64,000 bases of DNA from Amoebophrya sp. A120 (GCA_905178155.1 CAJINV010000001.1:7485506-7549505); one strand, 5' to 3'; shown: positions 1-64,000, counted from the stretch's first letter. Translations and numbers: made by a program. Notes: generated by a model from the sequence alone, not told the origin.

Positions 1-1366
1 AAGCCCCTTCCTCCCCCCTCCCTATCCCCTCCCCGCCCCCTCCCTACCCCCTCCCTACCGCCTCCTTGCCCCCTTTGTAACCTTTCCGCGCCCCCCTGCT
101 ACTCCCTCCGCACCTTCTTCCGGCCCCTGGACTTCCGATAATTCCGAAAGCCCCCCTTCCGCCCCTTTTGGAAATCAATTGAAAAGCGGAGCCTTGGAAC
201 GCGGGGCCCGCCCGTCCTCCTTGCTTTGTTTTGCCGACGGGGACCGAAAATACTTCCGCCCGCCGGAGTAGGCTACGCGACCGAAACTTCTGCACTGGCG
301 CGGGGAGCAATCGCGCCTAGCGACCGCCTGAGGGCGCGGGGCAGAGATCGCGGGCTTGGGGGTACTGGTTCTGCGCCTTCGCGGGCAATCAAGGCGGCAG
401 GCTCAGGGACCTTTTCCATGTAGTGAGAGCCGATCTAACCGCGCATGGCTCCGAGTGGCTGCATCCGGCCCAGTTTTTGACGATCCTACAACCCTGCCCG
501 AGCAGTCCTGTCCGACCCTTCGAGCCAGGTCCCCCCTCGCCGGACGACTTGCGGGCAGACGACTTGCGGGAAGGGCGCGCCGGAAATCCCGCCGGGGCCT
601 TTTTGTTTGGAAAGGAAAAAAGCCTCAAGCTGCGGCCCTGCTTCGAAATTGCTGCAAAGCCATCGCCCAGGGCGCGGGGGCTCTCCGATGGTTTCCAAGT
701 GCGCTCGAAACTCTCCTCCCCTGCAATCGGAAAGGAGGGGCCCTAGAACAGCGTGGGCATCCGGGTTTTTTTCGGATAATTCGAAAGCGCTGCGGATTTC
801 TTTTTCGGTTGCCAGTTCGGTTCAGAATTCCGGTTCGAGTACCGTGCGCGCGCATGCAGAACACGTGAGCGCGGGAAAGGGTGAGCGTAGAGTATGGCGC
901 ACTCCCTCCCGGTTCTGCACCCGAGCGGTCCGCGTTGCCGAATGCGATCCACAGCGAGAAGAAAGTTTTTTGCGATGTAGTAAAGTACCTGCAAGAAGCG
1001 AGCGATAAACCAAATCTAAGCACTCAATCATCCACTTTGCGAAAAAACGCAAAATCGGTCACACAAAGTATGTCTTCTTCCCTTGCTGCGGTGTTCAGTT
1101 CCCGAATGTGCACATCCCATTTCACTTCACCCCCCAAGATGCACTCCCTGCGCACCACTACTTTCCCCGAGGTCAGCATATTTATTGATTCTCCTTGTCC
1201 ACGATCACGATGTGCCTGGTGCTTCGAAAATTTGTAGTCCATAATTCTTTTCAACTCTGCAAGCCTTTCTCGGCGGTTGTTTCACTAAAATTAAGATGAG
1301 CCTTGGCTTTCGCCTTGTGCCTCCGTAAGACAGCAGCGCGGCGTTGATAGAACAGGACGAGAGCAA

Positions 1367-3899
1367 ATGGTCGCAGTCTCTCCGGCGAAGGCGCAGAAAG
1401 GCGTTTCCAAGCATCTCTTTGCATCTTTCAGGACGGGCTCCGCGATTCCCCTGCCCAACCGCGAGAAATTGTTTCTGCTTTGCTACTGGATCGCAATTGA
1501 CGCGTTGGTCTATCATGTGGTCAGAACGACGCCCGAGTACCTGGAGTTTGTCGAAGACGTCTACATTTCTCTGCAGCAGGATCTACTGTTATCAACGAAA
1601 AAAAAAATGCGCCCCGTGGAGGACCGGCGTCCAAGCTCATTTCATTTGACAACAAGAAGGACTGTCGGCGCGAGCGCGTGGATCTCACTTTGCATAAACC
1701 TGCATCGCACCTCTATGCGACATCAAGTTCACAACGCTACGTGAACCTCGCAAAAGGATCGATCTTCGTGCAGGAGCGAGCCACACTCACTGTGTAGGTG
1801 GAAATTAAAGAAGACGCTCGCCCGGTTCCACGTTGCTTAGCCCGAGCTTGGGGTTCGTTACCGAGCCGACGCCCGCACGGATGCATTGATTTAGTTGTTC
1901 CTTGGATACGCACAGCCCGTGGTGCACCAGTTTGCGCTGTACAGCCTTCTGCCGCTGCTTTCCAGCGCGTGCTGCGCCTTCCAGCTGCTCCTGAATGCGT
2001 TCAGCATCGGGTGTGCGGGCTTCAACACTGTGCTGGGACCGGTCCGGCCCTTCTTTCTCGCGATCACGATTTTGAGCCAGGTCCTCATGTGGTATTCCAT
2101 CGAAAAATGGAGCATTCAGCGGGACCAAGCCATCTTAGCCACTGTCCTCGCCGTCGTCCTCTCCCTACTGCCGGAAGCGCTGGAGGCTCGCCTGGAGTGG
2201 AAAAGCGGGAGAGTCAAGCGCTTTTTGGGGCCCCTAGCCCAAGAAAAGAGCGACGACTCAGTAAAGAGCAGTGCCGAGAAGCTCGTGGTTGGTGCGTCAC
2301 CTGCACTTGACCCAAATCGAGCCGATCGCGCTCCCTTACCAGTCGGCGGCGGACGAGTGCTGGTCCTGCAAACCGAGGGCATGGGCTGCGTCGCGTGCGT
2401 TACCGCCGTCCAGGGAGTGCTGGAGAAGAGCTTCCAGTTGCCCTCCGTCGTCGACCTGGAGAAGGGCCGCGTCACCGTTCCCCTGCCGCGCCGCAAGGTG
2501 GACGGTCCGACGAGAGCGCCCGGCGAAACGTCGGACTCGCGCCCCGCGGACATCGCCACGGCTGTGACCGATGCGGGGTTTCCCTCCTCCGTTCTCGCGG
2601 TGAATGACGTGGTCGCGGACGACTCTACTCAAAGTCCATCCCGCGAAGACAACGAAGTACTAGCACCCAGCCCTTCTTTCGAGCAGGGCATTCTCATCCC
2701 CGCAATTAACGGTCTACTGTCGTCCAGCTGTTGTCTGGTGCAGCTGCTGCTCAACCTCCTATCCGCATACGACATTCTGCACGCGGGGTGCGCGGGCCTG
2801 AACACGAGCCTCGGTCCGCTCCGCAACCAGATCCGCGCCGTGGTACTGGGCTTTCTGAGCTACCAGTGGTTTGCCTACTTTTCGTCCGCGACAAAAGGAA
2901 ACGCCTTTATGTCCCCAAGTGGCAGCGCTGTTGCGACGTCCTCGTGCTGCGACCCCGGAAGTGCAGCGCCGCTCGCTGGGGATAAGGACGCTGACGTCGA
3001 AGTGCGCGCACAGAGCATGCGTAGACGCAGGCGCAACGCGCAGCTTCGATCTAGCGCCCTCACCCTCTTTCTGATGTTCCTCCCAGAGCTGTTGCGGTAT
3101 GCGCATCAGTGCGCGCGCTGGATCCCGGCCGTTGCGCCCGAAGTCCGACCCGACCCGGCGGACGTTCAGAAACTCTCCTACGTCATCGACAACATGGGGT
3201 GTGAAGCGTGTGAATCCGGGGTGCGACAGCTATCAGCCACGAACCTGCACCACCCTGCGCACGTCGTGTTTTGCATGCAGGAGAAGTGAATCTACTAACT
3301 CCGTAATAAAGTGATCATTCCTAGATCAAAAGCACCCAGGAACTTTTAATGCCGCGAATACCAGAAGGCATGTGTCGAACGAGTACAACTTTCGAAGTGA
3401 GTCGTTTTTATGCAAAGATGCGACTTGTTTGTACAAGTAGCATGCTCGACAGTAGGACACTGTGAGTCAAGTCGCCGCTCATGATTTTCGGTGACAAGCA
3501 GGTATGAGGGCGGTGCAGTTTCCCACATGATATCTGGTTTTGTTGAACCACAGCGGTGTATTGGACGTGGAAAGCCTGGATTTCGAAACCGGTCGTGCGA
3601 TTGTAACCGTCAACGCAAACTGGGTCGGCATAGATCAACCCGCGGGAACCCCTGCCGACCGGGAAGGCACAGACGACGAAGGTGGAATTGCTCTAGAACG
3701 TGAACCCGACAGCACCGCTATCCCATCTTCTGCAGCGCGCACCGAGCCGCCACTGTCCCCGTGGGAAACTGAACTCGACTCGGCGCTTCGGAAGAAGGGC
3801 TACGAGCTACATCATCCTGGATGGGTCACAAAAAAGATGAAGCTGAATCTGAAAAATGAAAAGACAAAAAATGGACAGGCAGCAAACCCTTTCCGGTAG
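1367..3899 (+). CDS. Membrane heavy-metal transporter-like protein: two tandem [MerT-like TM module + HMA domain] units; 3 exons (~1367-1589, ~1899-3229, 3537-3899)
   Basis: Two copies of LLSSxCCxxQLLLN...GCAGxNTxLGPxR in hydrophobic context, and two HMA motifs (EGMGCVACVTAVQGVL; DNMGCEACESGVRQ|VLLNHSGVLDV). Joining 3229 to 3537 gives textbook HMA spacing CxxCxxxVxxxLxxxxGV. The first exon and first intron boundaries are less certain. Confidence 0.75.
1590..1893 (+). mobile_element. Degenerate introner-like element (probable non-canonical intron)
   Basis: Starts TATCAACG and ends CATTGATTTA. Flanks ACTGT (1585-89) and GTTGT (1894-98). Removing 309 nt joins the 1367 and 1895 ORFs in frame (QQDLL|FLGYAQP). 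A GA-AG alternative (1580-1894) cannot be excluded. Confidence 0.45.
3231..3532 (+). mobile_element. Introner-like element forming non-canonical intron 3230-3536
   Basis: Imperfect inverted repeat: CAGCTATCAGCCACGAACCTGCACCACCCT vs reverse complement of the right end CAGATATCATGTGGGAAACTGCACCGCCCT (22/30, including 4 flanking nt). TATCA...TGATA termini. Element (302) + 5 nt = 307, the length needed to restore the HMA domain. Confidence 0.75.
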
Positions 3900-5062
3900 A
3901 AGTTGCGTGCGGCGCAAAACGAGCGCCTTGCTCGATGTATACCTGCACTCAACAAAGTTGCGGTTCTGTTTGTTTCCCGGTAGTTGTGACTACTACTCTC
4001 GACTTGTAGACGCCTTTTCTGCTCGATGGAGATGTAATCAACACACCGTCTGGCATTTTTTGGGAAGGAACACGAACGAGTTTCAGAATCTCAAGAGGAC
4101 ACTCAAATGTGAAGGCCTTGCGGAAGCAGAAAAAATGCTCATATTCCTAGACAAATTTGTATTCCACTATCAGTGTGCAGAAAATCTTCCGACGCGTTAA
4201 TGTGCCACTTTTCAAAAGAGAGTACCCAGTACCGTTCTTTCCCCCAAGTACCGCCTGCGGGGTGTAGCACCACGTGCAGATTCAAAGCTAAACTAACTCT
4301 GCACTCGATGATGCCTGAGGGGTGTGATGTTCTGCGAAGGCATGATCTTGAATGAGAACATTCTACGTACGCGAAAATACATATTCATGTTCCATCTGCA
4401 CTAAATTAACTCCCGAAAGCCAGCATCCGTGCACGCAGCTTCGAAGTTTCGGCAAACGAACATGCAACGCAGCTTGATACATGGCTCTTTGATCATAAAC
4501 TTCAGATCTCGAATCAGGTTCACAAATTGAATAAAATGCAAACGTTTGTACAAATTTGATGTAGTTCACCATCTCGTAAGAGATTTCGAAGAAAGATCGT
4601 TGACCACGATCCACAACTGATGATCTTCGCTCGTACGCTTTGCGTTTGCTGCACACTACTGTACTTCGGGAAACCGACTGGATTTACGTTTGGCACAGGC
4701 GACATGTCAGGGGTAGTTTTGAACAATTGATGCTTCACTATCTGGAAGATGCATCTAAAAAACGTGTGACTTCTTCGGTAAATCATTTTTTTAACTATGG
4801 AGCCTACCCAGCTCTTTTTTCGCAACATTTTTCCAATTATTCAAATTTGATAATGGCAACCGGAATTTCAATTTTTATTTCGAATCTTACACTACAACTG
4901 CACGGCTGCTATGAGGGACCTGGAGAATGAACATCAAAATGGCACTACAAAGAGCCGAGTCGCACCAATGACGTTTGGGGCGAGTAGACGGATTTCATCT
5001 GTCCATACTTTTCCGTTTATCAAGACTGCCAGCGTTACTTCTTCACGCTTAGGCTCGATATT

Positions 5063-8000
5063 ATGAGGGCGCTTTTGCTCCATAGCCTCTGCGCTTGTTT
5101 TTGGATCCGGAATGTGACGTTAGCTCCCTCGCCAAACTACCACGGCGAAGGGGCACCACCTCCGGAACTTGTGGACACGAAAAACGAGAACGATGCCTCG
5201 CTTTTTCGGGGTCAGGTCGGCCGTCCGCTCCCCCGCGTGAAGCCACCACCTCCGGCGCTAAGTGCCGGGACGCGGGTGGAAGCCATAGTTCCAGGTCCTC
5301 GCGCGGCTTCGTTCGCCGGGAGCTCGTCTTCCTTGGATGCTGGGGAAATTGCCAGGGCGGCGGGCAGCTGCACCGCAGCCGCTAGACCAGTTTCCGGAAT
5401 GGAGGTCATGACTACATCCTGCGCATACAAACAGTGTTCTGGCAACAAATCGAGCAAACGACGACCGACATCACGGCCCGAAAAGGTGCGGCAGCAGAAG
5501 AGGAAGCTCGGCATGGGCCAGGGGAGAGGAGCACCTGCGGGAGGCGCAGGGAAGTGGACCGGATCGGGCACACCAGTGAGCGGACGCAGCGCACCGACAA
5601 CGGGGAAGGGCGCTGGCGGCAGAAGTAAAGAAAGGGTAGAAGAAGGAACTGGGACTATGGTAGCTTGCCGCTTACGACCGAAACCAGAAGATGAAGGTTC
5701 TGGAGCTTCTCGTGCAACTTCATCAATTCAGATTCAGCCACGAAACGAAGCGCCGCTGACTGAGACGCGACTTGGTGTTGAAGCAGGTGAAAAATTCGGG
5801 GGGCAGGGTAGGAGCGGTGCACGGGGGGTGAAAAGTGTAGCAGGACGCGACGAGGGAACTGCCATAGCAGACACATTTCAGCGGAGCCAGGTATCCTCGC
5901 AAGCGTCCGCCTCGTCAAGCGGCAGTACCGCGGGGCAATCTGGATCTGCTTTGGGTGCTTCAGAGTCGGGGAGTCTATCCGACGGAAAAAGATTCGACAT
6001 CAACCTTGGAACGGCACGGGTCCCGGAGCTACACGAGTGCGCCGCTCCGGAGGCCGAGCGGGAGCCCAGCGGAAGCGCCCTTGCGCGGACCGGGCGCCCG
6101 AGTGAGACCTCGTGTTTCCCCGATCACAGTAAACTTGCAATTAAATCCGCAGAGCTACTACGTCCCAAGCTGTCCGAGGAGTACTTCCCTTTGCGTCCGA
6201 CGTCTGTCTGGGTTGAGCAGGAGATCCCCCATCCCGCGGGCGTGTGCTCGTGCTTCGTCCCGAAGTCTCAGACGCGGAGCGAACCAAGTGAACCACAAGC
6301 GACTTCTGTCGGTTGCATTGGCGGTGTAAATGCCGTTCGAGTCATCCCCGTGCGGCCCGGAGATGCCGATATTCTCCAAGCAGTTCATTGGTATCAAGAC
6401 TTTATCCCAGCCACCGGTGCTGCGAGCCCGGGAGCACCAGAACCGCTGGCCGCAAATAGGTCCGAGAGCGGACCATCTTCACCACAGGCTGGTACTGGCG
6501 GACACCGAACAGGTAATCAGTCTGCGCTTCCCGCTCTATCGGCAGAAGACGTCCGGGCGGGCGAGCCCGATGATGGGGGCGAGCAGACGCCGCGATCACA
6601 CCAAACTGCAGTTGGTGATGGACGAAGCACTTTCAGACAAGCGGGAGCAGCACAGCCGGAGCGCGCGACCGTCTGTGCACCTCGTACTGGTCGGATTTCT
6701 ATGACTGACGCAGAGCAGTGGCTCTCGCAGAGGGCAGATGAACAAGCGGAGTGCTCTCACGCTGCACCCTGTCTAGTCGTGACACGGGACGAGACCACTG
6801 ACCATCCTGTGGAGCAGGCTGGCCAGTCAACGACCGACGAGCCGGGACTCAATTGCGCAAGTTCATCGACACGGAGGGATGGAGGAGGCTTCCCACATCG
6901 AATTGACTTGGGCGTCACCGCGCCCTCTCTCGACCGAGTAGAAAGAGCAAATACAGTGGCCGCGGCGCAAAGTCATTCAGACTTACCAGCATCCGCTAGT
7001 ACTTCACCACCTAGTAATGTCAGTGCTCCACCGGCGCCAGCAGCGAAAGTCGCGGCAACTACAATCCGGGAAAGTTCGGGCGCGGCAATTTCATCATCAT
7101 CCACACATGCTGTTTCTAACCCGGATCTGCAAGCGGCGTTGAATGCTGCTTCTTTAGAACGCAGCGGTTTGGGAAGAAGTGATCCGCAGGGAGCCGCGGG
7201 TATGATTCATCTAGGGATTTCACCAGCTGCTCTTGTATCTCCAACTATCGCACCTACTTCTCCAAGCGTGCAACCGAGTAGCCAGGTTTCCTCTGTGGTT
7301 CCGCCTTCGCAGACGCAGCCGCTTCCCGCTGTTGCGGTTCCCAACTCTGTTCGCACACCACATTCCAAACCCGGACCGTCGCCTCTGCCGGCAAAAAATC
7401 GCTCAGGAGCTGCGCCGGCAACAGGATTGCTTTCAGATTCCCATTCCCCCGACGGTATGGGTGTACTCGTCCCTGCTTCTTCCTTTTTACCACGGAACTA
7501 CGTACTGGCGAAACTCCGGGAGAACGGCCTGCGACTGCAGTACCTGAAAGCGGAGGAGTGGCAGAGCGACTGCGGCCTGGTAACCGAAGCCGTCAGTGAG
7601 AACGGTGCCGCCCTCGCGTTTGCAGAGGACGACGCGTGCCGGAGCATGAAGAGCATCTGCCTCTCCGCCGTGTCGGGCTGCGGGCGGAGTCTGCAGTTCT
7701 GCGGCCCGGGGTTGCGCGGCGACGCGATGATCGTCGAGCTGGCCATCCGAAACGGACACAAACTCTGTGTGCGGGGACCCGCGGCGAGACAGGGTTTCAC
7801 GGCGGAAGGAGGCGAAAACAAAGATAATCAGCAGCAGCACCGGCAAAGCAGTCCTGGTGTTCTCCTTCGGGCTGCGGCACAAGGAGCTCTGCGGCAACGG
7901 CAAACGAAGTTTTTGGTCCTCTCTGAGGGAAGCCAAGCACAAAAAGTAGGACCAAGTTCGGACGCAGTTCTATCCACTGCTCCCATCACAGCCACGACAG

Positions 8001-9589
8001 TACGCCTGTTGCAACAAATGAAGCCACGGCAAGTAGAACACGTGTTGCAACTGCAACAGCAGCCACAGCAAGAACCACAGCTAGAAGATTTGTTGCAGAC
8101 CGAAAATCCGCCCCTGCCAAGGGAGCTGACAGACGAATCGCTATGGCGCGTGTCGCCGCTGAAGTTTGCTTCAGCGGAGCTGCAAGGTGAGAAAACGGTT
8201 TGCATCGATGCGGTCCGGATACAGGGGAATGCACTGGAATTTTGCGCCCCGGGGCTGCAGAATGACAGCGAGGTGGTGCGGCATGCACTAGCTCAGGACC
8301 GTGAGGGCGCACTGCCATTTGTGTCCGCGGAGCTACAAGCGAGGTGGCGTTTAGACGAAGAGTTTTTTCACAAGTGGTTCTGGGTGGCTGTCAGCGGCTC
8401 GCTCCTTCTTCTTGCCCTTGGTTGCTTCGTATTCTGGCAGCTCGTGGTGGTGCGCCGCAAATATCATGCCATTTTGGTTTCCCGAAGAGCGATGCAGCAG
8501 CGTTCGCAAAGAGAAAAACGCAAGAAGCAGAAACGAATAGAAACAACTCTCGTATCTTCACGAGAGTTTCTAACTTCTGTTACGGATGCAAGTTGTCGTC
8601 GTCGAGATGCAGCATTCGCCGAGTCGGAAAAAGAAGGTCCGTCTCTCCCGCCTGCAGAACCGCCTCTACTGCAGCGGCGCTACCCAGCGGACATGGTCGT
8701 GAACGTGAAGCAGGCGCATGTGGCTACTAACGGAAAAAAGAAAAATTCGGCGCGAGGAAAACATCTTCGCCTGAGCAAAAACTTTCGGAAGGTGCGGGTG
8801 GCTGGCAAAAATAATGATTTTTACTTCAAGCCCCCTCAGCGTGGGGATCTTGCGACCCATCACGTTAACGGAGGTGGACCTCCTGTCACTGGCGCTCCGA
8901 TGGCCTTCGGATTTTTCCACGGTCACCATTTCTACGGCCTTCAGGCTTACAAGAATGCACCTCCTGCAAGAACCGGGGGCGCAGACGTCTATGGCGGAAG
9001 GCAACTTTTACCGGAAAATAAAATCTGCGTCCCTCACAAAGTCGATACGAGCTATTACCCTGCGCAAGAGGAGCAGGAGGTGGGCCAGGGCCGTCATGTT
9101 GCTGCGCCGGGGCCCGAGCCGGGTGCCTCTACCGCCGGAAGTCCAGCGCCGATCTCATCCAGTGCCGGAGTCAAGCGTGAAGTGGAGTATGACAGTCGCG
9201 GCAACGTGAAGCGAATACGAATGGTCGTCGAAGAATCCGACGTCTGCCGCACTGAAGATGTGCGTCGTTTTGGAGATGAAGCTGAAGATTTCGGCGCGAC
9301 AAGGCTAGCACAGCAAGAGGGCGACCAGGTACGGCCAACGAGGTCCTGCGCGAAGAAACTGATGGCTGCGGAAAGCGGAACCAGTCTCAGAGAAGGAAAG
9401 GAAAAGACCTTGAGCTGGCAACACAACAAGGACCATTTTTGTTCTGACGACAAAAGTTACAGTGAAAACAATTACGAATTTTCCCAGGCACAGAGCACAT
9501 CTCTTGAAACATCTGATATGCGGTTCCAGGAAGAGCTCAATGCAGAAGCCCGAAGATGTCACAGAGCGTTTGATGGTTCCGATGTTTGA
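5063..9589 (+). CDS. Large low-complexity protein with DUF4116-like repeats and one TM helix
   Basis: 1508-aa ORF. Repeats of the type ENGLRLQY..EEWQSDCGLVTEAVSENGAALAFA / GNALEFCAPGLQNDSEVVRHAL (~7500-7750, 8150-8340). Hydrophobic WFWVAVSGSLLLLALGCFVFWQLVVV followed by basic residues. Possible N-terminal signal. Confidence 0.7.
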   Translation: MRALLLHSLCACFWIRNVTLAPSPNYHGEGAPPPELVDTKNENDASLFRGQVGRPLPRVKPPPPALSAGTRVEAIVPGPRAASFAGSSSSLDAGEIARAAGSCTAAARPVSGMEVMTTSCAYKQCSGNKSSKRRPTSRPEKVRQQKRKLGMGQGRGAPAGGAGKWTGSGTPVSGRSAPTTGKGAGGRSKERVEEGTGTMVACRLRPKPEDEGSGASRATSSIQIQPRNEAPLTETRLGVEAGEKFGGQGRSGARGVKSVAGRDEGTAIADTFQRSQVSSQASASSSGSTAGQSGSALGASESGSLSDGKRFDINLGTARVPELHECAAPEAEREPSGSALARTGRPSETSCFPDHSKLAIKSAELLRPKLSEEYFPLRPTSVWVEQEIPHPAGVCSCFVPKSQTRSEPSEPQATSVGCIGGVNAVRVIPVRPGDADILQAVHWYQDFIPATGAASPGAPEPLAANRSESGPSSPQAGTGGHRTGNQSALPALSAEDVRAGEPDDGGEQTPRSHQTAVGDGRSTFRQAGAAQPERATVCAPRTGRISMTDAEQWLSQRADEQAECSHAAPCLVVTRDETTDHPVEQAGQSTTDEPGLNCASSSTRRDGGGFPHRIDLGVTAPSLDRVERANTVAAAQSHSDLPASASTSPPSNVSAPPAPAAKVAATTIRESSGAAISSSSTHAVSNPDLQAALNAASLERSGLGRSDPQGAAGMIHLGISPAALVSPTIAPTSPSVQPSSQVSSVVPPSQTQPLPAVAVPNSVRTPHSKPGPSPLPAKNRSGAAPATGLLSDSHSPDGMGVLVPASSFLPRNYVLAKLRENGLRLQYLKAEEWQSDCGLVTEAVSENGAALAFAEDDACRSMKSICLSAVSGCGRSLQFCGPGLRGDAMIVELAIRNGHKLCVRGPAARQGFTAEGGENKDNQQQHRQSSPGVLLRAAAQGALRQRQTKFLVLSEGSQAQKVGPSSDAVLSTAPITATTVRLLQQMKPRQVEHVLQLQQQPQQEPQLEDLLQTENPPLPRELTDESLWRVSPLKFASAELQGEKTVCIDAVRIQGNALEFCAPGLQNDSEVVRHALAQDREGALPFVSAELQARWRLDEEFFHKWFWVAVSGSLLLLALGCFVFWQLVVVRRKYHAILVSRRAMQQRSQREKRKKQKRIETTLVSSREFLTSVTDASCRRRDAAFAESEKEGPSLPPAEPPLLQRRYPADMVVNVKQAHVATNGKKKNSARGKHLRLSKNFRKVRVAGKNNDFYFKPPQRGDLATHHVNGGGPPVTGAPMAFGFFHGHHFYGLQAYKNAPPARTGGADVYGGRQLLPENKICVPHKVDTSYYPAQEEQEVGQGRHVAAPGPEPGASTAGSPAPISSSAGVKREVEYDSRGNVKRIRMVVEESDVCRTEDVRRFGDEAEDFGATRLAQQEGDQVRPTRSCAKKLMAAESGTSLREGKEKTLSWQHNKDHFCSDDKSYSENNYEFSQAQSTSLETSDMRFQEELNAEARRCHRAFDGSDV

Positions 9590-10742
9590 TTCGCATGCGG
9601 GGCCGTCGCATGCGAGAATTACATACTTTTTTGGCCCTTCATTCCATCGCAGAAACACTGGAGCAGGTCGCCAGTCGAAGATCGCAGCCATAGAACAAGT
9701 AGCGACATTGAATTGATGCATGTATGATTTTTTCTTATGATTGTTTCTTATTCTCTCTATCTAAGACATCGGCCTATTTTGATAACTTCGACCCCTCCTG
9801 TTGTCTTTTCGATACAAACGATTCTCACTCTCAGCGACGCGACGTTCGCAAAAAGAATGATACTCCCGGATACTGTTATAAATATATGCTGCGCAGGTAG
9901 CACAGCAGCCAGCTTTTGTTACGCAAGTTGTGTAAGTGTGCATTTGACCAGATAGGCTACATACAACTACCAACCACGAATCAGCTTGCTGTTGCTGACA
10001 GCACCTGTTGAGGCTAACCTTTAATGGCGAAAGATGTACGGCATAATGAGCAATATGTCCCTGAAAGATAGCAGAAAATATGAACAACTTCGTAGCCAGC
10101 TGCGGCTGCAAATTTCACGGCTCACAAACATTGGTCCGCTGCACGTGTGCGATTTGATCCTGCACAATGCGATAGTCGACGCAGGTCTACTTTAATTTCA
10201 TTGTGTTCTCTCTGTTACGCCGCGTTGTAAGATCCTGACCGGTACAGTGCCTTTATCGATTTGGAAAGTCGGTGTCCATTTTTGTGGTTCCTACTCGGTT
10301 GCAAGTATCAATCATGTCGTCTTTCGTGTCAATGTCAAGGCCCCTCGGACAAGAATTTGGATCTCTAGAATCGGTCTGCTAGCCTTCACAATCCCTCGGA
10401 AACCACCTTAGTTTTATAGGAGTACGTTAGGTAGTACTTACTTACATAGTCAGAACGGAATGCCAAGAAAGGGATCCGAAGGCAATAGAACTGAAAGTGA
10501 AGATGAAGAGACTCGAATGTCGTGTAGCACGATATAGAAGGACGATCCGAAGGTTCAGAGTCTCGGTGACCAGGTTTATGCCAGTTTCTGCAGAAGCGCT
10601 CGGAATACTCATCCAGAAATTGTCTGCGAAGTCTGGGACCAGGCTAAGAGTCATCGTACTTCTCCTGCTTAGCCGAGTACACCATCCTCTCAGTTTTTTA
10701 GCGATCAAAACATTTTTCAATCGAAAGCATGTAGACATCAAA

Positions 10743-11612
10743 ATGGATCCTGCCGGCGTCACGGTAAAGCAGCTGCAAGGTAAGTGGACGGACCAATCTA
10801 GCGGTGCGGAAATCGTAGTGGATGGCAATGCCTTAATTGATAGCACGGGAAAGCGTTTCCCAAAGGCTTTGGCGAAACCGGCAGGCTCCTGGGGAATTGG
10901 TTGCCGCACAGACACGCTCGACAAGATCGAAGCAACCGCAGAGCGCGTCACACTTTTTTGGAAATCAAATGATGCCGACACCGGCAGTGTGCAGCAAACC
11001 AAAAAATGGATACGTTTCCATTCCAGCCTTCCCAAGGCGTCAAACTCAAAGCGCTCGCGCTCAGAAGCTCTGCCCAATGCAAGCGTCGAAGCGCCTGATA
11101 ACGTTCCGACGGGCGGGAAGACGAAAAAGTCCAAAATCGTGCAGAAGGCTACGCCCTCTCTTGCGGAACCGAAGTTGAGCTTCACGTTTACGATCGACAT
11201 TATGAAAAACCACTTGTATAGATGCAAGGAAATCAACCAGTACAAGGCGTACGGTGTCGGCGAGTGCCGATGCGCGCAATACACCGGGGAGTACATATTG
11301 CGTCCAGAGCCGGAGAATCACTACGATGACAACGCAATCAAGCTGATTCGCGACGACACGCAGAAGCACACAGGGTATGTGCCAAAGCCTCTAAATGCCA
11401 GGGTCCTGTCCTGGATGACGCATGCAGGCTGCGAAGTCTCCGCAGCGGGCTATCGGGGTGCCAAAGCGTCTCGAACCAAATGGGATAAGTTACCCGTGGT
11501 GATTACCGTAACCGGGCCGCAGGGTTTCTTGGAGACTGAAAGGAATTCGATGGAGGCTCTTAATGTGATCGAAGACGGTAAAAAACTTGATCGCTACATG
11601 CAGCACGCTTAG
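10743..11612 (+). CDS. HIRAN domain-containing protein (stand-alone)
   Basis: C-terminal half contains ILRPEPENHYDDNAIKLI...HTGYVPKPL, the HIRAN signature (LxREPxNxYDxNAIxV...GYxP). Start taken at ATG 10743; the ORF is open from 10497. Confidence 0.75.
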   Translation: MDPAGVTVKQLQGKWTDQSSGAEIVVDGNALIDSTGKRFPKALAKPAGSWGIGCRTDTLDKIEATAERVTLFWKSNDADTGSVQQTKKWIRFHSSLPKASNSKRSRSEALPNASVEAPDNVPTGGKTKKSKIVQKATPSLAEPKLSFTFTIDIMKNHLYRCKEINQYKAYGVGECRCAQYTGEYILRPEPENHYDDNAIKLIRDDTQKHTGYVPKPLNARVLSWMTHAGCEVSAAGYRGAKASRTKWDKLPVVITVTGPQGFLETERNSMEALNVIEDGKKLDRYMQHA

Positions 11613-11908
11613 CTGATAGCTTTTGTCCGATTCCTGCTCAACACTTTGGACATGGTACAGACAGAGCTAAACTTCGATCCTGAAACGGTAGCTCCAAACT
11701 ACTCTTCCCGTCGCGGTTGATGTTCTAAATAAGAGACGTTTGCTGGCGGCGTTCCCGTGGACCAAGCTGAAGTGTTTATTCGGCACTTTTTTCTTTTTCC
11801 AAGCGGTCATAATTCTTTTTACCTGTGTCTTGTCGGTCTGAAACATTGATCATAATAAGTGTCTGTATCCGTGTCGTTGAGCCTTGTTATATGACTTACT
11901 TTACGATC

Positions 11909-14087
11909 ATGCAAACCTTTGGCAAGATGCCGCTGCGAATGTGTCGCTCGTGGGTGATTGTCAGTTTCGTCTTGGCTCGTTTGGTATGCGTCGCTGCGGA
12001 ACAACTAACGTTTCACGAGCCGGCTCCCGAGGCCCTGACACTGAAGATCTTTCGCATGCTTGGAGTGGTGGCTACGCCGGAGAATCCTGGTTACTTTCAA
12101 ATATCAGCGCACGTCAGTGGCGGGAGCACCTTAGCGGCGTCACTCGGCGGCCTACAGGTTTGGATTATGAACAGTCTTTTGTTTCGTGGCACGAGTTGCG
12201 CCCGCGGAATGGCGGTCAGACAACAAAGAAAATAGATGCGTTTTATTCTTGTGTATGGAGTGTGATCTGTGACTATGTACCTTTTTCTTGTCCAAAACAG
12301 GTAATAGCAGCAGAGAAGGATTGGTTTGACCACACGAGCTCGCGGGACTCTTTTTGTTGTACGCAGCAGCACATTTCCGAGGGGAAATGTTCGCAGGAGA
12401 AGGTTTTTGTTGGCGCTTCGGAGGACGGTAACGGACCGGCGTACTCCGTTCCCGTGACGACAGACGCGCACAAAATCACGAAACTGCCATTCCACCAGAG
12501 CGGCGTGTTTTACATAGGCCTGGTGCATTGCGGAGACACGGACCTTGGCCACCTGGAAATTATCGGTATCGTTTTTTACTAATGCGGAGAAACCTAAATG
12601 AGCAAGCAACACCAAGAAATGCAAAGTTATTCCGAGGCATGATTGATATTTTGCGTTGATAACGATCCACATCAAGCCCTCGGTTGTGAACAAAAAAAAA
12701 CGCAGGCAACGTACAAAGCAAGTCGTCGCACGGCTATCTGTCCGGACTGGACGTCCAGGCGATGCACTTCACGGGCGGACTCAGCATCTTCTACTGCGTG
12801 GCGCTGGCCTTCTGGATGCACCTCTGCTGCAAGTTTAAGTCGCAGCTTGTATCCGTGCACTACTGGTATGATCATGCGATTCATGCTAACTAGGATTTTT
12901 GGCAAGAGTCAAATAGCTTGGATTTTTTTTTTCGAGCTGCATGTCGAAGTCGATATTTCTCACCAGAGCATGCTTCGAATGAACTGCAAATACAAAAAAA
13001 CGTGGCTACAACGTTCCTACGAACTCACTTTCAGCTTGAGCCTGGTTCTCTGTTGCTGCTTCGTGGCTTCTATGGGGAAGTGGATGATGTATTCGTTGGG
13101 GAATCACAGTGAGCTTTCGCCGCGCAGCGCGGAGGTCTTGTCGGAAATGCTCGGCATAATCAAGTTTGGCGTCGGTTTGGTGGCCGCGGTGATGATCTCG
13201 CTCGGGTTTGGCACCGCCCACGAGAGCGTGACCGGAAAGGAGTTCACCTGGCTCATGGTTTACTGCGTCGCGTTTTGCACGTGCGCAGTCGTGCGGATTC
13301 TTCTTGGCGCCCAGGTGGCCAGCATGATCTCGACCGACCTGGAAGGTCCCTTGGAGGGAACCGGCTCCCCCTCCGCGCTTGCCGCGCTGGTGTCTCCACA
13401 CGCACTGTTGGTGCTGCCGGAAGCGCTCATTTTTGGCGCCATCGCCAACTGGGGCTACACCGCGCTCGTCTCCCTCCAGGATACGCTCGAGCAGCAGAAA
13501 CAACACGAAACATTAAGGGTACTAGAAATAATTCGTGCTCAAAAGAAGGTTCCTGCCGTTTCTTTGTAAGTAGCTGTTCTATTTTTCACATGGTTGCAGC
13601 TGCAAAATTTTTTGCTTCTTCCTCACGAAGACCGTATTGTGCGTGACGAGTAGCGCCGCTCGTGGACGATCATGCAGCTACACCACCAACATGGCAGGTC
13701 ATGTCGGGGTTCTACCGCACGATGCGCGGCGCGCTGATTTCACTGGTCGGCATTCTGTGCGTCCAGATCGGAGTGCAGAACACATTGGACGGGGCCGCGG
13801 TGTGGCCCTTCCTCTGGATCCTGGATGAGGGCGCACCAAACGTGATTTACGCGGTATGCGTCAGCTGTACGCTGCTCTCCTTCTGGCCCTCCGAGAATTT
13901 CAAAGCAAAGGCCATGTCGCAGCAAATCCAGTTCGACGACAACGAACTCGATGACATAATTGGCGCGTCCCACCCAGACGGCATCGAGATGGCAGATATG
14001 GAGGCCGGCAGTCCCGGCGGGGAAAGCGAGGGGAACAATAGCAACAGCAGTCCAAAATTGCAAAATTCCGGAAAATTCCTGGAATGA
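11909..14087 (+). CDS. GPR107/TMEM87 (lung seven-TM receptor family)-like protein; 5 exons, GT-AG introns 12158-12300, 12566-12705, 12866-13034, 13519-13697
   Basis: All four junctions are GT-AG and phase-compatible. Product has a signal-like N-terminus, luminal FCCT..GKC, HGYLSG..F...Y....W...VH first-TM motif, further TMs and a final FWPSEN followed by an acidic tail. Confidence 0.75.
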
Positions 14088-14861
14088 AACAGATAGATGA
14101 TATTTTCGGCTGAAAAACGGCGAGTTTCTCAGCCACATTATATATAGCTCGCAGTATTGTACCTGAACTGGTGCATGCCGAGGTGAAAAAAAAGGCATGC
14201 TAGACCACGAAAACTGTAACAAAATCAGAGTTTCGACCTTGTCAGGCTGGAGTGTGCCCCATGTGGACAAAAATCATCGGTACACATTCAAAAATTTTCG
14301 GTAACATTTTTTACTTCCTACGGTTTTTTGTACTTGCCTCTCTCGTGCGGACGAATGCAAATCTCACTCGGTATCTAAGACCTTCTCGTACATTTTTTTC
14401 CTCGTGCAGCAAAGAAAGTTGAAAATAACTGTGTCGTACGTATAAGCTCGGTTTTGCAATCATTGTATGTATACCATTATAATTCCACTTGACTGAAACC
14501 AGGACTCTCGCTCGCAACATTTTAAGAACCCCTTATCCGGTAGATTTGTAGCGTATCTGACAGTAGTTTCTGATTAACTCCATCGCTCCTTAGCGTGGAG
14601 ATTGATTACGTTCAGACCAGACCAAGTGGTCGATTACATCCGTCGTTTTCTATGCATTGTCGCAGTAAGTAGCTACAGTATACTAGACTTTTTGCGATTG
14701 TGAACGCTTGGTCTGCATGAATCTAGGGCAGTGCTAAAAGCGTGGGCAAACGCCTGCCGCCGCCCTCCCGCTCGGCTGCATTGGAGGTTACAAGTCAATG
14801 TGATCCCTCGCGTGGCCGTGGAAGAGGCTTTCCCGGATAGGCCGCTGCTGTCTTCGTGCCA

Positions 14862-17099
14862 ATGCAGCGACACGAATCCGTGGGATCCATGGCCGCGTCG
14901 CTGCAGATGCAACATGAGGAAACGAGCCGGACGTCTTGGATTCTCGAGGGGAGCAAACAGGAAGGCCAGGCAACCCTTTCTCGGCCCCACTCAGCGGATG
15001 CGTTGGCAGCACTCCTTTTGCAGCAACAGCCCGAGGCCGGGACAGGAGCTTCCGCAGTGTCAGAGAACGCCTTTTTAGACCATTATCATCTAGCAGCGGA
15101 GCAGCAACTGCCGCGACAGGCGAAAAAAGCACCACACTCATCGTCCATGACGCTGCTCGGGCTTCTGTCGCCGACCGTCTACAACGGGGAGCGCGAGCTG
15201 CAGCCACTGTCGCAGGATCTGTCGCCGAGCAGAATGAAGAAACAGAAGATGAAAGGGCGATTTCCGCGCTCCAAGCGAGCTCTGGCGAGCAGTCCGACAG
15301 GAAGAAGGTCACCCGCCAGTTCGCAGGGAAGCAGGTACTACAGCTTTCGCACATCATGGTGTCTGCCCTTGTAAAGCTGTTCCGTCAATAAACACAATAT
15401 CTCCTAGCTGCAACACGACAGCACGGAATGATTTCATACGTCGGTCCTCTGGAAGATGCCTAGTTGTTGTCGAATCTGAAAAAATAAAAAAATACTCACA
15501 CAGACTCTCGCCAACTGCTCGCTCGTCACCCGGCCCTTTCGACCGTGATGTGAAAACCGCCTCGCCCGTCGCCCAGCGCTCCCCCAGCCTATCCTGAGTA
15601 AAAACGTACCCACCCCAGAGTTGTCATGCAGATTTGCAAACACAGGAAGACTTGTAATGCGCATCCCCATGAGAGCCATTTCCAATCGTGTTTTGGAATT
15701 TGTGATGCTGTGAACTAGTGGTTTTAGTAGGCCTAGAAAAGGCAAAGGGACGGACTGCCCTTAGATCTCCGATGTGATGCTGTGAACAGGATGAGCAGAT
15801 GAATCTGTGACGCGGCTGCACTTGCTAACCAGGACTACACTGCGGAGTGCCATTTGTCATGCGTGACTCCCAAAACTCCTAGGTTTGTGGTGCAAAATCC
15901 CCATCCTGACTATGGGGCGGGGGCGTTTTTACACAGGATACAGCCCCGTCTACAACTACTCGTCGCAGAACCCCCAGCGAATTCTCCACCCAGCGCTGCC
16001 ACAACGACCCAACACCCACGCCAGCTCTTCGGAGAGACAGCTCTTCTCGCCCTCAAGTGCCAGCACCGTCTCGCAGCAACCACAGCCGGACGGGGCAGGT
16101 GTTTTTGTCGTCAATCCCCCGCCGGAACACATCATGAACAGTAGCAACGTAAGGTTTTTCAGTAACACCGGACCACCACCCGGTGGCGGGATAAGTCCGA
16201 CCGGCGGAAATGGTGGCGGTGGCCTCGCCACCTCATATAGTTTACTGCCAGAGCAGAAGGCTTCCTCTCCGACCTCCGCCTCCGGAACACATCAGCAACC
16301 GGTACAGCTGCTGAGCAGCAATGCGCTAGAGAACCAGCAAACTCAGGTGTTTATAGACGAGAGGTGGGTGGTGCCCCCCGCTAGCGCCTCGGTCGAGGAG
16401 ACCGCGAGCTCGGAGCATACCGCACATAGCTTGATGGTACCACCGTCCACAAAGATGAGTTCTGGATCCACCTCTTCCGGAATGAACAAACAAGGTGTAG
16501 TACAACTGGCAGGCGCCTCCACTAAGGGTGATATCCTCCGCGTGATCGGACACCGGTGCACGATTTTCGACCGGCCCAAGCGGTCCGAGATCAGGAAGTA
16601 CGCGGTGTGGAAAATGTACAGTTCGCAGGCCTCGTTTCTCCAGGGCAGCGGCGCGCACAGCAGCTCGCAGGCGCTGCTGTGGGCCCTGCACCGCGGCGGG
16701 CAAGACGAGTTTGCGCACTTTTTGGAGGACGAAAACATCGAGGGCCTGGACGCGCTGGACGAGCGGCTGCTGGAGTTGATGTATCGCGACATCACGCCGG
16801 AGGACTACGACACGCTGCTAGAGCTCGACGAGGCCAACGCCAAGAAGACGGCGGAGCGGAGCGCGCTGGACCGCCTACCCTGCGTGACGGACTTCTCAGG
16901 GTACAGTGAGGAGCAGTTGACCTGCGGCGTCTGCTACATGCGAGTGGACGAGGACCAGGAGGAGGTGGAGCGGATTTTCCAGATGCCCTGCCGCGGACGA
17001 CACATATTCCACGAGGCCTGCGTCACGAAGTGGCTACTGGAAGTCAAGGCGGCCTGCCCAACCTGCCACGAGCCGATCTGCGAGGAGGCACCTCCGTAG
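14862..17099 (+). CDS. RING-H2 E3 ubiquitin ligase-like protein; exons 14862-15334, 15504-15589, 15946-17099
   Basis: C-terminal CGVC...MPCRGRHIFHEACVTKWL...CPTC RING-H2, preceded by RDITPEDYDTLLELDE. A GT-AG intron (15335-15503) plus removal of the TIR element gives a continuous frame (GSR|LSPT...RSPS|PVYNY). Confidence 0.85.
15590..15940 (+). mobile_element. Introner / MITE-like element with 28-bp TIR and perfect 5-bp TSD CAGCC (non-canonical intron)
   Basis: Left TATCCTGAGTAAAAACGTACCCACCCCA vs reverse complement of right TATCCTGTGTAAAAACGCCCCCGCCCCA (24/28). CAGCC at 15585-89 and 15941-45. Internal TGT(C/A/G)ATGC motifs. Confidence 0.92.
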
Positions 17100-17837
17100 C
17101 TACTTACGCATGTGGAGTCGCATGAAGCGGAATATATGAATTTGTCGCATTTATTCCTGCTGTCTTGCAGAAACAATTACATAGTCGCCGACTCATATCA
17201 TATAGTCAATGTTTCTGGCAGCTCTTCGTTGCGTTTCCATGCATCCTTTTTGTCGACCGTTTAGCACCAAGTCAATTATCTCTTTCTCACGATCTGTTTC
17301 TCCTCCGTGTCAAGATCATTTGATCCGATTGTAGAATAATGGTTTTGGTTTGGCAGGATAATTTGCTGTGTACACCTACGACATTTTGGACTTTCATTTT
17401 GTACAATTCGGGACGATGAACATATTCGTTGTAAGCGTATCAAGTCGAGGACGTCGTGTGCAACGCACACGAAATTGGCTTGCGCAAGCCTTTCTGCTCT
17501 TCCAAATTAATTCCTATGTTCAGCTGGCTTCGTATTCGTTCCAATCGTTAGTCGCTTGTTTCGAGATCGCACTGCATTACCGCTGCTCGGTTTGATCGTT
17601 TGAGAATATCAGGCATAAAACATTTCGGAAACAAATCTAAGTCGCCTGGAGACTTTCGCGTCGCGTACATCGTCAGTTCGTTTGATCTATTGAAGGAGTG
17701 CGCTCACAACATTCCTCTGCCTGTCGCCCAAGGGTAATTCGGAATTCAGTTTCCGCGCGTCAGCTCGGGGGAAGTAGAACCGGTGCTATCAAAAAGATCC
17801 AGTCAGGATAGATTAAAACACATTCATACAAATAAAG

Positions 17838-19610
17838 ATGGGCCGCCTGCTGGAGCACTGGCTAGACGTCGACGCAGGTGACCTAGCCGCGTCTGCCTTG
17901 TCCTTCTGGACGAGTAAGAAGGCAAGCAACTTTGCCAGAGACACCAGCACGGACCACCTGCCACTTCGCTGCGGTGGAACATCTGTTCGCAACGGCACGG
18001 GGTGCAACAGAACACATTTCCCCGGCAGAAGGACCACGAGTTTTGCTTACAACCACGGTTTCATCAATGGTGACACGTGGACGCCGGCCAAGAGGCCGCC
18101 GATGGATGAGATGCTGGCCCTTTCCAAGAAGAAAGTCGCCACACTCCAGGACGACAGTATCACCGCGCGCCCGACCCCGGAGGAAAAGGCGCTCGAGGAA
18201 GAAGCAGCTCACGACCGCGCGCTGCTGGGCACCGCCTCGCTCCAGGACAAGTACGGACCCATTCTGAAAGCGGCAAAGCTGCAGGCGATCGCGGAGGCGG
18301 ACGGAGATGCTACCACCGCGCAAATTCCGAACATGAAGGCGAGGGTGGTGTGCAGCCACTTCCACCACGGTCACGACAGCGGCGACACCGGGGAATCGAA
18401 GATCCTGGAGGTCCGGCTGGACGACGAGGAGGAGGATGCGGAGAACCCCGCAAAAATGCCCTGGATCCCCTGCACCAGGTGGTACGGGGCAGACAACATC
18501 ATGAAACCCTCTTGCATGATCGAGATGGACGTGCGGAAGAACTCCGCGGCGCGGCCGACGGGGGAGGAGATGGCGAAGGACGACTTAGCAGTTATCGTGG
18601 ACCACAAGACGCGGTTCGTGCTGGAGAACTTTGAAAAGGTGGACGGGATCGAAAACGCGCTGAAAAACTGCCCGGAGCCGGCGGACGAGTCGCTGTTCTT
18701 CAACGCCTGCCCGCCGCCGGACCTCCAGCTCGCCTGCAACTGCAGTAAGAGCGGGCACGAGCAGGTGTGGGCGAAGTGCGCGAACCCGATGACGAAGTGG
18801 GTGAAGTGCGACGTGGGGGGAGTGACGCGCATGGAGCTCGGGCCCGACGAGGACACGCAGCCCGGGTCGGTCACGTGCACCGTGCACGGGCGGGTGGTTA
18901 CCATGCCCTACCTGAAGGGCCCCATGTCGACCCTCGCCCCCTTCTACGACTACTGCAAGGACGAGTGCGGCCCCGTCGGCCGGGAGAAGCACGCGGTGAT
19001 CGACGGACCGGACATCGATTGGGAAGTACGCAAGGCGGTCGCGAGTTGCCCGGCGAAGAAACTGTCCCTGAAGTGCAAGTGCTCGGGGAAGAAGTTCGCG
19101 TCAGAAGCGAACAACGTCGGGATGCAGCAAATGTACGAAGCCACCTGCGGCGAACTGCCCTCGGCGCTGGAGTGCACGGATCACAAAATGGTGAACAATT
19201 TGCACACCTGCAAGGTGTTCGTCAACCGCGTGAATCTGCGGGGCCCCTTGAACAACCTGCCGAACTACCGCCCGGTCGTCACCGCGGAGGCGGACACGGA
19301 GGAATGTGACAGCGTTTGCCCGTCGCCGGACCAACTCGGGGTGAAAACCCAGAAGGAAGCGGAGCAGGTGCGGAAGGGCCTCGACCCGGACACGGGGGAC
19401 GTGGTGAACGCCGAGAAAAAAGAAGCGGAGATGAAGGAAGACGCCCAGAAGGAACAGGAACTGGACAAGGACCTGGACGAAAAGGGGGTCGCAGAAATGA
19501 ACCAGGCGCGGGAAAAGTTGAGCGGGCCGACAAAGGATTTGAGCGGAAAGGGGGACGAAGACCTGGCGGACGACGACGACGCGTTGCCGCCCGACGTGGC
19601 GGAGGCATGA
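17838..19610 (+). CDS. Cysteine-rich protein with an internally repeated Cys module and acidic tail, function unknown
   Basis: 590-aa ORF with strong GC3 bias from ~18100. Repeated CPxxxLxLxCxCS...L(K/R)GP. True start uncertain (17838 or ~18102). Confidence 0.75.
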   Translation: MGRLLEHWLDVDAGDLAASALSFWTSKKASNFARDTSTDHLPLRCGGTSVRNGTGCNRTHFPGRRTTSFAYNHGFINGDTWTPAKRPPMDEMLALSKKKVATLQDDSITARPTPEEKALEEEAAHDRALLGTASLQDKYGPILKAAKLQAIAEADGDATTAQIPNMKARVVCSHFHHGHDSGDTGESKILEVRLDDEEEDAENPAKMPWIPCTRWYGADNIMKPSCMIEMDVRKNSAARPTGEEMAKDDLAVIVDHKTRFVLENFEKVDGIENALKNCPEPADESLFFNACPPPDLQLACNCSKSGHEQVWAKCANPMTKWVKCDVGGVTRMELGPDEDTQPGSVTCTVHGRVVTMPYLKGPMSTLAPFYDYCKDECGPVGREKHAVIDGPDIDWEVRKAVASCPAKKLSLKCKCSGKKFASEANNVGMQQMYEATCGELPSALECTDHKMVNNLHTCKVFVNRVNLRGPLNNLPNYRPVVTAEADTEECDSVCPSPDQLGVKTQKEAEQVRKGLDPDTGDVVNAEKKEAEMKEDAQKEQELDKDLDEKGVAEMNQAREKLSGPTKDLSGKGDEDLADDDDALPPDVAEA

Positions 19611-20212
19611 GATCGTAGCAACCGCTTGATGCGCGGGGAGTGGTCAAAACAAAAATCTGGATGATGGAAAGATGAAATTCTGCAAAAGAACAAGAACAGC
19701 AACAAGCCTCCGGGTTTTTTTCAAAATGCTTTATATTCATATACCTTGAGAGTTGATGCTACGCGCCATATCAGAAGAAAAGTTTCAAAAAATAAAAATC
19801 CCTTTCAGACTTCGCGCTGGAGTCAGTTCGTTTCGGTTTCTTTTTTTTTGGGTTTCTGGAGCACCTGTTGACGCATGTCGAAATCTGCAAATCAAGTTAT
19901 GTCATGATATACCTTGATGCTTCGGCATTTCTTGTTTCTTTATTTTATTCCTTCGGATTTTTTTCGCCATTCCGTGTTGAAAATTAGCAGTCGTGCTTTG
20001 CAAATTTTGAACATAAAGGAGTTGATTTTCAAAAACAGGCACAAAAAGGAAAGATTGAGTCGATCACGACAAAAGTTTTAGTTGCCCAATGGCCAACCCT
20101 AATTCTACGTAGGCAGAAATATGAACATGTGAGCCAAGTAGTTTTTTTTCATTGTAAGTAGCGACGTAACGTGTTGTTTCCTGTAAATACAACGCTCAGC
20201 ATCTCCTCGACA

Positions 20213-23140
20213 ATGACACGACTTTTCGTTTTTGTGGCTTGCTCTTTTTCTGTTTCTGGCAAGATAGCGATTCCTAGTCCTGTGGCACCAATTCATGACC
20301 GTTTTCCCGACAAAAGCGTATCCAGTTCTCACGCGACGGGCCATGTGGCACAAACGGCGCAAGCCCACAACGAAACCGGCACCAGTTTCGCAACCAGCAG
20401 CAAGGATGCACCGGTTTCGCTCTTTCGACTGCCGAAAAGTGCTGGCAACGAACCGCTGCAGCAGACGGGTACTAGCGGCCACGAGGACCGGTCAGGCTTG
20501 CAACTGGACCCGGCCGCACTTGCGGAACTGCAAACACTGCCCTGGCCCTTCTACGCCGCGGCTGCGATCGGGCCGGCGCGCGTCGGCAAGAGTTTTTGGC
20601 TGGGGCAGATCGCGAGGTTGTTGAACCGGAACGTCACGAAGCTTTTCGAGGTTTCGGATACTAGCGAGAGCTGCACCAGCGGAGCTTGGTTCCTCTCCGT
20701 AGATTTGGCGAAGGCCGACAAACACATTCTGCGCAAAAATGCGGCGCTCGAGAACTTCTACGCGAAGTCGCAAAAATCCCACAGAAATCAAGGAGCAGGA
20801 CCACCGCAGCGCGGCACGCTGCTCCTCTTCGACCTGCAAGGTAGCGACAAGGGCAGTGCCGCCGACCTGCAGGCCACCGACTACCTGTCCGCATTTGTCG
20901 CGTTGTTCGCCAGTCGCTCGCTTTTCTTTTTTGAAAAGCACGTGGAATTTTCGAAGGCGGCCTTCTACGAGCGGATCGCGTACGCCGGGAAAGTCTTGAA
21001 GAACAACCCGAATTTTGTACCAGCGGTTTCTTTCGTGGTTCGGAGACCGATGAAGCTACCAAAGAAGTACGCGACGCGGGAACAGGAGCTGGCAGATGTT
21101 TTAAACATCCAAACAGACAGGGTAATAAACGACGCGGAGCACGACCACAAGCACAACTACGAGGATTATTTTCGCGTTTTCGAGCTGCCGGAGCTGGACG
21201 TAGAGGACAGTAGTGTTTCCGAGACCTGGGCGGAGAAACTGCTGCAAGACGCCGTTCTCGGGCTCGATGGCAAAGACACAAATTACGGCTCGACGCTGCC
21301 ATCCCTGCAGACCAGCGACGGGACGGTACTAGATGCCGCGGGCCTGATCGCATTGATGGAGGAGATCGCGTCCTGGCTGCGGACCAGCAATGCCGACCAG
21401 TTTTTCCAGGTGCAAGATTCCGTCCGCGAAAAGGTTTGTCGGAGCCGCATGCAGGATCTCGTGCGACGGGTCTTCTTGGCGAAGAAGGCAAAGAGTACTG
21501 CCAGCGAGAAGGATGAACAATCTGCGATCAATGTGGAAGAACTGTACGAGGACGTCGCAGCGCAGTTCGACGCTGAAACGGTGGCGTGGTTTTTTCGAGA
21601 AACTACCACTGGACAGTACGAGATCAACCTGAAGACCGATTCACTAAACCGAGTGGAAGAACTCCATAGCAGTCCCATTTCTTTGTTTCTGGTCCAAAAC
21701 GGGGGACTGCGCAGAACATTTTTCGACTGGTGTACGGACAAAGCAGTGCGCACGAAGGCACTTACCTTTCTTCGAGACCACTTGGCGAAAGTGCACGAGC
21801 AGAGGCGGGGATTTTTCAACCGCTTCAAATCGTTCCTCGCACTCTTCGTGTGGACGGGGCCGATCAGAGCAGTGGAAGGGTGTGTGGAGTCCTTTTCCCG
21901 CATTCTCGAGTTGCTGTTTCACCGAAGAACACTGCTGGTTCTGGCTGCGATCTTCGTTGTTGCCGTTGGTGCTGTGTTCCTTCCAAGGGTGGGCGCCGGG
22001 ACGACCACCAGCGCTGTTTCGTTCAAGCAAACGCTGCTCGCTACCGCATTCCGGATTCTGACGACACTGCTCACCGTCACCTCTCGGCTTCTGTTCGCCA
22101 TCTTCCCTTGTTTTTTCCTGGGAAACAAGCACTTCAGGAAGTATTGGGATCCGGTCGTGGATGCGAGCAAAGAGCTGCTACAAAGAGTCTTCGAATACGC
22201 TTGCGAATGGGCAATGAACGAACGTGGAGCTGTGTCATCCTCTCACCCATCGCTATCCTCCATCGACGCCAGCGTATTGGCAGCGAGCGGGAGTAACCTT
22301 CCGACCTTCGCAGCGTCAACAGACCACCCGGAAGGGGAGAAAACAGCTTCTGCCGGATCTACTACTGTTTACGGATCGTTCTCCTCTACTAGCAGCACGT
22401 ACTGTTCCTACGCCGGTTTTTTTGTCGTGGAGTTTTTCGGGCGCAACATCGACTACCTCTTGTACGGACTTTTCCTCGCGATTTTGTGGTACGCGGTGCC
22501 GCTGCTCACGCAGGCGTTTCTTCGGGGGATTCTCAACTTTCTCGTTTATCACGTTTTCGGCCAGAGCAGTTTCGACAGTGAGATGATGTTGAGCGACGAG
22601 GAAGTAGAAGAAGAGTTTCTTGCACAAGACGACTCGAGCCCCACCAGCAGCTATTCACCGAAGTCTCCGGAGCAGAAAACTACCTCGCTTTACCGTGCCT
22701 CGCGCGCGCCCTCCTTGTTTCACTATTTGAAGCACAACTTTCTCTCCTCTGCTGCGCTCAAACGGATCATTTACGAGAAGTGGCTGCAGTACGAAAAGCG
22801 GCCCCAGTTGGTGAATCGGAGAGCCGTGTGGGATTTGAATGCGGAGCAGCATCGGAGCTTCACCGAACAGCAAATCGAGTTACTGACGCAGTCTCCGGAG
22901 TACAAGTGGCGGTGCGGCGTGTTGAAGCAGTCACAGGAGGTGCCAAAAAACTGGGAGTGGAAGGCGCACTACCTGAAGTTCGCGGACAAGAGCGCACCGA
23001 TCAAGCGGGTGTCGCGGTCGAAGCAGCCGGAGGACGCGGTGGCCGGGGAAGTCCTGCAAATGTACAATTTAGTCAACGCCGCAACGACGAAAAGCAAATC
23101 AACGCCGAAAAAAAGAAGCAGATCGCCAAGGTTATTGTAG
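20213..23140 (+). CDS. Guanylate-binding protein/atlastin-like large GTPase with several TM segments
   Basis: G1 AIGPARVGKS (GBP-type GxxRxGKS), G2 FEVSDTSESCTSGAW, G3 LLLFDLQG. Three to four hydrophobic segments in the C-terminal half. Hydrophobic N-terminus. Confidence 0.75.
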   Translation: MTRLFVFVACSFSVSGKIAIPSPVAPIHDRFPDKSVSSSHATGHVAQTAQAHNETGTSFATSSKDAPVSLFRLPKSAGNEPLQQTGTSGHEDRSGLQLDPAALAELQTLPWPFYAAAAIGPARVGKSFWLGQIARLLNRNVTKLFEVSDTSESCTSGAWFLSVDLAKADKHILRKNAALENFYAKSQKSHRNQGAGPPQRGTLLLFDLQGSDKGSAADLQATDYLSAFVALFASRSLFFFEKHVEFSKAAFYERIAYAGKVLKNNPNFVPAVSFVVRRPMKLPKKYATREQELADVLNIQTDRVINDAEHDHKHNYEDYFRVFELPELDVEDSSVSETWAEKLLQDAVLGLDGKDTNYGSTLPSLQTSDGTVLDAAGLIALMEEIASWLRTSNADQFFQVQDSVREKVCRSRMQDLVRRVFLAKKAKSTASEKDEQSAINVEELYEDVAAQFDAETVAWFFRETTTGQYEINLKTDSLNRVEELHSSPISLFLVQNGGLRRTFFDWCTDKAVRTKALTFLRDHLAKVHEQRRGFFNRFKSFLALFVWTGPIRAVEGCVESFSRILELLFHRRTLLVLAAIFVVAVGAVFLPRVGAGTTTSAVSFKQTLLATAFRILTTLLTVTSRLLFAIFPCFFLGNKHFRKYWDPVVDASKELLQRVFEYACEWAMNERGAVSSSHPSLSSIDASVLAASGSNLPTFAASTDHPEGEKTASAGSTTVYGSFSSTSSTYCSYAGFFVVEFFGRNIDYLLYGLFLAILWYAVPLLTQAFLRGILNFLVYHVFGQSSFDSEMMLSDEEVEEEFLAQDDSSPTSSYSPKSPEQKTTSLYRASRAPSLFHYLKHNFLSSAALKRIIYEKWLQYEKRPQLVNRRAVWDLNAEQHRSFTEQQIELLTQSPEYKWRCGVLKQSQEVPKNWEWKAHYLKFADKSAPIKRVSRSKQPEDAVAGEVLQMYNLVNAATTKSKSTPKKRSRSPRLL

Positions 23141-23713
23141 ACAGATGTTATCACAGTTGCATGTATCCATAGTTTTTTTGACACTTGAAATCCAATGAAA
23201 ATGACAACACATTTAGTTTTGAAAAGTTTCGCCAGCAGTTTTTTTATTCCATAATGTTTTCGCATAGCTTTATCACGAACATCAAGTGCATGGGACGAGA
23301 TTGAAAATGAGTGCGGGTACTTAACCAAGTATTTCTTTGAATGTGTACAATAGCAGTTCGATGAATAGATAATGACGAACGCTTGCGATCCTTGTTACTT
23401 TTTTTGATTCGAATTCCCTCGAGAAGGAGAATTATACAAAAACTGAATCGATTGAGCGCCAGTGCCGTTGTAATCGAAACTGGAAACACCGTCGTTGTGA
23501 TGACGAAGCAAGTTGGATGGCGAGGTGACGATTTGATTTCGATCGGGAGTGCGTCCTCGAGAGCAGTTTCGTTTACGTTAAAGAGAGAGCGGGAGTGAAA
23601 TCATATGAGCACGCTCCTGCATTGTTTAAGTAGTGTACCAGCTCCGGAAAAGTGCAACCTAGATTCGCTGCTTCGCCCTGTCAACAGTGAGCTAAGGGAC
23701 AGTTCACTATGGT

Positions 23714-26251
23714 ATGTCTCGAGCAACACATTCACGCACTGCAAATGGATGTCATCACGGATTCCCGTTCTCGTCCACCCGCTCTCTGTACGAGGCGCTC
23801 GTTGGCAGCGAGAACGAAACTACAGGCACGGAGGAGACCCCGGACGCTGCCACGTTCCGGACGCAAGCGGAGTCTGGACGGGGGCTGCAAGAGGGTCCCG
23901 AACGGTTTTCGACAAATAAAACCCGCACCGCGTTCAGCCCCCAGAACGACCGAGCGGACCGGCCGTTTCTTTTCTTCCGGGACGGTGCACCGGACGACGA
24001 CGAAAAACGCGCGGAAGAGGACGCGACTACTCAAGAGAAACTTGGGAATATCAGCACAAGACTACTCGACCCCCGGCGCAGTTCGCCACAGAACAACTCG
24101 TTTGCCTCCCGGATTGGCATCTTGAGTTCCATGTTCGAGGCGATGGGCGCCGACGAGGTGGATGAGGAGGAGGATAAAAGCCTGCGATTGAAGGTGACGG
24201 CCTTTTCTCCCCCGGAAAGCAACGCCTTGTCCCCCGGCCACGTCCTCGATTGGCGCGACGATTTGGATTTCGACACGACGCCTCTAATCCAAAAAATGAC
24301 AGAGGAAGACCCGAAGTACCGGGATCCGGACCAGCGCTTCCGCCGGGCTTTCTACACAGCCGGCGTAGCAGAGGACAGAGAGCGTGGGTCGTATGCGGTG
24401 ATGCACCATTATAGTACCGGTACTAGCGCACAACAGTCCGCTCGATCCCGGTCTGGCTCCCCAGCGTTTGTGCATTCGCCCGCACCAATTTCGCCGAACA
24501 CCGTGTTCCGGAGGTGCTACAACCGTATCAGCTCGGAGGCCAGTTCCGCCCGAGTGCAGCTCGAAGTGCACCGACGGTACTTGGACGGCTTGCTGTACAA
24601 GTTGGAACAGAATGACCACCACCTGCGGGCGCGTCTCGCGACCTCGCCACTGTTTTCGCCGCTCTTCGGACCCGGGGGTGGGCCGGCTGTGTTAACCGCG
24701 CCGGAATCCGGGCACAATGCACTTGGCGCGGCCGAGAAATTTGCAGAGGAATTTGCCGTGCCGGGGATGGCGACCGGGTTCTACGCGAGTGCACTCGGAG
24801 GTGCGGCGCACCATGGTCCTGACTCGCAGCATGGCCAGCCGCATCATACCGAGCTGGACGCTGCTGCGGGTGAAGGCGCTTTTCCTGGGCATTCTGCGCA
24901 ATCAGAAGATGCTTACCGTCATCATACAGGAGGTCATCCCGGTTTGGATTTTCTGAACATGGCTTTACACGAGGGGGGTTTTCCTAGTTTTCTCGGCACG
25001 AAACTCGATCCGGCGCCCGAGCACCGGAGCGAGTTGCTCTTCCCGCAGGATCTTGGACACCATCATCATCATCACCACCGGCACCACCACAGAAAATCGG
25101 CAAAAGCTCCGCATGGGGAGCACGCAGAGCTTGAAGCGACTAAGGCTCCTGAAGAGGAGAAAACCAAAGGTCCGTCTAAACAAGAAGACATGATGAAAGG
25201 GGACGCCGAAATAAACGAAGGTAAAGCTGCTCTTGCTCCTCTCGGGAACAACAAGAAACCAAGGCCAGAAGGCGAGGGGACCACCGATGCGGTGGAACAA
25301 GAAGTAGCAGAAGGAAACGAAACAGAAGATGCGGAGGAGGAGGAGTCTTCCGAATCTCGGCTTAGTTCCTCCTCGTCTGAGGAGCAAATCTATCTGCAAG
25401 ACGCGCCCAAGATCCACCGCAACGTGCTCCGTCTGAAAGAAAGTGCCTCGTCGCAACAGGACATTGAGAGGAAGAGCGAAGAAGTGTGGATGCGCACGGG
25501 AAAACGGAAGAGTCTGGCGGAGTTTCGGACCGTGGCGGAAGTCGAAGTCGAGGAGCGCTCGGACACTGACGACGAGGATAACGGCTCTAGCGGTTCGGAG
25601 AAGGTCGTCGCCGACGAATCTGAGGTACCGTACTGGCGGCGGAAGAAGAAAAAGAAGGGTGAAAAGAAGAAATTTGGGGATTCCACAAGCGAGATATCTA
25701 AGCTGGAAGAAGAGGTCGAGAATGTCTCGGCCGAGGCGTTGTTCGAAAGCGCGGCACTTCCCTCCACTTTGCGACACCTGCCAAAGCCAGAGGATGCGGA
25801 AGATGAGGCTTCGCTCGTGCCGGATGCCAAGGGAAAGAAGATCACGCTGGCGCAGTTAATTGAGAAAAAACACTCCAAGGATAGTACTAGCGCGTTGGGT
25901 CGTGGACGCGACCGCAAAAAGCGTTCTCCCGAGGACGGAGATGCGGTAGATCCAGATGGTGTCGACGAGGCGGAGGATGATCTTGCAGCGGAGCTGGACC
26001 GATTTGCACCGCAGAATGTGGAGCGTATCGTTTTTCCCGCCACGGTGCAAGAGTTACTGCTTGCGCGCTCCCGGCAAGAGGTAGTCGAGTTTTCTTCAAG
26101 TTCGGAAAACGAGTTTGGTGGTCGGTTTCCTCCAGGATTGTATCCCCAAATAAAGCCCGACTGGCTCATGGACGAGCAGGAGCTAATGCGCCTCTCCGGC
26201 CGGGTTCCCGTTCTCAAGTACAAAGACATTCGAAATCTAGCCGGAAAATAA
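23714..26251 (+). CDS. Hypothetical protein with His tract and acidic/basic low-complexity regions
   Basis: 845-aa uninterrupted ORF. HHHHHHHRHHHR tract. No recognised domain. Confidence 0.7.
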   Translation: MSRATHSRTANGCHHGFPFSSTRSLYEALVGSENETTGTEETPDAATFRTQAESGRGLQEGPERFSTNKTRTAFSPQNDRADRPFLFFRDGAPDDDEKRAEEDATTQEKLGNISTRLLDPRRSSPQNNSFASRIGILSSMFEAMGADEVDEEEDKSLRLKVTAFSPPESNALSPGHVLDWRDDLDFDTTPLIQKMTEEDPKYRDPDQRFRRAFYTAGVAEDRERGSYAVMHHYSTGTSAQQSARSRSGSPAFVHSPAPISPNTVFRRCYNRISSEASSARVQLEVHRRYLDGLLYKLEQNDHHLRARLATSPLFSPLFGPGGGPAVLTAPESGHNALGAAEKFAEEFAVPGMATGFYASALGGAAHHGPDSQHGQPHHTELDAAAGEGAFPGHSAQSEDAYRHHTGGHPGLDFLNMALHEGGFPSFLGTKLDPAPEHRSELLFPQDLGHHHHHHHRHHHRKSAKAPHGEHAELEATKAPEEEKTKGPSKQEDMMKGDAEINEGKAALAPLGNNKKPRPEGEGTTDAVEQEVAEGNETEDAEEEESSESRLSSSSSEEQIYLQDAPKIHRNVLRLKESASSQQDIERKSEEVWMRTGKRKSLAEFRTVAEVEVEERSDTDDEDNGSSGSEKVVADESEVPYWRRKKKKKGEKKKFGDSTSEISKLEEEVENVSAEALFESAALPSTLRHLPKPEDAEDEASLVPDAKGKKITLAQLIEKKHSKDSTSALGRGRDRKKRSPEDGDAVDPDGVDEAEDDLAAELDRFAPQNVERIVFPATVQELLLARSRQEVVEFSSSSENEFGGRFPPGLYPQIKPDWLMDEQELMRLSGRVPVLKYKDIRNLAGK

Positions 26252-26668
26252 ATGCACTCGAGCTGAAATTTGATTGTAACGCGAATCAATGGGTGGCGTC
26301 CTGTCGTTGGGAACCGCTAGGATCGATCGACGGAAAAGTCACTTCCTAGAAGAAATGCCGAACAAAGCACAGACAAACACTTTATTTCGACGAAGACTGA
26401 TGAAAAGCCCGACACTGCTCGGCTTCTTGAAGCAGATGTTGATAAACAGTGTGTTCGACCAAACTTACTTGCGCAGCTATATAGTTTGATGTACGTTTTC
26501 AAGAACTTCCATGTGGGAAACAAATTCAAACGATCTCATCTCCCATTTTATTATCCCATGCGTACAAAATGTGTATCACCTCGCTGAATCAGTATCATGT
26601 TCATGACAACTATCTGAACATCGCCTCTGTAGCGGACTAGATTTGAGACTACAACCCCAGGCTTCAAG

Positions 26669-28539
26669 ATGTCCATCGTCCGTCCTAACGTGCACACGTG
26701 CACGCCCTCCGGTCCGTGGCTGCATTTCGACGGGCAATGTGAGGCGGAAATGGACCTGATTACGAGGATTCAAAGCATCCCGATCCCTTTGGACCATATC
26801 AGCGAAGTTCTGCACCCGAAGTACGCAATCATTCTTGGTGTGGGATTGGCCTGCTACGTCGGTGGTATGGAACTTTTTAGTGTTTTTTTTTGAAGATTTC
26901 CTCCCAATGGATGTAGCACGAAACTCGTTGTACTGGCGCAACAGTGATGTCTTCTTTCTCTTTTTCCACCACGCCAGGTCGGGAAAACCAGCTGCATTAC
27001 TACGTGATTGCCTCTTGGTTGTTGTGCGACACGAGCCATTTTTTCCTGAAGTGGATGTTTGCCGGAGACCGGCCGTATTGGGTGGCAGGCAACAAGTTCC
27101 AGCAGTTCGCACACACGTGCGAGGCCGGCCACGGCTTTCCCTCAGGGCACAGCTGCGTCTTGGCCAGTATCTTGGGGGCGTTCTATTGGCGATGCGTGCG
27201 GCCGCTCGCGCCGAAGACTCACCGCGCGTATGGAGCGATTCTGGTTGCGGGCGAGCTGCTGATGATGCTCAGTAAGGACGAAAATTTGAAAAATTTTCTT
27301 CACATTTTGATGTGCAATAGCATTTGTGCTCGGTCTAATCATAATGCGTTTGTCGAAGAAAATGAAAACATACTTCCTTGCCTTTCCCCAGGTCGTAGCT
27401 TCACCGCGTCCCACTTTGTGTCGCAGACGATCGTCGGATCGCTGTATGGGCTGCTGTTTGTGCCGCTGAGCAAGCCTTTCGGCGACCACATGATTTTTGC
27501 GGCCAAGAACAGGCACAAGTTCACCTTGAAGGACAACATTATGCACATCCTGTGGGCGTTCAGTATTCCGGCGCTGTTTGCGCTGCTGCAGTACGTGGTT
27601 CGGGAGCTTTTGTACGCACAGCTTTTCCAGCGCGACGTCTACCGTTCGGTTCAGCTCGGCCGCGAGGGGTGCTATGACCCCGCGAAGCTCAAGGTCGGCA
27701 CGGTGTACCAGGGCCCATTGTACGAGATTATTGGCGTCGCGCTTTTTCTCGCCCTCTCGCTCGGGAACACAACTTTGCGCCGACCACTCTTCGGAAAGGG
27801 AGGGGAACCAGTTGGAGAAGGGAATGAATCACTGGAAGAGATTGGCGATGTGTCAGCAGTGGAGAAAAGTACCAGTGCAGCCAGGTTCAGTTGGTTTCCG
27901 TCCTTCAGTTTCGCAAAAAAAGCCACCTCGGACAGCGGCCGTTCGACAGCGTCGTCCAGCACCACAGCTAGCAGCGGCTCGAATAGCTCCGCTGCTCTGA
28001 AAAAACGCGCCCGAAACGCAACGCCCGTCCCGCGGAAGGACGACGCCGGGGCGGCGGACAAGATGAAAGCCATCCGAAAATCGACGTCGCCCAAGCAAAG
28101 TAGAAACAAATCGCCTGCGTCCAGTTCCCCGGGGAAAAATAAGAAAACCAGCCCAATGAAGAAGCGCGCGTCGGAGGAAGGAGCGGACGAAAGCGCTGAC
28201 GCTGCTGCAGAACAAACGTCGAAATCAGCAACATCAAGTGCGATGAAGAAAGAGACGGCAGAGACCGCGACGTCTACAGGAGCAGCAAAAGGGAAAAAGA
28301 CTTCTTCAACTACTGCCGAAGTTACCAAAAACGTAGCCACGTTGGAACTGAGTCCGACGGAAATTATTTACGACAGCTTGGACGAGGTCAAGTACCTGCC
28401 ACCAATTCTCTGCAAGATGCTCATCTACGTCACGCTCGTGCTGGCCTTTCGGCGCGTTTTGGACTACGACGGCTTGTTCGTTTTTCCCGATTGGTTCAAG
28501 CGACTCTCCTTTGCCTACGTCGCGTTCCGCTTGGTTTGA
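26669..28539 (+). CDS. PAP2-superfamily phosphatase, glucose-6-phosphatase-like; GT-AG introns 26865-26977 and 27272-27391
   Basis: Motifs LKWMFAGDRPYW, TCEAGHGFPSGH and (after splicing) SRSFTASHF match PAP2/G6Pase C1-C3. Multiple TMs. Long Ser/Lys-rich insertion near the C-terminus. Confidence 0.85.
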
Positions 28540-29138
28540 CGGACGCTCTGGACGGACTGTGATGGGACTTGGCGAAGTGTACAAAAGTTTTTGGACGATA
28601 CAAGATGATCGCTACAGTTCGAAGATATCCCCCCGTTCACGGTAACCATGACCATGACGACGTAAGACGTTTATGATCTCTGCTAATCGGAAGAAAAGGG
28701 TTTTCGCCTGGAATTGCCGCGGGGCAAACGATATCGAAGATTCACAATGTCGTCCGCGATGGCACTAAATCGCATTCGAAGAAAACGACTGATAACAAAT
28801 TGTAATGAGAAAAAAACGCTTCTCTTAACGCTCTGAGCGTGAGCAGCCCATACCCAGGAAACCGCAGGTCCGCCACTTGCTAGCAGCAGCTCGTTGTTCG
28901 CCTTGTTTCGTTTTGTCCTGAGGGAAGGAGTATGAATGCGCTATCCGCACGAGGGACAGGGGTAGTTGCGCGCTCTCTTTGTGATCTCACGTTTTTGTCA
29001 CAATGACTTCTCTTTACTGCACGTCACTTGATTTGCCGCGGAAGAAGAAGCGTCAGCCAAAATAGATTTTACTTGCTTACCTCTCTGCCGCACAAGCTGG
29101 CAGCTTTATTGCTTCCCTTAGAATCTCCACCCAACATT

Positions 29139-29921
29139 ATGAAAGACCTGGAACGGCAGGCTGCCGGCGTTGCGGGGATTGGGATTCTTGCCCTCTGCTT
29201 TCTCGGTGGATATGCGGAAAGTACGCGGGAAAGCATTTCCTTGGAATCCTTGGTGAAGGTTGACAACGCGGCAACTGCGGAAATTCTGGCCGGCACCATC
29301 CGAAGCGTCGTGCTTTGTTTCTTCTGCACCGGCGTGATCGACGTCATCGTCACTCTCGCCCTGCTGGTCTATTTCTTCGCTGTGGGCACCAAGAATCTTC
29401 GTTTTCCATTTCCGCTATCGGAGGAATCGGACGCTCGCGGGACCGTCTTTTTCCTGACTGCTGCACTTGCCGTGTTGTTTCGTCTCGCCTACGCGTGCGT
29501 CATCATCTCCTGCTTGAACTCCCTCGTCCAAGTGCCGAAGCTCGTGTTGGTACAAGCAACGCTCACCGACGAACAGCGAGCAGCGCGTTCTTTACTCATA
29601 AAACAGCTTTGGGACGCCTTCTATCTCGGGTTTAACGGCGTTGCGCTTGGACTTTTCGGCATCCACCTCGGCTTGCTGGCAGTGCCGCTCGCGCTGGTCA
29701 AAAAGAACTTCTTCACTCAACTGATTCTGCCCATGACGCTGGTAGCAGCCGGCGTAGGCTACACCGGGGACGCAATTGGAGTTTTTCTTCAGGACAAAAC
29801 GTACGGGTTGACGTCGAGTGGTCTGTTTGTCGGCGAGGTTTTGCTGATGATCTGGCTGCTTGTGGCGATGGGGAAAAAAGGACAAGAGAACGATCAAGGA
29901 CAACAACCGTTTCTGCAGTGA
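29139..29921 (+). CDS. DUF4386-like multi-pass membrane protein
   Basis: Intronless and hydrophobic. IDVIVTLAL, LFRLAYA, GLFGIHLGLL, AAGVGY and FVGEVLLMIWLL resemble the bacterial DUF4386 pattern (by recall, not by search). Confidence 0.6.
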   Translation: MKDLERQAAGVAGIGILALCFLGGYAESTRESISLESLVKVDNAATAEILAGTIRSVVLCFFCTGVIDVIVTLALLVYFFAVGTKNLRFPFPLSEESDARGTVFFLTAALAVLFRLAYACVIISCLNSLVQVPKLVLVQATLTDEQRAARSLLIKQLWDAFYLGFNGVALGLFGIHLGLLAVPLALVKKNFFTQLILPMTLVAAGVGYTGDAIGVFLQDKTYGLTSSGLFVGEVLLMIWLLVAMGKKGQENDQGQQPFLQ

Positions 29922-30507
29922 GATGAAGGGCCTTTTGTGTTTGAAAGACGACTGTACAATGTGGATATTCGTGTATTACGAGATCAATGGCACGTCGAAC
30001 TTAGAGAGTTGGACACATCAACTTACTTGGTTTGATTTTCATTGCCTCTGGTCCCAGAGCAATTTCTCACCGGCTGCACTTACGATCCTCGGTGACAGAT
30101 GTTGAAACAATATCCCAATTCCACCTACTGTGACGAGCTTCAGTAACGCAAGCAATTCAGTTTTTAATCTGTGATGCGTCTGCGCCTGATCATGAAGGAT
30201 CTCTGATGCAATACTTAGTGGATTGAACTCCGGTAGTTCATCCAGGAGCGCAAAAGTCATGTTCAACACGACCCTTGATCTCCTTGCGTGTTTACTTGAT
30301 TTCGGGATGTCATCGGTGGCGCATGCGCTTAGACGCCTGCTTCTCCTGTAGCCTATCTACAGTTCTTGTTTGGGGGTAAATAAGTAACCTACATCTTTTC
30401 CACATGTAAGTTAGTAGATTGATTTTACACTGTCACTGCATCTCGTCAATGTGCCTTTAAGTAGGGGCTCTGGAGCACGGAGCTTTTTTTTTGGAGCAGT
30501 CTGAATT

Positions 30508-31746
30508 ATGGCGGAAAATAACGAGAATACCTGTGGACCGGCTGCGAACGCAAAGGCCGCGGTGCGCTTCGCACTCACGAAAGCTAATGGGGATGAGCTG
30601 GAGGTGTTTGCAGTGCCCGAGGTGCAGGCAATCAGAGGAGCAGCCGCCGCGCACCTATCGCAGCAGGCGTCGGATGGAAAAACTATTCCAGCGTGCTTGA
30701 TCCGGCTGCTCGATGCGGACACGGGCAAACTTCTCACAGACGCAGAAGATCTAGCGCAGCACGGTGCACACCTTCGCGTCGTTGTTGCCGGTCCGGACCT
30801 TTATGGTGGGGGAAAAGACCTTGAGGCCCTAGTGGAGCTGCCGTGCGATCAGAAGCCCGGCTTCTTCTACTATGCTGAGACGTTTGACGCCGTGGAGTTC
30901 TTGGTGTTTATGGTGATGCGTGAAGAGTGTCCGCGCGGCACTCCCGAGGACCCATCTTTCGAGTACGAGTACAATAGAGACCACTGGAAACACAAAGAGT
31001 GGCGAGAATTGGGACGCAGTACGGACTATAGAGGTGGCATTGTGGACTACTTGCGCGGGGAGGTCTGCCACGCAAGCACGCAACAACAGCTCACTTTCCT
31101 CTATGATGCTTTCCGTGCGACATATTCTGCAGAGGTTTTCGACCGCCTGCGTCAGCGACTCGCTCTCAAGGAGGATCGCTGCGGTGACCCTGACCAAGCG
31201 GAGCGCGAGACCGTAATGCCGCAGTTTTGGTCGCTCTGGGAAAGCATTTCTTTTGTGCGGAGCCTCGGGCTGGAGTTACTAGTTCCAGAATGTGTCTCGC
31301 TAGAAACTGAAGCCGCGAACGTCCGCAGCCTCGTACTGCAGGCCGCGGAAGAAAAAATGGTGTTTGGAGATGGATATTATCCGTGGTGTTTTTATTTCTG
31401 GCGCTACCCGCCACATGTCGTGTTCTCGATCGCTGCGGATCTTGTAGAGTGTGTTCCACTACGATGCTGGTCTCGGGACGACTGCGCAAAGATACGGAAG
31501 ATAGCAGAGGGTGCCGAGAATCTGCAGCGGGATCTCTCGGACGAGGAGCCCGGGCCCGCTCGTGCCGACTATGACGACATGAATGAACACCATTGCCACC
31601 ATGCATCATTTCGCATTTTAATCCGACTCGCAGCTATTCATGACCGCATCATTGATGAGCTCGAACTCAAGAAAGACACCGATCGCGATGCTGATTGTGA
31701 TGCGAGCTCTTCTGGACGCGAGGATGGTGATGATATGCCCACGTAG
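30508..31746 (+). CDS. Hypothetical protein with possible N-terminal ubiquitin-like fold
   Basis: 412-aa ORF. VRFALTKANGDELEV...IPACLIRLLDADTGKLL...LRVVV has the beta-grasp pattern. The remainder is unrecognised. Confidence 0.6.
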   Translation: MAENNENTCGPAANAKAAVRFALTKANGDELEVFAVPEVQAIRGAAAAHLSQQASDGKTIPACLIRLLDADTGKLLTDAEDLAQHGAHLRVVVAGPDLYGGGKDLEALVELPCDQKPGFFYYAETFDAVEFLVFMVMREECPRGTPEDPSFEYEYNRDHWKHKEWRELGRSTDYRGGIVDYLRGEVCHASTQQQLTFLYDAFRATYSAEVFDRLRQRLALKEDRCGDPDQAERETVMPQFWSLWESISFVRSLGLELLVPECVSLETEAANVRSLVLQAAEEKMVFGDGYYPWCFYFWRYPPHVVFSIAADLVECVPLRCWSRDDCAKIRKIAEGAENLQRDLSDEEPGPARADYDDMNEHHCHHASFRILIRLAAIHDRIIDELELKKDTDRDADCDASSSGREDGDDMPT

Positions 31747-32505
31747 GATGTTGCTTGCTGACTGTTCAGAAGTTCGCATAGCAAAAAGCCACTGAAGGAT
31801 TTGTGCAGATAATTGTGTCCCATTCGCTCCTTGTCGATCCTAATCATCTAAGTGTCCGCTACAATGTGTCCCATCATCCGTCAGAATCCTAGAGCGAGCC
31901 AAATCAGGCCGTATGAAGTGTAGCCGGTGTGGTCCATGGCCTCACGGCTGTCACCACAGCGCTGCACATCTGAAAGTGCTGGTACAACGTTGTTGTTGGC
32001 AATGTTTTTTTTTCTTTGTGTGTGAAAAAGAGCTGGCGCCTGTACTTACGGCGTTTGCGTGATTTGAGAGACCCGGCGATGCCCTGGGCTGTTTTTGTAT
32101 GCTTTGCCGTCATTCTTCGGATGTACATGAGAGATATCTGTGTGCGGTCTGTTGCAATTGTTTTTTTTTCATGTTTTTCGCGTTTTTTTTTTCTGCAATC
32201 GAGCGAAGCCCCCGAAATCAATACCACCCCGTCCCCGTGCGACTTGTTTTTTTTTGGCCGTCGATGCTGAAATCTGAAATAGTTATCTGAGAGCGCGATA
32301 ATGAGGTGTGCTTCTGGGTTGGCGTATCCGCGTGTGTAAAATCATACTTACATTTTGTGGTTTGTGTTTTTTCGTTCGTATGCACACTGCCCTCGTCGTT
32401 ACACAACACAGCACCTGCCCAGTGAAAGCTAGGACAAAAGCCCCGTCTTCGAAAGTTCCAACGAAAGCCCTGTCTTCTACTTTTCCGAAGAACAGCATAG
32501 AAAAG

Positions 32506-33616
32506 ATGGCTCAACAGTGGAATTCCTCTGGACGGTCCCTGGCCAACTTGCCGGACCCGGTTCAAATCCAGAAGCAGAAGGACGCTTTCTCCCAAATGCT
32601 GGAGCAGCAGGTACTATATCACTTTTGACTTCTCAATCTCAACCGCGGAACAATTGGGGAACGCATCACAGCGCGTCGTCCCATCTGCATGAAAAATGTT
32701 CTTGAGATCGATTCGCGTAAATCAAAAAATCACATCAGATGAAGCAAGGGCTGGAATCTTTGGAAACGCAGCTGAAAAATCAAAAGCAGTTCATTATCAA
32801 CCTCGAGTCGTGGAGTCAAAGAATAAAGTCAAAGCTATGCATGTTGAATTCCGCAGCGTTTCGTAATTTCAGATTTACATTGTTGAAAAACGCGACGTGA
32901 TGATTTTCATGTCCAATGTGATGCTGCAAAATTTTCGATGTTTCTTTGACGTCACTCAAGAGTTTGGTAGGATAGTGATGCGTGAACAGGCCACTCAGCA
33001 GAAGCAGCAGTACGCCATGCAAATCGACATGCAGCTGAAGCAGGAGGTACGAGTTACGAAGTCTCGTTCAGAAAGGCGGCGCTATTATCCTACGAACACA
33101 AACTTAGGAGGATCACATGAGAGTATGTCAAGCTTCAAGCGTTCTTTTCGAACATTGTGTGTTTTCCAATACTACTAAACAGGAAATGGCTTTGGAGCAG
33201 CAGCGTCAGGAGAAGGTGATGCAGCTGCAGCAGTCGATTGCCCACCAGAAGCAGCAGATGGAGCAGCAGACGATGGCCATGCTGATCGAGTACCAGCAGC
33301 GCAAGGCAGAGGAGGAAATGGCGCGCAACCAATACGAAATGGAGCGCAAGCAGCAGGAGATGGAATCCAAAATGAAAAAGGTACCACATACGAGGAATTT
33401 TGGATTATTTTTCTACGTGCTTCATGCGTAAGGGTATGGGTATGCGATGGCGATCGTTCTGTTAATGGCGCGTACGCACTCAGGATCGTGAGTGGTTGAT
33501 CTATTAATCCAAAATATCGCGAACAGGAAATGGAGAAGTTCTCTACGAGCTTTTCCAGCGGCTTCGATATGGGTTCCAGTAACAAGTGGGGCGCTTCTAA
33601 GTCCGGCTACTACTGA
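32506..33616 (+). CDS. Gln-rich coiled-coil protein of dinoflagellate type; exons 32506-32610, 32739-32794, 32980-33046, 33183-33380, 33527-33616
   Basis: Three GT-AG introns and one TIR intron give a continuous product LPDPVQIQKQKDAFSQMLEQQMKQG...QKQFMREQATQQKQQYAMQIDMQLKQEEMALEQQ...EYQQRKAEEE. This resembles a family I recall from dinoflagellate transcriptomes. Confidence 0.75.
32795..32974 (+). mobile_element. Introner-like element (non-canonical intron, 185 nt including TSD copy)
   Basis: TATC...GATA termini. Inner inverted repeat GTCAAAGAA/TTCTTTGAC. Flanks TTCAT and GTGAT. Removal restores QKQF-M-REQA. Confidence 0.7.
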
Positions 33617-34118
33617 GCGGCCTGCAGGGTGCAGCTGTTGTTGATCGTTGTTTTCATCTCACGATTTCTTTACCTCTGCTTTCGCTGTGAAAGAATTTTG
33701 TACTTCTGCTTGCAAAAAGTTGATTATGAAAGTTATTGTAGCGATCATTGATTTGTTAAGGTTTCGAATGACTCGAGAAAATTGTATACTCATCGGTATT
33801 TCAATCCGTTTGATACGATAGGATTGTGAAATTGGTACATTGTAAAACGCAAAATCCCATAATAAAGTAGCGGCTGTATATTAGCATGAGTGACAAAAGT
33901 GTGCATTCACCAGTGTAGAATGTAGTGAAAACGGTACCAACACATGGATTTTCAGATGTTGTTGCGCGCGAAAGTGGTATGTGCATGTACATGCGGGACA
34001 AGAAAAGAAGGTATACACGAAGACAGCGGGGAGCGTTTTTCCTACCAGGTCATCTGATCGCCGTTTTCTGCTACGGTGGTGTATTCGGTGCGCCCTTGCA
34101 GCTTTTGATCTACTAGTG

Positions 34119-34167
34119 GTACCCAAGATCTTTTCCGATCCGCGTACCCAAGATCTTTTCCGATCCG
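34119..34167. repeat. Perfect 24-bp tandem duplication (25-bp period)
   Basis: GTACCCAAGATCTTTTCCGATCCG at 34119-34142 and 34144-34167. Confidence 0.9.
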
Positions 34168-34375
34168 ATGGCTCATGATCGTACCAAGTTCCTATTTTTG
34201 AGTGAAAATCCTTGAGTGAAGCATCTGACAGGAGCTGTTGTCATTTCTGGATCACGAAGATCATGACATGGTGTGTTTTTTGACATAAAAGGAAAGCGCG
34301 CTGTCGCTTTTTGCTCGTTGAGGCCCTGTTCGTGAGGATGCCCTAGTAGTAATTACCTGTTTCAGTTGAAAAAGC

Positions 34376-37300
34376 ATGTCCTTCTGCGCCACGGACTGGA
34401 CCTGTTACTCGGAGGCGGGGATTTTCCTCCTCCCATGCTACGTGTTCCTCCTCTTCGCCTTCCCCCTCCGCTACTACGAAGTCAAGCTCTCTGCCCGGTG
34501 CGCCACACCAGGGAAGATGCCGCGTCTGCACATCGCCAAGCGGGTTCTGGTGGTGGTGCTTGCCTGCCTGTCCGCGCTGATCGGGGCCGTGTATCTGGCT
34601 TTCGTGGGCCTGAACTCCGCTTCAGCAGACGACAACGGGGTTCTTGTGTATTCCGCGGTTCTACACGGCGTATGTTACGCTTGCGCCTTCCAGCTGCTCA
34701 AGGAGGAGTACCAGCGGTATCTACCGCAAACCTGGATCGGCTTGCGAGGCCTCTGGTTCGGCAGCGGCATCGAGGGCTTGCTGCGATTCTTCTGGTACCT
34801 CAGCCTCAGCGACTATGGGTTCCTGGAAGTGTACGGAATCAGAGTGGAGGAACCAGACGGGCAGCCGCTGGGAAAAGCGAGCGCCACGACTGGTTTCGAT
34901 AGTATGTCGGCAGCGCCATGGCGGGAAAATTTTGCCAGGAGCGAGAGCGCAAATCTGCTGGACGCTCGGTTGTACAAGCTTTTTTCGGGGGGAGCAGCAT
35001 TTCTTCCTCGTGACGACCTTGTATCTACTTCGTCATCGGTTTCAGTACCTCCACAACCAGAACCACACAGCATGCTCACAAAAGTCGTGGACCATTCTTC
35101 GAGCGGTTTAGAAGATCACACCAACTACGACCACCTCCGTCACAAAACCCTATCGCACAACCTGGACCTCCCGCAGTACGATCACCTAGCTTTCTTACAT
35201 TTCCTGTTCGAACTCTCTGCCCTGATCTTCGGGGGCTGCCAAGTGATTCTGATGTTCCTGTCCTTCTGGGCCCACGACCTGCCGGTCGACGCCTTGCTGT
35301 TACAAAGCTTGCTGCCGGTGGATGACGAATTCTGGACCCGGTACGTGGACAAAGCCAGACGCGCCGAGCAACCGCACGCTTCCGTGTTTGGCGCCGAGCA
35401 GGAGGATTTTGACGTTCTTGCCACTTACCAGCCACCCGATCTCTTGCTGCCGCACCCGCGCGGAACTTCCGCCGTGTCCAGTCCGACCGCGGGGTTTCGG
35501 CACCAAAATTCGAATTCGTATCTGCGAGAGCTGCAAGTAAATAACCCAGCTGTAGCACAGAATTCCTACTCCGTGGTTTCGGTATCCCGAGCAGCTGGTG
35601 CTGTTCCAAACACAGCAACAGCCGAGCAGGCGGGGGTTGCAAAGTGGACGATTCTGGTACTTCCTATAACCGAGAGCACGACAAGCAATTCCGGCAACGC
35701 GGAAAATCAACAAGATTCGTCTCCCTACGCGTCGAGTGTGAAAAGCTGGGAAGAGGTGCGGCAAGTTCGGGAGGAGCTGAAGCGCACCTTTGGTACCCAC
35801 CCATTTTGGGCCTGTCGGATACCGTACCTCGCGTCACGCCCAGAACAGTACAGGGGCGAGGAAGCCCGGGCGTTGGAGGAATGGTTGCGACTAGTTGTGG
35901 AGCTCTTTCTGAATCAAATGGTGCAGCTGCACTCCTCTAGTACAACGTCCGGATTGCTGCTGCAGGGACCACCCGGTAGTGCGACCGCCACCCCGGTCTT
36001 TCCTAAACCAGGGCAGAGCTTTCGTTTTCACCGAAGTGCTTCTCGCGGCTCCGCTGCAAATTCCCCCGCAACTTCGATCACGCCTTTCGACTACAGACTC
36101 GGTACGGCTGGGGCTGCTGCTGGTGGCGCATTTCTCTTGCAAAAAACGCGGTTCCTATTCGACTTCTTTGGTTTGCCCTTTCCAGAGACAGTAGTTTCCG
36201 CCGCAGCGAACGACATGCAGAGAATAGAGAAAGTCGACGAAAATATCGGGTGGACCTTCGATAAAAAGGGGAATCGAACGGGCCTAAGTATTAACACGGC
36301 CTTGTCTCCTCCTCCAGAATCACCTTTGACTCAGGTCGGCGCGCCCTATTATGAAATCACCATCCCGCGGTTCGAGCTCGTGCAAAAGGGCGGCTACGTG
36401 GCCTACAGCATTCACATCATCGTCCAGGGCGCGGAGCTTCTTTTGGGCGGAGGTTCTTCTTCTGGCGAGAAAACTTCTCTGCAACCGCCAAACAAAGTCA
36501 CTGTCCACGCGGTCTCGCGACGCTACCGGGAGTTTGCGGCGCTCGAGACGACTCTGCAGTACCATTTGATGCGGATCAGGACCGCGGTCGTACAAAAACT
36601 GCCTCCTCTGCCCGCCAAAATGCGTTCCGTTTTGCGCAAGGACTACTCCTTTTTGCAGCGGCGCCGCGCGGATCTCGAGCGGTGGCTGCGTAGCGTCGTG
36701 ACGCATGCGGAGCTGTGCGACCACGACGCCGTGCGAGAATTCCTGCTGACAGAAGACCCGGCAGCGACGTTGGTCACTACGGAAGTAGACGATCACCCAA
36801 CGTTGAGTTTCGCAGAACAAGAATTAATGATCCCGCGCCTCTGGTCCCCCCTCTCCCGCGGCCACTCCGACACGCCGGTCTTCCATCTGCCGCGCAGCGC
36901 GGTTCTGCGGCGCGGACGCAGTCTGGACGCGTCTCCGAGTTTCACGAAGGAAATCGAGGGCGCCTCGTTGCCGAGCCCGCGGGGCAGTGGCACAAATCTG
37001 GTCGATCACGATTCCTCGGACTCCGTCGGGTCACCCCACCCGTCTGTCAGTGCCTTCGAACACGACCCGACGTCTTCAAAGGACACAAACAATTTGATCA
37101 AAGACAATCAGACTGTCGGAGGAGACAAGATGGCAAGCAAGACCCAGGACATCATGGGCGGAAACACCAGGGAGGAGCACACGGATAATTCCTTTCCTAC
37201 AGCTGCTTATGTGGAAGGTTGGGAACCACGCACGGACAACATGAACCAGCAGTACTATTCATACGGCATTCGTTTGGAAACTGATGCCGGCGCAAGTTGG

Positions 37301-37549
37301 ATGGTGCATCGACGTTTTCGCGATTTCGTTCACTTGCTATCGCAACTCCAGACCCACGCCGGCAGCGAGATCTGCGAACTGCTGTTACCGCCCTTACCGC
37401 CGAAATACCACGTTTTGGTAGACCCGACGCCCGAACAGAGGGCGCCAGCGCTGGAAAGTTTCCTGCAGCAAGTGCTGTCCAGTGAGAACGCGCTGTACTT
37501 TTGTCACTGCGAAGGACTCAAAAACTTTCTGCAGGTGCCGAAAAGATAG
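34376..37549 (+). CDS. Multi-pass membrane protein with two clear (possibly three) PX domains
   Basis: N-terminal 4-5 TMs. PX signatures VSRRYREFAALETTL...LPPLPAK...RRADLERWL and VHRRFRDFVHLLSQL...LPPLPPK...RAPALESFL. A degenerate PX-like unit lies at ~35640-35900. Confidence 0.8.
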   Translation: MSFCATDWTCYSEAGIFLLPCYVFLLFAFPLRYYEVKLSARCATPGKMPRLHIAKRVLVVVLACLSALIGAVYLAFVGLNSASADDNGVLVYSAVLHGVCYACAFQLLKEEYQRYLPQTWIGLRGLWFGSGIEGLLRFFWYLSLSDYGFLEVYGIRVEEPDGQPLGKASATTGFDSMSAAPWRENFARSESANLLDARLYKLFSGGAAFLPRDDLVSTSSSVSVPPQPEPHSMLTKVVDHSSSGLEDHTNYDHLRHKTLSHNLDLPQYDHLAFLHFLFELSALIFGGCQVILMFLSFWAHDLPVDALLLQSLLPVDDEFWTRYVDKARRAEQPHASVFGAEQEDFDVLATYQPPDLLLPHPRGTSAVSSPTAGFRHQNSNSYLRELQVNNPAVAQNSYSVVSVSRAAGAVPNTATAEQAGVAKWTILVLPITESTTSNSGNAENQQDSSPYASSVKSWEEVRQVREELKRTFGTHPFWACRIPYLASRPEQYRGEEARALEEWLRLVVELFLNQMVQLHSSSTTSGLLLQGPPGSATATPVFPKPGQSFRFHRSASRGSAANSPATSITPFDYRLGTAGAAAGGAFLLQKTRFLFDFFGLPFPETVVSAAANDMQRIEKVDENIGWTFDKKGNRTGLSINTALSPPPESPLTQVGAPYYEITIPRFELVQKGGYVAYSIHIIVQGAELLLGGGSSSGEKTSLQPPNKVTVHAVSRRYREFAALETTLQYHLMRIRTAVVQKLPPLPAKMRSVLRKDYSFLQRRRADLERWLRSVVTHAELCDHDAVREFLLTEDPAATLVTTEVDDHPTLSFAEQELMIPRLWSPLSRGHSDTPVFHLPRSAVLRRGRSLDASPSFTKEIEGASLPSPRGSGTNLVDHDSSDSVGSPHPSVSAFEHDPTSSKDTNNLIKDNQTVGGDKMASKTQDIMGGNTREEHTDNSFPTAAYVEGWEPRTDNMNQQYYSYGIRLETDAGASWMVHRRFRDFVHLLSQLQTHAGSEICELLLPPLPPKYHVLVDPTPEQRAPALESFLQQVLSSENALYFCHCEGLKNFLQVPKR

Positions 37550-38181
37550 TGAACACGAGCCGCTTTAGTCTCGATCGATTCTCACCACTACAATGACGTC
37601 TCCCTTTTATTCTCGTAGGAGGAAAAGAACTACGTCAACGTCTTGGCAAATCTAATGATATCGACGCAACGCATCAGATTTCGCATTCTAACATGGCAGG
37701 CACTTCTGGTGCAAAAGAAAGAGATAGTGCCAGAGAAAACCAGTTCGTTATAGATAGAAGTAGTTGGGGTTTCTTTTCTGGAAAGATCACGGGATTTTTG
37801 CGCAGCCTTTCTTGTAAGCAAGGAATGTACGAGCGACACTTCAGTGCGAGGTTGCCAGCTCCAATGACGATCTTCAAGTTGCGCCAGGTTCAATGGATCT
37901 CCACGTCGTAAGCAAGCACGAAATCATCGAGATCGTAACTTTATACTAGTCTCGTCAGTTGAGTTTTTCCTCCCGCTCCGGCTGCAGCCAATTTATTTGA
38001 AACTAGATTGACGCAAACACATACAAGCATACTACCAGTCAAAATTAATGTTCAATAAGGGTAAACGAAAGCGAGCAGATGTGCAGGCCAAGCTCGGCTT
38101 GAATATTGTTTTCGACCAATAAGTTGTACTAAGAGCTGAAAGCTGTTCTTGAATGCCAAGTATCGTCATCATATTTTTTGA

Positions 38182-38333
38182 TACGAAGTCTACTCATGAT
38201 GTGTAACTAAGGCGACTCCGGAATATTCGTGGCTGCTCCTGGTAGTTCTTCCTCGTTGAATAGGATGAGTACAAGATAAACGAACTTGAACGATACAGAT
38301 CTGAAATGCGGACTTTTCACAATTAACTTCGTA
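38182..38333. mobile_element. Short TIR element just upstream of the giant helicase gene (possible 5'-UTR introner)
   Basis: Perfect 8-bp TIR TACGAAGT/ACTTCGTA, extending imperfectly to ~18 bp. Flanks TTTGA (38177-81) and TTTGT (38334-38). Confidence 0.55.
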
Positions 38334-38399
38334 TTTGTCGTACTTGCCCATTAGGCAGTTGAAGATTCTTGCGGTTGTCAACCGCTGAACACCGAGAGG

Positions 38400-41300
38400 A
38401 TGAAGGCAGGCGGTGGTGGGCCCGGGGTAAGGAAAAGCGGCGGCGGCAAGCAAAGTGGTGGCGGGGGCAAGCAAGGCAGCAATGGCGGCAAGCAAGGCAG
38501 AGGAGGGGGAAAGCAGGGCAACAATGCGAGTAAGCAAGGCGGCAGTTCTGGGAGCAAGCAAGGGGCCGGCGTAGGAGGCCAATCGTCAAGCTCAAAAAAT
38601 TCCAACAAGGGCTCCTCGGGCTCAGGAACCAACAAAAGCGGCGGAAAGGCTCAGTTTCAATCAGGGAAAGGCAAGGGGATCTGCACGTCCTTCGCCCAGA
38701 CCGGAACGTGCAAATACGGCGCTAACTGCAAGTTTCAGCACATTTCTCAAGGTGGATCTTTCACCGGTTCACGTGGTGCTACTGCTCAGGGGGGCACAAG
38801 CAATAACTACTTTGGTTCCACCGGCGCTGCAAACGCTGCCTCGTCCGCTGACAGTCGGCGTTTCCTGAAGCAGCTGCACGCCACCAACGATCCGGAAAAG
38901 CTCGCATTGCAGATCCAGAATTGTGGCACATACTGGGAGCAGTGCTGGGCCGATGCAGGGACCAGCGGTTTTTCCTTCCGCGACCTCCACCTCCTGGCGC
39001 ACGTGTTCGCCAGAATTCCCTACTCCAAGACGGGTGAGATTTCGCCGCCGCCACTGAATGACTGGACAAAGGTCATGATCAAGTTTCTCCAGACCGGCAT
39101 CAAAGCGGATGAGCCACTTGTCAGCTTGGTCGAAGTCGTTCTCAACGTCGTGAAAAAAATGCTCGAATTTGAATGGGAAGAGGAGAAGGGCGTGGTGCAG
39201 ACAGCTCTGCAGGATGTTTTGGAGGAAGCTGAGAGACCGCTCTCGCGACGGGAAAAAGACCAAAAAAGCGCCAAGGATCGCATCTCGGACCTGGTCGATG
39301 AACTACAGGAGAAGGAATGGATGATCAAGATCGCCAACAAAGCAAAGAAGGCCGATCTGGGCAATGCAGCTGCTCCGAGCAGTAGCAATTTCGCTTCGGC
39401 AGAAGAAGAAGAAAAAAAACCGTTGGACTATAAAGACTGGCCGATAGCGACAGTAGACTGGCTCTGCACGGCAAAGTTCTTTACGCCAACGGCTTTACCT
39501 GCAATGCAGGTGCCAGCGTCGCGCTCCAAAGGAGTGTACGCAAGTCGGGACCAATACCTGGACACGACTCAAAAATTGATGGTTGCTATGGCATTCTCGG
39601 AAGGCCATGGTGCCTTGGCTCCAAGATGCTGGGAGAAAGATGCTCAGGGAATGTCTTGCCAGGCAACCCTCTGGCCGGTTTCGGAAAAGACGGGAAGTGG
39701 GGCGGGTAACAAACGCTGCCGAACTCGAAACTGCACAGGTCAGGTTGTGCTAGCTTGCAAAAATCAGTACCACAACCACGGTCTTTGCGGACGCTGCGCC
39801 GCGCAGGAAAAGGCCCGAATCCTGGGCGCAGCAGGCATGCACGCATCCACCCACGTGTACGATGGTCGCGTATGGCGCGTGGATCCGGTGTCTGGAAAAA
39901 TTTTCGTAGAGCGATTTGCTTCCCGAAAGCCGCCCACCGAGCGCGCTGTGCACTGGAAGAGCACGAAGCGCCTCTCCTCGCCCAATCTGGTAGGGGTAGT
40001 CAAGCTCGGGAATCGGGCGAACCCTGGGAGCACGTTTACGGGCCGCGCGCTTCGTGGAAGTGATGCCATTCATTGGGGCGAGGTGGCAAACCACGGGATC
40101 CCGAAGGACGAATTCAGAGAGCGTGAGAAGGGCAAAGTCTGCGTCAACATGACTTCGATCACTCGCAACTTTGACCCGGAGGCCATCTGCGAGGGCGATG
40201 TGGTCGCCATCATCGACTGCATGACGTTTGTCCCGGAGTACGTTCCAGTTTTGCGCGCTCTCGATTTACAAGCTCAAGAAACTTTGCCCTTTCAGGACGG
40301 TTCCATGCTGAATCTGAATGCGGAGCGCCCAGCCGACACCACAAACTGCGTGTCCCGGGAGGCTTTCGCCGCGTACGCCACGGGAACGGTGCCTCAAACA
40401 GTCATTCGGCAGCACGTGAGCAACATGATTTCCGACAGCACTCTTCAGCCAATTCGCGAAATCCGGCAGGACATTGCTCTCTCAAATCAGATGGAAAACG
40501 AGATCACGACACTGGTCGAGCAAACGACGTTGGACCAGGGACAGCTCGTGAACTTTCTGGATAGCATGCGGAATGCCGTCCACCTGACGCAAGGACCACC
40601 GGGAACGGGAAAGTCGTACTTGGGAGTTGTGATTGTCCGGGCCTTGATGATCGTGCGAAAGTTCTGGGTGCGCAAGAACCCGTCGGTGGGCCAACCTCCG
40701 ATTTTGGTACTGTCCTACAAGAACCACGCGACGGACGAGTTTTTACTGGACCTGATCAAAGCCGAAAAGCACGCACTTGCCCCCGCCTTTCAGCGGCGCG
40801 GAGGACGCGGTGCGAACTACAATCTAATTCGCATGGGCAACACAGACGAGCCGACTCTGGCGCCGTATTGCGAGCGATGGCAGGCACAACAATCGAGCGG
40901 CCGGCTGTTGCAGTGCAAAAATCAGATGCAGCAGTTGAACGATTTGCGGAAAGCGTGTAAAGCAGTGTGCAAGTCTGCGTTACTTTTCAAAAGCTATCAC
41001 AGTGACATGTTCATCACAAACAGCGATGGTCGCCGTGAAGACGAGGCGCAAGCCAGAAAACGGCAACAGCGTGCGGCGTACGAAGCGACCGAGGTGCTGT
41101 TCGCGAGCATCGTGCGGGCTCGGCGACTACAGGAAAACTTTTTGCAGGAAGATCCCAGTTCCTCTGTTCCTCCTCCGAAGAAAAAGCGCCGGCGGCGCAT
41201 GAACAGCTTTGTGTCCATGTCATCAGATGAATCCGACGATGATATTGAGATGCAGGACGCACGCGACGACGGTCCTGATATAGAAGAGCGGCTCGACGCG

Positions 41301-44300
41301 ACCGCGAGGTTTATGACACTGGACGATGAGTCAGACACGCGCTTCCGCCAGCTGCAGAAGACTTCGAAGCTATTCGAAATGCAAGAGGATTTGCACGGAC
41401 TGTACGACGGACTAGCGCACTACATCGCGCTCGATCCTGCCAAGTATGAGGACCCGCACGAGCTGTTGCACATGTTTCTCGTCGGCACGAGGCCGTATCC
41501 AGCGTGCACGTATGAAAATTGTCGCGAACTGTCCTTGGATCACGAAGTAACGCTGTGTAACGACCACCGTTGCCACCTTCCGATTTTTCAAGCCGACGGG
41601 AGCAAGTTGCGGTGCTCGAAACCCCGCGACCCTCTGAAGCAGTATCTGTGTGCCGACCATGCTTGCCAAGCCGATTATTGCCAAAAGCCGCGTTTTAGGA
41701 TGGACGGCCAGGAGTGGCTGTGCGAGTCCTGCGTTTGCTTCCAATGCGTGAAACTGGGTATCGTACCGGCGCAGTGGGCTTGGGACGAGCCGCCGCGCAA
41801 CGTGTGTGAGAATCACAGGCTGTGCACTCTGCCGGATTGCCAGGAGCTGGCGCTTCCGGACGCTGACCACTGTGAGCTGCACTCGCGACCCAGATGCCAG
41901 TACCGGAAGCTGGGCGGGTGGGGCTTCCAGTGTGCGGAGGCTGCGATTTCTCGCGATTTTCCGTACTGCCGAGCGCACATCGATTTTTTTGCATCCGAGG
42001 AATCCCCAGAGCTGAAAAGTGCTGGTCCTGGTGCAGGAGCCGGGTCTCAAGAAGTGGAGCTCGAAGCAGCGATCCAGCTGAACAACGAGAAGCGAAGGTG
42101 TGCGGGCAAAACCCGGAAGGGTAAGGAATGCAGGTCCTGGGCCGAGCCAAATTCGGACTACTGCCATGCGCATGCGCCTCTTGTGGCGAAGGCTGTAGTA
42201 AACAGTGATCCAAGCTGCACAGGGGAGCGGAACCAAATCGATTCGCAGCCGGCGCACTGTGAACCCACGTTAACTTCGAACACTGCATCAAAGTCTACCA
42301 CTGCGCCGGATTCGGCACTGCCAACTGGTGCCGACGATGGATTTGCAACACCACGGAGCGGCGTTTCTGAAGCGGACAAAACCGAGGACCTCCTGCAGGA
42401 AGTTGCCGGGCCCGCTCCCGCACAGTCCCTGGGACCAGCCGGGAGCGCCACAGAAATTCCACCACCTTTCCCCGAAGCTGCAGTCGAGGAAGGTAGTGAT
42501 GTTGACGAAGAGGCACATTTTCGGCCACCGCCAGGGCTTGACCGCGCCGACATGGGGATGGGCAACGACAATCCGGATGAGGCAGAGGAAGCCGATGGAT
42601 TGCAGCACCTTCGCGAGGTGTACGATTTTGAGGAAAATGACGCCAGTGACGCATTCAACAATATAGGCGAGGACGATCCGTGGAGTGCCTCCGGTGCCGC
42701 CCCAGGGATGAACGAGGGGTTCCAGGAAAGTGAAAATAAACAAGGTACTTTTACAAATGATGTGCAAGAAGATGCTACTTTGCCGCGCCACTGCTGTTGT
42801 CATGCAAAAAAGTCGCGAATCGGCATCGAAAAACACTAAAACTACATGTTGAAGAGTCTGTATTAGTTTTTCTGCTGTAGGTTTTGTTACAACTTGCCAG
42901 GAGCCGGTCCGTCTTCGTCCGGGAGCCAAGGTTACGATGACAGCTCAGCAGTGCCGCCTCGGTCGCCTAAGCGAGAGACGCTGGAGAAGCGACCGCCGCA
43001 CGAATGGGCCTGGGACATGACCCTCGAGCAGCGTTGGGATGCGTGCCAAGACTTCATGTTCGGACAAATCGAAATTATGCAGGAGGTGCTCGAATGCGTA
43101 AAACAGCAACTGCCTGTCGCGCGGAAGCGCTTGCAGGAAGCGGACATCCGCACCAGGGCCAAAGTGTACGAGAACAAGACCGTGATCGGGGGCACCATCG
43201 TCGGATGCATTGCCCGCCTCGAGGCTATTCGGGCCACGCAACCGTTTGCCGTCATTGTCGAAGAGGCCTCGGAAGTGTTGGAGCCCTTACTCTTCTCGTG
43301 CCTGTGCCCGAGCACAACGAAGTTTGAGATGATTGGAGACCACCTGCAGTTGCAGCCGAGCCTGATGGACAAATTTGAATTTACCCTCGTGAACAAGATC
43401 AATGTCAGTATGTTCGAGCGCCTCATCCGCGCACCCCCGAATCACCAGGTGCCCAATGGCGTGCTGTCCATCCAGCGCCGTATGCGCCGGGATGTAGCGG
43501 ACCTCACGCGCGAGTACTACAAGGACATCGTTGCGATCCAGGACCACGAAGTATGCAGCACGAAAGTGATTCCCGGTTCCGACGCCCGGAAAAGCTTTTG
43601 GATGGGTCGCGAGATCCCTGGCGTGCAGTCGCACATCTATCTCTGGACGCACACCGGTGCACAGACCAAGGCCGAAGTGGGCATGAGCAAGATCAATCGG
43701 CACGAAGCAAAACTGATTGTGCACCTGGCATACTACCTGGTCAGCTGCGGCGTGAAGCGGGAGTCGATTGCCATTCTCACACCGTACAAGGGGCAGCTCA
43801 TGCTGTTGCGGAAAATGCTATTGCAGGACAAAACGAACGACCGCCTCCTGGCCTGGGACAACACGGCCAGGAACCAGGTGCGGTTGTCGACAGTCGACCG
43901 ATTCCAGGGGGACGAGGCGGATGTGGTGCTGGTATCCTTGGTGGTGGATGAGAAATCGAAAACGCCCTTCGTGAAATTGGTGAACCGCATGATTGTGCTG
44001 CTGTCCCGGGCCCGCCTGGGTATGTACGTTCTGGGCAACGTCGGGTACTTTGAAAACCGCAGCGGTGGCAGCGCTCAGAGCATCAAACACTGGATGCGGA
44101 CGTTCGAAATTTTGCAGCAGCCGGCGGAGACCTCGGACAACAGCTCCGACCGCAGCGTGCAGGTACAGCGAAAGGATGTCGAGAAAATGGGTTTGTCTCA
44201 AGCCTCTGCATCTGTACAGCAGGACTTGGAGCAGTTGCTCGCAGATGATGTTACCTGCGTGGACGTGAAGCTGTCTGGTGCTCGCTTCGACGGTGCGCGG

Positions 44301-47300
44301 GTTGGTGGTAAGCTTCCACTCTGCTGCCCACAGCATCCACTCGCGTCCCGCATCGAAGTCGAGAAACCGGAGGACCTGGCGTTGGGCTTTTGTGAGGTGG
44401 CCTGCGAGTACGTCTTGCCCTGCGGACACGACTGCGGGTTGAAGTGCCACTGGATGCAGAAAAAACACAACACGAAGTGCAAGGTCTCAGTGGACTCGCC
44501 GTGCGACAAGCACCCGGATCCGGTTTTGTGTCGCGACGTGTACCGAAATGCCCCCGGAGCGCGCCCGGACCAGGACGACATCGAGATTGCAAAAGAGAAG
44601 TACGCCTGTCCCGTCGACGTTTTGCTAGAACTGCCGTGCAGTCATGAGGAAAAGATGCCTTGTTTCCGGAAGGAGGCGATTTTGAGCGGCGGACTGAAGT
44701 ATCCCGATTGCAATCAGCCGTCGCCCAAACCGTATCTCTACCCATCGTGCGGGCACTCTCTTGCCGTGACTTGCGCCGAACTGTCGCGCTACGACAACCA
44801 CCCCTCGCAGGTCCCAAAGTGCGAGGAATCGGTGACCTACGTGCCGCAGGACTGCAATCACACCCGGTCTGTCCGCTGTTACCTTGAGCAACAATACAGA
44901 AGTGGGGCTGCGCTGTACACCTGTCCAGAAAAGGTCGACATTCTTCTGCCTCGCTGCGGGCACAACGCCAAAATGAGTTGCCAGCAAAGTGTCAAGCTCG
45001 CAAAATGGGAGCCCGGTCCTGGGAACGAGCGATGTTCTGAGGTCGGAGTTGTACGCGAAGGGGTTCGCTATGGTCCCAAGGATTACACATGCCGCGAGGA
45101 GGTGACGTTCGTCCGTGCATGCGGGCACGAGCAGAAGATGACTTGTGAAGCCGCGTTTCTCGCTGCAGAAAGGAAGCCTCCGTGCACGGAAAAGGTAGAG
45201 GTTACAAATCCGCATTGCGGCCACACCTGCGAAGTTGCGTGTGCAGAGGCGCAAAAATTGAAACATCTGAATATTCCTAATCCTTCGAGCGCGCCGCAGG
45301 ACGATCTGTGCGAGACCCGCGTGACGCCGTTTCCAACCACGTTGCCACGCGGCATGGAAAAGTGCAAACACCAGGTGAAGCTGCGAAGAAAGTGTGGCCA
45401 TGTCCAGGAAATGTCCTGTGCCGAAGCGCGACGGAGTCCCCTCAGCAAGTGCACTGCGACGGTGGAGATCCGTAGTCCGCTCTGTGGGCACGTGATATCC
45501 GTTCCTTGTCACCTGAAGAGTGCTGTGGAAGCGTGGCAGCCGTGGAGTGCAAGCGTCACGGAGGAATTGCAAGAACGTGAGGCACTGGTGCCGAACGCCA
45601 AGCCGCGGTGCTCGCTGCCAACTAACCAAGATGCGGTTTTGAAGATTCTCAAGACTTGCACAAAGAAAATCACAGTGGCCAAGAGCTGCGGACATACGTA
45701 CAAGGAATCGTGTAGAGAGCTGTTGACGATCGTGCAGGACGGTGGGCAAGTGAAAAAAGGTGACAGTTGTTCGGAGCTTGTGACGCGGACGTTACGGGAT
45801 TGTTCTCATGAGGTCACCATCCCCTGCAAGAAGTGGCAAAAGTATCAGGCGGGGCAGATTAAGATCGATTGCAGCACGGAGATTGTCGTCCCTTGCTGGA
45901 ATCAGTCTCGCTGTGGTCATACGGCCCTAAAAGTGAAGTGCTCCGAAAACACCGCTGGTCTCGTGTGTTGCGGCAAGGAGTCCTCTTGGCAGTGTCAGCA
46001 TGCGGACCAGCACGTTCATCAAGTTTCTCTTTGCTACCAAGGAGAGCCAACGATGTGCCCGACCTGTGACGATTCCGACCTCGACAAGGCCATCGCTTTA
46101 GCCCGGGCGCAGGCCGGTGAAAAACCGTTCACGGAGACACCTTATGCGCTGCTGAGAACTTCTACTTCTCGCTCCGTTCTCCGAAAAAAACAAGGAGGAG
46201 TGCGACAGGCCCTTTTCGGAACGCTGTTCAATCGACGAGGCGCAGAAGAGAGCTCTTGCCTGATCACGTCCTCGTTAACTTGCATCCACCCCCACAAAGT
46301 ACGGGACTTGCTGGCACTCGATGCGGATTCAAGATACTCGAACCTGAAGAAGTTTTGGGAGGAACAAGGATCCGTCTTGCAAAAGTGGAAAATGTGGCGG
46401 GAAAAGAATGGTCCAGCCGCACCCTTCGATCGAGAACTTTTTTCACCGAGTCTGATCCCAGTGTTTTTCGTCGTGTCGCAGGACAAGGGCGCCGAGGAGC
46501 AAGAACGGGGCTTCCTCAAACGGAGTAACTTTGTGCGAGGAAAGACCTTGGGTGGGATCGCCCTCCACCGGCTTACCAAAGACAACATTGCTACCGTTGC
46601 TCATGTCGCGAAAGGGTCTACGCCCAAGAAACTGCTGTGTGGGTATTTGTACACTGTAAAAGCGACAACCGATGAAAAGTGGCCGACGAAGCAGGGCACC
46701 AAAGACCTGGTCAAAAAGTGGCGCGAAAAGGAGGGCTGTGACACAGTCGAGTTCGCAGTAAAGGACACCACCGAACCGCGCAAACTCATAACATGGGACC
46801 CGTGTGCTCTCTACGCGACACACTGCCTTGGTCCGCTGAGCCACGAAGAACTGTGTGACTGGGCCGAAGATATCGACTTGAATCACCACGAGGAGTTGGA
46901 TGCAACGGATTTGAAGCCCCGGAGGATTGACTTTGTGGCCCCCGGGGTCGAAAGTCAAAAGATTACAATCGGCAAGGTGCAATCTCCAAAAGACGAGGAC
47001 GGCGAACTATCGCATACGAGCAGTAGTAGTGCGGCTGTCGGAAAGCCAGCCCTTGAGACGTCAACCCCTCTGAACATTCTCCGCGACACTTGGGCAGCGA
47101 CGGTTGCGTTCCCAACCTCGGCAGCAGCGGGAAATGAGGAGGACGTGTTAGGTCTGAAGAATGTCCTGTCGGGCGTCGCCGAAACAGAACTCAAGAAAAA
47201 GCTGCAGTTTATTAACGCCGACGCGGAGATCTTCGCGGGCAAGAAACTGCTTGAAACAGTGCTAGGTAAAAAAGCGAAAGGCAAGAAAAACAAAACCGGC

Positions 47301-50300
47301 GAATCACTGACCGGACACCTGCTGGCTGCGCTGGAGTTTGACGTGTTGGACGACGCCGATCGCGCCACTATGGAACTCGAGCAGTACTGCACCGAACTGC
47401 GGCAAAAAGGCGACCCCGCGCATCCACTCCTGCTCCTCGCGTTTGCCCGCATCGGAATGGTGAGTGTCATTGGAGCAGCAGAATTAAAATCGACATCAAA
47501 CGTTGACGCAGACCAACTGCTGCACACGTTCTATTCCCGGTATCCGGGAATGGCCGAGATGTTGCTCACGCCAGACGAGAAAGAAACTGCCCAGCAAGTA
47601 AAGGATGACAGTGCAGCGCAGAACGATGAAACCAACCAAAGAGCCACTGGTACTCTGGCAAGCCCTGCGGACCAGTGGGAAGATGCGAAAGATACTTATA
47701 ACCTCAAGTCCGACGCTATGGACGAGCTTATTGCGCTGACGGGCCTGCGAAAGGTGAAAATTGCAGCACTGCAGCTCTTCAAGACCGGCCGCGTTTTCGC
47801 GGATATGGACGCCGCGAAGCGGAAAAAAAATGCGCCCTCGCTGAACTACGTCTTTCTGGGAAACCCAGGGACCGGGAAAACAACGGTGGCGCGGTTGTTT
47901 GCGCGCATTTTGCGAGATGCTGGGCTTCGGACCAAGACTAATTTCGAAGAGTGCAGCGCGCAGACGCTCAAGGAGGAGGGCGTTGACGAGTTCAAGAAGA
48001 AAGTGCAGAATGCTATGGACGGGGTGCTGTTCATCGACGAAGCTTACAATCTGGACCCGATGGGTGACAGATTTAAGGGCGGCCCCATTGCCAACGAACT
48101 GCTGACCTTTTCCGAGAATGAGCGGGAGCGGCTGTCCTTCATCCTGGCGGGGTACGAGGACGAGCTGAACGACAAGCTTTTCGCGTTCAACCCGGGTTTC
48201 AAGAGCCGATTTACCGAGGTGGTATTTGAAGACTTCGATGAGGACGAGCTTCTGTCCATTTGGAACCACCAGCGCGAAGACAGGGAATGGCGGGAGGCCG
48301 ATGACCGGCTGGGGAAGGTGGTCATCCGCCGGTTGGCCAAGCTTCGAGGTCGCAAGGGCTTTGGCAACGCGCGGGATGTGCGGAAGAGGCTGGATGAAGC
48401 CTGCAACCGTGCCATGAACCGCGACGAGGTTGACGCGAGCAACCTGGTAATCGAGATGACGGACGCCGTGGGCGAGAATCCGGTCTACAATGACAAGTTG
48501 CGCAAGCTGCTGAAGAACATCGAGAAAATGACGGGGTGGGCGAAGGTGAAAAAGGCCATGCAGGCTCTGGTGAAAACCTGCGGCGAAAACTACGACCGCG
48601 AGTTGAATGGGCAGGCGCCCCTGCCGGTGTTTCTGAACCGCATGTTTTTGGGAAACCCCGGCACCGGGAAAACCACCTGCGCCAAACTGTACGGGCAACT
48701 CCTCAAGGAATTGGGGTTTCTCTCCAACGGGGAGGTGGTGGAAAAAACGGCTGGCGACCTCGGTGGTGCGGTCGTGGGCGAGGCGAAGCAAAAGACCGTG
48801 CAGCTGCTGGAGTCGTGCCGCGGAAAAGTGTTGCTCATCGACGAGGCCTACGGGCTAGACGACGGCCTATACGGGAAGCAAGCCCTGGACGCCCTAGTCG
48901 AGAAGGCGCAGGGCACCGAGGCGGACGACATTGCGGTGCTGCTGCTCGGGTACGAAGAGCAGATGCTGACCATGCTGAAAAACCAGAACCCCGGGCTGAG
49001 TCGCCGGTTCGCGCCGGAGCAGGCCTTCTACTTCGAGGACTACACGCCACCGGAGCTTGACGCGATTCTGATGCAAAACTGCAAAGATCAGCAGTATCGT
49101 CCCAGCATGGAGTTCCGCGAAAAGGCGAAGAAGAAACTTGAACGGCAAAAGCGCAGCGAAGCCTACTTCGGCAATGCGGGCGCGGTGAAAAACCTGCTGA
49201 AGGCCGCCTTGACTAAAGCCTCTGCGTCTCGGAAATGCGAGGCAGACGGCACCATGAAGCTGCTTCCCGAGGACATTGAGATGCCGGAAGACGAGTTTGC
49301 AGGAACGGATCCGTTTGAAGAGCTGGACAAGTTGTACCGAATGGACAAAGTGAAAGAGACGCTCCAGAAGGTCAAGAACCAAGTCGATCTCGCGGAGCAA
49401 GAAGGCGACGCACGGCCGGATCTTGGCCACTTCGTTTTCGTTGGCGCACCGGGAACCGGGAAGACCACGGTGGCCCGCATCATGGCCCGGTTGCTGTACC
49501 GCTCAGGATTCCTGGCCCGCGAGACGGTGGTCGAGACCACCGGGCAGAACCTCACCGGCGAGGCCGTCGGCACCACCAAAAAGAAGGTGGAGGACGAGCT
49601 GGACAAAGCCCGAGGCGGGGTGTTGTTCATCGACGAAGCGTACGAACTGGGCAAGAGCATGTACGGCTCCGAGGCCTGTTCCGCACTTGTTGCTGCTATG
49701 ACCAGTGAGAAGTACGCTGGCTTGGTGATCGTTTTCGCGGGCTACCAGTCGGAAATGCAAAAAATGCTCGACACCAATCCCGGGCTCAAAAGCCGGTTTA
49801 AGCATTTCCTGGAGTTCCCCGATTGGGATGCCGCAGACTGTCTGGATCTGCTGCAAAAGCGCGCTGTCAAGGAGAGTTATGCAATGGAAGACGCCGCAGC
49901 TGTCGATCGTGTCCTGGAGAAAGGCTTCGAGAAGCTGCGGAAGTTGGCAGGCTGGGGAAACGCTCGTGATGTCGACAGTGTTTGGAAAGAAATGCTTGCG
50001 CAACGCGCTGATCGTCTCGCGGGATGCCCGGACGACGGGCGGCCAGAGCGTACGTTGCAGACTGACGACGTCAAGACTGCGATCGAAAACCTCATCAATA
50101 TTCGGATGGGGAACGTATCCTCGGGCGCCTCTTCCGCTTCGAACGCGGATCCGTTTGCGCCGCTGGATAACCTTTATCGCATGAGTCTCGTAAAGGAAAA
50201 ACTGCAGGGAATCAAACTTCGCGCTGAAATGGCCTTGAAAGACGGCGAGGACCCGCCGCCGCTTGGGCACTTCGTCTTCTCTGGGGCGCCGGGGACGGGC

Positions 50301-52541
50301 AAGACCACAGTCGCGCGCGTGATGGCGGACATCTTGGCGAGACTGCAACTCATTGGACGCAATAACGTTGTTGAGACGTCTGGTCTTGAGCTTACCGGCG
50401 AATTTGTTGGTCACACGAAGAAAAAAGTCGAAGAAGAGCTGGACAAAGCAAAAGGAGGCGTTCTGTTCATTGACGAGGCTTACGAGCTCGGAAAAGGGCA
50501 ATTCGGAACCGAAGCGGTCACGACACTGGTTGCCGCAATGACAGATCCGGCGTACGCGGGCCTCACCATCGTCTTTGCGGGATACCAAGCCGACATGTTC
50601 AAAATGCTTGACGCCAACATCGGACTCAAGTCTCGCGTGAAACACTTTATCGAGTTTCCAGATTGGACTGCCGACGATTGCAGTCACCTGTTTTACAAAA
50701 TGGTGACGGACAAAAGTTTCGAATTAGATTCCGACCGCACGAAACCGCTTCTCTTGAAGGGCTTCAAAACTGTCATTCCACTCAAAGGTTGGGGAAACGC
50801 GCGCGACGTGCACAAATTTTGGGATGCTGTAATGGAAAATCGAGCCACGCGAGAAAACGTGACACCCTCGGGAGAAGGGACAAAGATTATTGCCGTGGAC
50901 GACGTGAAACTTGCAATGAACAGCTTTGTGGCGGAGCGACAGGGAACGTCCGCGAATACAAAGAAACTTTCAGCAGACCCATTTGCCGCTCTCGACGCCT
51001 TGTATCGCATGGACGATGTGAAGAAAGTTTTGCAGACGCTGCGCGACGCATACGAGATAGCAAGCGTGGATGGCGTAGATCCGCCACCGCTGGGCCATTT
51101 CGTTTTTGACGGCTCTCCCGGCACCGGAAAAACCACCGTGGCGCGGGTCATGGCCGAAATTCTGGCCAGTCTTGGTTTGATTGCGCGCGGACACGTGGAA
51201 GAGACGTCGGGACACAAAATGTGCGGCCAGTACGTAGGCGAGACCAAAAATGTCGTTAAGGATTACTTGAATCGCGCCCAGGGAGGGGTATTATTCATCG
51301 ACGAAGCATACAGTATGGGACGCGGGCAGTTCGGCAAGGAGGCGGTGGACTCTCTCGTGGAGGCCATGACGGATCCTCAGTACGCGGGCGTCGTCGTGGT
51401 CATCGCCGGCTATCCCAGAGACATTAGTGACATGCTGGATTGCAACGCGGGGCTCAAGAGCCGGTTCACTCATAGACTGCCATTTCCAGACTGGGCCCCG
51501 AAAGATTGCGTGGAATGCTTCAAGAAAAAGGCGGCAACGAAGGAATTTCAGCTCGAAGCCGGGGTGGAGCAGATTCTCTTGCAGGGCTTCAAGGTTCTCT
51601 CCCGGCTCGGTGGATGGAGCAACGCGCGGGACGTCGGGGGGTTGTGGGACGCTGCGTACAGGGAGCGTGCCGCAAGATCGAAGCAGACCGGAGATACGAA
51701 CAAACTTCTCACCAAGTCGGACATTGATAAGGCACTCCGTTCGAAAATCGATGACCGAAAGGCGGGAACTGACCAGAAAAGCATGTTGGGAGGACGAGCA
51801 GCCGGTGACGACGATGAATCCGCTCCGGTACGGATGGTTGACAGCAGTGCGGCGCCATCTTCGTCGGGGCAAGTGCAGGACCGCGACCAAGACGTGGAAA
51901 ACAAAAATGAGCGGGAGGAGTGCGCAGAGCAGCAGTGCGAACTGGAACTCGAGGAGGTCTTGCTAGACGACGTGTCGGGCGACGGGGGGAATGGCGGCCT
52001 CGATCCTGTGTGCACGCCAGTCGCCGAGCGTGACCCCGGTGTCTCTGATGAGGTTTGGAACGAGCTCCAAGCCGCAAAAGAAGAGGAAGAGCGGTATGCT
52101 GCTGAGCTGGCGGCTAAAGAGGAGGAGCGGAAACGAATCGAAGCGCAAATCGAGGCAGAAATGCGCGCAAAACAGGTACTCGTACTTCATATTCAATTTT
52201 CGGCATTTGCTTTGCTGGTTTGCATCGAGCAAAACCCAGATATGTTTTCTCTCTTAGTACCCGACCTAAACACAGAACCAAACATGATCGATGGTGCAAT
52301 TGCATAATAACAGCTCGCCAAAGAAGCTTACGAAGCGAAGATGCGGGAACTGGAGCGATTGCGTGCGGAGGAAGAAGCGAAACGCCGTGAGCGGGAACGA
52401 ATTATGCAGAAGCTGCGCAAAATTGGAAATTGCCCTATGGGTTTTGTTTGGTACAAAACGGGCGGAGGGTGGCGCTGTGCAGCAGGGGGTCACTTCGTCA
52501 GTGACGCGCAATTGCACCGCGATTTTTCGATGCCATGCTAG
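38400..52541 (+). CDS. Giant ZNFX1-like SF1 helicase / NF-X1 zinc finger / 5x CbbX-type AAA+ protein (~4,615 aa); exons 38400-42744, 42901-52175, 52314-52541
   Basis: GT-AG introns 42745-42900 and 52176-52313 join three ORFs in phase (13,848 nt). Motifs: CCCH finger, QGPPGTGKS, LSYKNHA, VEEASE, IGDHLQLQP, SMFERL, QRRM, ILTPYKGQ, TVDRFQGDEAD, VLLSRAR, many PCGHxC repeats, five GxPGTGKT/IDEAY modules, terminal CPMGFVWYKTGGGWRCAAGGH. Confidence 0.9.
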
Positions 52542-53455
52542 GTAGGTGGCGTCGAAGCATACCGAAACACTGAAGTCAGAAAATCCCTATCCTCTTCTAG
52601 AAAATTAGAGCTTATGCAGAAGCATTTTTTCTATGTGTAAAGTACAGGCCTAGTTTAGTCAGTTGAAATTCATCACTATTATTTGATAATGTGACGAATG
52701 TTGTATATACAACAGAGCATACAGTTTTCTGTTTTTCGATACAGTGCCGGTAGACATGATCACAGTAAAGAACTTGAAGACCACACAGAAATCGTAACAT
52801 AAAATCTTCATTTGTGTAGCTGACATTGTCCTATTGGTAAGTAGTTTCCAAGAAGAGCGGTGAACGACCGAAAATCTGTAAAATTTCCCGGTGCCAGGAA
52901 TCACTTTGATTCCCTCATTCTTCAATTTTTTGGCACCCAAGTCACCCATTCCAACATACAAGTTTGTTAAAACTCATTCTTATCAGAAAAAAAATACAAG
53001 AACCCATTCAGATCTAGAAGCTTCAACGTCATTCATGTTGCCGCTTGAATCCGTTTTATTTTCACAGCAGGCTCTTTGTCTTTCATGACTGAACCAACGG
53101 CGAGTGTTTGCTGTTATTGATTTATCATGCTTTTTCTTGGCCAGTCATGCGCTACAGCACAAGAGAGAGCACTAGCATCAAGCCAAAACGATGCTCTGAA
53201 GTCGTCTGGTTTGTTTCGTGTAAAGTGCTTTCGTCGAAAGATTCGACTTCGTAGCTGAGTGAGAGTTGGGCACGAAGAATCGCGGCAACAAGTTTATCGC
53301 TCGCGCACGCCCTGTAATTGATTCCTTCGCGACATGATCTAACCCTGAGCGCGACGGAGGCTGCGTGAATCATGCCGACAATCGCATCGAAGAGACAAGG
53401 GTCGTTCGCTCTGAATACCACGCCCCACCACGGCGAGAGCTAATTTTTGATTCGT

Positions 53456-54182
53456 GCCGGTTTTGTATGTAGTGAGGTCACCGAACGGTTCTAACCGGGG
53501 AGTTTTTTTGCCACCCAGACAGCAAAACGGCCGGCAGTTTTCAAGCGGCCGGAAGCGTTTTTTGACATAAAACATTTTCAATTATCAAGCGGACGGGGCT
53601 TGGCGTCAAACAAGCCCGGTCGAAAACTATCGATTCGCACTTGATAAAACGACGCAGGGGAGCTGGCAAAAGGGGCGCCCTTCTGAGGCGCCCACCGCCT
53701 TAGTTTCTGGCGATTTTGGGCGTCCAAAAAGGGGCGCGCAAAAAACGCGCCCAAAATCAGAACAGCGAAACAGCATGGCGCGGCCGCGATTTCGGAGCAT
53801 TTTGGGCGGCCGCGAAAGCGGCCGCCTTTTCGCCGGTTTCAGAGCCTGGGAAGCTTTGCAAAAAGCGCCGGCGTGAAAAATAAAAACGCGAAAAAGAAAA
53901 AGCGGCCCGCACGCGCAAAGCCAATCCGCATGCTATGGGCCCGATTTTTCTTCGCTTTTTGGGCGCCCCCCGTGGCACCCGGATCGGCCCCATAGCATGG
54001 GGGCTGGCCTTTGGAAAGGGGCTTTGCAAATGTGCTGAAATTTGTGATGTTTCTCAAGTGACCGCCATACCGTGCGGCATAACGTTACTCAGGGCGGTAT
54101 GGCGAGCCCAGAAAAAGCAAAGCCGCGGCCAAGGCAGCGGTCGGCAAAAAAACGCCCACGACCTCACTACCCCCGCCCCGGC
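53456..54182. mobile_element. GC-rich foldback/MITE-like segment with nested inverted repeats
   Basis: GTAGTGAGGTC (53469-79) vs GACCTCACTAC (54160-70). GTTTTTTTGCC (53502-12) vs GGCAAAAAAAC (54143-53). Inner 16/17 inverted repeat at 53929-45 / 53983-99. No TSD or transposase found. Confidence 0.5.
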
Positions 54183-54501
54183 GGCTATATATGGCAATGT
54201 GAAATGATGTCTATCCCTGTCGCGTATGTGTTTTCTCATTCACTTTCACTTTCTGATTCTGTTTCCTCGTTCAAGGGTCTTGCTTGCCCCGGAGCCGCAA
54301 GCACGACCGACAGACCAGAACGTGGCTACGGCCCAGGTGCGTGACCGAAACAAGATGTCCACGCTATCAGCATTTCTAGCGTAGTCCGAGCACTACTCAA
54401 CGAAGCAGGCTGGCAAGCGTCATCTGCGGACAGACGGCACCGCAATCCGAGGTGAGCAGAAGTTCTTCTGGATCCTGGCCTGAGCCCGCTCGTCCACGAC
54501 G

Positions 54502-57041
54502 ATGCCGACCCTAGTGGAACAGAGCCCGGATTTCGTTCCGAACTTGCCGAGTACGACGGTCTCGGACGACTTCAACTACAACGTAGCCGATGGCGAGTTC
54601 AAGTACCGCAACGACCGAACCCACAAGGGTCTGGTCAAGTGGAAACTCGCAAAAACGGTCCCAGATATCGGTGGTACGGGGTGGAGGACGAAACAGGGGC
54701 ACACGCTAAAAAATCACAACTTCTACCGAACGCCGCCAAATTCAAACAAATGGAATGATCCGGTAGGGGGGTTTTTGTTGTATCTCGCTACTGTAAGTAA
54801 AAGTAGTGATTTGCCCATGCAAAACACCTTGCATGAAGACGCATGTAGACGCAAGACCACTACTTCTTTCTGAGGTTTGCAAATTGGAAAACTGATGTCA
54901 TACTTGTCTGCAGGTACACGCCGGCTACGAGTCATGGCGTGCATTCCACGGTCCCAGGTTAGAGACCAACGCTCGTCTCATCGAACAAATGGACAGCATG
55001 GACGACCTCATTGAAAATTGGGAAAAGAGAAAAGCGTATTCAGACTTCCTAAATTTTCAACACAACGTAATGCCTGTCGCTTCTATTTGAAAGCGCAGAT
55101 GACATTCTCACCTCTATCTTTCATCGGCGGACGAAGTGCTGCACCCCTTTTCAATTTTTTGCGCACATTTCCATTACAGTTTCGTGAACCGAACCCGAGC
55201 CGAGCAGTTGGATCGGTTTTGGCGGCAAAAGAGGTCACGGATGCGGCTAGAGCGAGCGACAAGCTGGACGCCGCACTTGCGGGCGAAACGAGAATTCCAT
55301 GACATATACGACTCATTCGACGGAGATATCAACTCGTTGCCGTACTGGGCTCTGCGGAAGGTTTTGACCGAAGAAGTGGTTGCCGGGGACCGAAGGGCAA
55401 TCGATAACATAACATGTAAAATTTTATTTCCTCTTTCGTGCAAAGTTGTCACCACGTCGCTGAGTTTTAAGTTGTTAAGTGCAGTGATAGATTCATCAAA
55501 ATCGAAATCCTTGATTAAAAGGAACTGCACCAATAGAATCGTTGCGCTGTGGGTAAGTACCAGATTAGTGAAAATCAACTCGCTGTCTAATTCCAGAAGA
55601 AAAACACGTTTACAGCAAAATTCATGCGGGAAGACGCGTTCAAGCGAATGCTGAAGGCGTGGCGCAACAACCGCAGAATAGAAATTATGTCGGACTTCGC
55701 CGACCGCTCGGAGTACAATCAGAGACTACAACAAATGGCGGGCCAGCCCACGGCGGAGCGACAGCCGAGAAAGGTTGGCTTTGTAACTTTTGTATGGCGT
55801 GTTTTCCTTGCGTTGGGCACAGCGCATGAATGACGGCGACCTACCAGTAGAGATCCAACCTGGTTTTGTTGTTCTTCATACCCATTTTGATAGTCATAGT
55901 ACTAGTGCACAATGACTTCATGACACACACATACAGCACACACGGCCGATGGTAACCTCGCGACTCAACGAATTGAGCAAAGCCAAGGAGGAGTTTTCCA
56001 GTGCCGATATCACCGCACACACGAACTTCAGGAATTTGCGTATCTTATTTCTCCTTTGATGCATCGTATGGGCAATAGAGAAACTGTACAGCACCGCATC
56101 ACGATATTTTGGTGAGCGATGCGCCACAGCAATAGTAAATCCACGAGTTTATTCACTAAAAATATAAACTTGAACAAAACCTAACAGCCCTAATCGACAA
56201 TGCGGTGGCGCTCGAGAAGCTGCAACCAGGCAGGGGCAAGAACGATTCCCTGATGGTGAAAGAAAAAGTGCTGCAACACGTGCTTTCCGTCCGACACCCC
56301 GAGAGACTACACCGGCCCGACAGAAGTTCGTTCCCGTCGCCCGAGCCGCTGCCGACCGAACCGCAAATGCACGGTGAGTTTATGTTTTCGCTTTGATGCC
56401 TCGTGATCAGACACATTTTCTCATGTGTTTCGTAGACGAAGTATTTCAATGTCGTGTAAATTTTTCCGTTCGTGGACGATGTATTTCGTGTAGAAAAAGG
56501 AAACACGACGAGTCAAACTTCGTTTGGTTTTGTACTTTAATAAATAAACTGAAATCAGGTATAATGGAGCGAACTCCACTCGCTACCACGCTGCAAAAGG
56601 AGTATCAGCAAGAATACGATCGCGGTATGGTCGACGACGAAATCGAGCGCATGACGTCGTGGTACAGAACAGCGAGAAACCCGACCGGAGAGCCAAAGTA
56701 AGTAGCGGTTTAGCTTTACAATGACGGACGAACTACATTGATCGCATTTGCTTGGCAGGTTCGATTTTTTACACCTTGTGTGAACCTGAATTCCAATTGA
56801 TTCTTTTTTTGGAATAAATCGCACTTATACCTCACACTACAGACTCTTGCCCGGACTCGAGATTCACCGTGCGACTGCCCGGTCAGACATCAAGGAAGTA
56901 TACGACGCTCTGGACCGATTCGAGGCGGAATTCAAGCCTATCGATGTCCTCGGGAACTTTTGGGACACAGCCCCACGGAGACAAACGGGCGAGGTCGAGG
57001 ACCAACTGGCAGACGAAGAGGCGGCGTACGCGGCGTCGTGA
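54502..57041 (+). CDS. Hypothetical 8-exon protein (467 aa); exons 54502-54762, 54914-55035, 55180-55415, 55616-55773, 55937-56039, 56188-56373, 56559-56697, 56843-57041
   Basis: Seven GT-AG introns, all phase-compatible. Exons total 1,404 nt and end in TGA. No domain recognised. An extra upstream exon is possible. Confidence 0.75.
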
Positions 57042-57682
57042 CGCTCCTTTTCGGTTCTTGGTGTGCCGGTGTGAGTCGCGGCAAAAATGTTGTAAAAATG
57101 TAAGAACTTGATGTTCATCACAACTTAACAATCCGAATAAATGTCTTGTTTATGATAGGTAATCTTAATCTACTAGCAAAAGTCTGACACGGCTCGCCGA
57201 GCTTGAAATGTCCGAATCTTATCTCAGTTTTACTGTTTTACTTCTAGCGATGTTTTGGAACAAATATCTATGCAAAATGAATTCTGCAAAGAATGCAACG
57301 TTTCCGAAAAATGCAACCGGGGTTTGCCGTGCAGCCGGCATGACCAAGCGGAAAACTTGTACCATACTGAAAGTGAACTTGGGCTAAGCAAGAAGCTAAA
57401 GAAACATGCAACTCTCGGCCGCAGTCAGCCGTACAATTTTTGCAGCTGTGTGCTGTAGGGTAAGGCGCTGTTTCATGTGTCGTTTGATGGATTTCAATTG
57501 CTTCTAGTTTTTTCTCGATCTGATTCTGATTTTTTTCCTTTTTCTCGCTTTGAAGCAAGGGCAACAGGCCCTCGTGATAAATTTCATTTCTTTTCAGTAG
57601 ATCTTTTATCGTGGAACAAGAAGATTGTTGGAATGCTGAAAAAGGTTTTTGCAGAAATTCTACATTGAAGAGAACAGAAATT

Positions 57683-58755
57683 ATGTTTTCCTCCACAAGT
57701 TTCCGTCCCCTTCCTCTGCTCCAGGTCCCGCCCAGAACAGTAGCAACCCTCGGCGGTTCCTGTTCTGGCGGAGGGGCAACTTCCTCGTCACGAATACGCA
57801 ACGTTTGCGCTGGTATGCTATCACCCCCGTATCCGCAACCGGCAATAATATGCGCAGACGGAAAAAGTTCTGTTGCTCCTGCCGGGCCATCAATCTTCAA
57901 TATGGACCCCTGGTCTGTTTTTCGATCCGATCAGTCAGACGTGAGGCGGTTTTCAGCAGACGAGAGGACGCTAGTGATGCGAGTCCTACCACAGTTCCGA
58001 TCGTTTGCTTTCACGGCCCAGGCTGCGCAGGCCTTGAAAACCCTGCGCGAGGCTGTGCCGCCAAAAAAGAAGGTAATCCAGCTGTCCAAGAAGGAGCGGA
58101 AACAGCTGCAGGGAAACATCGGGAAATACGCAAACAGCGCGGGGAGACCGGAATTCCACAACGTGGATTTGGATCGGCACGGCCGGATCTGCGAACCGAC
58201 CGACGTTTTCGAAATTGTCATCACCACCAGCAAAAACAACGTCTGGATCGTACCAAAATACTTGTTTTGACGCCTCAGTTTGTTCTATGGCGGATGATGA
58301 TTTTTTTGGTAGCTATTACAGTACCGAAGAAGCTTGCGCCATATTGATTTTTCTGTTTCAGAGACGGGGTCAGCGACAGCACACTACGTACTGTCACCTT
58401 GAGCGTTCATGCCTACCTGTGCTTTGATTTGACTCGCAAAAGCAAAAACTTCCAGGTGGTGAACAACAAAGCACGGGAAGGCCGCACGGTTTTCTCGTCC
58501 CACGCCGGCAACGTAGGACTGCGCAAGTCCGGCCGCCGCACCATCGACGCGGCGCACCGAATCGCGTCGAACATAGCGCGCAAGTGCAAGCGGCTGGGCG
58601 TGTCGGTCTGCGAAGTCCGGTTCCGCTGGCTGATGAAGGTGGAAGCTATTCTGCAGGCCTTCCAGGCGCAGGGACTGCACATCACCCGAGTAACGCACGT
58701 CCCACGGCTCCCCAAGGGAGACCCGCACAAGTGTCGGAAGAGGAGGCGCGTGTAG
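57683..58755 (+). CDS. MRPS11: Mitochondrial ribosomal protein uS11m; GT-AG intron 58250-58455
   Basis: IVITTSKNNVWI|VV...SSHAGNVGLRKSGRRT..AA and C-terminal ITRVTHVPRLP...CRKRRRV match the S11 family. Long Ser/Arg-rich N-terminal extension is compatible with organelle targeting. Confidence 0.85.
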
Positions 58756-59640
58756 GGACGTACTGCACCGGATGTTGACCACGTCCTTCATTCCTACTCT
58801 TACTGCGCAATACGAACTCATTTTTGTGCAGTAAATTGAACGTCATTTTTTGCTTCGTCCACGTACTAACTGATGAGCCCAGGATATCGTGCGACATAGA
58901 AATGCCCGCGTGAACTTCGTACTACTTGAGACAGAATCGTGAAAATTTCAAAATCTGTAGAGTACACACAACCACGCGCGCAACGTTCTGAGACAATGTT
59001 ACGACTGCGCAAGCATGATCGGTTTCGCTTTTATTTGCTGACAAATTCTCTGTGTTTTTCTGCAAACTGGCATCGTGAAAACCGCTGTATTTCGGTGATT
59101 TTATTTTCAATCGTGAGTCGGGGTAAACATACGATTTTCATTTTTTCCCTTTGCATTTGTGCTTTTCCTATCTACTTTTTTGCAATCTTGGTAGTCGTTC
59201 TTTTTCGGTTCACAACAGGTCCTTTTTGGAATATAATTCCCGATAGAGTACCCTCATTTTTGCAAGTGTACTTTCAGTGTACATCAACAGGCCCGATAAA
59301 GGGTCGATCTGGCTGCACTTCTTGAAGTAGTTGGAATAGTGTGCCAAGCACAACTTCTTTGAGATCTCGTCGTGCTTCACTCAAAGAATCTCAAATCAGC
59401 GACTGTTTTAACTACTTCATTTGAGTCTACTTTTGGGCCAAAAAGTAAATTTCGTCTACTTCATACATTTGGGTCGTTTCATTTTACATTTCGTATGGTT
59501 TCGAGAAAGCAAGGCTGCTCCTTGTGACTTTATCAGAGATTCTTCCAATTTCCTACATCCTCACCATCTTTCTGTTTCTTTAGCCTCCGAGCCTGATTCA
59601 CAAGAAGTTTGCGAGTACGCACCTCCTCCCTGGATGCAAC

Positions 59641-61463
59641 ATGGCACCAGGCAGCGACGTTAGCTCAACCCCCCCACCCCCCCTGAGTCCGATGTCTCTG
59701 ACAGCGACAACCGCGGACACGACGCCGTCGCCTTTGGCGGAGCAACACGGCGGCTCGGTGTCCTCCTCGGGGCGAAATTTACTGGTCACCGGCGGCGCGG
59801 GTTTCATCGGTGGGCACCTGTGCGAGGTGCTGCTGCGTCGTGGCGACCGGGTGGTGGCGCTGGATAACTTGAGCGAGTACTACAACGTCAATTTCAAAAA
59901 GGAGACGCTGAAGATACTGCAATCCTACAACGAGGCAAAGCTCACGACGGCGTTTTCCGCAAAGGAGCCGGATGAATCGGAAGCAGCCTCGCGGGTAGAA
60001 GACGCGAATCAGGCCAGGAGGTTCACCTTTGTCGAGGCAGATTTCTGCGATCTAAACGCGGTGGAAAAGGTTTTCGAAACGGAAGGGCCATTCACCTGCG
60101 TCGTGCACCTCGGCGCCCAGGCTGGCGTCAGGTATAGAAAGAAAACCCGGAGCGATTTTGTTCTTGATGGGGGCTCTGCAATTACATTGTTTCATCTATC
60201 ACCATGTTGAGAAGTGAGAAAATCTCAACTAAAACTTTTTCAATTGTTGAAGCCCCCTTATGTAGAAAAAACCTCACGACCAAAAAAAAATGCAGGTATA
60301 GCGTGCAGAATCCGTGTGAAGTGATTATGACCAACGTGATTGGGCAGCAAAGAATACTAGACGCCGTGAAGAAGTACAAGGTTCCGTACGCGGTCTGCGC
60401 ATCTTCCTCGAGCGTCTACGGGGTAAGCAGCACAGCACCCTTCAGCGAGGACCAGATCTGCAATCAGCCGATCAGCCCCTATGCCGCGTCAAAGCGCTCC
60501 TGCGAAATGTTTGGACACGCCTTCAATCATTTGAACAAGATCCCGTTGACAATGCTCCGATTCTTCACCGTCTACGGCCCGCGAGGGAGGCCCGACATGG
60601 CGGCATTCAAGTTCATTCAGAAGATCGACAAGGTACAGAAAGGGTTTGATTTTCTTGCTGGCTGTATCTGTATTTTACGCATCTGCCACGAAAACGAAAA
60701 TCAAAATTTTCACTTAGCTGTGCATCCTCCAAAGAAAGTGTTGTCTTTTGGCACTGAATTGATCGCTCCAGTAATACAATGAAGATACAAGCTCTTGCTG
60801 CTTTATTCGTTATTTGATTGAAGAACCATCAAAACAAATACAGGGAGAACCCATTGACAAGTTCGGGGACGGGTCGGCAATCCGTGAGTTTACCTACGTG
60901 AACGACATTGTAAATGGCGTGGTCCTGTCCATCGACACGGTGCCACAGGGGAACGGGTTTCGCGTCATGAATCTGGGCGGCGGAACCACACATACGCTGA
61001 ATGACTTCATCGCGACCATTGAAAAGCACGTGGGATATGGATTGTAAAAATGTCTGGGTCTGGAAGAATGCATGTTTGTCATGCTTGTCTGGCATGACTC
61101 TTAAATCTGTCATGCACGTTACCCAAGAGCTCCACTTTTCTGTAATGCAGAAACGCAGTTTGTCATGCAGAATAGGCAACAGCTAGAAACTCAGAAACTT
61201 GTCATGCTGAGCCAGCATTTGTGGCCTCATCATGAGACGCCACCCAGCATCACAAGTTTCCAGACCCAGACATTTTTACATTTGATATGGGAAAGCCGGC
61301 AGCAATAAACCAGCTGCCCGACCAACCAGGTGACGTCGCCATCACGTCCGCCGACCAAAAGCATGCTTTTGCAGAGGTGGGATTCCAGCCAGAAATCAGC
61401 CTCGACGAAGGAATCCGGAGAACGGTGGAGTGGTACAGAAATTGCCCCTATCTGGAAGGGTAG
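59641..61463 (+). CDS. GAE: UDP-glucuronate 4-epimerase-like NAD-dependent epimerase; introns 60132-60295 and 60633-60843 (GT-AG), ~61036-61292 (non-canonical)
   Basis: Motifs LVTGGAGFIG, HLGAQAGVRYS, ASSSSVYG, PISPYAASK, LRFFTVYGPRGRPDMA, REFTYVNDIV, QPGDV and GIRRTVEWY. Confidence 0.92.
61036..61287 (+). mobile_element. Introner / MITE-like element with 23-bp perfect IR and perfect 5-bp TSD TGGGA
   Basis: TGTAAAAATGTCTGGGTCTGGAA (61043-65) is the exact reverse complement of 61258-80; 27/30 including the TAT/ATA termini. TGGGA at 61031-35 and 61288-92. Removal restores EKHVG|KPAAINQLPDQPGDV. Confidence 0.95.
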
Positions 61464-62740
61464 GATGGTGCCCGGGCTTGAAGAAGTTTAGTTTGTTCCC
61501 CCCGGATTAGAGGAACTTTTTTTGTTGAGCACTTTGTTTCACGGGAACCTCACGATTATACGGAAGAAGTTTGTAGTTTTACGCTAGCGCTACATGCGTA
61601 TTTTCACACATATAAGGATATCTACTATAATCGAACATACTTACATTGGGAATGAACGACAGCACGCACCGCGGGGACAGAGCTGGGCTTGACAGCTTAT
61701 TCCTGCGAAGCATGCTTGATTTTTGGAAGAAGTACGCAGCGCGTTTGAATAAACGGGTCCACGGGCATGTGCCATCTAATATCGAACTGCCCCCTCCAAT
61801 TATATGTCTGTGTGTAGATGGGAGGGTGATTTTCTTTTTTTCGAGGACAATTGATATTCCGCAAGCAACGTGTGCAGAGAATAGTTGTACTTCCTGCTAC
61901 AGTAATGTCGACGCCCACATTGAAACGTGGAGCATTTTTGTGGAAATAAAACGCTAAAGATGCGCTGCGCCGCAGTAGACGGGTTGTGAAAATTTGCCCG
62001 ATCACGCACTGACACTTTGTCGAGTTCCTTTTCCAGTGCCCCTGACGAGCCGTTCTCCGCGGACAGAATGTCGCATCTGTGCATCCGCCTTATGATCTGG
62101 TCAGAAGAACAGAATATCGTTGAGATCAAGCGCAAGGAGACGATCTACAAATCCCAGGTTGAACCAATTCGAGATAGAAATTATCTGCAAGATACATCCG
62201 TTCGATCCTCAGTCATTTCCCTCAGTGATGTCCGGTCGCGGAAGCAGCTGCACCTAAATCTTTCGAAAAGGATCAATTTGACGGTCGTGTGACGGAGGCG
62301 AAAGTGCCAAGTCATTGTCTTTGAGGTTCTGGTGGGGCCGTGCCGCTGCTGACGATACTTTCTGACGAGATCGATAATCCGACCTGATCCTCTTCCGTTT
62401 TCGGTTTCCGAAGTTGACGAAAATGATCCAGAGTTTCTCCGTCGGTTCTGAAACACGTCGGTCCGATGACTTTCCGCATTGAAATGAATGGAAACCGATC
62501 TTCGTCCTGAAGCAATGCGGAACGCATGAAAAATTTTCACTTTTCAGATGGATACCAGGCGTGGTTTAGATCTTGAAAACGAACACAAAAATAACGGACT
62601 GTGCCCTTGGAGTTCAGCACTTTCCTGCCCAGCTTCATGCAATTGTTCTGCTTTTTTCCTGAATGCGAGTCTGTCTATCCCCTACTTAAAAATATGCTGC
62701 GACCGATTTTGGTTTTTGATTTTGAAGTGGAACATTGAGT

Positions 62741-63868
62741 ATGCTCCTGAGAAGTGCTTTCCGGCGCAATTGGTTTGGCCACGAAAGAACAGGAATTCTT
62801 GGGCGCCGGACTTCGTCATTTCCTCATCGACTACAACAAAGAGAACGCGCCTGCATAAGCCGGCCTCCTGCGGTACTACCAGCTCCAACATCAGTGGCGT
62901 CACTCCATGATCGTGTAACTTCTCACTGCCACCACATACACTTTTTGTCGACATCCCGTAAGAGCCCCCCTGATACCACCCGTACCCTCGCGGAGCACGT
63001 GTCGGAAATAGACAGAAAGGAAATGGGCAGCCCTGAAGGGTACAACCACGATCATAATGCGCAGGAGTCTTTCGCGTCTTTTAAAGAGATCGCGAATCGG
63101 CGCCGGCACCAGAAGCACTTCGACCCGGAGAAAAAGGTGCCCGAGGCGTTGTTGGTCGACATCCTGCGGACGGCTCAGCGGGCGCCTAGCAGCTTCAACA
63201 CGCAGCCGTACAAGGTGATTCTCGTCCGCGATGCAGCCTTGAAAGAGGCGGTTGCGGCGCGCGCCATGTCCAACGAAAAGAATGCAGACGTTGTGCGCAA
63301 GGCGGACACCACGGCCGTTTTCCTGGCCGACTGCGAGATGATGGACGAGGTTCCGCGGGTGCAACAGCTGTTCTGCGACACGACGAATGCCCCCGAGGAT
63401 TACATAAGAGACGCCCTGCCGAGGGCGATCGGCGGCCTTTCCGTTGGGTACGCAGGCGGGTGGTTGAAAAAAACGATCATGTACACGATTCACAGCTGGG
63501 TCATGTGGGGCATGCGCACGTTCGGGGGAACAAACATTGACTTTTGTCCCGTGCCGGGCTGGGCGTACCGCCAGACGGGGTTCCTGGCGGACCACTTCGT
63601 ACTCGCGGCCACGTCGGCAGGGCTAGAGACGGCCGTCATGGAGGGGTTCAGCGGAATAAAGGCGATGGAGATCCTCGGCGTGCCGGCGGATAAGCGGACG
63701 AAGTACAGCTGCTTCTGCATGGTCTCCGTGGGATACCCAGATAACACAGAACCAAAGAGCAGAGGGTACACGAAATCAGCAAGGTTTCCATTTGAAGAAG
63801 TGTTTTCCCTAGACGGATTTGAGAAGCCTTTCGCTAGTAGTACCGCGGACGGAAAAAAAAACAAGTGA
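62741..63868 (+). CDS. Nitroreductase family protein with N-terminal targeting-like extension
   Basis: IANRRRHQKHFD...ILRTAQRAPSSFNTQPYKVILV and LAATSAGLETAVMEGF...MVSVGYP. Arg/Ser-rich N-terminus. Confidence 0.88.
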   Translation: MLLRSAFRRNWFGHERTGILGRRTSSFPHRLQQRERACISRPPAVLPAPTSVASLHDRVTSHCHHIHFLSTSRKSPPDTTRTLAEHVSEIDRKEMGSPEGYNHDHNAQESFASFKEIANRRRHQKHFDPEKKVPEALLVDILRTAQRAPSSFNTQPYKVILVRDAALKEAVAARAMSNEKNADVVRKADTTAVFLADCEMMDEVPRVQQLFCDTTNAPEDYIRDALPRAIGGLSVGYAGGWLKKTIMYTIHSWVMWGMRTFGGTNIDFCPVPGWAYRQTGFLADHFVLAATSAGLETAVMEGFSGIKAMEILGVPADKRTKYSCFCMVSVGYPDNTEPKSRGYTKSARFPFEEVFSLDGFEKPFASSTADGKKNK

Positions 63869-64000
63869 GCACGGGTCTGAAGTTGTCTGCCAGATGAAGA
63901 ACTCATATTTATGATCGGGGCGCACAAGAAATTGCCTCGCCGCAGTTCTTGCGCCGACAATCTGCTGTGCTGGATCTAGACACATGCATGTTCTTTCGGT

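What the first reader, a model, noticed from the sequence alone, without database searches (positions are those of the whole stretch)
38400..52541. ~4,600-aa single-chain machine: CCCH + ZNFX1-type helicase + NF-X1 fingers + five tandem AAA+ ATPases + C-terminal Cys/His motif
Seen: two phase-compatible GT-AG introns join the 1479-, 3137- and 66-aa ORFs into one protein. It has a full set of SF1 helicase motifs (EEA-type Walker B, as in ZNFX1), ~570 aa of PCGH-type fingers and five AAA+ modules with intact Walker A and B. Established: animal ZNFX1 is an RNA-sensing helicase in antiviral defence and small-RNA inheritance, and RNF213 is a giant immune protein with a tandem AAA+ ring. I recall fungal ZNFX1-like proteins carrying three CbbX-type AAA domains and a similar C-terminus, with no known function. 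Inference: an RNA sensor coupled in cis to a pseudo-oligomeric AAA+ motor, a candidate protist anti-virus or anti-transposon system. I do not know a five-AAA version.
Basis: partly seen in the sequence, partly recalled or inferred. Interest (0 to 1): 0.88.

Follow-up and report, generated by a model that had tools for sequence, protein, structure and literature searches.

The report
Giant ZNFX1-like helicase with five AAA+ modules
The three reading frames form one real gene of the parasitic dinoflagellate Amoebophrya, encoding a 4,615-residue protein that joins a ZNFX1-type RNA helicase to five ATP-driven remodelling modules; it belongs to an old, widespread and never-studied eukaryotic family, so it is neither unique to this genome nor shown to be an immune device.

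Summary
The ORFs 38400-42839, 42894-52307 and 52341-52541 join through in-phase GT-AG introns (42745-42900, 52176-52313) into a 4,615-aa protein. Homology supports both joins. The ZNFX1-type helicase core is split between ORF1 and ORF2. Junction 2 is gapless against orthologues and matches a deposited 914-aa model. No RNA read of this organism could be laid.

The protein has a CCCH finger, an SF1 helicase closest to ZNFX1 (EEA Walker B), a 590-aa ZNFX1-like zinc-knuckle stalk and an unidentified alpha/beta plus helical region. Five CbbX/EccA-type AAA+ modules, a coiled coil and a conserved C-x14-C-x4-H mini-domain follow.

The genome is Amoebophrya sp. A120. Co-linear orthologues of 3,400-4,400 aa occur in oomycetes, diatoms, dinoflagellates, Rhizaria, chytrids, cnidarians, diplonemids and Amoebozoa, with three, four or five AAA modules. 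Public five-module versions exist. The modules fall into three ancient, differentiated classes. Only the third keeps the CbbX pore-loop aromatic, and only it was duplicated.

The protein lacks the RZ finger, so it is not a ZNFX1 orthologue or an RNF213 analogue. The most likely role is an RNA-coupled protein or RNP remodeller. A defence role is untested.

The parts
38400..42744 (+). Exon 1 (residues 1-1448 plus the first base of codon 1449). It holds a Gly/Lys/Gln-rich N-terminal tail, the CCCH finger, the N-terminal helical and 1B regions, helicase motif I and most of insertion 1C.
   Evidence: ORF and frame. Co-linear homology to full-length orthologues.
38682..38741 (+). CCCH zinc finger (residues 95-114).
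   Evidence: Pfam zf-CCCH, E 2.6e-07, above the cut-off. N-terminal CCCH fingers recur in orthologues P0006, P0021, P0033 and P0047.
40593..40616 (+). SF1 helicase motif I / Walker A, GPPGTGKS (residues 732-739).
   Evidence: Aligns to ZNFX1 9q9z motif I.
41487..42269 (+). Family-specific Cys/His cluster inside helicase insertion 1C (residues 1030-1290). It consists of repeated C..C..(Y/F)C..H units.
   Evidence: Sequence. Conserved in the family consensus. No Pfam hit.
42564..42641 (+). Conserved acidic island in insertion 1C, NDNPDEAEEADGLQHLREVYDFEEND (residues 1389-1414).
   Evidence: It is the only conserved block in an otherwise variable stretch. It recalls the acidic plug helix of ZNFX1 (bioRxiv 10.1101/2025.10.14.682297). 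Equivalence is not shown.
42745..42900 (+). Intron 1 (156 nt, GT..AG, in phase). It removes two in-frame stops.
   Evidence: A join is required by the split helicase. The exact boundaries are unverified.
42901..52175 (+). Exon 2 (residues 1449-4540).
43248..43271 (+). Helicase motif II, AVIVEEAS. This is the EEA-type Walker B, as in ZNFX1.
   Evidence: ZNFX1 has EEAA (bioRxiv 10.1101/2025.10.14.682297, read). Aligned.
43473..44051 (+). RecA2 lobe (Pfam AAA_12; motifs IV-VI).
44313..46085 (+). Zinc-knuckle stalk (residues 1920-2510). The first unit is NFX1-type-like. At least ten C-x(9-11)-C[GS]H-x(5-6)-C units follow, predicted as repeated beta-beta-alpha.
   Evidence: pLDDT about 80. The family-profile alignment to ZNFX1 runs on to chain residue 1450. 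An HMM of this region aligns to the fingers of an RZ-bearing ZNFX1-like protein, P0117. Pfam zf-NF-X1 does not hit, and it does not hit the control P0117 either.
46320..46952 (+). Conserved alpha/beta domain of unknown fold class (residues 2589-2799).
   Evidence: AF2 model pLDDT about 90, seven strands plus helices. Conserved in length and in patches across the family. No Pfam, PDB or PADLOC hit. A weak ESM-Atlas lead to Arr/DarT/PARP (0.83-0.85) is unsupported by HMMs.
47172..47705 (+). All-helical domain directly before AAA module 1 (residues 2873-3050).
   Evidence: AF2 secondary structure. Conserved motifs. The fold was not searched on its own.
47715..48494 (+). AAA+ module 1 (residues 3054-3313), class m1. 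Walker A, Walker B, arginine finger and sensor 2 are intact. It has no CbbX-type pore loop.
48510..49295 (+). AAA+ module 2 (residues 3319-3580), class m2. Sensor 2 reads GNAG instead of GNAR, the arginine finger is RRF, and the pore-loop aromatic position is Val.
49311..50108 (+). AAA+ module 3 (residues 3586-3851), class m3. The pore-loop aromatic is replaced by Ala.
50151..50942 (+). AAA+ module 4 (residues 3866-4129), class m3 duplicate. The pore loop has Phe.
50979..51761 (+). AAA+ module 5 (residues 4142-4402), class m3 duplicate. Its pore-loop Tyr aligns with GQYIGHT of CbbX.
52032..52175 (+). Conserved RDPGVSDxxWxELQ motif and the first half of the coiled coil.
52176..52313 (+). Intron 2 (138 nt, GT..AG, phase 0).
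   Evidence: The junction is gapless against P0001 and P0002 and identical in the deposited model CAD7925302.1.
52314..52541 (+). Exon 3. It holds the second half of the coiled coil, the C-terminal C-x14-C-x4-H mini-domain (52425-52529) and the stop codon TAG (52539-52541).
   Evidence: The mini-domain is an independent module found in 821 clusters, also as tandem arrays.

Best explanation
This is one three-exon, single-copy gene of Amoebophrya sp. A120. It encodes a 4,615-aa member of an ancient, pan-eukaryotic and experimentally uncharacterised protein family.

Shown: a ZNFX1-clade SF1 RNA helicase and its zinc-knuckle stalk are fused to a conserved alpha/beta plus helical region, an array of CbbX/EccA-type AAA+ modules, and a coiled coil ending in a C-x14-C-x4-H mini-domain. 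The fusion takes the place of the Miz and RZ ubiquitin-ligase modules of animal ZNFX1. The AAA+ modules belong to three ancient, differentiated classes. In this protein the third class, the one that keeps the pore-loop aromatic, is present three times.

Inferred working: the CCCH finger and the helicase bind and track single-stranded RNA, 5'->3' as in ZNFX1 and Upf1, possibly gated by the acidic island in insertion 1C. The rigid finger stalk holds the C-terminal half at a distance. The AAA+ array spends ATP to pull on or remodel a protein or RNP partner through the aromatic pore loops of the class-3 modules, while classes 1 and 2 serve structural or regulatory roles. The coiled coil and the terminal mini-domain would mediate pairing or partner binding.

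In short, it is an RNA-coupled protein/RNP remodeller acting in RNA surveillance, silencing or defence. Which of these three pathways it serves is not known.
For: Gene model.

Stalk.

Module count and motifs: five modules, all with intact catalytic motifs.

Class structure: three classes conserved from Dikarya to dinoflagellates. Class 1 lacks the pore loop, class 2 has GNAG, and class 3 has GEYVGQT like GQYIGHT of CbbX.

Duplications: they are confined to class 3 and are lineage-specific (oomycete clade 99*, diatom clade 99*). The A120 and AT5.2 modules m3, m4 and m5 are pairwise orthologous (97*, 97*, 93).

Family breadth and co-linearity.

Single copy.

Transcript-derived full-length homologues: Flectonema TRINITY ORFs, and ENA contigs of 13-15 kb that each carry one 3,990-aa ORF.
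Against: - No transcript of this gene was seen in this organism.
- More than 60% of A120 introns are non-canonical (PMC7789003), so the boundaries of intron 1 and the absence of further in-frame introns are assumptions.
- No substrate, partner or activity is known for any family member.
- A module number of 3, 4 or 5 does not fit a simple closed hexamer.
- Module 3 of this protein has lost the pore-loop aromatic.
- The alpha/beta domain could be an enzymatic effector, which would change the picture.
- The role of the pore-loop tyrosine in CbbX is taken from my knowledge of the literature, not from a tool.
Confidence: 0.6

Rival explanations
1. Defence reading. The protein is an innate-immune sensor-effector against viruses or transposons: foreign RNA recognised by the helicase triggers the AAA+ motor.
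For: - Animal ZNFX1 is antiviral, and C. elegans ZNFX-1 and S. pombe Hrr1 act in small-RNA pathways (papers read).
- The helicase half matches the bacterial defence helicase MkoA (E 3.5e-40).
- The phyletic distribution is patchy, with many apparent losses.
- The substrate-engaging module class expanded in separate lineages.
Against: - The gene is single-copy here.
- Orthologues are co-linear at 35-63% identity over about 4,000 residues across supergroups, with no sign of paralogue bursts.
- The MkoA match is generic to Upf1-like helicases.
- No recognised effector domain was found.
- Nothing here tests infection or transposon response.
Confidence: 0.3
2. Housekeeping reading. The protein is a conserved RNP remodeller in ordinary RNA metabolism, such as mRNA or ribosome quality control or granule disassembly. 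It would be of LECA age and was lost repeatedly.
For: - It is present in Amoebozoa, Opisthokonta, SAR and Discoba, with a constant domain order and constant spacer lengths.
- It is single-copy.
- The three AAA classes are conserved throughout the family.
Against: - It appears absent from most animals, land plants and yeasts among the hits.
- No characterised orthologue exists.
Confidence: 0.3
3. Switch or scaffold reading. The AAA+ array is not an unfoldase. It would be an ATP-sensing or oligomerisation switch, as in RNF213 or STAND proteins, that controls an enzymatic effector lying in the alpha/beta domain, possibly an ADP-ribosyltransferase-like fold.
For: - ATP binding to the AAA core switches RNF213 on (PMC12075652).
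- The ESM-Atlas nearest named clusters for residues 2500-3060 and 2585-2805 are Arr, DarT and PARP (0.83-0.85).
- Classes 1 and 2 lack pore-loop aromatics.
Against: - Atlas scores under 0.9 are often chance, by the tool's own statement.
- The DarT and Arr HMMs find nothing in this genome at E <= 10. The Arr HMM rang in one control genome and the DarT HMM in none, so only the Arr search had a working control.
- Pfam gives no hit at E <= 1.
- No H-Y-E or R-S-E triad is evident among the conserved residues.
- The fold of this domain could not be searched alone.
Confidence: 0.15
4. Separate genes. The helicase part, the AAA part and the 66-aa ORF would be independent genes, and the 'introns' would be intergenic spacers.
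For: - Stops are present at 42837 and 52305.
- The public annotation holds only a 914-aa model for the 3' part.
- No annotated model of 796-5,490 aa from this genome turned up.
Against: - ORF1 alone would carry only motifs I-Ia of the helicase, and ORF2 only motifs II-VI.
- More than 50 homologues are single chains across both junctions.
- The 914-aa public model itself splices intron 2.
Confidence: 0.03

Closest known systems
ZNFX1 (human ZNFX1, C. elegans ZNFX-1) and its fungal relatives Hrr1 and SAD-3
   Same: - It has an SF1 Upf1-like helicase with an EEA-type Walker B and an oversized 1C insertion. ZNFX1 is the best solved match by sequence, profile and fold.
- A zinc-knuckle stalk follows RecA2 directly and aligns at profile level.
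- RNA binding is probable.
   Different: - It has no RZ finger. This was tested with a positive control.
- A Miz-like domain is not identifiable.
- The stalk is about four times longer, with at least 11 knuckles.
- Insertion 1C carries its own Cys/His cluster.
- It has an N-terminal CCCH finger.
- About 2,100 extra C-terminal residues hold an alpha/beta domain, a helical domain, five AAA+ modules and a terminal mini-domain.
- It is a sister family, not an orthologue.
CbbX (red-type Rubisco activase) and EccA1 (ESX-1 secretion ATPase); Pfam AAA plus AAA_lid_6
   Different: CbbX and EccA are single-module proteins that form homo-hexamers. Here three to five differentiated modules are concatenated in one chain and fused to a helicase. 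The substrate is unknown.
RNF213 (mysterin)
   Same: It is a giant single chain that combines tandem AAA+ modules with Cys/His modules, and it is related to ZNFX1 by theme.
   Different: The AAA modules of RNF213 are dynein/midasin-like and form a fixed six-membered ring. Its defining E3 part (RING plus RZ) is absent here. The same genome has separate RNF213-like proteins with AAA_5/AAA_7 plus RZ.
Uncharacterised database orthologues: Amoebophrya AT5.2 g6771.t1, KAK3240587.1, Phytophthora 'NFX1-type zinc finger-containing protein 1' of about 3,900 aa, Hydra LOC100206283, chytrid proteins, and the short form in Aspergillus nidulans, AN7246
   Same: They share the same domain order end to end, at 35-63% identity and co-linear. 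The newer Pfam families PF26600 and PF26601 are precomputed on them.
   Different: The number of class-3 AAA modules is one, two or three. The Dikarya form lacks the finger stalk. None has a published function that I could find.
Mokosh MkoA (bacterial anti-phage helicase)
   Same: The RecA1-C and RecA2 halves match the MkoA profile (E 3.5e-40).
   Different: The match covers only the generic Upf1-like core. The rest of the architecture is not shared.

Membership tests
ZNFX1 helicase clade | Upf1-like SF1 core with motifs I-VI | tested here: met
ZNFX1 helicase clade | Deviant EEAx Walker B, and closer to ZNFX1 than to other SF1 helicases | tested here: met
   VIVEEAS at residue 1565. Family profile against ZNFX1 9q9z scores 265.6 bits, E 4e-78; against Aquarius about 100 bits and Upf1 about 94 bits.
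ZNFX1 helicase clade | NFX1-type zinc-finger stalk directly after RecA2 | tested here: met
   The profile alignment runs to residue 1450 of the ZNFX1 chain. An HMM of the stalk aligns to the fingers of the RZ-bearing P0117. The AF2 model shows repeated beta-beta-alpha knuckles. Caveats: Pfam zf-NF-X1 gives no hit (nor in P0117), and a single-sequence search against the PDB gives none. The solved coordinates of 9q9z in the fold library cover the helicase core only, so no structural test of the stalk was possible.
ZNFX1 helicase clade | N-terminal armadillo dimerisation domain | tested here: inconclusive
   The family profile gives only -2.1 bits to ZNFX1 residues 171-291. The region was not folded.
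ZNFX1 (orthologue in the strict sense) | C-terminal RZ finger (E3) | tested here: not met
   No PF20173 hit in any piece at E <= 0.1. The control P0117 gives E 8.6e-23.
ZNFX1 (orthologue in the strict sense) | Miz-like (SP-RING/U-box-like) E3 domain | tested here: inconclusive
   No Pfam hit in residues 2521-3096. A structural search of that region alone was not possible.
CbbX/EccA-type AAA+ (AAA plus AAA_lid_6) | Walker A, Walker B, arginine finger, sensor 2 and lid | tested here: met
   All five modules have them. In module 2, sensor 2 is GNAG, as in the whole m2 class.
CbbX/EccA-type AAA+ (AAA plus AAA_lid_6) | Aromatic pore-loop-1 residue | tested here: met
   Met in module 4 (Phe) and module 5 (Tyr, aligned to GQYIGHT of CbbX). 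Not met in modules 1-3.
CbbX/EccA-type AAA+ (AAA plus AAA_lid_6) | Closed hexameric ring | not testable with these tools
   The five-module array is 1,349 aa, above the 1,200-aa folding limit. No multimer prediction is on hand.
RNF213-like | Six dynein-type AAA units plus an E3 module with RING and RZ | tested here: not met
   The AAA modules are of the CbbX clade and there is no RZ. True RNF213-like loci lie elsewhere in the genome.
ADP-ribosyltransferase (Arr / DarT / PARP) | Match to a family profile and a catalytic H-Y-E or R-S-E triad | tested here: not met
   PF14487 and PF12120 find nothing in the genome at E <= 10; the PF12120 (Arr) search rang in one control genome, the PF14487 (DarT) search in none, so only the Arr search had a working control. 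There is no Pfam hit. Only Atlas scores of 0.83-0.85 point this way. No triad is evident among the conserved residues.

The most novel reading that the evidence does not exclude
The family would be a LECA-age, RNA-triggered protein-threading machine. It would be a sister solution to animal ZNFX1, in which recognition of aberrant or foreign RNA by the helicase is coupled not to ubiquitin ligation but to ATP-driven unfolding or extraction of RNA-bound proteins. The lineage-specific multiplication of the pore-loop-bearing module class (three copies in Amoebophrya) would tune its power. On this reading it is a conserved eukaryotic RNA-defence or silencing effector that no model organism has revealed.
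Probability: 0.2. Interest if true: 0.85.

Novelty: new variant of a known kind. Interest (0 to 1): 0.55.

Why it matters
ZNFX1 has just been shown to be an auto-inhibited RNA helicase that signals through two E3 modules. This gene documents a much more widespread sister architecture, in which the same helicase and stalk drive an array of CbbX-type AAA+ modules instead.

The array has a conserved internal division of labour. There are three module classes, and only the third keeps a substrate-engaging pore loop and is ever duplicated. That gives concrete and testable predictions.

Tractable orthologues exist in Aspergillus, Phytophthora, diatoms and Hydra, so the function of a roughly 4,000-aa protein conserved across most eukaryotic supergroups could be opened up.

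For Amoebophrya A120 the result also corrects the gene model. The only deposited model found here is a 914-aa fragment.

Tried and rejected
- RNA evidence. By the tool's own statement this is no test.
I could therefore not inspect the 13-15-kb contigs that carry the homologues.
- The search for homologous proteins with the middle region alone found nothing, because of the length window. With ORF1 it found only fragments from other organisms and no A120 model.
- Alignment A1 (a short query against full-length proteins) smeared the query across the alignment and was discarded. Longer anchored pieces were used instead (A2, A3).
- Fold searches of both AF2 models were filled by the AAA+ domain or the helicase domain. 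The alpha/beta domain, the helical domain and the stalk therefore remain unsearched by fold.
- The ADP-ribosyltransferase lead from the Atlas is not backed by the HMMs.
- Pfam zf-NF-X1 and a single-sequence PDB search gave no hit for the stalk. This is not counted against homology, because the ZNFX1-like control lacks the Pfam hit too.
- Introns 1 and 2 are not copies of the introner elements noted elsewhere in the window. Only a TTGTCATGC 9-mer is shared. There are no introner-like inverted repeats inside the coding sequence.
- The literature searches found no paper on the helicase-AAA fusion family.
All such calls were made exon by exon, by reference. The joined reading was made only inside scripts, to number residues and to compare with fetched homologues.

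Full report
OBSERVATION. The three ORFs are exactly as described: 38400-42839 (1479 aa), 42894-52307 (3137 aa) and 52341-52541 (66 aa), all in the same frame of the + strand. I listed every in-phase GT..AG pair around the two stops. The pairs with proper consensus are 42745-42900 (156 nt, AAG|GTACTT...TTGCCAG|G) and 52176-52313 (138 nt, CAG|GTACTC...ATAACAG|C). Removing them gives a 13,848-nt reading frame of 4,615 codons, about 511 kDa, with one terminal stop.

Those calls were made exon by exon, by reference. The joined reading was used only inside scripts, to number residues and to compare with homologues already fetched.

IS IT ONE GENE? Junction 1 is required by the helicase itself.
- Pfam AAA_11 is split: profile positions 17-177 lie in ORF1 and 167-255 in ORF2.
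- The two halves hit the same solved chain, ZNFX1 9q9z, in co-linear order (ORF1 709-803 to chain 683-770; ORF2 34-381 to chain 1007-1322).
- Full-length homologues align across it in a single segment, for example P0003 over model residues 226-4612 at 47% identity.

The junction lies in a non-conserved low-complexity stretch between two conserved blocks (...LQHLREVY... and ...PPHEWAWDMTLEQRW...). A join is therefore certain, but its exact boundaries are not.

Junction 2 is exact. ...AEMRAKQ|LAKEAYEAK... aligns without a gap to P0001 and P0002. A deposited protein of 914 aa is identical to the last 914 residues of the spliced model.

Direct RNA evidence could not be obtained.

For relatives there is transcript-level support.
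- Complete TRINITY ORFs of 3,744-3,976 aa from the diplonemid Flectonema carry the helicase, four or five AAA modules and the C-terminal motif.
- Nineteen near-identical ENA contigs of 13-15 kb each carry one 3,990-aa ORF.

ORGANISM. The 914-aa protein is CAD7925302.1 / GSA120T00002863001 of Amoebophrya sp. A120. The assembly size of 115.5 Mb agrees with the genome paper (PMC7789003). That paper reports that more than 60% of A120 introns are non-canonical, and that gene models were built from transcript and protein alignments. Two things follow. Further in-frame introns cannot be excluded, although no introner-like inverted repeat lies in the coding sequence. The public model probably rests on a partial transcript, since it starts at internal Met 3702. 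No public model of 796-5,490 aa from this genome was found. The full-length reading appears to be new for A120.

ANATOMY (residues of the spliced model; window coordinates are under 'parts').
- 1-90: a Gly/Lys/Gln-rich tail.
- 95-114: a CCCH finger (Pfam).
- About 150-700: conserved N-terminal and 1B regions, not identified further.
- 732: motif I.
- About 860-1500: a very large 1C insertion. It holds an NLS-like PPKKKRRRRM, a family-specific Cys/His cluster (1030-1290) and a conserved acidic island (1389-1414).
- 1565: motif II, VIVEEAS, the EEA variant that the ZNFX1 structure paper describes as EEAA.
- To about 1832: RecA2.
- 1920-2510: a stalk of zinc knuckles.
- 2589-2799: an alpha/beta domain.
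- 2873-3050: a helical domain.
- 3054-4402: five AAA+ modules.
- Then an acidic linker, an RDPGVSDxxWxELQ motif, a coiled coil and a terminal mini-domain (4578-4612).

An HMM built from 83 modules of the family finds exactly five modules and no degenerate sixth.

The profile alignment runs through to residue 1450 of the ZNFX1 chain, that is, into its finger stalk. An HMM of the stalk alone aligns to the finger region of P0117, a Mortierella ZNFX1-like protein that carries an RZ finger. The first unit (LPLCCPQH...CEVACEYVLPCGHDCGLKCH...) is NFX1-type-like. The later units are simpler C-x(9-11)-CGH-x(5-6)-C knuckles, predicted as repeated beta-beta-alpha at pLDDT about 80.

Pfam zf-NF-X1 does not hit. 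It does not hit P0117 either, so that absence says little.

WHAT IS MISSING. The RZ finger is absent. The Pfam model finds it in the control at E 8.6e-23 and nowhere here. A Miz-like domain could not be identified. The same genome has three RZ loci elsewhere. One lies in a 6,893-aa open frame. Another lies 374 kb upstream on the same contig, in an open frame that also has dynein-type AAA_5/AAA_7, that is, RNF213-like. The ubiquitin-type RZ chemistry is thus carried by other giants in this organism.

Across 20 family members the modules fall into three classes that are older than the family's radiation.
- Class 1 has no CbbX-type pore loop.
- Class 2 has GNAG instead of the sensor-2 GNAR, and an RRF finger, in every lineage.
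- Class 3 has the pore loop GE(Y/F)VGQT, which aligns with GQYIGHT of CbbX.

Only class 3 is ever multiplied. In an IQ-TREE analysis the two oomycete copies form a clade (SH-aLRT 99), and so do the two diatom copies (99). All non-myzozoan class-3 modules form a clade (99) that excludes the copies of the five-module proteins. Modules 3, 4 and 5 of A120 pair with modules 3, 4 and 5 of Amoebophrya AT5.2 (97, 97, 93).

The triplication therefore predates the split of these two Amoebophrya lineages, and four-module forms arose independently elsewhere. In A120 module 3 has lost the aromatic (Ala), while modules 4 and 5 keep Phe and Tyr. The distances from helicase motif I to module 1, and from the last module to the C-terminus, are nearly constant whatever the module number. 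The array really does vary from 3 to 5 units and is not a disguised hexamer.

C-TERMINAL MINI-DOMAIN. The motif CPxG(F/Y)xW...GGGWRCxGGxHFVSDxxL ends most family members. A search of 1.84 billion representatives with its 48 residues found 821 clusters at E <= 0.001. Many are fragments of this family. Others are helicase-only proteins with the motif, and still others are proteins made of up to 16 tandem copies of a roughly 60-aa unit (helix plus motif). It is therefore an autonomous small domain. Only two Cys and one His are conserved, so it is not a classical four-ligand finger. Its role is unknown.

MIDDLE REGION. Its length (about 530-600 aa) and several patches are conserved across the family. 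AlphaFold2, run with a 30-sequence alignment, gives a confident alpha/beta domain (seven strands) followed by an all-helical domain that abuts module 1. Fold searches with this 1,021-residue model were filled by AAA+ matches, so the fold of the middle region is untested. The ESM Atlas placed it nearest to Arr, DarT and PARP clusters, at scores of 0.83-0.85 that the tool itself calls leads only. The DarT and Arr profiles find nothing in the genome (only the Arr profile rang in a control genome), and Pfam finds nothing. I keep this only as a weak lead.

FAMILY. The first search returned 118 homologues. Co-linear proteins of 3,400-4,400 aa occur in these groups:
- oomycetes and diatoms (four modules);
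- Amoebophrya AT5.2, a protein deposited as Cymbomonas KAK3240587.1, Prorocentrum and a JGI contig (five modules);
- Flectonema (four or five modules);
- chytrids, Hydra, Clytia, Spongospora, Plasmodiophora and Mastigamoeba (three modules).

Dikarya have a 2,300-aa form with three modules, without the stalk. It also shows that the five-module form is neither unique nor new in the databases. The gene is single-copy in A120. Its helicase has only one distant paralogue at E <= 1e-10. I found no paper on this fusion family.

MECHANISM. Shown: the domain identities, the intact catalytic motifs, the class structure and the duplication pattern.

Inferred from the named families: RNA binding and 5'->3' tracking by the helicase, as for ZNFX1 and Upf1; a rigid spacer role for the stalk, as in ZNFX1; and ATP-driven pulling on a protein or RNP client through the class-3 pore loops, as CbbX does with the Rubisco large-subunit tail (this last point is from my knowledge of the literature). 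The coiled coil and mini-domain would serve pairing or partner binding.

I rate this RNA-coupled remodeller picture as the most likely reading, at about 0.45-0.5 for the mechanism itself. Identity and gene model stand near 0.9. Whether the pathway is defence, silencing or housekeeping quality control is open. The evidence for defence is by analogy only (ZNFX1 biology, a generic MkoA match, patchy distribution). The single-copy, co-linear conservation fits a conserved cellular role equally well.

VERDICT. The gene is a corrected, full-length member of a widespread but unstudied ZNFX1-sister family. The new biological content is the architecture logic: three AAA classes, expansion of the pore-loop class, loss of RZ, and an autonomous C-terminal mini-domain. 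The five-module count is not new. Interest is 0.55.

Noticed in passing
whole window (G000:C1:7485506-7549505): The genome is Amoebophrya sp. A120 (Syndiniales). An exact protein match gives CAD7925302.1 / GSA120T00002863001, and the 115.5-Mb assembly size agrees with PMC7789003. The only deposited model found for this gene is a 914-aa C-terminal fragment that starts at internal Met 3702.
   Followed up: yes
G000:C1:7111565-7111699 (L004:1800-9998, 374 kb upstream of the window); also G000:C5:1837036 and G000:C8:1110664: The genome has three RZ-type zinc-finger loci. The one on the same contig lies in an open frame of at least 2,733 aa with dynein-type AAA_5/AAA_7, that is, RNF213-like. The one on C5 lies in a 6,893-aa open frame.
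   Followed up: partly
window 52425-52529; P0119, P0120: The C-terminal C-x14-C-x4-H mini-domain is an autonomous module. It is found in 821 protein clusters, and some proteins consist of up to 16 tandem copies. It has no Pfam model in the local copy. One array gives a sub-threshold WWE_1 hit.
   Followed up: partly
window 42745-42900: Intron 1 contains TTGTCATGC, the 9-mer repeated in the introner-like elements noted at 15585-15945 and 61031-61292. Otherwise it shares no similarity with them, and it has no terminal inverted repeat.
   Followed up: yes
window 41172-41201: There is an NLS-like run, PPKKKRRRRM, inside helicase insertion 1C. It hints at nuclear localisation.
   Followed up: no
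window 34376-37549: The upstream same-strand 1,057-aa ORF encodes a PX-domain protein (E 3.7e-28) and is a separate gene. Other ORFs in the window include a DUF4116 protein (5063-9589) and a nitroreductase (62735-63868). The genes sit in a one-directional cluster, as described for this genome.
   Followed up: partly
P0003 (JGI contig of 13,870 nt): Its three class-3 AAA modules group with each other (SH-aLRT 95) rather than with the positional counterparts in Amoebophrya. This points to an independent triplication or to concerted evolution.
   Followed up: no
P0264 (KAK3240587.1): A 4,442-aa five-module orthologue is deposited under the green alga Cymbomonas tetramitiformis, yet it clusters at 90% identity or more with an unlabelled EukProt protein and sits nearest to Amoebophrya. 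The label may reflect contamination or prey DNA.
   Followed up: no
P0317 (Phytophthora kernoviae): A Fido and ankyrin protein matches ORF1 at 52% identity over 9% of its length. The shared piece was not examined.
   Followed up: no
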